DNA of 64,000 nucleotides from positions 752,494,001 through 752,558,000 of the forward strand of contig NC_091282.1 of NCBI RefSeq assembly GCF_032444005.1, given 5' to 3'. This DNA comes from Ranitomeya imitator (Eukaryota). Made by a program: the position numbers and the translations under genes. The notes beneath the pieces are model-generated. The model worked only from the letters and a program-made list of their open reading frames with translations, was not told the origin of the DNA and made no database searches. Positions 1-64,000 of this stretch are shown piece after piece. Position 1 is the first letter of the stretch. The number at the start of each line of letters is the position of its first letter.

Positions 1-549
1 AATTGTGATTGCATCTGATTGTGATGTATCTCATCCTTCACATGTGAGAGCAGAACATCAAAGGTCTCAATGGACATCCGTAGATAGCGTTGAAATTTGA
101 AGGGATGATCCCGAAGCTGAACATACAGGGTGTGAAAGGCACCATATGTATTCCGCAAGAAATTCACTTCGTGGATCCAACATCTCCTTTGCGAACTACG
201 CTTTCTCTGCCGAAGTCGCAACCGCATCAAGCGAAATCTAACGAGCTCAGACACAAACATCTTGCTAGCAAAAGTTCACTCAATGCTTTCAAAATGGAGA
301 ATGAGTCTGCACCCACACCCGACGATGACAAAAGGAAAAAAAAAAAAAAAAAGAACAACTTTATTGACAGTGACAAATACAAACAAACTGATACTTCGGT
401 AACGGACATCCAAATGAAAAAACGCGATCACATGCGTTAACGCAAGTGTTACCGTGACGACGATTTTACATAAATTTTGGCTCCTTTTCTGTACATGCGT
501 TTAACGGATCCGTTTAACGCCATGTACTTGACGCAATGTGAACCTAGCC
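1..549. mobile_element. Right-hand part of a non-autonomous MITE-like element (PIF/Harbinger-Tourist-like terminus)
   Basis: Ends in GCAATGTGAACCTAGCC followed by TAA, the GG(C/T)TA(G/T)GT...CAC-type terminus also seen on MITEs at 35911 and 36264. The left end is not identified in the window. Confidence 0.4.
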
Positions 550-814
550 TAAACAGTGGAAACGCCCCAAAAGTGACCCCATTTTGGAAACTAGACCCCC
601 CCAAGGAACTCATCTAGATGTGAGCACTTTGAACCCCCAAATGTTTTACTAAAGTTTATAACGCAGAGCCGTGAAAATAAAATTTTTTTTTCCACAAATG
701 ATTTTTTTAACCCCCAGTTTTGTATTTTCCCATGGGTAACAGGAGAAATTTGACCCCAAAAGTTATTGTCCAATTTGTCCTGAGTACGCTGATACCCCAT
801 ATGTGGGGGTAAAC

Positions 815-1627
815 TGTTATGAAAGGTAATGCAGTACCACAATGGACATAGAGGTCAGAGCACATACAGTGACCTGACAATAACCCAAAAACATAGAACG
901 AGCTCTGAGACGTGGGAACTCTGCTGACCGCAATCCCTACTCCTCTCCAACCACACTAGAGGCAGCCGTGGATTGCACCTAACGCTTCCTATGCAACTCG
1001 GCACAGCCTGAGAAACTAGCTAGCCTGAAGATAGAAAATAAGCCTACCTTGCCTCAGAGAAATACCCCAAAGGAAAAGGCAGCCCCCACATATAATGACT
1101 GTGAGTTAAGATGAAAAGACAAACGCAGAGATGAAATAGATTTAGCAAAGTGAGGCCCGACTTTCTGAACAGAGCGAGGATAGGAAAGGTAACTTTGCGG
1201 TCAACACAAAACCCTACAAAAAACCACGCAAAGGGGGCAAAAAGACCCTCCATACCGAACTAACGGCACGGAGGTACACCCTCTGCGTCCCAGAGCTTCC
1301 AGCAAGCAATAAAAAACAAATAGACAAGCTGGACAGAAAAAAACAGCAAACAAAATAGCAAAGCGGAACTTAGCTATGCAGAGCAGTAGGCCACAGGAAC
1401 GATCCAGGAGGAAACAGATCCAATACTAGAACATTGACTGGAGGCCAGGATCAAAGCACTAGGTGGAGTTAAATAGAGCAGCACCTAACGACTTCACCAC
1501 ATCACCTGAGGAAGGAAACTCAGAAGCCGCAGTACCACTTTCCTCCACCAACGGAAGCTCACAGAGAGAATCAGCCGAAGTACCACTTGTGACCACAGGA
1601 GGGAGCTCTGCCACAGAATTCACAACA
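815..1627 (-). repeat. 3' LTR of the Gypsy element
   Basis: Direct repeat of 5809-6619, TG...CA ends, adjacent to the PPT. Confidence 0.95.
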
Positions 1628-4600
1628 GTACCCCCCCCTTGAGGAGGGGTCACCGAACCCTCACCAGAGCCCCCAGGACGACCAGGATGAGCCATATGAA
1701 AGGCACGAACAAGATCGGGAGCATGGACATCAGAGGCAAAGACCCAGGAATTATCTTCCTGAGCATAACCCTTCCACTTAACCAGATACTGGAGATTCCG
1801 TCTTGAAACACGAGAATCCAAAATCTTCTCCACAATATACTCCAACTCCCCCTCCACCAAAATCGGGGCAGGAGGATCAACAGATGGAACCATAGGTGCC
1901 ACGTATCTCCGCAACAATGACCTATGGAATACGTTATGTATGGAAAAAGAATCTGGAAGGGTCAGACGAAAAGACACAGGATTAAGAACCTCAGAAATCC
2001 TATACGGACCAATGAAACGAGGTTTAAACTTAGGAGAGGAAACCTTCATAGGAATATGACGAGAAGATAACCAAACCAAATCCCCAACACGAAGTCGGGG
2101 ACCCACACAGCGTCTGCGATTAGCGAAACGTTGAGCCTTCTCCTGGGACAAGGTCAAATTGTCCACTACATGAGTCCAAATCTGCTGCAACCTGTCCACC
2201 ACAGTATCCACACCAGGACAGTCCGAAGACTCAACCTGCCCTGAAGAGAAACGAGGATGGAACCCAGAGTTGCAGAAAAACGGCGAAACCAAGGTAGCCG
2301 AGCTGGCCCGATTATTAAGGGCGAACTCAGCCAAAGGCAAAAAGGACACCCAGGCATCCTGATCAGCAGAAACAAAGCATCTCAGATATGTTTCCAAGGT
2401 CTGATTGGTTCGTTCGGTCTGGCCATTAGTCTGAGGATGGAAAGCCGAGGAAAAAGACAAGTCAATGCCCATCCTACCACAAAAGGCTCGCCAAAACCTC
2501 GAAACAAACTGGGAACCTCTGTCAGAAATGATATTCTCTGGAATGCCATATAAACGAACCACATGCTGGAAGAACAATGGCACCAAATCAGAGGAGGAAG
2601 GTAATTTAGACAAGGGTACCAAATGGACCATCTTAGAGAAGCGATCACAGACCTCCCAAATGACTGACATCTTTTGAGAGACGGGAAGATCTGAAATAAA
2701 ATCCATAGAGATATGTGTCCAAGGCCTCTTCGGGACCGGCAAGGGCAAAAGCAACCCACTGGCACGAGAACAGCAGGGCTTAGCCCGAGCACAAATCCCA
2801 CACGACTGCACAAAAGAACGCACATCCCGCGACAGAGATGGCCACCAAAAGGATCTAGCCACTAACTCTCTGGTACCAAAGATTCCAGGATGACCAGCCA
2901 ACACCGAACAATGAACCTCAGAGATAACTTTATTCGTCCACCTATCAGGGACAAACAGTTTCTCCGCTGGGCAACGATCAGGTTTATTAGCCTGAAATTT
3001 TTGCAGCACCCGCCGCAAATCAGGGGAGATGGCAGACACAATTACTCCCTCTATGAGGATACCCGCCGGCTCAGATAAACCCGGAGAGTCGGGCACAAAA
3101 CTCCTAGACAGAGCATCCGCCTTCACACCCTTAGAGCCCGGAAGGTACGAAATCACAAAGTCAAAACAGGCAAAAAACAGCGACCAACGAGCCTGTCTAG
3201 GATTCAACCGCTTGGCAGACTCGAGATAAGTCAAGTTCTTATGATCAGTCAAGACCACCACGCGATGCTTAGCTCCTTCAAGCCAATGACGCCACTCCTC
3301 GAATGCCCACATCATGGCCAGCAACTCTCGATTGCCCACATCATAATTTCGCTCAGCAGGCGAAAACTTCCTGGAAAAGAAGGCGCATGGTTTCATCACC
3401 GAGCAATCAGAACTTCTCTGCGACAAAACAGCCCCCGCTCCAATTTCAGAAGCATCAACCTCGACATGGAATGGAAGCGAAACATCTGGTTGACACAACA
3501 CAGGGGCAGAAGAGAAACGACGCTTCAACTCTTGAAAAGCTTCCACAGCAGCAGAAGACCAATTGACCACATCAGCACCCTTCTTGGTCAAATCGGTCAA
3601 TGGTTTAGCAATACTAGAAAAATTGCAGATGAAGCGACGATAAAAATTAGCAAAGCCCAGGAACTTTTGCAGACTCTTCAGAGATGTCGGCTGAGTCCAA
3701 TCATGGATGGCTTGGACCTTAACGGGGTCCATCTCGATAGTAGAAGGGGAAAAGATGAACCCCAAAAATGAAACCTTCTGAACACCAAAGAGACACTTTG
3801 ATCCCTTCACAAACAAAGAATTAGCACGCAGGACCTGAAACACCGTTCTGACCTGCTTCACATGAGACTCCCAATCATCCGAGAAGATCAAAATGTCATC
3901 CAAGTACACAATCAGGAATTTATCCAGGTACTCTCGGAAGATGTCATGCATAAAGGACTGAAACACTGATGGAGCATTGGCAAGTCCGAATGGCATTACT
4001 AGATACTCAAAATGGCCCTCGGGCGTATTAAATGCAGTTTTACATTCATCGCCTCGCTTAATACGCACAAGATTATACGCACCACGAAGATCTATCTTGG
4101 TGAACCAACTAGCCCCCTTAATCCGAGCAAACAAATCAGATAACAACGGCAAGGGGTACTGAAATTTAACCGTGATCTTATTTAGAAGGCGGTAATCTAT
4201 ACAAGGTCTCAGCGAACCATCCTTCTTGGCCACAAAAAAGAACCCTGCTCCTAATGGCGACGATGATGGACGAATATGCCCCTTCTCCAAGGACTCCTTC
4301 ACATAACTCCGCATAGCGGCGTGCTCAGGCACAGATAAATTAAACAGTCGACCTTTTGGGAATTTACTACCAGGAATCAAATCGATAGCACAATCACAAT
4401 CCCTATGCGGAGGTAGGGTATCGGACTTGGGCTCATCAAATACATCCCGGTAATCAGACAAGAACTCTGGAACCTCAGAAGGGGTGGATGACGAAATAGT
4501 CAGAAATGGGACATCACCATGTACCCCCTGACAACCCCAGCTGGACACAGACATGGATTTCCAATCTAATACTGGATTATGGACTTGTAGCCATGGCAAC

Positions 4601-5661
4601 CCCAACACGACCACATCATGCAGATTATGCAACACCAGAAAGCGAATAACCTCCTGATGTGCAAGAGCCATGCACATGGTCAGCTGGGTCCAGTACTGAG
4701 GCTTATTCTTGGCCAAAGGCGTAGCATCAATTCCTCTCAATGGAATAGGACACTGCAAGGGCTCCAAGAAAAACCCACAACGCCTAGCATACTCCAAGTC
4801 CATCAAATTCAGGGCAGCGCCTGAATCCACAAATGCCATGACAGAATACGATGACAAAGAGCAGATCAAGGTAACGGACAAAAGAAATTTTGACTGTACC
4901 GTACCAATGGTGGCAGACCTAGCGAACCGCTTAGTGCGCTTAGGACAATCAGAGATAGCATGAGTGGAATCACCACAGTAGAAACACAGCCCATTCAGAC
5001 GTCTGTGTTCTTGCCGTTCAACTCTGGTCAAAGTCCTATCGCACTGCATAGGCTCAGGTTTAAGCTCAGGTAATACCGCCAAATGGTGCACAGATTTACG
5101 CTCACGCAAGCGTCGACCGATCTGAATGGCCAAAGACATAGACTCATTCAGACCAGCAGGCATAGGAAATCCCACCATGACATCCTTAAGGGCTTCAGAG
5201 AGACCCTTTCTGAAAATAGATGCGAGCGCACCTTCATTCCATTGAGTGAGTACGGACCACTTTCTAAATTTCTGACAATATACCTCTATGTCATCCTGAC
5301 CCTGACACAGAGCCAGCAAATTTTTCTCTGCCTGATCCACTGAATTAGGTTCATCGTACAGCAATCCGAGCGCCAGGAAAAACGCATCGATATTACTTAA
5401 TGCAGGATCTCCTGACGCAAGAGAAAATGCCCAGTCCTGAGGGTCGCCACGTAAAAAAGAAATAATGATCCTAACTTGTTGAGCTGGGTCACCAGAGGAG
5501 CGAGGTTTCAAAGCCAGAAATAGTTTACAATTATTTTTGAAACTCAGAAATTTAGTTCTATCTCCAAAAAACAAATCAGGAATAGGAATTCTCGGTTCTA
5601 ACATAGAATTCTGAACCACAAAGTCTTGAATACTTTGTACTCTTGCCGTGAGCTGATCCAC
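1459..5661 (-). CDS. Gag-Pol polyprotein (gag, CCHC knuckle, protease, RT, RNase H, integrase, chromodomain) as a single ORF
   Basis: Motifs CFYCGDSTHAISDC, FVDSGA, YLDD, VEVDASE, HPG...CGIC, ISMDFISDL...ISDRGSQF...NGQTER and EYIVEKILDSRVSRRNLQYLVKWKGY. The track start at 5661 is GTG; the first in-frame ATG is about 5604. Confidence 0.95.
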   Translation of the reverse strand: MDQLTARVQSIQDFVVQNSMLEPRIPIPDLFFGDRTKFLSFKNNCKLFLALKPRSSGDPAQQVRIIISFLRGDPQDWAFSLASGDPALSNIDAFFLALGLLYDEPNSVDQAEKNLLALCQGQDDIEVYCQKFRKWSVLTQWNEGALASIFRKGLSEALKDVMVGFPMPAGLNESMSLAIQIGRRLRERKSVHHLAVLPELKPEPMQCDRTLTRVERQEHRRLNGLCFYCGDSTHAISDCPKRTKRFARSATIGTVQSKFLLSVTLICSLSSYSVMAFVDSGAALNLMDLEYARRCGFFLEPLQCPIPLRGIDATPLAKNKPQYWTQLTMCMALAHQEVIRFLVLHNLHDVVVLGLPWLQVHNPVLDWKSMSVSSWGCQGVHGDVPFLTISSSTPSEVPEFLSDYRDVFDEPKSDTLPPHRDCDCAIDLIPGSKFPKGRLFNLSVPEHAAMRSYVKESLEKGHIRPSSSPLGAGFFFVAKKDGSLRPCIDYRLLNKITVKFQYPLPLLSDLFARIKGASWFTKIDLRGAYNLVRIKRGDECKTAFNTPEGHFEYLVMPFGLANAPSVFQSFMHDIFREYLDKFLIVYLDDILIFSDDWESHVKQVRTVFQVLRANSLFVKGSKCLFGVQKVSFLGFIFSPSTIEMDPVKVQAIHDWTQPTSLKSLQKFLGFANFYRRFICNFSSIAKPLTDLTKKGADVVNWSSAAVEAFQELKRRFSSAPVLCQPDVSLPFHVEVDASEIGAGAVLSQRSSDCSVMKPCAFFSRKFSPAERNYDVGNRELLAMMWAFEEWRHWLEGAKHRVVVLTDHKNLTYLESAKRLNPRQARWSLFFACFDFVISYLPGSKGVKADALSRSFVPDSPGLSEPAGILIEGVIVSAISPDLRRVLQKFQANKPDRCPAEKLFVPDRWTNKVISEVHCSVLAGHPGIFGTRELVARSFWWPSLSRDVRSFVQSCGICARAKPCCSRASGLLLPLPVPKRPWTHISMDFISDLPVSQKMSVIWEVCDRFSKMVHLVPLSKLPSSSDLVPLFFQHVVRLYGIPENIISDRGSQFVSRFWRAFCGRMGIDLSFSSAFHPQTNGQTERTNQTLETYLRCFVSADQDAWVSFLPLAEFALNNRASSATLVSPFFCNSGFHPRFSSGQVESSDCPGVDTVVDRLQQIWTHVVDNLTLSQEKAQRFANRRRCVGPRLRVGDLVWLSSRHIPMKVSSPKFKPRFIGPYRISEVLNPVSFRLTLPDSFSIHNVFHRSLLRRYVAPMVPSVDPPAPILVEGELEYIVEKILDSRVSRRNLQYLVKWKGYAQEDNSWVFASDVHAPDLVRAFHMAHPGRPGGSGEGSVTPPQGGGTVVNSVAELPPVVTSGTSADSLCELPLVEESGTAASEFPSSGDVVKSLGAALFNST

Positions 5662-5796
5662 ACATGTCCATCGCTACACCTGTGTCCTGAACCACCCAAA
5701 TGTCTAGGGGAAAAAAAAGGCAAAACACAGTGCAGAGAAAAAAAAAATGGTCTCAGAACTTCTTTTTTCCCTCTATTGAGAATCATTAGTACTTTG

Positions 5797-5805
5797 GGCC
5801 TCCAG
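5797..5805 (-). promoter_or_regulatory. Self-priming primer-binding site
   Basis: Minus-strand CTGGAGGCC, 3 nt inside the 5' LTR boundary, is the exact complement of GGCCTCCAG at 6438-6430 in the LTR. Confidence 0.75.
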
Positions 5806-5808
5806 CAC

Positions 5809-6619
5809 TGTTATGAAAGGTAATTCAGTACCACAATGGACATAGAGGTCAGAGCACATACAGTGACCTGACAATAACCCAAAAACATAGAACGAGCTCT
5901 GAGACGTGGGAACTCTGCTGACCGCAATCCCTAATCCTCTCCAACCACACTAGAGGCAGCCGTGGATTGCGCCTAACGCTCCCTATGCAACTCGGCACAG
6001 CCTGAGAAACTAGCTAGCCTGAAGATAGAAAATAAGCCTACCTTGCCTCAGAGAAATACCCCAAAGGAAAAGGCAGCCCCCACATATAATGACTGTGAGT
6101 TAAGATGAAAAGACAAACATAGAGATGAAATAGATTTAGCAAAGTGAGGCCCAACTTTCTGAACAGAGCGAGGATAGGAAAGGTAACTTTGCGGTCAACA
6201 CAAAACCCTACAAAAACCACGCAAAGGGGGCAAAAAGACCCTCCGTACCGAACTAACGGCACGGAGGTACACCCTCTGCGTCCCAGAGCTTCCAGCAAGC
6301 AGAAAAAAACAAATTGACAAGCTGGACAGAAAAAAACAGCAAACAAATAGCAAAGAGGAACTTAGCTATCCAGAGCAGCAGGCCACAGGAACGATCCAGG
6401 AGGAAACAGGTCCAATACTAGAACATTGACTGGAGGCCAGGATCAAAGCACTAGGTGGAGTTAAATAGCGCAGCAACTAACGACTTCACCACATCACCTG
6501 AGGAAGGAAACTCAGAAGCCGCAGTACCACTTTCCTCCACCAACGGAAGCTCACAGAGAGAATCAGCCGAAGTACCACTTGTGACCACAGGAGGGAGCTC
6601 TGCCACAGAATTCACAACA
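5809..6619 (-). repeat. 5' LTR of the Gypsy element (TATA-like TATTTAA at 6467-6461)
   Basis: Direct repeat of 815-1627, adjacent to the PBS. Confidence 0.95.
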
Positions 6620-6769
6620 GTAAACCACTGTTTGGGTGCACGGCAGAGCTCGGAAGGAAAAGAGTACCGTTTTACTTTTTCAACGCAGAATTGTATGGAT
6701 TGAGATTGGAAGTCATGTTGCGTTTGCAGAGCCCCTGGTGTGTCTAAATAGTAGACACCTCCAATTCTA

Positions 6770-8395
6770 CAGTCATGGCCAAAAGTTTTGACACCCCTGC
6801 AATTCTGTCAGATAATGCTCATTTTCTTCCAGAAAATGATTGCAAACACAAATTCTTTGGTATTATTATCTTCATTTAATTTGTCTTAAATGAAAAAACA
6901 CAAAAGAGCATGAAGCAAAAAGCAAAACATTGATAATTTCACACACAACTCCAAAAATGGGCCAGACAAAAGTATTGGCACCCTCAGCCTAATAATTGGT
7001 TGCACAACCTTTAGCCAAAATAACTGCGACCAACAGCTTCCGGTAACCATCAATGAGTTTCTTACAATGCTCTGCTGGAATTTTAGACCATTCTTTGGCA
7101 AACTGCTCCAGGTCCCTGATATTTGAAGGGTGCCTTCTCCAAACTGCCATTTTTAGATCTCTCCACAGGTGTTCTATGGGATTCAGGTCTGGACTCATTG
7201 CTGCCCACCTTAGAAGTCTCCAGTGCTTTCTCTCAAACCATTTTCTAGTGCTTTTTGAAGTGTGTTTTGGGTCATTGTCCTGCTGGAAGACCTATGACCT
7301 CTGAGGGAGACCCAGCTTTCCCACATTGGGCCCTACATTATGCTGCAAACTTTGTTGGTATTCTTCAGACTTCATAAGGCCATGCACACGGTTAAGCAGT
7401 CCAGTGCCAGAGGCAGCAAAGCAACCCCAAAACATCAGGGAACCTCCCCATGTTTGACTGTAGGGACCGTGTTCTTTTCTTTGCCTCTTTTTTGCTCCTG
7501 TAAACTCTATGTTGATGCCTTTGCCCAAAAAGCTCTACTTTTGTCTCATCTGACCAAAGAACATTCTTCCAAAACGTTTTAGGCTTTTTCAGGTATGTTT
7601 TGGCAAACTGCAGCCTGGCTTTTTTATGTCTCTGGGTAAGAAGTGGGGTCTTCCTGGGTCTCCTACCATACAGTCACTTTTCATTCAGACGCCGACGGAT
7701 AGTACGGGTTGACACTGTTGTACCCTCGGACTGCAGGGCAGCTTGAACTTGTTTGGATGTTAGTCGAGGTTTTTTATCCAACATCCGCACAATCTTGCGT
7801 TGAAATCTCTTGTCAATTTTTCTTTTCCGTCCACATCTAGGGAGGTTAGCCACAGTGCCATGGGCTTTAAACTTCTTGATGACACTGCGCACGGTAGACA
7901 CAGGAACATTCAGGTCTTTGGAGATGGACTTGTAGCCTTGAGATTGCTCATGCTTCCTCACAATTTGGTTTCTCATGTCCTCAGACAGTTCTTTGGATTT
8001 CTTTCTTTTCTCCATGCTCAATGTGGTACACACAAGGACACAGGACAGAGGTTGAGTCAACTTTAATCAATGTCAACTGGCTGCAAGTGTGATTTAGTTA
8101 TTGCCAACACCTGTTAGGTGCCACAGGTAAGTTACAGGTGCTGTTAATTACACAAATTAGAGAAGCATCACATGATTTTTCGAACAGTGCCAATACTTTT
8201 GTCCACCCTCCTTTTTATGTTTGGTGTGAAATTATATCTAATTTGGCTTTAGGACAATTCTTTTTGTGTTTTTTCATTTAAGACAAATTAAATGAAGATC
8301 ATAATACCAAATAATTTGTTTGCAATCATTTTCAGGAAGAAACTGAGTATTAGCTGACAGAATTGCAGGAGTGTCAATACTTTTGGCCATGACTG
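6770..8395 (-). mobile_element. Tc1 DNA transposon with degraded transposase
   Basis: TIRs CAGTCATGGCCAAAAG...CTTTTGGCCATGACTG flanked by TA. Frameshifted transposase pieces: MEKRKKSKELSEDMRNQIV (8060-7674), GGSLMFWGCF and SPDLNPIEHLW. Confidence 0.93.
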
Positions 8396-9466
8396 TAACT
8401 CCAACCTTAACACCCACACACCCCTAACCCTAATCCCAACCCCACGGGTCATTCCATATCAAGTGATCCAAATATGAATATTTTTTTTTACCTGACGTCT
8501 TTAGATTTTTTTTCTTTGTTTTTATGTAGTACAACTTTAGTTAATTACAAATTAAAAGTTTTGGATTTTTTTCTAAGTCAGTTAATTTTTTACAGATTTC
8601 TAAAGTTTTGAAAAAGCACAGATTTTCGCCTGATATGGCTTTACATTTTTTATCATATCTCGGGCTAGAATTAAGATAAAGAGGTTGGAGAGGCATCATT
8701 TTCCTCAGAACAGTACCGGCTTTCATTTGATATGCCTCAAGACTATGTTTCTTTATATTTTGTTTTGTAGAAATTGAATTCAAAATTTTGATGCGCAATT
8801 GTGAAAAAAAGTGTTTTAAAATATTTGAAATAATGCATGTGTGTTACTTGTGTTCTTGTTTATATTTGCAAATAGATTAATGGCTGCACTCAAAATTAAT
8901 CTGTGCTAGAGCAAGGAAATGTGCGATACATGAAATGGGAATAGCATAATGGCTTGTGAAATATATGAAAAAACACATGAGATTCTTAGCACAAGATTTG
9001 GTCAAAAGTTGTGAGCCCATCCACCAATCGTCAAGGTAATCTCTGATCGGATGGGTACCTGAGCTGACTTGTTTATATTTGTACAGGGATTCAACTTGGG
9101 ACCTATCAAATTTTTATTTTTTTTAAGCCTTGAATCATCTGATTTTGTTTGTGCGAGTTTCTTCCTTTTTTCTTTTCAAATTACAGCTTATTGAATTCAA
9201 CATTTATATGCAACAATAAAGTAACAAAAAAACAAATGCCGAAGTGCCAGAATAAATACATCTTAATCATAACACAACTTGCTCAGCATTTTCAACCTGA
9301 ATGTATTGAACAAGCCAAAAGAAAAAGGTGATCATATCCTCAAATGTGATTTTCTAAATAGTCTCATCCTAATTATTTAAAACAAGATTAAAAGAACCAA
9401 TATTTGTTCTACCTATTTATACACGTAACAATTTTTTTTCTATTATATCACTAAACATGTAATTTA

Positions 9467-9822
9467 TGAATTGTCACACACATACCAAAGCTCGCAAAAT
9501 CAACAGACAGCCCTGGCACACCAGCCTGACCAAAGAACTGAGGCGAGCTTCCAGGGCTGCTGAGCGGAGATGGAAAAGATCCCACTCCAATGAGCACTTC
9601 ATTGCATTCAAACAGTCCCTCACTACTTTCAAGACCACAATCGCCACAGCTAAACAAACCTACTTTTCATCGCTCATGTCCTCCCTGTCTCACAACCCTA
9701 AACAATTATTCAACACCTTCAATTCTCTCCTCCATTGCCCAGCACCTCCTCCCTCCCCACTTATCAACTGAAGACTTTGCCTCATTTTTCAAGCAGAAGA
9801 TTGATAACATCAGAGACAGTTA
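9467..9822 (+). mobile_element. L2/CR1-type LINE ORF2 fragment (endonuclease-RT linker)
   Basis: Translation PWHTSLTKELRRASRAAERRWKR...AKQTYF...NPKQLFNTFNSLL...EDFASFFKQKIDNIR, with one frameshift. Confidence 0.75.
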
Positions 9823-9845
9823 TAGTCGACAACCTCGACTGAACG

Positions 9846-12800
9846 GGCCACACCCTTATTACATCACCATTCAGAGCATGCTGTTGCTAGCTGCGCCCGC
9901 CTCCAGTGCTGGACTGGCCACACCCTTATTACACCATTCAGAGCATCCTGTTGCTAGTTGAGCCCGCCTCCAGTGCTGAACTGGCCACACACTTATTACA
10001 TCACCATTCAGAGCATGCTGTTGCTAGCGGAGCCCGCCTACAGTGCTGGACTGGCCACACCCTTATTACATCACCATTCAGAGCATGCTGTTGCAAGTTG
10101 AGCCCACCTACAGTGCTGGACTGGCTACACCCTTATTACATCACCATTCAGAGCATGCTGTTGCTAGCTGAGCCCGCCTACAGTGCTGGACTGGCCACAC
10201 CCTTATTACATCACCATTCAGAGCATGCTGTTGCTAGCTGAGCCCGCCTACAGTGCTGGACTGGCCACACCCTTATTATATCACCATTCAGAGCATGCTG
10301 TTGCTAGCTGAGCCCGCCTACAGTGCTGGACTGGCCACACCCTTATTACATCACCATTCAGAGCATACTGTTGCTAGCTGAGCCCGCCTACAGTGTGGAC
10401 TGGCCACACCCTTATTATATCACCATTGAGAGCATGCTGTTGCTAGCTGAACCCGCCTACAGTGCTGGACTGGCCACACCCTTATTACATCACCATTCAG
10501 AGCATGCTGTTGCTAGCTGAGCCCCCTACAGTGCTGGACTGGCCACACTCTTATTACATCACCATTCAGAGCATGCTGTTGCTAGTTGAGCCCTCCTACA
10601 GTGCTGGACTGGCCACACTCTTATTACATCACCATTCAGAGCATGCTGTTGCTAGCTGAGCCCGCCTACAGTGCTGGACTGGCCACACCCTTATTACATC
10701 ACCATTCAGAGCATGCTGTTGCTAGCTGAGCCCGCCTACAGTGCTGGACTGGCCACACCCTTATTATATCACCATTCAGAGCATGCTGTTGCTAGCTGAG
10801 CCCGCCTACAGTGCTGGACTGGCCACACCCTCAGTACATCACCATTTAGAGCATGCTGTTGCTAGTTGAGCCCCCTACAGTGCTGGACTGGCCGCACCCT
10901 TATTATATCACCATTCAGAGCATGCTGTTGCTAGCTAAGCCTGCCTACAGTGCTGGACTGGCCACACCCTTATTACACCATTCAGAGCATCCTGTTGCTA
11001 GTTGAGCCCGCCTCCAGTGCTGAACTGGCCACACCCTTATTACATCACCATTCAGAGCATGCTGTTGCTAGCGGAGCCCGCCTACAGTGCTGGACTGGCC
11101 ACACCCTTATTACATCACCATTCAGAGCTTGCTGTTGCTAGCTGAGCCCGCCTACAGTGCTGGACTGGCCACACCCTTATTACATCACTATTCAGAGCAT
11201 GCTGTTGCTAGTTATGCACCGCCTACAGTGCTGGACTGGCCACACCCTTATTATATCACCATTCAGAGCATGCTGTTGCTAGCTGAGCCCTCTACAGTGC
11301 TGGACTGGCCACACTCTTATTACATCACCATTCAGAGCATGCTGTTGCTAGTTGAGCCCTCCTACAGTGCCGGACTGGCCACACCCTTATTACATCACCA
11401 TTCAGAGCATGCTATTGCTAGTTGAGCCCGCCTACATTTCTGGACTGGCCACACCCTTATTACATCACCATTCAGAGCATATTGTTGCTAGCTGAGCCCG
11501 CCTACAGTGCTGGACTGACCACACCCTTATTACATCACCATTCAGAGCATTCTGTTGCTAGCTGAGCCCGCCTACAGTGCTGGACTGACCACACCCTTAT
11601 TACATCACCATTCAGAGCATGCTGTTGCTAGCTGAGCCCCCTAGAGTGCTGGACTGGCCACACTCTTATTACATCATTATTCAGAGCATGCTGTTGCTAG
11701 CTGAGCCCCCTACAGTGTTGGACTGGCCACACCCTTATTACATCACCATTCAGAGCATGCTGTTGCTAGCTGAGTTCCCTACAGTGCTGGACTGGCCACA
11801 CCCTTATTACATCACCATTCAGAGCATACTGTTGCTAGCTGAGACCCCTACAGTGCTGGACTGGCCACACCCTTATTACATCACCATTCAGAGCATACTG
11901 TTGCTAGCTGAGCCCCCTACAGTGCTGGACTGGCCACATTCTTATTACATCACCATTCAGAGCATGCTGTTGCTAGCTGAGCCCCCTACAGTGCTGGACT
12001 GGCCACATTCTTATTACATCACCATTCAGAGCATGCTGTTGCTAGCTGAGCCCGCCTACAGTGTTGGACTGGCCACACCCTTATTACATTACCATTCAGA
12101 GCATCCTGTTGCTAGCTGAGTTCCCTACAGTGCTGGACTGGCCACACCCTTATTACATCACCATTCAGAGCATACTGTTGCTAGCTGAGCCCCCTACAGT
12201 GCTGGACTGGCCACATTCTTATTACATCACCATTCAGAGCATGCTGTTGCTAGCTGAGCCCCCTACAGTGCTGGACTGGCCACACCCTTATTACATCACC
12301 ATTCAGAGCATACTGTTGCTAGCTGAGCCCCCTACAGTGCTGGACTGGCCACATTCTTATTACATCACCATTCAGAGCATGCTGTTGCTAGCTGAGCCCG
12401 CCTACAGTGTTGGACTGGCCACACCCTTATTACATTACCATTCAGAGCATCCTGTTGCTAGCTGAGTTCCCTACAGTGCTGGACTGGCCACACCCTTATT
12501 ACATCACCATTCAGAGCATGCTGTTGCTAGCTGAGTTCCCTACAGTGCTGGACTGGCCACACCCTTATTACATCACCATTCAGAGCATACTGTTGCTAGC
12601 TGAGACCCCTACAGTGCTGGACTGGCCACACCCTTATTACATCACCATTCAGAGCATACTGTTGCTAGCTGAGCCCCCTACAGTGCTGGACTGGCCACAC
12701 CCTTATTACATCACCATTCAGAGCATACTGTTGCTAGCTGAGCCCCCTACAGTGCTGGACTGGCCACATTCTTATTACATCACCATTCAGAGCATGCTGT

Positions 12801-14609
12801 TGCTAGCCGAGCCCCCTACAGTGCTGGACTGGCCACATTCTTATTACATCACCATTCAGAGCATGCTGTTGCTAGCTGAGCCCGCCTACAGTGTTGGACT
12901 GGCCACACCCTTATTACATTACCATTCAGAGCATCCTGTTGCTAGCTGAGCCCCCTACAGTGCTGGACTGGCCACACCCTTATTACATCACCATTCATAG
13001 CATACTGTTGCTAGCTGAGCCCCCTACAGTGTTGGACTGGCCACACCCTTATTACATTACCATTCAGAGCATCCTGTTGCTAGTTGAGCCCCCTACAGTG
13101 CTGGACTGGCCACACCCTTATTACATCACCATTCAGAGCATACTGTTGCTAGCTGAGTTCCCTACAGTGCTGGACTGGCCACACCCTTATTACATCACCA
13201 TTCAGAGCATGCTGTTGCTAGCTGAGTTCCCTACAGTGCTGGACTGGCCACACCCTTATTACATCACCATTCAGAGCATACTGTTGCTAGCTGAGACCCC
13301 TACAGTGCTGGACTGGCCACACCCTTATTACATCACCATTCAGAGCATACTGTTGCTAGCTGAGCCCCCTACAGTGCTGGACTGGCCACACCCTTATTAC
13401 ATCACCATTCAGAGCATACTGTTGCTAGCTGAGCCCCCTACAGTGCTGGACTGGCCACATTCTTATTACATCACCATTCAGAGCATGCTGTTGCTAGCCG
13501 AGCCCCCTACAGTGCTGGACTGGCCACATTCTTATTACATCACCATTCAGAGCATGCTGTTGCTAGCTGAGCCCGCCTACAGTGTTGGACTGGCCACACC
13601 CTTATTACATTACCATTCAGAGCATCCTGTTGCTAGTTGAGCCCCCTACAGTGCTGGACTGGCCACACCCTTATTACATCACCATTCATAGCATACTGTT
13701 GCTAGCTGAGCCCCCTACAGTGTTGGACTGGCCACACCCTTATTACATTACCATTCAGAGCATCCTGTTGCTAGTTGAGCCCCCTACAGTGCTGGACTGG
13801 CCACACCCTTATTACATCACCATTCAGAGCATACTGTTGCTAGCTGAGTTCCCTACAGTGCTGGACTGGCCACACCCTTATTACATCACCATTCAGAGCA
13901 TACTGTTGCTAGCTGAGACCCCTACAGTGCTGGACTGGCCACACCCTTATTACATCACCATTCAGAGCATACTGTTGCTAGCTGAGCCCCCTACAGTGCT
14001 GGACTGGCCACATTCTTATTACATCACCATTCAGAGCATGCTGTTGCTAGCTGAGCCCCCTACAGTGCTGGACTGGCCACATTCTTATTACATCACCATT
14101 CAGAGCATGCTGTTGCTAGCTGAGCCCCCTACAGTGCTGGACTGGCCACACCCTTATTACATCACCATTCATAGCATACTGTTGCCAGCTGAGCCCCCTA
14201 CAGTGCTGGACTGGCCACACCCTTATTACATCACCATTCATAGCATGCTGTTGCTAGCTGAGCCCCCTACAGTGCTGGACTGGCCACACCCTTATTACAT
14301 TACCATTCAGAGCATACTGTTGCTAGCTGAGCCCCCTACAGTGCTGGACTGGCCACACCCTTATTACATCACCATTCATAGCATACTGTTGCTAGCTGAG
14401 CCCCCTACAGTGCTGGACTGGCCACACCCTTATTACATCACCATTCATAGCATACTGTTGCTAGCTGAGCCCCCTACAGTGCTGGACTGGCCACACCCTT
14501 ATTACATCACCATTCATAGCATACTGTTGCTAGCTGAGCCCCCTACAGTGCTGGACTGGCCACATTCTTATTACATCACCATTCATAGCATACTGTTGCT
14601 AGCTGAGCC
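9846..14609. repeat. 69/70-bp tandem minisatellite, roughly 68-69 copies
   Basis: Unit CCACACCCTTATTACATCACCATTCAGAGCATGCTGTTGCTAGCTGAGCCC(G)CCTACAGTGCTGGACTGG. Confidence 0.97.
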
Positions 14610-16598
14610 GGCCTCCTGCTTCCAGGGCTGTGCTTGATTGACAGGTAGTTTGTCGCAGCACAGACCAGAAATCTTTACTTCTTTCAACAGTCCAGAGGAA
14701 AGAGCTGGTGGTCACATGACTACATGCGATCTCGCAGGAACAGAGCAGAACTCCTAACAGCATGTAAATTATGAAGTTTCCTTATTGCTCACACGCTTTA
14801 CAATGGTGAAATAAACCACATTAATACCCCCATACACAATAAAGTGACTGAAACCCATCCCTAATATGGACGTGCTTTTGACTCTTTCCCCTGGAAATAT
14901 GATGTCAGGGGATAGGAGCATCGGGCATGGTGATCCATTTGGTTTTTAGATAGATTAGCGGAGGAATCTGGTAGCTGCTAACTCCACTCTCCCCATTGAG
15001 AACATGAACAGCATTTCTCCCTGATGTTTGGGCACATGTCTGCATGAAACTTTTAGCATGAGGTAGCGTCTTCCACCCTGATGAAGATGTCGGTTGGTGG
15101 AGGGATGACTAAATCGAATAGCAGGAGCACCTAAGGAAAGACTGCATCATGGCTGTCACACACCATCTTCCCACCTCGGTTCTACAGAAACAGACTTGTG
15201 GTGCTCCATACAGGGTCAGCCCCACTATGGGGGGGGGGGGTCTGCGGCTGCTGGTGCACGATTATGCTCATTATTTCATTTGCATCGGTTATGATACATC
15301 TCCCCCATAAAGTGATGCTTGCTCCAAACGTAATCCTCCCCATATATTTCATTACGCAGTAATGAGAGCGAACGCCTGGAGACCACTGCGGTTTTATCCT
15401 GCTGGTAAAATTTAATTTTCAAGCTACAGCAAGTATGAGTCTTAAAATATAAAGCTCTGACAGGAGATCACAGAATATTCAATGTCTTTACACTCGGCTG
15501 ATGGAGAAGAATGTGGATTTCATGCACAAGTTGCATAGTAACAGTAACAAAAACAAAACAACAAAATAGTCTGCAGCACATTTATAAATAATAGCTATAA
15601 AGCATGAGCTGTGGAATCCCCTTTATGTAAATGGAGGGAACATTTCCTCGAAGAAAAACAAGCTTCACAGTAAGTGGAAGGTGAATCTTAAAAGGATTTT
15701 TGCTTTATACAATGCAGAGTATTCGTCTTGAATAGAGGGTGGTCAGACCGTTCATCACCCTAGTCAACGAAGATCTTTTCTCCCTTTGGAGAACCTGATG
15801 CTGTGTGCTTGACATGGAATCATGTAATGCTCCTTTTCCTCTGTGGTGGCGCTGCATACAAAAAATAGAAAACACTCGCTGCTTTATCTCCCTGGAGGAG
15901 AGCCGATCGCAGAGGGTCACAGTAGTGGGATCTGTACACTATTAAGATTGTTCAAAGCAAGAGAACGACGTAAAAAAGAAATGAAAAGTCACTTCTAAGG
16001 GAGTCCTTTAGATTAAATGGCATTGGTGTTCTTCCACCACAAGTGACACTTACTAGAAAGCTGAAGTACAGGATGCCACAACACCCTTGTTAGTACTTCC
16101 GCTAAAGGGGTATTCCAACCTGCTAAAGTCCAGGCATATTGCCTGAGAATGAAGGGACCACAAATGATGGGTTTAGCACTGCATCCCAACTACTGCACAG
16201 CCCCATTTGGGTCAGTGGGGTTCTGCTGCAGTCTCCTACACAACTGTTGACTAAGAAAATTTAGAAGATGCTGTGCTAAAATAGCTCTGTAGCCTCTCCA
16301 TTTTTAAAAGATAGATTCAAACAGAAATAACCTAGCCAGGGAGTGTTGCTGTTCCTTTACTCTGCTAATTTGGGGTCCGGCGGTAGGAATCCTACCGATC
16401 ACACACCACTTCTTCTTTAAAAGGTGTCTACAGATGCTGCTGGCACTTCAGCAGGAGATCTAAGGGATTGGCAACCAAATTCAGTCCCCTCATCCCCCCT
16501 TTCCCACTGGCACCTTGGAGGACCCTTAGTTTGACATGTCCCTATTAAAGGTGGTCTTTCTGTCAGATTCTCTTATACTTCATCCACAATTCACATTT

Positions 16599-19500
16599 TT
16601 AGCTCAGGGACCCATTGATATTAGTCAGCATGGCACACACAGCCCATAACTGATTGGCTATGCCAGCTAAAGCGTATGGCAAAACATTATCGAACAGGTG
16701 ATACTGGCGGACCCGCTCTATGTCTTGGTTAATGCATATTCTTAGAGCAATAGAATTAATGTCTTTGTCGAGTCCAGACGCTTCCTTATTAGCCTTCCCC
16801 ATGTGGGCTTCGCACATCGTCAGCTCCTCCAGGCCGTAACGTTCATCCTTAATAACAATCTCTTGACTTTTGCCAGAGTCTCTTATTTCCGCTCCAGTGT
16901 GATCTACAGGACCCTCGTCTCCCATGTTTTCCGTGGTGGTCACCACCTCCTCCACTAATTTCTCCTCTGTCACAACTTCCTCAACCACATCCATCTCTCC
17001 AGCAGACTGCTCAAGTTCCACAACTTCATCTTCTACTCCCGTTGAGGTCACCACCAAGGTCTCCTGCCCCTCTTCGTTGGTGGACGCAAGGATGAACATG
17101 GCGTTCTGTTCGGTTGGCGGCTGGTTTAACATGACTGTTGCATCTTGGCACTCCCTAGGGAGGGTGGCGGTCGTAATAATGGGAGGGATGACCACAGAGG
17201 CACCAACGGATTCCACCAAATCTTGGATGAGGAAATCCTTCTCAGTGACCACCCAATCTCCAGATTCCAGTAATTCCAAGATGCCAGACGACTTAATAAT
17301 CTCTCTCTTTGATGCACTCCCGGAATAGAGTGGGCTTATAAATATGACAGCTCCGTGAGGGGCTATGCCAAGCAAGCCTTTGTAAATGGCACGGTTATAA
17401 GATATTGGAGAACGTAAGCTTTCCGTGTTGCTTGTCTGCACCTTAACTTCTGCACAATGTAAAGTCACTCGGGCACGTGGGTATGAAGCCTTAAAACATT
17501 CTGGTACCTCCTGGCAACCAGTTTCCCGACTTCGCCAAAGGGGTATTTCACTAAGGACCAGATACAAATAGTGTGCCCACGTGATAACAATCCTGGCAAC
17601 TCTGGTCTGAGAGATCTTGAACCGAACAGCTAGATCTTGATCATGGAATCCCTGACGGACTTTGCATAAAAATAAGAAAAACTGGTCGATCTGCGGCATG
17701 GCCTCCGATTCTGCTGACATCTCCTTGTTGATGGTCATATTCCCTTCCTCTTGGCATTGCCTCCACTTTTCCAAGCTGCCCTCTGTGTCAGTCAGGGTTG
17801 AGAAAACTACTTTTAAAGTGGAATAATTCTTAAATCCAGTATAAAAGTGGATAAGGCTCGAGTCTGTGGAAAACCGATCCAGAAAGAAGAGATTCTTCTC
17901 CAGGGCAGCGTTGCGTTGCTGTAATCTGGCAATCTCCTCACGGGCTGCGTGCAGCATTTCCGTATCGGTCATGGGTGGTAAGTCGTAGCAGTGGTCCATT
18001 ATGGAAGCCGTCATCTCTAGCGGTTGGGAGGATTTATAGTTTTGTACTTGGGGTTGTGAAGGCAAAATGGGTTGAAGCATGTTTTTACTGCTCCTGGCGA
18101 CATGATAGAAACAAAGAAGAAAGACATCAGTTTCATCACAACGCTAACACTTTGCCATAACTACACGTGGAAATGGAGTCCATATGACACATGCACTTGG
18201 GTCTAACACCTTCCTAACATTGGACGTACTGATAAATCCACTGTTGGGTGCCCGAGCATAATGTGGGCACATTGGCTGCACCCAAACAATATCTGGAAGA
18301 TGCTGGCTATGCTACACAGCCAGCATCTGCCTCTAACAGCAGTGAGTGGAGCGAGTATACACCTTGTCGCGGTGGGACAGCTTTAAGCATTTTTTTTTAT
18401 TCATCAAAAACAGTGTTTACCAAGTACCCTATGTTAATTATTTAATGCAATTGCTTTTTTACTTTTTTATTTTCATTAGGGTATATGCACACATTGCTAT
18501 TTTTTTCATTTTGTGCATGATGTCAAGTCATATGCCGGCTCAGTTTTTTGTTTTTCTGTGATTCTTATTAGGGTAGAACTTATCTTGGGAATAATTCCCT
18601 AAAAGGATTTGTTGGCACACAGGTTGATAAATGGCCGAATAAGGGTTCACAAGAACGCTCCTGCCTGATCACTGGCCTGTATGAAAATGGTATGAATCCG
18701 CTGACAATCTTTTACGTGGCCTAAACATGCACGCGGCACATCTCGTGAGATTGGGGGATGATGTGCTAAAGATATGGGGGTCTATTAAGTATTTTAACAA
18801 TAAGGCTTCCGTCACACTAGCAGTATTTGGTCAGTATTTTACATCAGTATTTGTAAGCCAAAACCAGGAGTGGAACAATTAGAGGAAAAGTATAATAGAA
18901 ACATATGCACCACTTCTGCATTTATCACCCACTCCTGGTTTTGGCTTACAAATACTGATGTAAAATACTGACCAAATACTGCTAGTGTGACGGCAGCCTT
19001 ACTTGACCCCCGTCTGCAACAATGAGGCCTGTAAGCGGCTCAATGCACCCATGACTGGTAGGAACTTGACGGTGCAAATGGGTTTTAGCACGATTACTGG
19101 GATTACCCCGGTAGTGCCACATAGTTTTTGATGTGCGCTCTGGAATATGAGGGATAATAAATATTAATTTAACAAAATTTATATTCACATTTTCCAGTTA
19201 ATTAATAAGTCGAGTAAGAAGTGCACAGGCAGTCATACTGTTACCCAGCTTTAAGAGGGAAAGGCAAAGTTGGCTACAGTCTTCTCAGAAAGAAAACCCT
19301 TGTGCTTTATTAAAGGGGAAGTCCAGAATTTGAAAAAAATAAAAAAATGGCAGCTTTCTATCAGAAACAGCACCACCTCTGACCATGGACTGTGTCAGCA
19401 GCTGCACTCCATCCACTTCAACTGGGTTCAACTCCAATACCACACAACAACCCATGGACCCATGGTCGACGGGGTGACGCTGGTTTTTGAAAGAAAAACA

Positions 19501-21351
19501 GACATTTTCTAGACCTCAACAACCACTTTAAGGCATTTGGATATCTTAAACTATGTTCACTTCTCATTTTTGGCTGTTCCCTTACAGTGTGTCCTTTCGT
19601 CTCTATGCCCCCATCTTTGGCCAATAGAATCATTTTGCCTCTGTCCCTTTGCTTTTCTCTGAAAAAAATGACCTATACTGCATAAGTGTTGGCCAATCTA
19701 CGGTGTGCCCCTAAATGTCTTTACAGAAGCATATGGCAGAGATATGCAGTGGGGAACATTGCTGATATTTGTCAAAAATAGCCAAAAACAAGAGGCAAAA
19801 AGTCTTCGAGGAGCACCCTGTCTGCCGTACATGATAAGAGCAGCTACAGCAGGATTCGGCTCAGCCTGGACATATATTAAATGTTCACCCAATCATATAG
19901 CACATAAGGCTACAATTTACCCTGATTTCCTCTTTGGGACAGACATCTGCTCCTGGGTCATGTCTTCTGTGGACCACTGGAAAATGCACGGCACGCTGTA
20001 CGGCTGGAGATTCCTTTTTCCTGTTAATGTTCTCATAAAATCAGACGGGAGAAAATGTTTGGAGCAAACTCTGGTGCAGCTGGAGACCTGAAATGAGAAG
20101 ACAAGAACGCTTGCAAGGAGTCAGAAAATACGGCAACGTCAGTCAGATTACATAAAATCAATGACACTAGAAGAAAACGGTTGTATGGGTCGGGTATAAG
20201 ATATGAGGAGAAATCATAGACTGAAAAATCTAGTCTAGATAAGAAAGTTCTGTATAAGTAATTCACCCCTCCATGACGGCAAATATTTATGCTTTTCTTC
20301 TTTTAACAGGTGGTTCGCCTGTCGCTCTGGGGGGTCCTTCTGTCTCTTGGGGTGGGTGCCTGTCGCTCTGGGGAGGGGGCTTCCACCTGTCGCTTGGAGG
20401 ATCCTCCTGTCCCTCTGAAAAAGGGGGAGGGCGTCCGCCTGTCCCTCTGAAAAAGGGGGAGGGCGTCCGCCTGTCCCTCTGAAAAAGGGGGAGGGCGTCC
20501 GCCTGTCCCTCTGAAAAAGGGGGAGGGCGTCCGCCTGTCCCTCTGAAAAAGGGGGAGGGCGTCCGCCTGTCCCTCTGAAAAAGGGGGAGGGCGTCCGCCT
20601 GTCCCTCTGAAAAAGGGGGAGGGCGTCCGCCTGTCCCTCTGAAAAAGGCGAGGGAATCCGTTCTGTATAAGTAATTCACCCCTTCATGACGGCAAATATT
20701 TATGCTTTTCTTCTTTTAACAGGTGGTTCGCCTGTCGCTCTGGGGGGTCCTTCTGTCTCTTGGGGTGGGTGCCTGTCGCTCTGGGGAGGGGGCTTCCACC
20801 TGTCGCTTGGAGGATTCTCCTGTCCCTCTGAAAAAGGGGGAGGGCGTCCGCCTGTCCCTCTGAAAAAGGGGGAGGGCGTCCGCCTGTCCCTCTGAAAAAG
20901 GGGGAGGGCGTCCGCCTGTCCCTCTGAAAAAGGGGGAGGGCGTCCACCTGTCCCTCTGAAAAAGGCGGAGGGAGTCCGCCTGTCCCTCTGAAAAAGGCGA
21001 GGGCGTCCGCCTGTCCCTCTGAAAAAGGCGAGGGCGTTCGCTTGTCCCTCTGAAAGAGGCGAAGGCGTCCGCCTGTACCTCTGGAAAGGGGAGGGCGTCC
21101 GCCAGTCACCCTGGGCGTCCACCGCAGACTGTTATATTCCGCTTCATAAGCCGGATATTATACGATATAACTGACGTTCTGGCAATCACCTTAAAGCTGG
21201 GCCCCGGCTCCCGGCGGATGCGGCTCAGCCAGTCCCGGTGTCTCTGCGGCTCCACATGGAAGGCCGGGATCCTGTGGAATGAGATCTTCTTATCGGCATT
21301 GTACCTGGAGTCACTGTTACAGAGGGGGACACAGCAGTGATAGGCAGCCAT
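16599..21351 (-). CDS. THAP-domain + DDE_Tnp_4 (ISL2EU/PIF-Harbinger-like) transposase-derived protein, 607 aa, 3 coding exons
   Basis: Exons 21351-21190, 20087-19921 and 18093-16599 have GT-AG boundaries and splice in frame. THAP C2CH signature: CCVPLC...FHRIP...W...VCSKHF...VPCIF. Also HTH_Tnp_4-like FFLFLCKVRQG..QDLAVRFKIS and DDE-region motifs with substituted catalytic residues. Confidence 0.85.
18804..18998. mobile_element. MITE (Tourist/Harbinger-like) in intron 2 of the THAP-DDE gene
   Basis: Long TIRs GGCTTCCGTCACACTAGCAGTATTTGGTCAGTATTTTACATCAG... and their inverse, flanked by TAA/TTA. Confidence 0.85.
20243..21120. repeat. 413-bp tandem duplication containing a 32-bp minisatellite
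   Basis: Identical ORF starts at 20273 and 20686 give a 413-bp period. Inner unit CCTGTCCCTCTGAAAAAGGGGGAGGGCGTCCG. Confidence 0.92.
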
Positions 21352-21700
21352 GTGGGGAGCATCAGCCTACAGCATGCCGGGCCCTAGGTTGCCGATTCTC
21401 TGCTCTAACGCCTGCTGCCCACCACCTGGCACTGCCCTCCTCTCACTACCAGACCCGGGCACCTTCCTTCTTTAGCCTTTTTAAACTTGCTCGTCTACGC
21501 AGCACCATACAATTCCACGCATGCGCGTTGTAGTCCCTTTCGGGACGCCTGCGTAGTCAGTCTGAACGCGGTTTCCTGAAAAAAATGCGCATGCCCGGTT
21601 GTCCTTACGTCAGCGGACGGGGAAAGATGACGTCCACACACCCGGAAGTGGTGTTTGTCAGTCTTCCTTGCATGGTTTTCCTCGCTGGTAGTCGGTGCCG
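21352..21700. promoter_or_regulatory. CpG-rich bidirectional promoter (THAP-DDE gene / FAU)
   Basis: NRF1-like GCGCATGC at 21518-21526 and 21586-21594, CRE-like TTACGTCA at 21605-21612, ETS CCGGAAGT at 21642-21649, and a pyrimidine tract CTTCCTT at about 21663 (possible 5'TOP start). No other CpG-rich promoter is seen before FAU exon 2. Confidence 0.65.
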
Positions 21701-23000
21701 GAGGTGCGGTAACTAGCGGCGATAGTCGGAGACTTGCGCTCTGCTTGTTTATGAACATGTATAGCTTTTGCTTTAATTAAGTAGTTGAAAAAAACTTTTT
21801 TTTTTCTGTTTACAACCGCTTGTGACGCCATTTTCCGAAGCCCACCACATTCATTCGTCGGAGTGGTGTCAGGGATTGGATTTTGTGTTCTGAGTTGTGT
21901 TTTTACTGTTGCCATCTTGCGGTACATACAATGTTTTTACCGCCTTTTATTGCAGCCGCCAAAAAGCCACAGTTCTGTCATTTTGATTTTCCTTTTCGGA
22001 TTAATTTATTTCATATTTTGATAGATCAGACTTCTAGGAAAGCAGCGATACCAAATGTTTTTTTTTTCATTTCTTAATTTTTTAATGGGGGTGGGGGGTA
22101 GAAGTGCGGTGATTTGAACTTTAACCCCTTTACCCCCAAGGGTGGTTTGCACGTTAATGACCGGGCCAATTTTTACAATTCTGACCACTGTCCCTTTATG
22201 AGGTTATAACTCCGAAACGCTTCAACGGATCCTGGTGATTCTGACATTGTTTTCTCGTGACATATTGTACTTCATGATAGTGGTAAAATTTTTTTGATAG
22301 TACCTGCGTTTATTTGTGAAAAAAACGGAAATTTGGCGAAAATTTTGAAAATTTCGCAATTTTCAAACTTTGAATTTTTATGCAATTAAATCACAGAGAT
22401 ATGTCACACAAAATACTTAATAAGTAACATTTCCCACATGTCTCCTTTACATCAGCATAATTTTGGAAACAATTTTTTTTTTTGTTAGGGAGTTATAAGG
22501 GTTAAAAGTTGACCAGCAATTTCTCATTTTTACAACACCATTTTTTTTTAGGGACCACGTCTCATTTGAAGTCATTTTGAGGGGTCTATATGATAGAAAA
22601 TGCCCAAGTGTGACACCATTCTAAAAACTGCACCCCTCAAGGTACTCAAAACCACATTCAAGAAGTTTATTAACCCTTCAGGTGTTTAATAGGAATTTTT
22701 GGAATGTTTAAATAAAAATGATACATACATGCTAGCCACCTTAGGGAGAGACCCAAGTTGGGCTAAATGTAGCGGGACGAAAGAGACCGAAAAGCCCTCT
22801 ACTTAAAGGAAATACATAGTGGATGCTTTCCTGAAACGGAAAGTACTTGCAAGCAGCATAATACAAAGAATAGCAGGTTTACCCAGAATCCTTTGCAGTA
22901 GGCGGAGCTATGCAAATCATCTCTTTCCACCCCTGTCTAATCCACAGCGCTTGGAATCGCCAAGCGTGCAATGCTGCGGATTAGTTTCTAAATTTACACA

Positions 23001-23075
23001 GCCAACCAATTCCTACCTGTGGACACGTGTTTCGGGCTTTAGGCCCTCATCAGCACAGGGCTGGAATTGGTTGGC
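23001..23075 (-). ncRNA. Minimal type I hammerhead ribozyme (left-arm copy)
   Basis: Reverse complement of the copy at 23641-23715, with an intact CUGAUGA / GAAA / GUC core. Confidence 0.9.
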
Positions 23076-23415
23076 TGTATGGAGTGGGGCTCGGTGAGCA
23101 AGCGATACATACATGCTAGCCACCTTAGGGAGAGACCCAAGTTGGGCTAAATGTAGCGGGACGAAAGAGACCGAAAAGCCCTCTACTTAAAGGAAATACA
23201 TAGTGGATGCTTTCCTGAAACGGAAAGTACTTGCAAGCAGCATAATACAAAGAATAGCAGGTTTACCCAGAATCCTTTGCAGTAGGCGGAGCTATGCAAA
23301 TCATCTCTTTCCACAGGTAGGAATTGGTTGGCTGTGTAAATTTAGAAACTAATCCGCAGCATTGCACGCTTGGCGATTCCAAGCGCTGTGGATTAGACAG
23401 GGGTGGAAAGAGATG

Positions 23416-23593
23416 ATTTGCATAGCTCCGCCTACTGCAAAGGATTCTGGGTAAACCTGCTATTCTTTGTATTATGCTGCTTGCAAGTACTTTCCGTTTC
23501 AGGAAAGCATCCACTATGTATTTCCTTTAAGTAGAGGGCTTTTCGGTCTCTTTCGTCCCGCTACATTTAGCCCAACTTGGGTCTCTCCCTAAG
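23416..23593 (+). promoter_or_regulatory. snRNA-type promoter inside the retrozyme monomer (octamer, GC box, SPH/Staf site, PSE)
   Basis: ATTTGCAT at 23416-23423. SPH-like TTACCCAGAATCCTTTGCA on the minus strand at 23436-23454. CTCTCCCTAAG at 23583-23593 resembles the Xenopus U1/U2 PSE core. Confidence 0.7.
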
Positions 23594-23640
23594 GTGGCTA
23601 GCATGTATGTATCGCTTGCTCACCGAGCCCCACTCCATAC

Positions 23641-23715
23641 AGCCAACCAATTCCAGCCCTGTGCTGATGAGGGCCTAAAGCCCGAAACACGTGTCCACAG
23701 GTAGGAATTGGTTGG
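23641..23715 (+). ncRNA. Minimal type I hammerhead ribozyme (right-arm copy)
   Basis: Stem I CCUGUG/CACAGG extended by CCAACCAAUUCC/GGAAUUGGUUGG. Core CUGAUGA at 23664-23670, stem II GGGC-CUAAA-GCCC, GAAA, palindromic stem III ACACGUGU, cleavage after GUC at 23695. Confidence 0.92.
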
Positions 23716-26700
23716 TTGTGTAAATTTAGAAACTAATCCGCAGCATTGCACGCTTGGCGATTCCAAGCGCTGTGGATTAGACAGGGGTGGAAAGAGATGA
23801 TTTGCATAGCTCCGCCTACTGCAAAGGATTCTGGGTAAACCTGCTATTCTTTGTATTATGCTGCTTGCAAGTACTTTCCGTTTCAGGAAAGCATCCACTA
23901 TAAATAAAAATGAACATTTAACTTTTTTACACAAAAAATTTACTTCAGCTCCAATTTGTTTTATTTTACCAAGGGTAACAGGAGAAATTGGACCCAAAAA
24001 AGTTGTTGTCCAATTTGTCCTGAGTACGCTGATACCCCATATGTGGCAGTAAACCACTGTTTGGGCGCATGGGAGAGCTCGGAAGGGAAGGAGCGCTATT
24101 TGACTTTTCAATGCAAAATTGACAGGAATTGAGATGGGACGCCATGTTGCGTTTGGAGAGCCACTGATGTGCCTAAACATTGAAACCCCCCACAAGTGAC
24201 ACCATTTTGGAAAGTAGACCCCCTAAGGAACTTATCTGGATGTGTGGTGAGCACTTTGACCCACCAAGTGCTTCACAGAAGTTTATAATGCAGAACCGTA
24301 AAAATAAAAAATCATATTTTTTCACAAAAATTATATTTTTGCCCCCAATTTTTTATTTTTCCAAGGGTAAGAGAAGAAATTGGACCTCAAAAGTTGTTGC
24401 CCAATTTGTCCCGAATACGCTGATACCCCATATGTGGCAGTAAACCACTGTTTGGGCGCATGGGAGAGCTCGGAAGGGAAGGAGCGCCGTTTGACTTTTC
24501 AATGCAAAATTGACAGGAATTGAGATGGGACGCCATGTTGCGTTTGGAGAGCCACTGATGTGCCTAAACATTGAAACCCCCCACAAGTGACACCATTTTG
24601 GAAAGTAGACCCCCTAAGGAACTTATCTGGATGTGTGGTGAGCACTTTGACCCACCAAGGGCTTCACAGAAGTTTATAATGCAGAGCCATGCAAATAAAA
24701 AATATTTTTTTTTCCACAAAAATTATATTTTAGCCCCCAGTTTTGTATTTTTCCAAGGTTAGCAGGAGAAATTGGACCCTAAATGTTGTTGTCCAATTTG
24801 TCCTGAGTACGCTGATACCTGATATGTGGGGGGGAACCACCGTTTGGGCGCATGGGAGGGCTCGGAAGGGAAGGAGCATCATTTGGAATGCAGACTTAGA
24901 TGGATTGGTCTGCAGGCGTCACATTGCGTTTGCAGAGCCCCTAATGTACCTAAACAGTAGAAACCCCCCACAAGTGACCCCATATTGGAAACTAGACCCC
25001 TCAATGAACTTATCTAGATGTGTTGTGAGAACTTTGAACCCCCAAGTGTTTCACTACAGTTTATAACGCAGAGCCGTGAAAATAAAAAATCTTTTTGTTT
25101 TCCCACAAAAATTATTTTTTAGCCCCCAGTTTTGTATTTTCCCAAGGGTAACAGGAGAAATTGGTCCACAAAAGTTGTTGTCCAATTTGTCCTGAGTACG
25201 CTGATACCCCATATGTTGGGGTAAACCCCTGTTTGGGCACACAGGAGAGCTCGGAAGGGAAGGAGCACTGTTTTACTTTTTCAACGCAGAATTGGCTGGA
25301 ATTGAGATCGGACGCCATGTCGTGTTTGGAGAGCCCCTGATGTGCCGAAACAGTGGAAACCCCCCAATTATAAATGAAACCCTAATCCAAACACACCCCT
25401 AACCCTAATCCCAACAGTAACCCTAACCACACCTCTAACCCTGACACACCCCTAACCCTAATCCCAACCCTATTCCCAACTGTAAATGTAATCTAAACCC
25501 TAACCCTAACTTTAGCCCCAACCCTAACTGTAGCCCCAACCCTAGCCCTAACCCTAGCCCTAGCCCTAACCCTAGCCCTAATGGGAAAATGGAAATAAAT
25601 ACATATTTTTTTATTTTTCCCTAACTAAGGGGGTGATGAAGGGGGATTTGATTTACTTTTATAGCGAGTTTTTTAGCGGATTTTTATGATTGGCAGCCGT
25701 CACACACTGAAAGACCCTTTTTATTGCAAAAAATATTTTTTGCAATACCACATTTTGAGAGCTATAATTTTTCCATATTTTGGTCCACAGAGTCATGTGA
25801 GGTCTTGTTTTTTGCGGGACGAGTTGACGTTTTTATTGAAAACATTTTTGGGCACGTGACATTTTTTGATCGCTTTTTATTCCGATTTTTGTGAGGAAGA
25901 ATGACCAAAAGCCAGCTATTCATGAATTTCTATTGGGGGAGGCGTTTATACCGTTCTGCGTTTGGTAAAATTGATAAATCAGTTTTATTCTTCGGATCAG
26001 TACTATTACAGCGATACCTCATTTATATCATTTTTTTTCTGGTTTGGCGCTTTTATACGATAAAAACTATTTTACAGAAAAAATAATTATTTTTGCATCG
26101 CTTTATTCTCAGGACTATAACTTTTTTATTTTTTTGCTGATGATGCTGTATGGCGGCTCTTTTTTTGCGGGACAATATGACGCTTTCAGCGGTACCATGG
26201 TTATTTATATCTGTCCTTTTGATCGCGTGTTATTCCACTTTTTGTTCGGCGGTATGATAATAAAGCGTTGTTTTTTGCCTCTTTTTTTTTTTTTTTCTTA
26301 CGGTGTTTACTGAAGGGGTTAACTAGTGGGACAGTTTTATAGGTCGGGTCGTTACGGACGCGGCGATACTAAATATGTGTACTTTTATTGGTTTTTTTTT
26401 TTATTTAGATGAAGAAATGTATTTATGGGAATAATATTTTTTTTTTTTTTCATTATTTTGGAATTTTTTTTTTTTTTTTTTTTTACACATTTGGAAAAAT
26501 TTTTTTTTACTTTTTTACTTTGTCCCAGGGGGGGACATCACAGATCAGTGATCTGACAGTTTGCACAGCACTCTGTCAGATCACTGATCTGACATGCAGC
26601 GCTGCAGCCTTCACAGTGCCTGCTCTGAGCAGGCTCTGTGAAGCCACCTCCCTCCCTGCAGGACCCGGATCCGCGGCCATCTTGGATCCGGGGCTGGAGG

Positions 26701-27456
26701 GAGCAGGGAGGGAGGTGAGACCCTCGCAGCAACGCGATCACATCGCGTTGCTTCGGGGGTCTCAGGGAAGCCCGCAGGGAGCCCCCTCCCTGCGCGGTGC
26801 TTCCCTGCACCGCCGGCACATCGCGATCATCTTTGATCGCGGTGTGCCAGGGGTTAATGTGCCGGGGGCGGTCCGTGACCGCTCCTGGCACATAGTGCCG
26901 GATGTCAGCTGCGATAAGCAGCTGACACCCGGCCGCGATCGGCCGCGCTCCCCCCGTGAGCGCGGCTGATCGGCTATGACGTACTATCCCGTCCAGGGTC
27001 AGATAAGCCCAGGGCACCTCGACGGGATAGTACGTCTAAGGTCACAGAGGGGTTAATATTTCATTTTATTCAAATTTTTAAAACTTTTTAAAAAAAAACT
27101 TTTCACTGTATTTCTTAGTCACCTTACATCAGTAATCCAATACAAGCGAATTCGGCTTCTTAAATTGCAAAAACTTAATTAAATAGACACGAATATAGGT
27201 GAGGCTTTCTGAACCCTTTACTTAGTTCCCTTAGGGACATGAACCCTCGATCGCCTGATCGCTTCTGCTATATACAGCGATACCACAGCATTGCTGTGTT
27301 TGGCAGAAATCGCGATTTCCTATGAATGCCAGTCACGGGTTGTCTAGCTATCATAGGAGTAACATCATCACAGGCACAGGGTGGCCGTCTTGGCAACCCA
27401 TTGGCTGATGGTTCTAAGATTTAATTGCTTTCTCTTTTTTTTTTTTCAGTATGACA

Positions 27457-41908
<14,452 letters not shown>

Positions 41909-43494
41909 CTCAAGGCTTCTTCTCGGCAGATCTATCAGGGGTGAAATTTCTAATTTCAGGTTTCATTTAGAAAATTTTCTAGATTAAAATTTTCATAAAA
42001 ACAATCTATTTTACATTTGTAAATCAGCTTCCTAATAAAACTTCAGCTTTTTTCAAAGACAAGTTGATTTTGGGTCTGTATGTTGCAATTTGTGACATAA
42101 TTGGCGTCTGTTTGTTTTATCATCCCTGAGTCCGATCCTTCAACCAGAAATATGATCAGTAGCCCAAAGCTTACATTTATTAGCCACTTTGAGCATCTCT
42201 TGTGCTCTGTATATTTGGACAGAGACAGATGTTAAAGCCCCAATTTATCCAGTACAACCTAAGAGTCCTGGCAAAACTATGACAGGGGTCAGCCACCTGA
42301 TGGTGCTATATGCCATTCTGGACGGCTGATTGTTGCGGACCCCTGCTATATGGAGCATGAATGATGCATAGCTGTGGTCACTGGTAATTGTGTGCCATGG
42401 GCAATTCATACTACATAACCCTGATGGACCCCCACCTATCAGAGAATTTATTTTTTTTGTTATGTTCAGGTACTTGCAGATGCCCAAAATAAGCAGTTCG
42501 CTCCAACCTGTGACAAAAAGAAACCTAAACACCGATCCCATTCATTACTATGGAAAGAATAGGCAAAAGTTTCAGAGCACCAACGTCACATGGCCCCAAA
42601 CTGATCCTCTACCATGGCTAGAGGAAGTTCACTTTAAAAATAACATCTGTCCATGGCCTATGCACATATCTGAGGTCTAAAGTATACTTACTTTAAAAAA
42701 AATAATAAATCCAGGCCAGAATGGCGATTATAATCCTTAGATGTTTTTCCACGTGAACTGAAAATAAGCATTTTAGGAGTCCAGTTCTAGCTGCGTAGAA
42801 GATATAGATATTCTGATACGGATTTTCCAAGCAAGTACACCAGTCTCATCAGGTCAAAGATTGAGTTAATCACTTATGCAGTTTGTATTGAGTGATCTAG
42901 TAATAGATTTCTTATCAGTAATGTGTATTCACCTTTCTGAACTGCGGGAGGTGTCCAAACACTAGGTGAAATGTTTCACAGCACCTCATAGTTACATGCT
43001 CCATTGGTGGGCACAATAGACGGGGTGCCGTACAGAGCCCTACAGCTTCCTACACTCAACCAGTCTGGATGAGGAGGCATGGTGGTGTCAGACGCTCATG
43101 ATTCATGAATCTGGAGCATCTTTCAAGTGGTGAGCGACGTGACAAAAATCCTCGCTCTAGTCAGGTATTGGAGCGAGATTTCTGGAGTAGGGAACACCAC
43201 AGCTTGTCAATAACTGGCACCTGTAACGCTCCCCCGGCCTGCATATTTTGGCGATGCTGGGAGAAAGTGGCATTAAAACAGCAAAAGCTTTAAAATTTTT
43301 GTACAACTCCTGACTTTACAAAACCTTTACATCACTTTTTGTGTGTAAAAGCTCTGATGAAATTGGGGCGGTGATGCTTAGACCGGCTGCGACTTTGACA
43401 GCCTTATTAGTGAACATTGTCGGATGAGGTGGTATAAGCATGCATGGCATGCAGTAGCGCACAGTGCCATTCGCAGCCTCCAGCACACATCCTA

Positions 43495-43765
43495 CTCACC
43501 TACCGCCGCACCCTCGGTAGCACTGCATCTTGTTCATTCCGGCACCAGCAGCTCTGTCTTCCGGCCGAGCGATCACATGGCCCTGCTCATTAAGGTAATG
43601 AATATGCACTCCACGCTTACGGGAGTGGAGAGGTGTGCATAGGCATTACCTTAATCAGCAGGGCCACGTGATCACTTGGTACAGAAAGAGCTGTTGGTGC
43701 CGGAACGAAGGAAATGCAGTGCCAGCACAGAGGACGCGCCGGTAGGTGAGTAGGATGTGTGTTGG
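43495..43765. repeat. Decayed foldback (MITE interior)
   Basis: Imperfect inverted arms CCTACTCACCTACCG...CATTAAGGTAATG versus CATTACCTTAAT...CGGTAGGTGAGTAGG, centred near 43625. Confidence 0.65.
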
Positions 43766-44679
43766 AAGTCGGCACTGTGCGCTATTACAGCAGCGGCAGA
43801 CTTTAGCTAGAGCCGCAGCTCCTGCCTCTGTGACCCACTGCTCCCCCTCCCCCGCTAGCTTCTGAAACAATTGATTTGTGTATGAACCGAGGGGGGCATT
43901 TTCAGCACAAAAAAGTGTGCTGAAAAACTCTGCTTATACACGAGTATATATGGTAATTGTGAATAAGGGCCGAGTAGTTAATCTCTATAGGTTCTTGTTT
44001 CAGGTTTTTGCACTCTGTGCAAATAAGGTTCTGCGTCGCTTTTACTTGAGCTGGACATTACATTTATATAGCTCCCCGTTTTTGGGTGGCCATTAGTCTC
44101 GATCGTGCAAGGCCCTTATTCACATTTATGGAATTTGATATATAGAAAGGTTTTAATACGAGAAGTTAGGACCGTTCCGAATAGGGTCACTGACGCAGTG
44201 GGATGGCTTATGTTCTTTTAATCAAAATTATGATAACCCAGTCTTATATGTTTTCATGCACTATTGTTTATTTCCTACAAGATATTTTCTCCCTTTGTTT
44301 TTATCTTGGGTTTTCATTTTAGTGGCCAGTGTGAACATGCGCCTACACGTTGCATGGATACCAACTTGTATTCCAGTTAATTTCTTTAGGTTTCTGTGGA
44401 GAGAGGTCTGTGGTCCGTGGATGTGATAATCCGGTCATATTGACTTTGCAAGGATAACCAAAGCCCAGCAGCGCGCAAAGAAAAGAGTCCAGCAATACTA
44501 CTTGATGGGGAATATAAGGTTTTTACTGAGACAGAGGTGCCAGCAACGCAGCCCTTATGAGGCAGACGGGGACGCCGGGGGTAGACGACTGTCCTCCAAG
44601 TTATATACAGCAGCCTTGGCAGCAGCTTTGTAAACAAGTTTTTCACATTCAACTTTTAGGTCAAAATTCAAGAAGCGTC

Positions 44680-47600
44680 TCAATCAATAGTGACCAGTTC
44701 AACCTCAAAGAAGAGTTTGGCGTTAGGAGGGATTCTGGGTAATGGCGTTAAGGAAACTTTGGCTATTTCACAATGTCACTCTCCCCTTTGCCCGTTTTAC
44801 AGCTATAAAACTCAATTTTGTGACCCAAACTAATCCCTTATAAGATCCGGGCTCGTACATGAGAAAACAACCACTATCCGGTCATGCAAATTACCTAGAA
44901 ATGACATACTCAATTTGAACTACACTGGTTCGGCATCCGGTTGGTTCGCAATATGCGGCATCTGGCATGTGTCTATAAGTTACCAGGCCACATAGATGTT
45001 TTGAATCAATGAGTAAAATCACTACAGAACAAACTAAAGTGTATTCAGTAAAACTGCACTACATGCTTAAAAATCAATCCAACTTCTTCACGTACATGTG
45101 AAAAGGTCAATCCAACCCATTAGTAAATATGTAATTGTACCTTTACGAATTTCTGTTACACTTATCTCATATGATCAACTTTTCTGGCAATTCAAGACGT
45201 TATATTCTCTGAAGGAGGTTACGATGCAATTAAATGGACTGTACGGCCGAAGAATTCCACGACGCAGGAATATAAGCTTATGATGATGATGATTGCACAG
45301 CTCCTGTCACACAGTTATATTGTGATGTAGGAGATGACGACCGTTCAGCCTCTCCAATGATACAGAGAGGATAATCAGTAACCTCCTGTAGGCAGGGATT
45401 GACGTGGAACACTGTACTGGTATAACATAGGATTTCTAGAAGATTATAAAAGTAAAATACGCTGCTTGAATTAGAGCAATTTTTATGTACCCTGAGGAAA
45501 AACTCAAAATAGACCTCAAACCTTTTTTTTTTTTTAGTAACTATTCCGTTTTGTTCTACCACTGTGCATCTATGAATTGGTAGCAGCGCCCACTGATTCC
45601 TGCATGTTTACATACTATGGAAACAGGAACACATGGGCTACTTGCACAGTGAACAAGTCTGTATGATCATGTTCACACACCACCAAGAAACCTGAAGACA
45701 CAAAAGAGAATAGTAAAACCAAAAACACTCAGTTTGAAAAAATGTTGCAGTAATCCGCAAGTGCTAGTAAAAGATGTAAAAAACGGTATTTGGTTGATAC
45801 GTTTTTTGCAAAAATTGTATACTAAGCTGCTCTACCAATCTTCACGGTATACCCTTATCAGAGCAGTCCTAACTAATGTATGCAATCCCTATCTGATGTA
45901 TTTAAAAACCTGATCATCTGTATATAACCTGTGTGAACAGGGTTCAGAGAGGAAAAATCCATGTGTGCATACAGGGTAGAACAGCTTGTGTGCAGATAGC
46001 CCAAGAGGAGTGGTGGAACTCCCCAGTCTTGTAGACACAAGAGAACAATTATGGAAACAGGAACACATGGGCTACTTGCACAGTGAACAAGTCTGTATGA
46101 TCATGTTCACACACCACCAAGAAACCTGAAGACACAAAAGAGAATAGTAAAACCAAAAACACTCAGTTTGAAAAAATTGCGGATTACTGCAACATTTTTT
46201 CAAACTGAGTGTTTTTGGTTTTACTATTCTCTTTTGTGTCTTCAGGTTTCTTGGTGGTGTGTGAACATGATCATACAGACTTGTTCACTGTGCAAGTAGC
46301 CCATGTGTTCCTGTTTCCATAATTGTTCTCTTGTGTCTACAAGACTGGGGAGTTCCACCACTCCTCTTGGGCTATCTGCACACAAGCTGTTCTACCCTGT
46401 ATGCACACATGGATTTTTCCTCTCTGAACCCTGTTCACACAGGTTATATACAGATGATCAGGTTTTTAAATACATCAGATAGGGATTGCATACATTAGTT
46501 AGGACTGCTCTGATAAGGGTATACCGTGAAGATTGGTAGAGCAGCTTAGTATACAATTTTTGCAAAAAACGTATCAACCAAATACCCTGTTTTTTACATC
46601 TTTTACTAGCACTTGCGGATTACTGCAACATTTTTTCAAACTGAGTGTTTTTGGTTTTACTATTCTCTTTTGTGTCTTCATGTTTACATACTAGTAGTTT
46701 CTAGGTGACCACTGAACAAGTGGCTCACATTATACCGTTGGTCAAAATACCCCTTATCTTTTCCTTGCCCCATAAACAGTGAAGTACAGAATGAAAGCTT
46801 ACAAAGGGGAAGGTCGTTCATGAAGACACTGAGAATCGGTTCTGGAGAACCTAATCCCTCCCCTAGATAAAAGGATACTTGGCGTCAGGTTGCCCTTTTT
46901 TACCGTAAGCCCATTCGGATTGGATTTCCAGTTTGGCTTTTTCTCCTTTGCTCATAGTGAGCAGCGCCTCGTCCCACTGTAAGAAACGCAGACCAGTTCA
47001 GAAGCTGCTTCATCCTGAATCCTCTCGTGATAAAAGCATGGATATGTCTTGTGTGGTAATACTAACCCCTCTTATAACTTTACCAACACCAACTTTAAAG
47101 CTCAGGGGCTTGGCTGCTTTTTTCTTCTTTGAGCCTAGTAAAACAAATAGAAAGATTGTTTGTTTTTTGGTTTCCCTCTATATATCACTTTCATAAATGG
47201 ATAGGGACTGTAATCACACTTGCAGTTTTAGGCTGCAGTTTTCTGGATACATAAGACAGTAGGATCACGTCCACACAGGTCATATTTCTACAGTGGCAAT
47301 GACCGCTGCATTGCAAAAGGGTAAAACCGATTGCAAAGTCAGTATGAAATAGGAGTGCCTACATTGACAGGACCCTGGCCCAGCCGCCACATTGGTCGCA
47401 AAGCCGCCACCCCTTTAATATTTACAGTTCAGCTCCATCTGCTCCTCCTACAGGGCCAAGCGCCCCACCTCTCCATTCAGCGGCTGGTGTGAACTGGGAT
47501 CTGAACAGGCGAGTTGTACAACTGAACAATACATCTAGGATTTTTTTTCCAACTTCTTGTTCTTAAAAGTTCTCAGACTAGTTTTCTGTTGGATTATCAG

Positions 47601-50073
47601 ATGTCTGCAAAATGACTGTTTGATAGTGATGAGTGAATATACTCGTTACTTGAGATTTCCCGAGCACGCTCTCGTATCCTCTGAGTATTTTTTAGTGCTC
47701 GGAGATTTAGTTTTCATCGCCGCAGCTGAATGATTTACATCTTTTAGCCAGCATAAGTACATGTGGGGGTTGCCTGGTTGCTAGGGAATCCCCACATGTA
47801 ATCAAGCTGCCTAGTAGCTGTAAATCATCCAGCTGCGGCAATAAAAGCTAAATCTCCGAGCACTAAAATACTCGGAGAACACCAGAGCATGCTCCGGAAA
47901 TCTCAAGTAACGAGTATATTCATTCATCGGGATTGTATGAGATTGCAAACTAGTTTTTTTCCCTCCTTTCTAGAAATAGCTCCACTTCTCTCCACTGACC
48001 ATGTCTGGTATTGCAGCTCAGATATTTTTCAAGGGTGTACTGCAATATCAGACAACTATGGAAAAGCAGAGTAAGTTTTCTCAAGTAACTTTACAAAAGA
48101 TGCTTAAAATTAACAGAGCACATCTCTTACTGGTGGGGATATTCGAGTCAAACACGGTGCCGTCCTCTAGCGTACCAGTGTACCAGCAGTGAACCGTGTC
48201 CCCTTTCTTTGGGAAATTGGTTTTATCCCCTTTTTTCAGAATGGACTTAGTGTATTTTGGGGGGCCCTATTGATTAAAGAGAAGATATTGATTATCAAAC
48301 TACCGTAATATATATATTTTCACACCGTATATGCACAGGAATAAAAAAAGACTTTTACATCATCCACGACTTCTTCTGACTTTGCTTCGGTGGCCTTTTC
48401 CTCGTTGACCTTGAGATCTTTCACATCCTTGGTCACTTGCTCCACACTGTCCTTTCCTTTGAATCGCTGAAACAGAAAAAGGAGGAACCAAATTTGCCAT
48501 TTATTAAATTTAAAAAGGAGATTTTTCAGATTCAAAATATTGATGACTTATTCTCAGGATTTGCCATCAATATCAGACTAGTGCGGGGTCCCACTCTCAT
48601 TGCTTAACTGTTTAAAAGGACGGCAGCACCCTATATGCAGGTAAACGTGTTTGCGTGGGTTTCCTTCGGGTTCTCCGGTTTCCTCACACATTGCAAAGGC
48701 ATACCGATAGGGAATTTAGATTGTGAGCCCCATCGGGGACAGTGATGATAATGTGTGCAAACTGTAAAGTGCTGAGGAATATGTTAGCGCTATATAAAAA
48801 TAAAGATTATTAATATTAAACAGATGAGGCTACAGTGTGCGGCGAGGCCCCTTTAACAGCTGATTGAAAGATGTGCAGAGTCGTCCCCTCTACAGTCGGA
48901 TAGTGAGTGGTGGTCACCTTCCGTCACCCCTTTGGATCCAGCACTTTCTGTTTCAGAGGTCGATGCCACTTAGATATCAACCAGTCCACTGAGTCCTGGT
49001 ATTGACCGCAGCATCATGTGATTAGAAGAGATGTGTCCCTTTTATTCCTCCTGTAAATTTATCACTCCCAAATTATTTTATCTGGTATTTGCTATAACAG
49101 ACATGTCAGGAGTGAAAGAAAAACCTATTTTTGCCGCATGTATAAACACAATAATGACTACAACTCCCATTGTTGTACGGACCAGAACTCACCTTAGATT
49201 GAAAGAGTTTTTCATAGGCGGCAATCAGATGCTCCTTCTTGGCGGTTTTTGCCACATTTTTTATGTTTCCAAGTAATTTATGTTCTGCAAGAAACTGGGG
49301 AATGAAAGTTTAATAGATGAGTAATCCGATTTTTATGGTTGGAACTACAACTATCATCCTGATCTGTTCCCAGCCCAAGTGGTCTCTGACCTAGACAGCG
49401 GGGCTCTGCACCCTATTTCAGAAGAATAGACTGGGGACCAGGACAACTGTGGTGGGCATATCACCATGATGGATCGCCATAATCCTGGAGATCAGCAGCG
49501 GCGCCACCCCCCTCACACAGAAAGGCAGAAGACTGAACAAAAGACTTATCGCTTTACTTTGTGTTTAGGAATTCGCTTTAAGTCCCTAAGTGACGCTCAC
49601 TATGAGGCAGATTCTTATTTGTGCAAAAACATTAAGAAAAGGGACCCCTGCCTGTACTGTTAGACTTCCCCTTTAATTCCAGCTATTTATATGTGCTATT
49701 GTCCATAGGGGGCGGTATAGCACATTACTAATGACAACCACTGGCCTGAGCCCGGAATGGTGGTCAGCTCCCTTCCCCCACTCTTCACCTTACCCATTAG
49801 GTGGCAATATTGAGGACAAGCCAATAACTCCATGGTGGAAGGGATGTTTTACTAAACTATATATTTGTTATGTTTAAACGGCGAATGCAACCAGCTTTGA
49901 AGCTTCTGCTGGGAGTTGTAGTCCCACAAGCCTTTCCAGCTGCCCCCTTTTTCCCTGTGTACCGCATCGGACGCATGCTGCTGCAGAAAGGCGATGACAT
50001 CCTTCTTGGGCAGCTCCTCACTGTGCAGCTTCTCGCTGCTCCACTCTCTCACTGGCTCCCCTGCAGCTGCCAT
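44680..50073 (-). CDS. FKBP3: FKBP3 (FKBP25) peptidyl-prolyl isomerase, 225 aa, 7 exons
   Basis: Exons 50073-49963, 49294-49193, 48466-48359, 48266-48131, 47134-47067, 46976-46879 and 44734-44680, all GT-AG and in frame. Translation includes [48 protein letters not shown] and [23 protein letters not shown] on the minus strand at 44272-44267. Confidence 0.97.
45618..46680. mobile_element. Tandem-plus-inverted non-coding retroelement-like insertion (~434-nt monomer) in FKBP3 intron 6
   Basis: Direct-repeat period 434 (45616 vs 46050), inversion at about 46178, and (CA)TGTTTACATACTA duplicated at 45603-45617 and 46679-46693. Confidence 0.8.
47625..47928. mobile_element. MITE in FKBP3 intron 4
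   Basis: Inverted ends GATGAGTGAATATACTCGTTACTTGAGATTTCC / GGAAATCTCAAGTAACGAGTATATTCATTCATC. Confidence 0.8.
48645..48815 (+). mobile_element. SINE 3' portion with an L2/CR1-like tail
   Basis: GTGGGTTTCC..CGGGTTCTCCGGTTTCCTC followed by CTGTAAAGTGCTGAGGAATATGTTAGCGCTATATAAAAATAAAGATTATTAATATTA. Confidence 0.65.
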
Positions 50074-50269
50074 GACACGTGCTTTTTTTTTCCTTTCAAT
50101 AAAACTTTATTAAAAACGCCGGAAGACATTATCACGTGACGAAAGTGCCGCGGCCGCCATATTGGATGAGGGAATGGTCCAGTGCTAAGGGCCACTTCCG
50201 GTGTTAGTGACGTGTTTCCGGGGCGCCTTTTTTCAATCTTGTAGTGTTTACATACATGGAGCCGGAGGA
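50074..50269. promoter_or_regulatory. FKBP3-FANCM bidirectional promoter
   Basis: 196 bp between the divergent ATGs. E-box TCACGTGA at about 50133, YY1 GCCGCCATATTG at about 50154 and ETS CACTTCCGG at about 50193. ZNF143-type ACTACAACTCCCAG (minus strand) at 49909-49922. Confidence 0.8.
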
Positions 50270-53200
50270 ATGAACGGGAAGCAGAGGACGCTGTTCCAGA
50301 CCTGGGGCTCTGAACCTAAGAGACCTGCGGACTCCGGGGCTAAAAAGAGGAGAGGGAAGGCTGCAAGCAAGGGCAGGAATGTGTGCTCCCAGGGGCCCCC
50401 TCCAAGGGCCAGTTCACAACCGTGGCCCCAGGAGGATGAGGATGATGACGTTTTGTTGGTTGCTGTGTATGAGGCTGAGCATGGCATAAATCAGGGTGAG
50501 GGCAGTGGTGGTGTACGTCCAGATCCAGATAGCTGTGATGGCGCCTCCTTGTGCCCGCCTCGTGCTGCCACCGACATCTGCAATCTGCCTGGCTTCGACC
50601 TGTCAGCTGGCAGCGTCTGGATCTACCCCACCAACTGCCCAGTGCGGGGGTACCAGCTGAGCATGGCGCACACGGCGCTCCTGCACAACACCCTGGTTTG
50701 TCTGCCCACCGGCCTGGGCAAGACCTTCATCGCCGCCGTGGTCATGTACAACTTCTACCGCTGGTACCCGTCCGGCAAGATCGTCTTCATGGCTCCCACC
50801 AAACCACTGGTGGCGCAGCAGATCGAAGCTTGTTTTCGGGTCATGGGGATTCCTCAGGCACACATGGCAGAGATGACGGGTAAGGAATCAGGGCGGTGAC
50901 CACCAGGAGCCGCACTTGTCATTCCACTGAACATTTTAGTCGTATAAAAAAATCACTTCCAAGAGGGATAGAAAGGTGAAGATGGGATTTAAAGGTGTAT
51001 TTCCATCTCCAGATCCTATCCCAATATGTAGTAGGTGTAATAATAATATTAGCAAATACCTCCATTAGAAATGTTGTATAGTTACTCTGATAAGCTATGT
51101 CTCTTTCCTCATGTGGAAGCATTGTCGGACCTTGGGTATCCATGGTTACGCATACTCATATAGTGACAGCTAGTTGCTAGTGGTTATAACCTTGAATCCA
51201 AAATCTACTGTAATGCCCTGGACATGAAGGTAAGCGACATAGCTAATCTGAAGAACTATACTACATTTCTAATTGGAGATGTTTGCTAATATTATTATTA
51301 TACCTACTACATATTGGGATAGGATCTCTGAGACAGGAATACCCCTTTAACTAAATTTTGTGAATTGTTTAAAGTCGCTTTTGAATAAGGTGAAAATATC
51401 TGAAAACTTCAAACTCCGCTTGTAATGAAGAACATAAAAAAAAAAAACCTAAACTGTCGAAAATGTGTGAAATAGATTTAAAAAAAAAAAAGCAAATGAA
51501 AAATGACAAAAACTAGACAACAAAAAGTGCCAATGGAATAATCAATCAGTCCCCAAAACTTTTCTATGGCTTGATATAGACTTTTTAACTCAACAGCGCC
51601 ATCTAGAAGAAAAAAAACCCATATGCCGCATATATTAGAATAGTATAAATTGGACAGCTGTAGTTTCCAGCGTTACTACCAGTCACAACCAACCTGTCTG
51701 ATCGGCTGCAGCGCCGTGGTCAATAGTAATGATGATGCCCAATTGTTACTTTATACTACGTTTCCAGGAGGAATAACAGAAGAACGTTGCCAGTTATTAA
51801 AAAAAAAATGGGTATGTAGCTTCTCCACACACCCCTATAATGTGTTACAGGCATGTGTCCCGGAAGTTGACCACCGTGGGTTGGTCTGATTCTGCCTGCT
51901 GGTAGTCGTACATGAGAAGGCGCCTGGTCAAGACCCCCTGTTAAACAACTTTTCCTAGGTTATAAAATACATATGACATATTTTTGGATTTAAAAAAAAA
52001 AATCATTTTTGTAATTGGGTGTCATTAAAACTGTTGTTCTGTTTGTCTTCTACGGCTTGTGTGTATCTCTGTACTGTGAGCGCTTCCTGACAGTTCAGGT
52101 CTGCAACCCTTATCTCCGCTTCTTATCCGATCTATGACCAAATCAAAGCTCTGCTTTCATCTTCTCAAAATTTAGCTTAGAAGATGTTGCAGGAGAAGAG
52201 AGATAAGTGTCACATACCTATACTGTCAGAATACGCTCACTGGCGGATTCGCCCATCCGCGCTTTGCTACGTACAGTGGATGTACAAGCCAACCCGCCGC
52301 CATCTTCTTCTGTTATCGGCGCCGCTCCAGTCGTACTCTGCTAGTTGTGACCTGCCAGATGGCGCCAGTGATTGCCAGGCGATGCGTGAGCCGCTTCTCT
52401 ATGACAGCCAGAATAATAGTCTCATAGACTACACTGAGAGCTTGTGACTGTTATCTCTGACTTCTCATCAGTCAGAAGCTGTGGTCACAAGATGGTTGTC
52501 CGGGACTGGAGCGGCGCTGGCAAGAGCTGAAGACAGATGCTGTAAGTGTAATACTGAGGTCAGGGTACAGACTTTAGTGATATTGCTCTGGGGTGAAATA
52601 AGACCAACAACAAATCTGTTAACAAATTTCTCAACACAATTTGCAGAAATTATTAGATACATTTCTTAGACCAGATGAGACCGGTGTACGCTTTTCAAAA
52701 AATCAATGTCTCTCTAATTCTTCCTGAAAGTTGTCTTAAATTTTGCGTTTTAATATCAGGTGGGGAAAGGGGTGATGCAGCCATGCGCGTATACATTTTC
52801 AAAGTAAGTACACAAGCCTCATTTGGTCTGAGAGGCAGATATATCTATCTGTCTCTCAGATCAAATGAGGCTTGTGTTCTTACTTTGAAAAGTTATGCCC
52901 GAATGTATTCATGTCTGCTCGTCACTTTCAAGATATTTCACATTAGATGCTACATAAATTATTTTATACATCTTAGACCTGATGAGGCTGGTGTACTTAA
53001 AATAAATAAATTAAAAAAAAAAACAAAAAAACATCAGAATGGCTGAATTATCGGTCCTTTGTGAAGTGTAAACTCGATCTCCCCCCTGTCTGATTGACAG
53101 CTCCTCAGTGTCCTTCCTCCCTGCTGCTGATTCTCCACGTATCCAGCACGAGTTATGGCTCCTTGGTGCCTCTTACTTATTTCTGCTGTAGTACACCTGC

Positions 53201-55140
53201 CTCATCAGATCTAAGACATCTCTTCAATACAGTGCACAGATGATAATCTAAAAAGTTTTGCCCTTTAACAACATAATGTGGATCAAGATGGTAACACTCC
53301 ATGACTCCGATGACTTGTTTATTACTTTGTGTAATCTTTCCTCACATTGTGAAGTCCTCTGCATCCTGTACCTGACTGCCGTATGTGTATTGTCTGTCCC
53401 TACAGGAGCCATCCAGGCTCATAACCGGAAAGGAATATGGCAGAAACATAGAGTCTTCTTCCTAACCCCACAAATCATGGTGAACGATCTTACCCGTGGC
53501 GCCTGTCCGGCCAGCGACATCAAGTGCCTGGTCATCGATGAGGCTCATAAGTCCCTTGGCAATTATGCGTATTGTCAGGTAAGCAGGAGCACAGTGCTTT
53601 CCTCTCACTGTATTTTCTCCTGAAACTGCAACAGTCTTTTCTTAGCTATTGCAGCATTGCTTTATTTACTGGAATGCAGCAATACCAGAAGACGCCTTAT
53701 GATCTTTAGGGGCGCTATTTCAGAGGGAAAATTAAAACTTTATTCCAATCTCTTTGAGTTATGCAGAGCTAAATTATTTATTCTTCCTTTTTTCCAGGTT
53801 GTACGAGAGCTGAGCAATTATACCACACAGTTTCGGATCTTGGCTCTCAGCGCCACGCCTGGCAGTGATACCAAGGTGAGCATATGCCATGTCTGGAGTA
53901 TGGAGTGTAGTAGGTCACACATGGACCCTTCTATACCTAAGCCAAACGGCTCACAGTTGAGTGCTGTATCCAGACTGGCACAGATCCTGCTATCTCCTGG
54001 TGGTCACCTGACTTTGTCACATTGCAGCTGCAGCCCTCCCCCTGCGATCACTGATCGGCTGCAGCCCCCCCTGCGGTCGCTGATCAGCCGCAGCCCCCCC
54101 CCTTTGCGGTCACTGATCGGCTGCAGCCCCCCCTTCTGCGGTCGCTGATCGGCTGCAGCCACCCCCTTCTGCGGTCGCTGATCGGCTGCAGCCACCCCCT
54201 TCTGCGGTCGCTGATCGGCTGCAGCCACCCCCTTCTGCGGTCGCGGATCGGCTGCAGCCACCCCCTTCTGCGGTCGCTGATCGGCTGTAGCCACCCCCTT
54301 GCGGTCGCGGATCGTCTGCAGCCCCCCTCCTTGTTGTCGCGGATTGGCTGCAGCTCCTCCTCTGTGGTCGCGGATCGGCTGCAGCCTTCCCTATTCTCTT
54401 ACAACGGAAATCCGCCATGATGGAATAGTGAAGGCTGTGGCTGCTGATTGGCTGCAGTGGTCACGTAATGTAACGAGGACTCAGGAGCATCGCCCATCCG
54501 GGAGGTTATAGTGCAGATTTTTTTTTTCTTTGATTTGATTAGCGCAAAACTCTGTGTCTGTTAACCACACCCTGTGTGACTTAAAGCCCTACTCCAGCAT
54601 TTTTTAATTATTAATTAAATGTAATTCCCCTGCCACCTTCTCATACTCGCCTGCCGCCACCTTCATCGTTTTCCACCATCTCTCCATCGTTCTCCGGCAA
54701 AAAGTGACCTGCCAGCAACTCCAGTGTTTCATCTGAGCGTCTCGTCCTGCCTCTCATAGACGTGCATTGAGCTCGAGCTCTTGTCACCTAACTACTGACT
54801 TCTGGTAAGTCAAAAGTTATGGGCACAAGATGGCACGACGTCTGTAAAAGGTGGGAGAGAAGCAGACATCTGGTTCCTGAGCAGTGTAGTGCTCCAGCAA
54901 TGACATACAGAAGTAATGTTGTAATCTGAAAATTAAAGGGGGGTCTCTAAATCCTGTTTTTTTTTTTTTTTTTTTAAATAGTCTGTCCAGCAAGTTGTAT
55001 CAAACCTGCTGATTAGCCGGATAGAGCTGCGCTCGGAGGATTCCCCAGACATTCAGCCTTACTCCCATGAGAGGCAGCTGGAGAAGTTTGTGGTGCCCCT
55101 GGGAGAAGAGCTGGTAGCCGTGCAGAAGTCCTACATACAG
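50270..55140 (+). CDS. FANCM: FANCM DNA translocase, exons 1-4 (gene presumably continues beyond the window)
   Basis: Exons 50270-50879, 53406-53578, 53798-53875 and 54982-55140. Translation MNGKQRTLFQTWGS...NTLVCLPTGLGKT...LVIDEAH...LALSATPG...IELRSEDSPDI. I did not find exon 5 up to 64000. Confidence 0.96.
50993..51346. mobile_element. T2/Kolobok-like MITE (TTAA TSD) in FANCM intron 1
   Basis: TTAA|AGGTGTATTTCCATCTCC...GAGACAGGAATACCCCT|TTAA with long subterminal inverted arms. Confidence 0.8.
54030..54380. repeat. 32/33-bp GC-rich minisatellite in FANCM intron 3
   Basis: Unit GCGGTCGCTGATCGGCTGCAGCCACCCCCTTCT. Confidence 0.9.
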
Positions 55141-56829
55141 GTGAGCCCCGACCGCTGGCTGGTATGGAAGTCATGGACCTGTCACTGATGTGCTGTAAGG
55201 CTGGGGCTGCTCTGGACCGGTTCATGTAGCAGATGACGCTATTGCATACTATTGTACAGGCAGAACATTTGATGTGTTTTTGAGGATCATGTGCAGTCTC
55301 AAACTTTCTGTGAGATTAATAATGACCTCTCTGCTTGGGATTATGGGTTAGCTCTCAAAAAAGTGGTTGTTTTTTGTCACTTCCACATCAATAGCTGAGC
55401 TGTGCCGATGCCTTATTATCTATGCACACTTGCAGGGATGTGTGCACCATCTGCAGATATGTGTAGACGCAGCATCATGGACACCACTCGCCTCCTGATA
55501 CAGAAGTGAGAAGCATCGGATAACCTCTTTAAGTTTGTTATTCCTGATCTTTCACCACATTGGTGATTGAGTAGCTGACAAAGGTAGTATGGTTAAATGG
55601 AACCGGTCACCTTGGAAAATGCTGGTAAGTAGCGTCAGTGCTGATTGGACGCCTTACTGAAAGTGCAGCTACTGGGAGAAAATGAACTTGTTTCCTCCCA
55701 GGAGCCGCTGGCTTTTGGTTATGGGGACATGCAGAAAATGACTACAGTCATCACAGCACTGCTCACTATACTGCAGGCAGTGACTGTAAGCACTGCCCAA
55801 CACTTTCATTGACAGCGCTCTCTCCTGGGAGGAAATGATTTGTTTTTCTCTTGATAGCCACACTTTCAGTAATGTGGCCGGCCATCATTTTAATGCTATT
55901 TGCCTGCAGGTTGTTCCTACATCTGCAAATAGCAGTTTCCAAGGTGACAATTTCCCTTAAAAGGGGTATTCCCATCGAATATAGTGATGACCTTTATAAA
56001 CTGTGAGTGGCCTAAAGGTTGGAATCCGCTGATTATAAATGCCCTGACTGTAATTGGTGGGAATACCCCATTAAACTTAAGAATGAAGAGGCTGCAGTAA
56101 GGTGGAAATACCCCATAGGTCATCGATGGCATCTCTCAGACTGTATAGCCTGAGACATATCATGTCCTTCAGGGCACAGGTTTCCCCTGTTCGGTCTAGT
56201 GTACTTTCAAGTGCGCAGACCCTTTTTTCTTTATTTCGGTCACCATGTAATGGTGAATGCTCGGCCTCGGGGACTTCTCTTCATTACATCTCTTGGGTGA
56301 ATTATTTTTTTTTTAATTTTTATTCGGTGATGCTTATTAACATACTTTTTTACTGAATTATTGCACAAGTCGGCAGCTGCCAGGACAGATATAGTAGTTT
56401 TGTTGCCTCTGGGCTTAACCGGCGTATTCAGACCGCTCATCGGAGACCGTAAATTACGGGCATATGCGAGACATATACTTTCATAAAACATTTCACATGT
56501 CTCGGCTCCGGGACGCTCGCGATCATTCCAGGAAAGGGGCAGCAAAGCTGAAGAGAAGACTCAGACTCTCTATTGAGCTCATCATTCATCTGAGAGGATG
56601 CAGCCCCTGCCTCTTTGATCAATAAAGGGGTCTTAGCACCTGAACCCCCACTGATCAACAATGTCTGACATATATATTATGAAAATATATCTACACTTCC
56701 AACTTGTAATCTACATCCATTTAGAACGCCATTAATTATATAAAGGAGTTGTACATTTTCTGGAGGCAGAATAGAGATTCCACAAGCACGGTGTCGTATA
56801 TACATGTGCAACTCTGCCAAACTCTTTTC

Positions 56830-57075
56830 TGCTGTTTGGTGGTGGTCCGGAGTGAGGGTTCATATGCCTGACATTCATACAATGATAGACTATCCCAATT
56901 CTCATGCTCTACTGCTGGTCGGTGGTGGTCCTGAGGAAGTATCAAATACCTGACAATCACGCAATGATGGACTATCCAGATTCTCAGGCTCTTCTGCTGG
57001 TCGGTGGTGGTCCTGGGGAAGTTTCAAATGCCTGACAATCACGCAATGATGGACTATCCAGATTCTCGGGCTCTT
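56830..57075. repeat. About three copies of a ~75-bp degenerate tandem repeat
   Basis: Recurrent TGCTGGTCGGTGGTGGTCCTG...TGCCTGACAATCACGCAATGATGGACTATCCAGATTCTC. Confidence 0.75.
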
Positions 57076-57543
57076 ATGCTGACTGAGCACTAGAGAACAC
57101 CATAGAACTGATATATATTTTTTTTTCTGAATTTTAAATTTTTGTTTATATTCTCTGATGGTTTTTATAAGTTTAACAAAGCTGAATTTATTGTTACACA
57201 TTTATATCAATATTGTCCGCTCTTAGATGTTGTTCAGCTCTGCAAAAGTCGTCACTGAATAGGATTCTTCACATTTAAAATGTGTAGTGAAACGTGTCTT
57301 TAATGAAATTGAGGTTTCACTAGCAAATTTTAATTCCTGAGGATGTCCAGGACTTAGGTCATCAATATCAGTTCTGTGGAAGCTCTGACACCCGACATCA
57401 TCACCTAGCAGTTGTTTTGCGGCAGTCAGCAGGAGTAAGCAGTGTATGGAGCTGGAACAACACGCAGATCATGTACGGTACTGCAGCTCAGCATCCAGTC
57501 ACTTTAATGGGAGCTGGGCAGTAATACCCGGCAGCAAGCACTA

Positions 57544-59200
57544 CATTCCCTGACAGAAGTTATGTCGCTTATCCATGTTATGTAAATAAAAGCTTATAAC
57601 CTGACGTTAAATTCATCCATTGGTTGTATAAATTATTCTTTTGAAAGCTGAAACCCTCCAAAATGTGGTTTAGGTTAAGAAAATAAATTGGCGTCAATGA
57701 AGAAATATTGATCAGTTAATGGACACAGAATGGTTAGATTTTGGTCATATAATGCACCCAATCCTAGTTTACATCCTCACCTGTGCTCAGTAAATGATCG
57801 GTTAATTAGTGTGTGTATAAAAAGAAACACAGCATCCCAGACCTTCATTTGAACTGCAACTTGAGATCTGACAACATGCCAAAAATCCACCCTGCGACCA
57901 AAGCCTGGATTATCAAGAGGCTGAAGACCAGATCCACAGCAGAGGTGGCTGGCACCTTTTAATGTGTCTCAGCATCAAGTGCAAAGAATTAAAAAAAGAT
58001 TTGAATAGACTGGAGATGTGTTTGACAAGCTCAGGTCCGGCAGACCCCGCAAGACAAGTGCTCAGGAGGAACGTTTGTTGGTTAGAAAATCCAAAGCAAA
58101 CCCCTCTTCCACTGCAGCAGAGCTCCAACAGGCCTGGTCACCTCAAGTCCCTGTGTCATCTAGAACAGTTTGTAGGATTCTGTCTCTAAATGGCCTCCAT
58201 GGTCGAATCAGTGCCCAGAAACCAGCACTAAACAAAAGGCAAATAAAAAAACCATGTGGCATTTGCAAAGTCCCACGGCCTGCTAAATAGATGGACTCTG
58301 GAAAAGTGGCAGAAGGTGGATTTCTCTGATGAATCTTCAGTAGAATTACACCACAGCCGCCGCAAATACTGCAGAAGACCTACTGGAGCCTGTATGGATC
58401 CAAAATACACCCAGAAAACAGTTACATTTGGTGGTGGAAAGATCATGGTCTGGGGTTACATTCAGTATAGTTGTGTGCGAAACATTTGCAAGGTGGAAGG
58501 CAATATCAATAGCCTAAGAAGTATTAGCTATCTCTTATATTCCAAATCATAAAAGGGGTCAAATTCTGCAGCCGGATGGTGCTCCATCTCATACATCCAT
58601 CTCTACAACAAAGTTCCTCCAGGCAAAAGAAAAAAAAAAAAAAACAAGGTGCTCCAGGACTGGCCAGCCCAGTCACCAGACATGAACATCATTGAGCATG
58701 TTTGGGGTGAAATGAAAGAGGAAGCTTGGAAGACAAAACCAAAGAATCTAGATGAACTCTGGGAGGCATGTAAGACTGCATTCTTTGCTATTCCTGATGA
58801 CTTCATTAATAAATTGTATGAATCATTGTTTAACCGCATGGATGCAGTCCTTCAAGCTCATGGAAGTCACACAAAATATTAAATATGACTAATAGCACCA
58901 CAACTTCATTCACCAATGTTATGCAACATATATTTGTATTTTAAGTTAATTATTTGTGTGAATATCACATTAGTTTCTGTGGGCGATAAAACTTTTGTCT
59001 TGTCAAAATCTGACCATTCTGTGTCCATTAACTGATCAATATTTCTGCATTGATGCCAATTTATTTTCTTAACCTAAACCACATTTCGGAGGGTTTCAGC
59101 TTTCAAAAGAATAATTTCTACAACCAATGGATGAATTTAACGTCCGGTTATAAGCTTTTATTTACATAACATGGATCGACATAACTTCTGTCAGGAAGTG
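57544..59200 (+). mobile_element. Tc1 transposon with frameshifted transposase
   Basis: TIRs ...CCTGACAGAAGTTATGTCG / CGACATAACTTCTGTCAGGAAGTG|TA. Transposase pieces KLRSGRPRKT, FSDESSVEL, GGGKIMVWG and SPDMNIIEHVW (57877-58882). Confidence 0.92.
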
Positions 59201-59334
59201 TATACAGTATGCGGAGCAGTGTGGGTCTGATAACTGTGCTGGGTCTTGGACAAACCCTTTTAATATAATACACTCCTTGTTGAATTTCCATTTAACAAAT
59301 TATTATTATACTATATTGTTTTTTTTTTTTTTAA

Positions 59335-62300
59335 AGCAGGACGGAGGACAGGGGAGGGCAGGCTCCTGCTGCAGGCAGAATGGGACGGGGGGAGGGCAGG
59401 CTTCTGCTGCAGGCAGGATGGGGGGAGGGCAGGCTTCTGCTGCAGGCAGGACGGGGGGGGGGGGGGCAGGCTCCTGCTGCAGGCAGGACAGAGGATGGGG
59501 GGAGGGCAGGCTCCTGCTGCAGGCAGGATTGGGGGGACTGGCTTCTTCTGCAGGCAGGAAAAGGGGAGGGCAGGCTCCCGCAGCAAGCAGGACAGAGGAT
59601 GGTGGAGGGCAGGCTCCCGCTGCAAGCAGGACAGAGGATGGTGGAGGGCAGGCTCCCGCTGCAAGCTGGACAGAGGATGGGGGAGGGCAGGCTCCCGCTG
59701 CAAGCAGGACAGAGGATGGGGGAGGGCAGGCTCCCGCTGCAAGCAGGACAGAGGATGGGGGAGGGCAGGCTCCTGCTGCAAGCAGGACAGAGGATGGGGG
59801 AGGGCAGGCTCCCGCTGTAAGCAGCACAGAGGATGGGGGAGGGCAGGCTCCCGCTGCAAGCAGGACAGAGGATGGGGGAGGGCAGGCTCCCGCTGCAAGC
59901 AGGACAGAAGATGGGGGAGGGCAGGCTCCCGCTGCAAGCAGGACAGAGGATGGTGGAGGGCAGGCTCCCGCTGCAAGCAGGACAGAAGATGGGGGAGGGC
60001 AGGCTCCCGCAGCAAGCAGGACAGAGGATGGTGGAGGGCAGGCTCCCGCTGCAAGCAGGACAGAGGATGGTGGAGGGCAGGCTACCGCTGCAAGCTGGAC
60101 AGAGGATGGGGGAGGGCAGGCTCCCGCTGCAAGCAGGACAGAGGATGGGGGAGGGCAGGCTCCCGCTGCAAGCAGGACAGAGGATGGTGGAGGGCAGGCT
60201 CCCGCTGCAAGCTGGACAGAGGATGGGGGAGGGCAGGCTCCCGCTGCAAGCAGGACAGAGGATGGGGGAGGGCAGGCTCCCGCTGCAAGCTGGACAGAGG
60301 ATGGGGGAGGGCAGGCTCCCGCTGCAAGCAGGACAGAGGATGGGGGAGGGCAGACTCCCGCTGCAAGCAGGACAGAGGATGGGGGAGGGCAGGCTCCCGC
60401 TGCAAGCAGGACAGAGGATGGGGGAGGGCAGGCTCCCGCTGCAAGCAGGACAGAGGATGGGGGAGGGCAGGCTCCCGCTGCAAGCAGGACAGAGGATGGG
60501 GGAGGGCAGGCTCCCGCTGCAAGCAGGACAGAGGATGGGGGAGGGCAGGCTCCCGCTGCAAGCAGGACAGAGGATGGGGGAGGGCAGGCTCCCGCTGCAA
60601 GCAGGACAGAGGATGGGGGAGGGCAGGCTCCCGCTGCAAGCAGGACAGAGGATGGGGGAGGGCAGGCTCCCGCTGCAAGCAGGACAGAGGATGGGGGAAG
60701 GCAGGCTCCCGCTGCAAGCAGGACAGAGGATGGGGGAAGGCAGGCTCCCGCTGCACGCTGTCATGATCCCAATGGCAGGGGATCACAAAAAGGACAAGCA
60801 CAGATACAAACAAGCTCTAGGGCGATGGAACCTGAGCTGACCGCGACCCTGAACCTAACACACAAATAAAAGTAGCCGGGGAACGTGCCTACGATGATCC
60901 TAGACGTCTCGCTCCAGCCGAAGATCTAACTTCCCCTATCAGAAGAAACACAGACCTCTCTTGCCTCCAGAGAAATACCCCACAGCAAATAGCAGCCCCC
61001 CACATATAATGACGGTGAAATGAGAGGAAAGCACATACGTAGTATGAAAACAGTTTCAGCAAAATGAGGCCCGCTAAAGCTAGATAGCAGAGGATACAAA
61101 AGTGAACTGCGCGGTCAGCGAAAAACCCTTCAAAAAACCATCCTGAAATTACTTGAACTCATGTGCCAACTCATGGTACATGAAAAGCAATTTCAGCCCA
61201 CTAGAGCAACCAGCAGCAGAGAATCACATATCTGCAGGCTGGACTAAAAACCAAATTAAGCAAAACACAAAACAGGAAAATCCAAACTTAGCTTGTCCAG
61301 AAGGTTCTAGGAGCAGGGAGCAGAGGTAACAAGACACACTGGATACATTGATAACCGGCGAGGAAATGCCAGCAAAGCCAGGTTAAATAGGAAACTCCCA
61401 TATGCTGATGGAACAGGTGGAACCCAGAAACCCAGGAAAGACAAGTCACCCAGTACCATCAGTAACCACCAGAGGGAGCCCAAAAACAGAACTCGCAACA
61501 GCACGCAGGACAGAGGATGGGGGAGGGCAGGCTCCCGCTGCACGCAGGACAGAGGATGGGGGAGGGCTGGCTCCCGCTGCAAGCAGGACAGAGGATGGGG
61601 GAGGGCAGGCTCCCGCTGCAAGCAGGACAGAGGATGGGGGAGGGCTGGCTTCTGCTGTAAGCAGGACAGAAGATGGGGGAGGGCAGGCTCCTGGCAGGAG
61701 GGAGGGCAGGCTCCTGCTGCCGGCAGGACGGGGGGAGGGCAGGCTCCTGCTGCCGGCAGGACGGGGGGAGGGCAGGCTCCTGCTGCCGGCAGGACGGGGG
61801 GAGGGCAGGCTCCTGCTGCCGGCAGGACGGGGGGAGGGCAGGCTCCTGCTGCCGGCAGGACGGGAGGAGGGCAGGCTCCTGCTGCCGGCAGGATAGACGA
61901 CGGGGGGGAGGGCAGGTTCCTGCTGCTGGCAGGATGTGACGGGGGGGAGGGCAGCCTTCTGCTGCAGGCAGGACGGGGGGGGGGCAAGCTCCTGCTGCAG
62001 GCAGGCCAGAGGACAGGGGGGAGAACAGGCTCCTGCTGCTGGCAGGATGGGATGGGGGGGAGGGCAGGCTCATGCTGCAGGCAGGACGGGGGGGGGGGGC
62101 AGGCTCCTGCTGCAGGCAGGACGGGGGGGCAGGCTCCTGCAGCAGGCAGGGTGGGACGGGGGAGGCTCAGGCTCCTGCTGACGGCAGGATGGGACGGGGG
62201 GGGGCAGGCTCCTGCTGCAGGCAGGACGGGGGGGGGGCAGGCTCCTGCTGCAGGCAGGACGGGGGGGCAGGCTCCTGCTGCAGGCAGGGTGGGACGGGGG

Positions 62301-62450
62301 AGGCTCAGGCTCCTGCTGACGGCAGGATGGGACGGGGGGGGGGCAGGCTCCTGCTGCTGGCAGGACCGAGGGGGGGGGGGGAGACTAGGCTCCAGCTGCA
62401 GGCAAGACAGAGGACAAGGGGGGGGGGCAGGCTCCTGCTACAGGGGATGG
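59335..62450. repeat. G-rich minisatellite (39-bp core, 33-bp and degenerate flanking units) in FANCM intron 4
   Basis: Unit CTGCAAGCAGGACAGAGGATGGGGGAGGGCAGGCTCCCG, split by a solo LTR. Confidence 0.95.
60759..61500 (-). mobile_element. Solo LTR of a related Gypsy family
   Basis: TGTCATG...GCAACA termini with GCACGC duplicated at 60753-60758 and 61501-61506. Shares AGAAATACCCC..AGCAGCCCCCCACATATAATGAC and TTAAATAG with the LTRs at 815 and 5809. Confidence 0.9.
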
Positions 62451-63079
62451 GGTGGCGACGGCTGCAGGCCAGTGAGGAGGCGAGAAAACAGATTGAGTAC
62501 TTAGTTATAGGTTTCTCTTATTGTAAAATTAACCAAAAAGATAAATATAATATATATATATTTTTTATTTTTGAGCATTTTCCGAATTTTGGCAATCCTA
62601 CAAGGCTGCATTTATAAGTCCTCATGTAAGCGTATGAGTCTGTTAGTTTGGGTTAAGAGATTTTTTTTTTTTTTCATCTTTGCCTTCGGTTGAGGACTTT
62701 CTTGCTCACAGATTGGCCCTGATCAGGGAGTTACTATTTATGCAATTTCCTACTCTGTGCACCCCCTGAGCGGCAGCGGTGATATGGCTGTACAGAGGAC
62801 GCATGCCCAGGGCTACCAGATATGTCGACCTCTGTTTGCTCCCGACATGACCTGGTCCGCCAACCCATCACTGCACAAAGTCGAGTCTGCACATAAAGAA
62901 GCAGCGAGCGGCCGCGGCTCCAGGATAAAGCGTCCACAGTTTATTCCAATAAAGACTTTTCTTACAGCACAGTTACTAAAATATAATCTCACAAATAAAT
63001 ACATTTTGACGCACTTTACAGGCGGCGTATAGTAGCCTCTGTGTAGTGTTCATGTGTCTGATCACAAAAATTCTCCAGA

Positions 63080-64000
63080 AAGTTATTTATTTTTCTTCTA
63101 TTTCAGAAAAATCTGATTGTGATGGGAAACTAGCACTCCTAAATTGCATTCACCCCCCTCTCTGTGGCCAGAACAGTGCCTGTCTAGACAGGGCTGCCCC
63201 GGAATTGATGGCGAGGGGGGCATGGCAGGATTTAGACCGCTGCTTTTATCCTGAGGGTTGAGAAAAATCTGATTACTAATGCTAAAAGACATAGGAAATG
63301 ACATGGCGTTACTATTGACAACCTGCTTTACACCTTTTCTGCTGTCAGCACTGTGCCTATCCATTTATTAAGAGAATGGTTGCTATGGATGCACTCCCTA
63401 GCAACCGGTCCATGTATTTTCAGTGTCATTTCCATAGCAATCAGTCGTTTGTAGAATATTCCGTTATGGCAGAATTACCCCTGAATTTGTCAAGGAAGGG
63501 GTGAGAAGGGCTGGCAGGATTTTGCTAGGTACAAATCTGATTATTAATGCCGGCAGAGATGGGAAATAACTTATTTTGCCTTCTCTATGGTTAACATTGT
63601 GACAATCCTTTTTAAAGACGGGTTGCTAGGTAAAGTGCCCATAGCAACCAGTATGTGGTAGGCTACTCAGGTCTAGCTCCTGTTCGGTGTCCTCTTCCTA
63701 GTAACCAGTCGGTTGTAGGTTACTTAGGCCTACAGTTTAGGGCAGAATTATCCTCTTAATTTTGGGCAAAGGTTGAGTAAGCCTTTTTGTTGAGAAAAAT
63801 CTGATTGTTAGTACAGGATGAGATGGAAAATACCTGGAGTGATTGCAGTACCTCCCAACTTCCTTCTGCCTTCTCTGTCGTAAACTCGGCGCCAATCCGT
63901 TCATTAGAGACAGAATGGTTGCTAGGAAGTGTGCCCATAGCAATGAGTGTAATTTCAGTGTCCTGTCCTTAGCAACCAGTCTGTTGTAGACTACTTAGGT
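63080..64000. repeat. Degenerate repeat with GGTTGCTAGG/CCATAGCAACC motifs in both orientations (unclassified)
   Basis: Recurrent AAAATCTGATT, GGTTGCTA(G/T)G and TAGCAACC blocks; runs off the window end. Confidence 0.5.

Follow-up and report, generated by a model that had tools for sequence, protein, structure and literature searches.

The stretch of Ranitomeya imitator DNA analysed here (the window, 64,000 nucleotides) encodes on its minus strand a protein that combines a THAP zinc finger with a transposase core whose catalytic residues have been replaced, and it raises the question of whether this is a transposon, the remains of one, or a gene of the frog itself. The reading we favour, at a probability of roughly 85%, is that of a host gene derived from a whole ISL2EU-type (PIF/Harbinger-like) transposase and now, in amphibians only, serving as a THAP-type regulator of transcription or chromatin rather than as a mobile element.

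Translation of the window gave three GT-AG exons on the minus strand which join into an uninterrupted protein of 607 aa, as a sequence-only reading of this DNA had proposed, and the transcript contigs agree with this model. The exon 2 donor was corrected to CAGG/GTAAAT, one base further 3' than in a naive reading. At 100% identity the product matches P0001, a Ranitomeya imitator entry of 607 aa labelled 'uncharacterized protein', and is already in the databases as an unnamed model; no publications on this amphibian gene were found in the literature. The features of the locus are as follows.

21190..21800, no strand: CpG-island bidirectional promoter, common with FAU (head-to-head)
21352..21530, minus: presumed 5'UTR, positioned from a contig extending 335 nt past exon 2 (exon 1 plus approximately 179 nt)
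21190..21351, minus: coding part of exon 1, aa 1-54, 162 nt; N-terminal THAP C2CH half (C7, C11)
20088..21189, minus: intron 1, GT-AG
19921..20087, minus: exon 2, aa 55-110, 167 nt; C-terminal THAP half (C62, H65, SVPCIF motif)
18094..19920, minus: intron 2, GT-AG, skipped by transcript contigs
16599..18093, minus: exon 3, 1495 nt with the stop codon, encoding aa 110-607
17985..17996, minus: DHCY, aa 143-146, fitting the HCF-1-binding-motif consensus [D/E]HxY, in a disordered linker
17895..17966, minus: coiled-coil helix, aa 153-176, predicted parallel homodimer interface
17550..17696, minus: HTH_Tnp_4 helix-turn-helix, aa 243-291
17151..17477, minus: N-terminal part of the RNase H-like DDE_Tnp_4 core, aa 316-424
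16797..17150, minus: acidic disordered insert separating the D2 and E3 positions, aa 425-542
16602..16796, minus: C-terminal core helices, aa 543-607
15400..16598, minus: 3'UTR, end approximate; transcript contigs cover 16200-16598 and then about 800 nt more

Intron 1 carries a 32-bp tandem repeat in two arrays (20402-20648 and 20819-21107).

The contigs of four runs, each belonging to a different study, leave out intron 2 precisely (joint 18092/19920, 1827 nt skipped, ends CT..AC on the plus strand, cut +1), and in the contigs of these runs the introns are without coverage, save for one repeat. Since the contigs are spliced and the introns empty, the source runs were taken to be RNA, which is a guess. 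A full-length mRNA contig of a related frog (L003) is collinear with all three exons, and together these contigs supply the spliced transcripts that the sequence-only reading had named as a check. The region from 21190 to 21800 has a GC content of 0.55 and a CpG observed/expected ratio of 0.81, as against 0.42-0.65 nearby, and motifs picked out by eye include an NRF1-like GCGCATGCG, a CRE-like TGACGT and an ETS-like CCGGAAGT. The CpG-rich character that had been ascribed to the promoter was borne out, but the promoter is not the gene's own, being held in common with FAU.

Two protein searches returned one orthologue per species from approximately 25 frogs, 3 caecilians and 4 salamanders, the score dropping from 351 bits for amphibian matches to 238 bits for the best other match. 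Over 30 species drawn from Anura, Gymnophiona and Caudata have an unbroken frame of about 600 aa, and since the orthologue identities range from 40 to 88%, these are not assembly or annotation copies of one sequence. The amphibian clade has an SH-aLRT support of 100 and branches of 0.04-0.13, compared with approximately 0.5-1 for the transposon-like rows. Within frogs the gene tree largely follows the species tree; it also joins salamanders with caecilians (support 96, by a quick method), whereas the accepted species tree places salamanders with frogs.

The order in frogs (Ascaphus, Xenopus, Bufo, Rana and Ranitomeya) is FKBP3, FAU (head-to-head), the gene and PRPF39. The neighbours are FAU and PRPF39 on either side in Ascaphus, PRPF39 in X. 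laevis, FKBP3 and FAU in Bufo, and FAU in Rana and Ranitomeya; in Ascaphus, Bufo and Rana, too, FAU adjoins the gene and is transcribed away from it. The conserved position for which the sequence-only reading had proposed a check in other anurans was found in Ascaphus, Xenopus, Bufo and Rana. Exon structure is conserved among the frogs compared, X. laevis and Ascaphus each having a matching 162-nt exon 1. No second copy was found in the 64-kb window, and with one orthologue per amphibian species in the protein searches no dispersed copies were seen. The locus is a genuine frog gene, which is expressed and apparently present in single copy.

The THAP, HTH_Tnp_4 and DDE_Tnp_4 domains recognised from the sequence were all found by Pfam, THAP being split over exons 1 and 2 (E 2e-7 and 7e-5) and the other two lying in exon 3 (E 6e-11 and 1e-14, respectively), where they follow a linker, an HCF-1-type motif and a coiled coil, the DDE_Tnp_4 core being interrupted by the acidic insert. 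Profile matches for the finger included THAP2 (E 4e-17) and THAP1 (E 2e-15), the structures of THAP1, THAP2 and THAP11 were matched, the finger residues C7, C11, C62, H65, P28 and W41 and the SVPCIF motif are present, and the predicted finger has a pLDDT above 90. The structure prediction is confident for the THAP and RNase H-like parts and gives residues 96-145 and 425-542 as disordered. The core, for which such a prediction had been suggested, matches the fold of DDE transposases and integrases, HARBI1 and Arabidopsis ALP1.

The coiled coil of the earlier reading was modelled as a helix at aa 153-176, which is predicted, with controls, to mediate parallel homodimerisation. The homodimer score was 0.52, compared with 0.00 for the best control, with in-register contacts over 153-179, at least 47% of contacts in common between runs, and a partner pLDDT of at least 69; 21 of 30 solved homodimers, but 0 of 23 monomers, attain the mark set for this score. 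Seven residues ahead of this helix lies DHCY, which is invariant in 32 of 32 amphibian orthologues, while [DE]HxY occurs in 40 of the 113 relatives as against 2 after shuffling. The consensus for HCF-1 binding is [D/E]HxY, and it sits beside the coiled coil in THAP proteins (PMC13631171). A canonical motif is no guarantee of binding, since THAP5 has one and yet failed co-immunoprecipitation (PMC13631171), and as DHCY was inherited from the transposon its conservation could serve another partner. The insert at aa 425-542 contains 30 D/E and 5 K/R, and spreads the D2 and E3 positions 150-210 residues apart in amphibians, compared with 30-55 in 107 transposon-like relatives. An acidic disordered insert of this kind, 120-160 aa in length, is unique to the amphibian clade.

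Alignment with transposon-like relatives, 113 in all, showed the three substitutions read from the sequence to be exact; in 75 of the relatives the catalytic columns hold D, D and E. The D1 position is H322 (VTLHCAE, 17457-17459), the D2 position is E394 (VVTEKDF, 17241-17243) and the catalytic E position is N565 (ICINQDI, 16728-16730). Every amphibian orthologue lacks at least one catalytic residue: the triad is H / D or E / D or N in frogs, with the D1 His invariant in all 25, S / D or A / E or D in salamanders (S/D/E in Ambystoma), and D / D / R or G in caecilians. The second-position change from D to E is confined to hyloid frogs, Mixophyes and X. tropicalis, and early-branching frogs have His/Asp/Asp. 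Since each order has lost triad residues in its own way, the gene of the common amphibian ancestor probably still had D-D-E, and the dead triad appears to be lineage-specific rather than ancestral.

Selection to retain the gene has been strong in all three amphibian orders. Compared with a related frog, whole-gene dN/dS is 0.119 (bootstrap 0.087-0.154), far from the value near 1 that the sequence-only reading had set against its own claim, and by part it is 0.04 for THAP, 0.055 for the HTH, 0.09 for the N-terminal part of the core, 0.04 for the C-terminus and 0.23 for the insert. Deeper computable pairs gave 0.08-0.11, with dS near or beyond saturation. The core is under purifying selection as strong as that on the THAP finger.

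Even conservative changes to the triad of DDE enzymes (the RNase H-like transposase/integrase family) are generally inactivating. Because the cutting site has decayed, the protein is most likely now a DNA-binding regulator. It is distinctly unlikely that it is domesticated yet enzymatic, a nuclease or recombinase working through a changed metal site or active only in lineages that keep two residues (caecilians with D/D/R, Ambystoma with S/D/E). Such a role would suit a core constrained like the finger (dN/dS 0.04-0.09), the invariance of the frog His, and an ancestor that, with different residues broken per order, was most parsimoniously D-D-E and maybe an active host gene for some time; HARBI1, a Harbinger-derived vertebrate gene, is also annotated as a putative nuclease. 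However, Ranitomeya imitator has all three positions changed, E to N removing the carboxylate, no triad position is consistently acidic across the clade, and constraint on a fold needs no catalysis, for which Arabidopsis ALP1 provides a non-catalytic precedent in the literature. Residual or altered catalysis may persist to some degree, given the invariant frog His, the D/D of caecilians, and the D2 and E3 of Ambystoma.

A related proposal, which we regard as rather unlikely, is that domestication preceded catalytic death. The stem-amphibian D-D-E gene would have been a THAP-guided site-specific nuclease or recombinase working for the host, and would then have been disabled three separate times (D1 to H in frogs, D1 to S in salamanders, E3 to R/G in caecilians); some ability to process DNA might linger in the two-residue lineages (caecilians and the axolotl), and in frogs the invariant His could give rise to a new metal site. 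If true, amphibians would present a natural series of one domesticated transposase at successive stages from enzyme to scaffold.

The source of the gene could be narrowed from the ISL2EU/PIF-Harbinger group, to which its architecture had been assigned, to the ISL2EU branch. ISL2EU elements are defined by a THAP + HTH + DDE transposase with a YqaJ-exonuclease second ORF (PMC4482050, PMC9179366). They are the nearest relatives of the frog protein, and in two relatives, L005 and L006, a YqaJ ORF lies next to the transposase. As the architecture fits the published description and these relatives carry the YqaJ ORF, ISL2EU ancestry of the gene is clearly indicated. The marks of a transposon were absent from the locus: no inverted repeats flank the gene in 14500-23000, in keeping with the lack of TIRs noted before, the one exception being an intronic hairpin repeat; no similarity to a YqaJ second ORF was found in the 64-kb window (best E 0.2); and no YqaJ-derived partner was found in amphibians.

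It is very unlikely that the protein acts in genome defence, as a dead transposase that binds ISL2EU-type ends through its THAP and HTH domains and poisons or silences its relatives. Retention of a DNA-binding and dimerising apparatus with catalysis lost is a dominant-negative design, and the nearest relatives are mobile ISL2EU elements. However, such elements have been reported absent from tetrapods (PMC9179366), and there is no amphibian transposon-like relative among the protein-search matches; a repressor would therefore have been without a target for most of the history of the clade, yet selection is strong. The acidic insert and the FAU CpG-island promoter, which is expected to be broadly active, also suggest a role directed at the host. 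That the locus is non-functional (a transposon copy in decay, an annotation error, or a relic that was processed or is transcribed) has next to no probability, since the broken triad, the bare 'uncharacterized' of the databases and the guess that the contig runs are RNA are set against a frame intact in all three amphibian orders, a dN/dS of 0.12, conserved introns, conserved frog synteny, and spliced transcripts in four studies with an mRNA contig in another frog.

The claim of a domesticated, catalytically degraded transposase is thus supported by frog synteny, dN/dS, spliced transcripts and the lost triad. In the regulator that we favour, the transposase would have been fixed before frogs, salamanders and caecilians diverged, at a site adjoining FAU and flanked by FKBP3 and PRPF39 as far as frog synteny tells. 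It would since have remained a gene of three exons, apparently in single copy, whose transcription starts from the bidirectional CpG promoter of FAU. The C2CH finger would bind DNA sequence-specifically, the coiled coil would form the predicted parallel homodimer, and the invariant DHCY in the disordered linker would bring in HCF-1 as a co-regulator, in the manner of cellular THAP proteins. The core, no longer cutting DNA, would persist under the observed constraint as a DNA- or protein-binding scaffold, and the long acidic insert might act in trans-activation, histone binding or auto-inhibition. DNA binding, HCF-1 recruitment and a regulatory role are what we infer from these features.

Among known systems, the ISL2EU transposases (PHIS / Harbinger-like superfamily) have the same order of THAP, [DE]HxY motif, coiled coil, HTH_Tnp_4 and DDE_Tnp_4, and copies from teleosts, starfish, molluscs and a sea spider are 35-43% identical to the frog protein. 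In contrast to them, the amphibian gene is without TIRs or a YqaJ ORF, is apparently single copy and is frog-syntenic with three conserved exons, has lost its triad, and carries an extra 120-160 aa between D2 and E3; it is evidently a descendant of ISL2EU elements and not a mobile member. HARBI1 is likewise a domesticated vertebrate protein with the DDE_Tnp_4 fold, and is the best match to the core among Swiss-Prot models (probability 1.00, TM by hit 0.40-0.43). Its DDE triad is intact, and its partner is the Myb-like NAIF1. Unlike the amphibian protein, it has approximately 350 aa, without THAP finger, coiled coil or acidic insert, and its identity of 14-16% is over the core alone. Identity as HARBI1 was rejected: Xenopus laevis has a separate HARBI1 (Q5U538), about 15% identical over the aligned core. 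Since Xenopus has its own HARBI1, the amphibian gene is a separate, independent domestication from a different branch.

Published accounts (PMC5339849, PMC9710019) describe dead or altered PIF/Harbinger cores kept in chromatin complexes in Arabidopsis ALP1/ALP2, HDP1 and Drosophila DPLG, and ALP1 is a fold match of the amphibian core. These are independent plant and insect events of the Harbinger/PIF branch, without THAP, and need a co-domesticated Myb or MADF partner for DNA binding, whereas the amphibian protein has its finger built in. THAP1, THAP2, THAP3 and THAP11 share the N-terminal C2CH finger followed by a [D/E]HxY motif by a coiled coil, for which a homodimer is predicted in the amphibian protein, but they have approximately 210-320 aa and no transposase core, whereas the amphibian protein keeps an HTH + DDE_Tnp_4 core of approximately 400 aa. 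THAP9 (fold match rank 1) is also a vertebrate host gene with a THAP finger and a transposase-derived RNase H-like core, but it belongs to the P-element superfamily and is reported to keep its catalytic residues and activity (PMC8230255). Identity as THAP9 was rejected, since Pfam, which assigned DDE_Tnp_4 and HTH_Tnp_4 here, found no domain of a P-element transposase, so that the gene is neither of the two named proteins from which it had already been set apart. It is a newly recognised domesticated transposase, of a kind already known.

The coding sequence of the gene was obtained by splicing the minus-strand reading with a script, which gave three exons:

21351-21190, minus strand: exon 1, 162 nt
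20087-19921, minus strand: exon 2, 167 nt, with donor CAGG/GTAAAT
18093-16599, minus strand: exon 3, 1495 nt including the stop

The introns are GT-AG throughout, and the open frame runs uninterrupted for 607 aa, as the sequence-only reading had proposed. The protein was a 100% match to P0001, a 607-aa 'uncharacterized protein' of Ranitomeya imitator, and a model of the gene is already in the databases without a name. Nothing on the gene was found in the literature searched. Pfam analysis placed a THAP domain across exons 1 and 2, and HTH_Tnp_4 and DDE_Tnp_4 domains in exon 3. Ranitomeya, X. laevis, and Ascaphus share an exon 1 of 162 nt; exon 2 measures 158-167 nt and exon 3 approximately 1.5 kb. 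Shorter isoforms of 488-595 aa with no THAP recorded are annotated in several species (P0011, P0020, P0022, P0027, P0030, and P0031), and the gene may regularly give rise to a THAP-less product through alternative splicing or another start site.

Transcript contigs from four runs in four studies, presumed to be RNA, were aligned over 16200-20300, with intron 1 left out because of its long 32-bp tandem array. In all four runs, one long contig passed from exon 3 into exon 2 by a jump from 18092/3 to 19920/1, which is exactly intron 2 (CT..AC on the plus strand) and confirms the proposed junction. Beyond exon 2 the contig extended 335 nt, corresponding to exon 1 and approximately 179 nt of 5'UTR, and on the 3' side the contigs reached approximately 800 nt past 16200. 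Within 16200-20300 the introns had no contig coverage except at a repeat (18803-19003). Since the contigs are spliced and the introns empty, these presumed RNA runs are read as cDNA. An mRNA contig of 1922 nt from a related frog (L003, SRR5149413) carries an entire, intronless 609-aa frame, and aligned to the window in three blocks whose ends are the three predicted exon borders.

Several repeats lie in and around the gene. Intron 1 (20273-21109) holds two 32-bp G/C-rich tandem arrays, at 20402-20648 (99% matches) and 20819-21107 (91%), which sit in two alike blocks of approximately 413 bp, each opening with the same unique segment of approximately 130 bp; the pairing suggests a recent local duplication. 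The repeat in intron 2 (18801-19001) is a hairpin of MITE-like appearance, with 73-nt arms that are 99% complementary and spaced by 55 nt. Its summed contig depth was 4,000-49,000 in the four runs, versus approximately 10-55 for the gene, and its flanks were many and different, indicating a very abundant repeat borne by many transcripts. Downstream of the 3'UTR is a satellite (9839-14609) of approximately 69 copies of a 69-bp unit, with 94% matches and a strong C-over-G skew. G-rich minisatellites with 33- and 39-bp units in up to 35 copies are found at 59351-62444, 54027-54386, and 35355-35592, and explain why the sequence at 59-63 kb is GC-rich and strongly skewed.

An AlphaFold2 model (mean pLDDT 76) was built from a 100-sequence alignment. 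The regions of the protein, with one short motif, are as follows:

aa 1-95: THAP finger, confidently modelled
aa 96-145: disordered linker
aa 143-146 (window 17985-17996, minus strand): DHCY, in the disordered linker, 7 residues before the coiled coil
aa 153-176: long helix
HTH region: helical
aa 317-411: RNase H-like core, β-β-β-α-β-α-β
aa 425-542: disordered stretch
aa 550-602: C-terminal helices

The predicted THAP and RNase H-like folds, together with the Pfam domains, agree with the architecture first read from the sequence. Fold searches matched the THAP domains of THAP1, THAP2, and the P element, and, generically and with low whole-chain TM, the transposases Mos1, piggyBac, ISCth4, and TnsB as well as retroviral integrases. 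Matches among Swiss-Prot models were to HARBI1 (including X. laevis HARBI1, at 15% identity), IS5-type transposases, and Arabidopsis ALP1 and ALP1-like proteins, while a sequence search of solved structures returned THAP domains only and no DDE_Tnp_4 core. These results indicate that the fold has been kept. They also set the gene apart from HARBI1 and THAP9, neither of which the sequence-only reading had recognised in it; orthology with either was rejected.

Helix 153-176 corresponds to the coiled coil proposed earlier. When two copies of residues 140-424 were predicted together, the score was 0.52, versus 0.00 for the best control; in the calibration of the tool, 21 of 30 solved homodimers came up to that mark, and none of 23 monomers did. 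Three runs had at least 47% of contacts in common, with a partner pLDDT of at least 69, and the predicted contacts were in register over 153-179, indicating a parallel coiled coil. The prediction thus supports dimerisation. The adjacent DHCY is unchanged in 32/32 amphibian sequences, and [DE]HxY occurs in 40 of the 113 transposon relatives versus 2 after shuffling. [D/E]HxY is the HCF-1-binding motif, which adjoins the coiled coil in most human THAP proteins and brings HCF-1 to promoters, though its presence is not always predictive of binding (PMC13631171).

The three columns expected to be catalytic in a DDE transposase (D1, D2, and E3) were examined in an alignment with 113 transposon-like relatives, in which D1 is D in 93, D2 is D in 96, and E3 is E in 89, with the full D-D-E set in 75. 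All three are substituted in the window protein (H322 / E394 / N565), as had been noticed from the sequence. The amphibian states are:

Frogs (25/25): D1 is H; D2 is mostly D, with E in hyloids, Mixophyes, and X. tropicalis; E3 is D outside Neobatrachia and N within
Salamanders: D1 is S; D2 is D (Ambystoma) or A; E3 is E or D
Caecilians: D1 is D; D2 is D; E3 is R or G

Not one substitution is common to all three orders. Parsimony, taking the transposons as outgroup, would give D-D-E in the last common amphibian ancestor, and the site was probably lost independently at least three times. In 107 relatives D2 and E3 lie 30-55 residues apart (median 47), versus 150-210 in every amphibian. The extra segment is predicted to be disordered and is acidic, with 30 D/E versus 5 K/R in 118 residues of the window protein; as a shared derived character it supports a single origin. 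In one starfish relative (P0036, Acanthaster) the first position is likewise H (VILHSVVL) and the catalytic E is replaced by R; this protein may represent either a copy in decay or a separate domestication within echinoderms.

Selection was estimated against L003, the only reliable pair, with an unsaturated dS of 0.64. Synonymous sites were saturated between Ranitomeya or L003 and Xenopus and between L003 and Ascaphus, and the other deep pairs were near saturation (dS 1.6-2.9). Across the whole gene dN/dS was 0.119 (bootstrap 0.087-0.154), far below 1. By region it was 0.04 for THAP, 0.14 for the linker, 0.14 for the coil and pre-HTH, 0.055 for the HTH, 0.09 for the N-terminal part of the core, 0.23 for the acidic insert, and 0.04 for the C-terminal helices. 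Constraint on the 'dead' core is as strong as that on the zinc finger.

A word-indexed search returned full-length relatives from approximately 25 frogs (60-87% identity; Ascaphus, Bombina, Discoglossus, and pipids through hyloids and ranoids), three caecilians (approximately 50% over the conserved part), and four salamander sequences (approximately 40%), all annotated 'uncharacterized' and with one gene per species. In an exhaustive search of 1.8 billion representatives the amphibian clusters scored 891, 376, and 352 bits, and the next match 239. The next-best matches came from starfish, teleosts, abalone and other gastropods, and a sea spider, and Haliotis has several copies per genome; this patchy, multi-copy distribution has the look of a mobile element. 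Neither search had an amniote, lungfish, coelacanth, or shark protein among its matches. In a maximum-likelihood tree built from 22 amphibian proteins and 53 transposon-like ones, every amphibian fell on a single branch (SH-aLRT 100), and the frogs branched successively as Ascaphus, Discoglossus, pelobatoids and pipoids, and finally Neobatrachia. Amphibian end branches were 0.04-0.13, versus a median of 0.49 over the whole set. The tree departed in one respect, pairing salamanders with caecilians, not frogs (support 96, quick search). By the tree and the frog neighbours, the amphibian sequences are best read as orthologues, not copies; for caecilians and salamanders, orthology is suggested by the tree, the single copy, and the shared acidic insert. 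Where records from these two orders could be read, no neighbour appeared within 10 kb. The gene is restricted to amphibians and, being found in all three orders, is about as old as crown Lissamphibia, approximately 300 million years.

The neighbouring gene in the window is:

21585 to about 41905, plus strand: FAU (ubiquitin-like plus ribosomal S30), about 20 kb, exons placed by Ascaphus match

The FAU coding model begins 234 bp upstream of the gene on the opposite strand. The promoter region that they share (21190-21800) has a GC of 0.55 and a CpG o/e of 0.81, in keeping with the CpG promoter first described, and NRF1-, CRE-, and ETS-like motifs were read in it by eye. The order of genes is FAU (divergent) - gene - PRPF39 (convergent) in Ascaphus, gene - PRPF39 in X. 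laevis, FKBP3 - FAU - gene in Bufo gargarizans, and FAU - gene in Rana temporaria and Ranitomeya, so that the synteny sought in frogs was found. Since Ascaphus, Bufo, and Rana, too, have FAU as the divergent neighbour, the pairing is old, and it would predict broad expression of the gene. Six-frame pieces from downstream regions in Ascaphus and Xenopus, used to look for PRPF39, had no match in window 1-16000; the only matches were to FAU exons (about 27454-27537, 40500-40823, and 41781-41905). PRPF39 probably lies farther off in the large Ranitomeya genome. The database model of FAU is 175 aa versus the usual 133-134, with its ATG (21585) within the promoter or first exon, and looks like an annotation over-extension. 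FAU introns contain tandem repeats of 381-391-bp units at 23923-25366 (3.7 copies) and 36778-39349 (6.6 copies). In frogs, FAU and the gene are placed between FKBP3 and PRPF39 (loci L001 and L002, and Bufo and Rana gene lists). In the human genome FKBP3 lies next to PRPF39 on chromosome 14, and FAU maps to chromosome 11; the pairing of FAU with the transposase gene may reflect a rearrangement specific to one lineage.

Published accounts characterise ISL2EU elements by a pair of ORFs: one encodes a transposase that combines DDE, HTH, and THAP domains, and the other contains a YqaJ exonuclease domain (PMC4482050; PMC9179366). A metagenome scan, using a profile from a 10-sequence alignment of transposon-like relatives, returned 80 loci. 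Of the three closest loci that were examined, two (L005 and L006) have an ORF adjoining the transposase that matches YqaJ (E 1e-13 and 8e-13). Together with the published domain set, this upholds the assignment to the ISL2EU group. Because the transposon relatives already share the THAP-to-DDE architecture, fusion of a host gene with a transposase was rejected. A YqaJ query, the ORF of an ISL2EU relative, matched corals, molluscs, amphioxus, a hemichordate, and fish; no amphibian, and hence no co-domesticated partner, was among the best 120 of 165 matches in this search, which depends on shared words. The 64-kb window contained neither YqaJ similarity nor a second gene copy, and, in agreement with the sequence-only reading, no inverted repeats were found flanking the gene.

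The gene derives from an ISL2EU-type transposase by domestication; it is confined to living amphibians and occurs throughout them. It is expressed and subject to strong purifying selection, and its active site was probably dismantled independently in each order. Co-option, as first suggested, is supported by frog synteny, the single gene per species, and the low dN/dS. We put at approximately 0.85 the probability that this is an immobile, domesticated gene of the host whose role is to bind DNA and serve as a scaffold. Its product would most likely regulate transcription or chromatin as a THAP-guided dimer, by way of an HCF-1-type motif, with the dead core and acidic insert as an interaction platform; the HCF-1 step alone has about even odds. 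Rival explanations are that the core retains residual enzymatic activity, that the gene is a transposon repressor, or that it has no function. A pseudogene was rejected given the intact frame, spliced contigs, and dN/dS, and an active transposon given the changed triad and a window empty of YqaJ, second copies, and flanking inverted repeats.

The gene is an ISL2EU descendant in tetrapods, a group reported to lack ISL2EU elements (PMC9179366). With different catalytic residues disabled in each order and the fold constrained, it offers a natural experiment on why a dead core is kept. The protein has a THAP finger of its own as well as the HCF-1-type motif and the coiled coil, and these provide a specific, testable hypothesis about its partner. 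As orthologues exist in Xenopus and axolotl, knock-out and ChIP are feasible. RAG1, THAP9, HARBI1, SETMAR, and the plant ALP and HDP genes are textbook domesticated transposases, new genes made from selfish DNA; in the literature searched, this would be the first domesticated gene traced to the ISL2EU branch.

What the first reader, a model, noticed from the sequence alone, without database searches (positions are those of the whole stretch)
23641..23715. Canonical minimal hammerhead ribozyme in a 384-nt tandem monomer (retrozyme)
The sequence folds unambiguously into a type I hammerhead: long stem I, CUGAUGA, 4-bp stem II, GAAA, a palindromic stem III ACACGUGU (typical of minimal hammerheads that cleave as dimers) and a GUC site at 23695. 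A second intact copy lies on the minus strand at 23001-23075. The monomer has no coding capacity. This matches non-autonomous retrozymes and newt satellite 2, which are processed from multimers to monomer or circular RNAs.
Basis: partly seen in the sequence, partly recalled or inferred. Interest (0 to 1): 0.9.

Follow-up and report, generated by a model that had tools for sequence, protein, structure and literature searches.

The report
Frog hammerhead retrozyme, fold-back insertion
A genuine self-cleaving hammerhead RNA motif sits in a 384-base non-coding repeat of a known kind (an amphibian "retrozyme"), and this copy still shows how it was pasted in: two inverted 1.5-unit arms, a 13-base target duplication, and an inversion joint on the ribozyme's cut site.

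Summary
A complete type I hammerhead lies on the + strand (core 23664-23688, C17 = 23695). An identical one lies on the - strand (core 23029-23053, C17 = 23022). A strict descriptor finds only these two in 64 kb and none in 200 shuffles. Rfam's best match is HH9 at 30.6 bits, below the gathering score.

The 384-nt unit is non-coding, 48% GC and strongly self-paired (z -6.5).

The locus is not a plain tandem array. It is a 1179-bp insertion (22722-23900) flanked by a 13-bp duplication, TAAATAAAAATGA. It has two inverted arms of about 1.5 units each. They join through a 5-nt microhomology that contains the ribozyme cleavage position.

This layout, partial tandem plus an adjacent inverted 5'-truncated copy plus an AT-rich duplicated target, is the published signature of Penelope-like elements. 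Their enzyme cuts and extends both DNA strands.

Amphibian non-LTR retrozymes and their proposed Penelope link are already published. This is a new member of a known kind, with a useful mechanistic fossil.

Not tested here:
- self-cleavage
- circular RNA
- the Penelope partner

The scan has noted hammerhead elements many times elsewhere in this genome, including the same fold-back layout.

The parts
22709..22721 (.). Left copy of the 13-bp target-site duplication TAAATAAAAATGA
   Evidence: Read directly. Contigs in four runs join 22708 to 23901, skipping 1192 bases, with 11-13 letters fitting either side.
22722..23021 (-). Left arm, distal part: unit positions 300 to 1 in minus sense. It ends at the left duplication with a 2-nt overlap (GA).
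   Evidence: blastn of the unit: positions 1-302 match 23021-22720 at 100%.
23022..23314 (-). Left arm, proximal part: unit positions 384 to 92 in minus sense, holding the minus-strand hammerhead core
   Evidence: blastn of the unit: positions 92-384 match 23314-23022 at 100%.
22996..23080 (-). Minus-strand type I hammerhead. Core at 23029-23053, C17 at 23022, predicted cleavage between 23022 and 23021.
   Evidence: (HH9 30.1 bits, E 4.3e-05).
23310..23314 (.). Inversion joint: 5-nt microhomology TCCAC shared by both arms. The position equivalent to the hammerhead cleavage site (23311/23312) lies inside it.
   Evidence: Overlap of the two 100% matches. Sequence. The repeat finder D2/D3 and I1/I2.
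23312..23695 (+). One complete 384-nt monomer, from cleavage site to cleavage site
   Evidence: Circular fold -143.9 kcal/mol, z -6.5, 67% paired. GC 48.4% and no ORF.
23637..23721 (+). Plus-strand type I hammerhead. Helix I is 6 bp, an internal loop, then 18 bp. Core at 23664-23688, C17 at 23695, predicted cleavage between 23695 and 23696.
   Evidence: (HH9 30.6 bits, E 3.1e-05).
23696..23900 (+). Partial second unit of the right arm, unit positions 1-205. It carries the only difference among the copies (T at 23716).
   Evidence: Every other copy in run X1 reads C at 23716.
23901..23913 (.). Right copy of the 13-bp target-site duplication
39300..39450 (-). In-window paralogue of the host repeat. 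It runs uninterrupted across the insertion point, so it serves as a paralogous empty site.
   Evidence: blastn and alignment A1.

Best explanation
This is one young copy of a high-copy, non-coding, 384-nt non-LTR retrozyme of a frog. Each unit carries a type I hammerhead whose helix III is too short to be stable alone.

Inferred life cycle:
1. Head-to-tail units are transcribed as multimers.
2. Hammerheads of neighbouring units pair through the palindrome ACACGUGU and cut after C17. [quoted passage not shown]
3. A host tRNA ligase can circularise these RNAs.
4. The RNA is then copied into DNA by a retroelement enzyme.

What this locus adds is the integration event. An AT-rich target inside another repeat was cut on both strands, 13 bp apart. 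Each 3'-OH primed reverse transcription on retrozyme RNA at an internal, predicted single-stranded site: unit position about 205 on one side and about 300 on the other. Each cDNA ran for about 1.5 unit lengths, so the template was multimeric or circular.

The two cDNAs were joined head to head by a 3-5 nt microhomology. That joint falls where the plus-sense cDNA would run off an RNA whose 5' end was made by the hammerhead.

The most likely enzyme is the RT/GIY-YIG protein of an autonomous Penelope-like element.

Shown here: the motif, the unit, the insertion, the duplication, the inverted arms, the position of the joint and the abundance of the family. Inferred: cleavage, circularisation, the RNA template and the identity of the enzyme.
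For: **Motif**
- Searches confirm the motif.
- Seven type I hammerheads that share this core and helix III pair in 98.8% of cells. Eight of 12 pairs show compensatory changes, and no slid control comes close.
- A cofold of two copies gives -81.3 kcal/mol against 2 x -35.3, with the intermolecular ACACGUGU duplex.

**Unit**
- 384 nt, no ORF, 48% GC; z -6.5.

**Insertion**
- The 13-bp duplication and exact empty-site joints appear in four runs. An uninterrupted paralogue lies in the window.
- The arms are 100% identical apart from one private base.
- All three instances of unit position 65 in the insert (22957, 23376, 23760) carry A. At 23376, where run X1 was laid, about 94% of its depth reads G. 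This points to a single template.
- The inversion joint contains the cleavage position. The chance of that is about 6/384.

**Recurrent ends in other copies**
- The best-supported loose ends in X1 lie at unit positions 210, 212 and 214 (9, 8 and 5 contigs, unlike AT-rich flanks).
- In X9 and X8 they lie at positions 300 and 301. These match this copy's two termini, 205 and 300.
- Both sites are unpaired in the predicted fold.

**Abundance**
- 1902 contigs of X1 lie on the unit, and closed 384-nt cycles appear in three other organisms.

**Literature**
- Amphibian retrozymes, dimer-dependent cleavage and RtcB circularisation: PMC7229834.
- Penelope-like insertions as partial tandems with an adjacent inverted 5'-truncated copy and variable duplications: PMC8557442.
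- A Penelope-like enzyme cuts and extends both strands, prefers AT-rich DNA and starts reverse transcription internally: PMC11167929.
- Retrozymes as Penelope derivatives, present in all 7 amphibians sampled: bioRxiv 10.64898/2026.07.22.740005.
Against: - Rfam's gathering score is not reached (30.6 against 52 for HH9; one search lists nothing).
- No run is on record as RNA, so expression and circles are unshown. The closed 384-nt cycles also occur in DNA runs, so they only show tandem DNA.
- The window holds no Penelope-like ORF, and I could not search the genome for a partner with a homologous terminal repeat.
- The target (TTT/AAAT...) also fits an L1-type endonuclease site, and twin priming by LINEs gives similar inversions.
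- If all 5 nt of microhomology were used, the plus-sense cDNA ran 2 nt past the cleavage site, so the template would have been uncut there.
- The right arm contains an uncut site (23695/23696), so processing was at best partial.
- The 30-40 bp 'tail' described for Penelope-like insertions is not evident.
- I did not check the inversion joint against independent reads.
- In a published test, 8 of 9 Xenopus retrozyme dimers did not cleave in vitro (bioRxiv 10.64898/2026.07.22.740005).
Confidence: 0.65

Rival explanations
1. Same retrozyme, but mobilised by a LINE (L1-like or other non-LTR) enzyme. The inversion arose by classical twin priming rather than by a Penelope-like enzyme.
For: - The duplication begins with AAAT and is preceded by TTT, which fits an L1-type nick site (my knowledge of L1 endonuclease preference).
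- Its 13-bp length is in the L1 range.
- A 5' inversion joined by microhomology is the twin-priming signature.
- PMC7229834 leaves both LINEs and Penelope-like elements open.
Against: - The right end has no poly(A) or LINE 3' tail.
- Other copies share defined internal 3' ends, which matches the internal initiation shown for a Penelope-like enzyme (PMC11167929).
- Type I hammerheads and the tandem-plus-inverted layout are Penelope traits (PMC8557442).
- Both arms exceed one unit.
Confidence: 0.2
2. Not an independent non-autonomous element. It is a heavily 5'-truncated insertion of an autonomous Penelope-like element, of which only the hammerhead-bearing terminal repeat was copied.
For: - Penelope-like insertions are mostly 5'-truncated and carry hammerheads in their terminal repeats (PMC8557442).
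- Scan notes describe 'pLTR-only' fold-back insertions in this genome (s1-288123, unchecked).
Against: - Unit follows unit directly at 23695/23696 and at 23021/23022 with no ORF between them.
- Closed 384-nt cycles dominate in three other organisms' runs. The template therefore had unit-to-unit junctions, which defines a retrozyme rather than a truncated coding element.
Confidence: 0.1
3. A DNA-level event with no RNA intermediate: a piece of hammerhead satellite (for example extrachromosomal circular DNA, or a fold-back replication product) was captured at a break.
For: - The family behaves as a satellite, with closed cycles in DNA runs.
- Inverted duplications can arise by fold-back repair.
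Against: - The clean 13-bp duplication implies staggered cuts.
- Other copies end at the same unit positions.
- The joint sits on the RNA cleavage site, which a DNA mechanism has no reason to favour.
Confidence: 0.07
4. The motif is a dead relic. The sequence matches a hammerhead, but the RNA is neither made nor cleaved in this species, and the repeat spreads only as satellite DNA.
For: - Eight of nine Xenopus retrozyme dimers failed to cleave in vitro (bioRxiv 10.64898/2026.07.22.740005).
- No RNA run is on record.
- The whole unit is as conserved as the ribozyme, so there is no sign of selective constraint on the motif itself.
Against: - All catalytic positions and all three helices are intact in both copies.
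- The family is young and abundant.
- Runs that look like transcriptome assemblies hold the complete unit.
- The joint lies at the cleavage site.
Confidence: 0.1

Closest known systems
Non-LTR retrozymes of amphibians (axolotl Rtz_330/353; Xenopus families) - PMC7229834; bioRxiv 10.64898/2026.07.22.740005
   Same: - Type I hammerhead in every unit
- Unit of a few hundred nt in head-to-tail repeats
- No ORF, GC below 50%, highly self-paired RNA
- Weak helix III closed by a palindromic tetraloop, implying dimer-dependent cleavage
- Very high copy number
- Target duplication longer than 4 bp
   Different: - A 384-nt unit in a frog whose chromosomes are larger than those of Xenopus (my inference: a scan note places another hit 282 Mb upstream on the same piece)
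- No sequence comparison with published consensus sequences was possible.
- This copy is a fold-back of two 1.5-mers. The retrozyme papers I read do not describe that layout: neither 'inverted' nor 'TSD' is applied to non-LTR retrozymes in the 2026 preprint.
Newt satellite 2 hammerhead repeat
   Same: - About 330-nt transcribed repeat
- Type I hammerhead with very short helix III that is active as a dimer
- Monomeric and multimeric RNAs (as summarised in PMC7229834)
   Different: - Salamander rather than frog
- Homology of the unit outside the ribozyme was not tested.
- Each unit here has an ATTTGCAT octamer that recalls the snRNA-type promoter I remember for satellite 2. The motif is not enriched beyond chance in the window.
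Penelope-like elements: terminal-repeat hammerheads and insertion anatomy (PMC8557442, PMC11167929)
   Same: - Partial tandem plus an adjacent inverted 5'-truncated copy
- Variable-length duplication and AT-rich target
- Priming on both DNA strands
- Internal start of reverse transcription
- Type I hammerhead
   Different: - No RT/GIY-YIG ORF here
- Published Penelope hammerheads are mostly 'minimal' variants, whereas this one has an extended helix I with an internal loop.
- No 30-40 bp tail seen
Rfam Hammerhead_HH9 (RF02275), the intronic hammerhead of amniotes
   Same: Best Rfam match over the whole model (1-77), including the helix I internal loop and loop II
   Different: - 30.6 bits against a gathering score of 52
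- HH9 is a single-copy intronic motif with a stable helix III, not a repeat unit.
L1 twin priming
   Same: 5' inversion, microhomology at the joint, duplication of 10-20 bp, A-rich target
   Different: No poly(A), a non-coding multimeric or circular template, and recurrent internal 3' ends

Membership tests
Hammerhead ribozyme, type I | Conserved core: C3 U4 G5 A6 N7 G8 A9, G12 A13 A14, A15.1-U16.1, G10.1-C11.1, H17 not G | tested here: met
   All are present in both copies. The descriptor gives 2 hits in the window and 0 in 200 shuffles.
Hammerhead ribozyme, type I | Three helices around the core, with helix I open-ended | tested here: met
   Helix I is 6+18 bp and helix II is 4 bp with a 5-nt loop. 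Helix III is 2 bp plus ACGU, or 8 bp between two copies. Stems I and II covary across 7 hammerheads that share the core and helix III. These sequences were picked by a pattern that fixed the core and helix III but not stems I and II.
Hammerhead ribozyme, type I | Reaches the curated Rfam gathering score of a hammerhead family | tested here: not met
   Nothing appears at gathering score. The best match is HH9 at 30.6 and 30.1 bits against 52. The short helix III costs score. Metagenome hammerheads with the same helix III do pass RF00163.
Hammerhead ribozyme, type I | Site-specific self-cleavage after position 17 | not testable with these tools
   The only indirect hint is that the inversion joint 23310-23314 contains the cleavage position.
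Non-LTR retrozyme | Head-to-tail repeats of about 150-450 nt, each with a type I hammerhead | tested here: met
   The period is 384, with unit-unit junctions at 23695/23696 and 23021/23022. Closed 384-nt cycles appear in X7, X8 and X9. This locus itself holds only about 1.5 units per arm.
Non-LTR retrozyme | No protein-coding capacity; no LTRs | tested here: met
   The longest ATG ORF in the tandemised unit is 33 aa. There are no flanking long direct repeats. PBS and PPT were not searched for.
Non-LTR retrozyme | GC below 50% and a highly self-paired RNA | tested here: met
   GC is 48.4%. The circular MFE is -143.9 kcal/mol, z -6.5, with 67% paired.
Non-LTR retrozyme | Expressed as linear and circular monomer RNA | tested here: inconclusive
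   Runs guessed to be RNA hold the full unit, including a 414-nt contig (384+30). No run is on record as RNA, and contigs cannot show ends or circles.
Penelope-like-element-mobilised insertion | Partial tandem with an adjacent inverted 5'-truncated copy | tested here: met
   The right arm covers unit positions 1-384 and then 1-205. The left arm is inverted and covers 92-384 and then 1-300.
Penelope-like-element-mobilised insertion | Target-site duplication of variable length at an AT-rich target | tested here: met
   The 13-bp TAAATAAAAATGA lies on both sides, and empty-site joints exist.
Penelope-like-element-mobilised insertion | An autonomous RT/GIY-YIG partner whose terminal repeat is related to the unit | not testable with these tools
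   None lies in the window: the large ORFs are Ty3/Gypsy, Harbinger and Tc1. The genome cannot be searched. Unchecked scan notes report Penelope-like elements elsewhere in it.
Penelope-like-element-mobilised insertion | 30-40 bp 'tail' extension at one end | tested here: inconclusive
   No extra non-unit, non-target sequence lies at either boundary. The two arms do end at different unit positions (205 and 300), both of which recur in other copies.

The most novel reading that the evidence does not exclude
This locus, and the others like it in this genome, would be a genomic fossil of dual-strand target-primed reverse transcription of a hammerhead-cleaved retrozyme RNA by a Penelope-like enzyme.

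Two defined internal start sites lie in single-stranded parts of the RNA, at unit positions about 205-214 and about 300. The head-to-head joint falls where a cDNA runs off the 5' end created by the ribozyme.

If true, this would be the first direct evidence that the ribozyme-cut RNA is the transposition template. It would also show that retrozymes use the Penelope integration pathway, which the papers I read still state only as a hypothesis.
Probability: 0.4. Interest if true: 0.6.

Novelty: new member of a known kind. Interest (0 to 1): 0.4.

Why it matters
Hammerhead retrozymes are abundant in amphibians, but how they move is still a hypothesis. The papers I read argue for a Penelope link from co-occurrence and from similarity of terminal repeats. 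They do not argue it from integration scars.

A young copy with both boundaries, a clean duplication, inverted arms longer than one unit and a joint on the ribozyme cut site gives concrete, countable predictions for a genome-wide survey and for an in vitro integration assay. As a ribozyme or a repeat class, though, it is ordinary for an amphibian genome.

Tried and rejected
- **Rfam at gathering score:** nothing in the window. A whole-window search at E 0.05 also lost the two hammerheads. They appear only in the 1.7-kb search.
- **miRNA-family hits at 23284-23435**: these are just the fold-back joint of the two arms, so I rejected them.
- **Exact core search:** no match in metagenome or viral contigs.
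- **Looser pattern:** it gave six unrelated environmental hammerheads (L001-L006) with the same helix III. None has an ORF over 160 aa, so they say nothing about a Penelope partner.
- **Earlier scan findings by place and by sequence:** blank.
- **Expression:** no run is on record as RNA, and all runs are contigs, so ends, strand and circles cannot be read. I do not count the closed 384-nt cycles as circular RNA, because DNA runs show them too.
- **Strand-change joints in other copies:** none were listed, so I could not test family-wide whether the joint falls at the cleavage site.
- **Octamer ATTTGCAT in each unit:** checked as a promoter lead, but not enriched (8 found, 5.2 expected).
- **Supplementary files of the 2026 preprint:** they hold no matching sequence.
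- **Chance match:** rejected.
- **Coding element:** rejected.

Full report
**1. The observation**

- A long 5' strand of helix I, ending in CCUGUG
- CUGAUGA
- Helix II, GGGC-CUAAA-GCCC
- GAAA
- The palindrome ACACGUGU
- C17 at 23695
- CACAGG, which closes helix I

The 25-nt core occurs twice in the window, at 23664-23688 (+) and 23029-23053 (-), with none expected by chance.

I wrote a strict descriptor requiring the core, G10.1-C11.1, a 4-6 bp helix II, A15.1-U16.1, H17 and a 6-bp helix I. It finds only these two sites on both strands of 64 kb and none in 200 dinucleotide shuffles. The 76-nt segment folds at -35.3 kcal/mol, z -4.98.

Rfam reports nothing at gathering score. In a 1.7-kb search the best family is Hammerhead_HH9, matched over the full model at 30.6 and 30.1 bits (E 3e-05 and 4e-05) against a gathering score of 52.

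Six environmental hammerheads share the same core and the same helix III. Four of them pass the Rfam type I model. Aligned with the window's motif, 98.8% of cells pair and 8 of 12 pairs show compensatory changes. Controls with the 3' partner slid by 1-3 columns drop to 14-46% paired. That set was chosen by core and helix III only, so the covariation in helices I and II is independent support.

'Minimal' therefore applies to helix III only.

**2. The unit**

The repeat period is 384. Counting from the predicted cleavage site, the monomer is 23312-23695.
- **GC content:** 48.4%.
- **Coding capacity:** every frame of the tandemised unit has stops, and the longest ATG ORF is 33 aa.
- **Fold:** as a circle it folds at -143.9 kcal/mol. 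Shuffles give -106.4 +/- 5.8, so z is -6.5, with two thirds of bases paired.
- **Dimer:** two hammerhead segments cofold at -81.3 kcal/mol against 2 x -35.3, through an intermolecular 8-bp ACACGUGU duplex.

The dimer result matches the dimer-dependent design described for amphibian retrozymes and newt satellite 2 (PMC7229834).

**3. What the locus really is**

It is not an array. It is a 1179-bp block (22722-23900) flanked on both sides by TAAATAAAAATGA, at 22709-22721 and 23901-23913.

Contigs in four public runs join 22708 to 23901 exactly, with 11-13 letters fitting either side. That is the same host repeat with one copy of the 13-mer and no insert. A diverged paralogue of the host repeat inside the window (39300-39450, minus strand) also runs through the site uninterrupted. 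So this is an insertion with a target-site duplication.

The block has two arms:

| Arm | Sense | Unit positions |
|---|---|---|
| Right | plus | 1-384, then 1-205 |
| Left | minus | 92-384, then 1-300 |

The arms overlap in a 5-nt microhomology, TCCAC, at 23310-23314. The position equivalent to the hammerhead cleavage site (23311/23312) lies inside those 5 nt. A random joint would do so about 6 times in 384.

The arms are identical except for T at 23716, where every other copy in run X1 reads C. All three instances of unit position 65 in the insert (22957, 23376, 23760) carry A. At 23376, where run X1 was laid, about 94% of its depth reads G. This indicates that one template was copied several times.

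**4. The family**

In X1, a DNA run that may be the source, 1902 contigs lie on the unit and two thirds are at least 99% alike. In three other coded organisms the unit assembles as a closed 384-nt cycle: 414-nt contigs, or 'goes back 384' joints. Those runs appear to be DNA, so the cycles show tandem DNA, not circular RNA.

The best-supported places where X1 contigs leave the unit into unlike, AT-rich sequence are unit positions 210, 212 and 214 (9, 8 and 5 contigs). In X9 and X8 the unit is left at positions 300 and 301. These are the two termini of the copy in this window (205 and 300). Both lie in stretches predicted to be unpaired.

The scan's index holds 222 notes with the word hammerhead for this genome. 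Some describe the same fold-back-plus-duplication layout, and others describe full-length Penelope-like elements inserted head to head. These notes are unchecked and I use them only as leads.

**5. Mechanism**

The published picture of retrozymes is as follows (PMC7229834). Multimers are transcribed and hammerheads cut them. In amphibians the hammerheads act as dimers. A tRNA ligase circularises the monomers, and an autonomous element's reverse transcriptase copies the RNA into tandem cDNA.

Penelope-like elements are the favoured partner (PMC7229834; bioRxiv 10.64898/2026.07.22.740005). Their insertions are typically partial tandems with an adjacent inverted 5'-truncated copy and variable duplications (PMC8557442). 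The purified enzyme of one such element cuts and extends both DNA strands, prefers AT-rich DNA and starts reverse transcription at internal sites of the RNA (PMC11167929).

The locus fits this point by point:
- An AT-rich target cut 13 bp apart
- Each 3'-OH extended on retrozyme RNA, with only 1-2 nt of overlap with the target
- Two cDNAs of about 1.5 units, so the template was multimeric or circular
- A microhomology joint between the cDNAs

The plus-sense cDNA ends where an RNA cut by the hammerhead would end. That is the only trace of in vivo cleavage I can offer, and it is indirect. If all 5 nt of microhomology were used, the cDNA ran 2 nt beyond the site. The right arm also contains an uncut site.

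**6. Rivals**

- **LINE twin priming.** It explains the inversion and the A-rich target. It does not explain the missing A-tail or the recurrent internal ends.
- **A 5'-truncated autonomous Penelope-like element.** The direct unit-to-unit junctions argue against it.
- **A DNA-level capture of satellite DNA.** The clean duplication and the position of the joint argue against it.
- **A dead motif.** This cannot be excluded without an experiment. In a published test only one of nine Xenopus dimers cleaved in vitro (bioRxiv 10.64898/2026.07.22.740005).

**7. Novelty**

The following are all published:
- Type I hammerheads in amphibian repeats
- Non-LTR retrozymes
- Their presence in every amphibian sampled
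- The Penelope hypothesis

This is a further family in a further frog. The added value is the integration scar. The retrozyme papers I read do not describe inverted arms or analyse boundaries for non-LTR retrozymes.

I rate interest at 0.4.

**8. Limits**

- I could not search the genome or see raw reads.
- I could not confirm the joint with independent reads.
- I could not establish that any run is RNA.
- I could not compare the unit with published consensus sequences.

Noticed in passing
window 22100-25581 and 35866-39955: The retrozyme sits inside a composite repeat that occurs twice in the window, in inverted orientation at 76-87% identity. Each copy has a ~600-bp head, 3.7 to 6.6 tandem units of ~381-391 bp, and then a degenerate telomere-like tract (CCCTAA-like at 25378-25581, TTAGGG-like at 35866-36757). 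The ~390-bp unit has enormous summed depth in all four runs laid (thousands to 400,000).
   Followed up: partly
window 23416-23423, 23800-23807 (+); 22910-22917, 23294-23301 (-): Each retrozyme unit carries the octamer ATTTGCAT. From memory, newt satellite 2 uses an snRNA-type promoter. The motif is not enriched in the window as a whole (8 found, 5.2 expected).
   Followed up: partly
L001-L006 (metagenome contigs): Six unrelated environmental contigs carry type I hammerheads with exactly the same helix III and cleavage context (GAAACACGUGUC-C) but different helices I and II. Four pass Rfam RF00163. The ACACGUGU palindrome is therefore a widespread design and is not special to this frog.
   Followed up: partly
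window 1459-5661 (-): An uninterrupted 1400-aa ORF carries gag, RT, RNase H, integrase, an SH3-like domain and a chromodomain. This is an apparently intact Ty3/Gypsy chromovirus-type polyprotein.
   Followed up: partly
window 16599-18080 (-); 28982-30927: The first is a Harbinger/PIF-type DDE transposase ORF (493 aa). The second is a Tc1/mariner-type element with perfect 202-nt terminal inverted repeats (28982-29183 and 30726-30927) and a transposase HTH ORF at 29250-29867.
   Followed up: partly
window 31205-32305; 32871-34928: Further fold-back structures: 364-nt arms at 96% with a 373-nt spacer, and nested 476-nt and 249-nt arms at 98-99% around a 410-aa ORF with no Pfam match (33055-34287, minus strand). 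No hammerhead was found in them.
   Followed up: no
window 9839-14609; 59415-60755; 27835-28983: Three tandem arrays: a 69-bp satellite (68.9 copies, 94% matches), a 39-bp G-rich minisatellite (34.7 copies), and an 81-86-bp array next to the Tc1-like element.
   Followed up: no
window 23376, 23760, 22957; 23716: All three instances of unit position 65 in the insert carry A. At 23376, where X1 was laid, about 94% of its depth reads G. T at 23716 is private to this copy and turns a G-C pair of distal helix I into G-U.
   Followed up: yes
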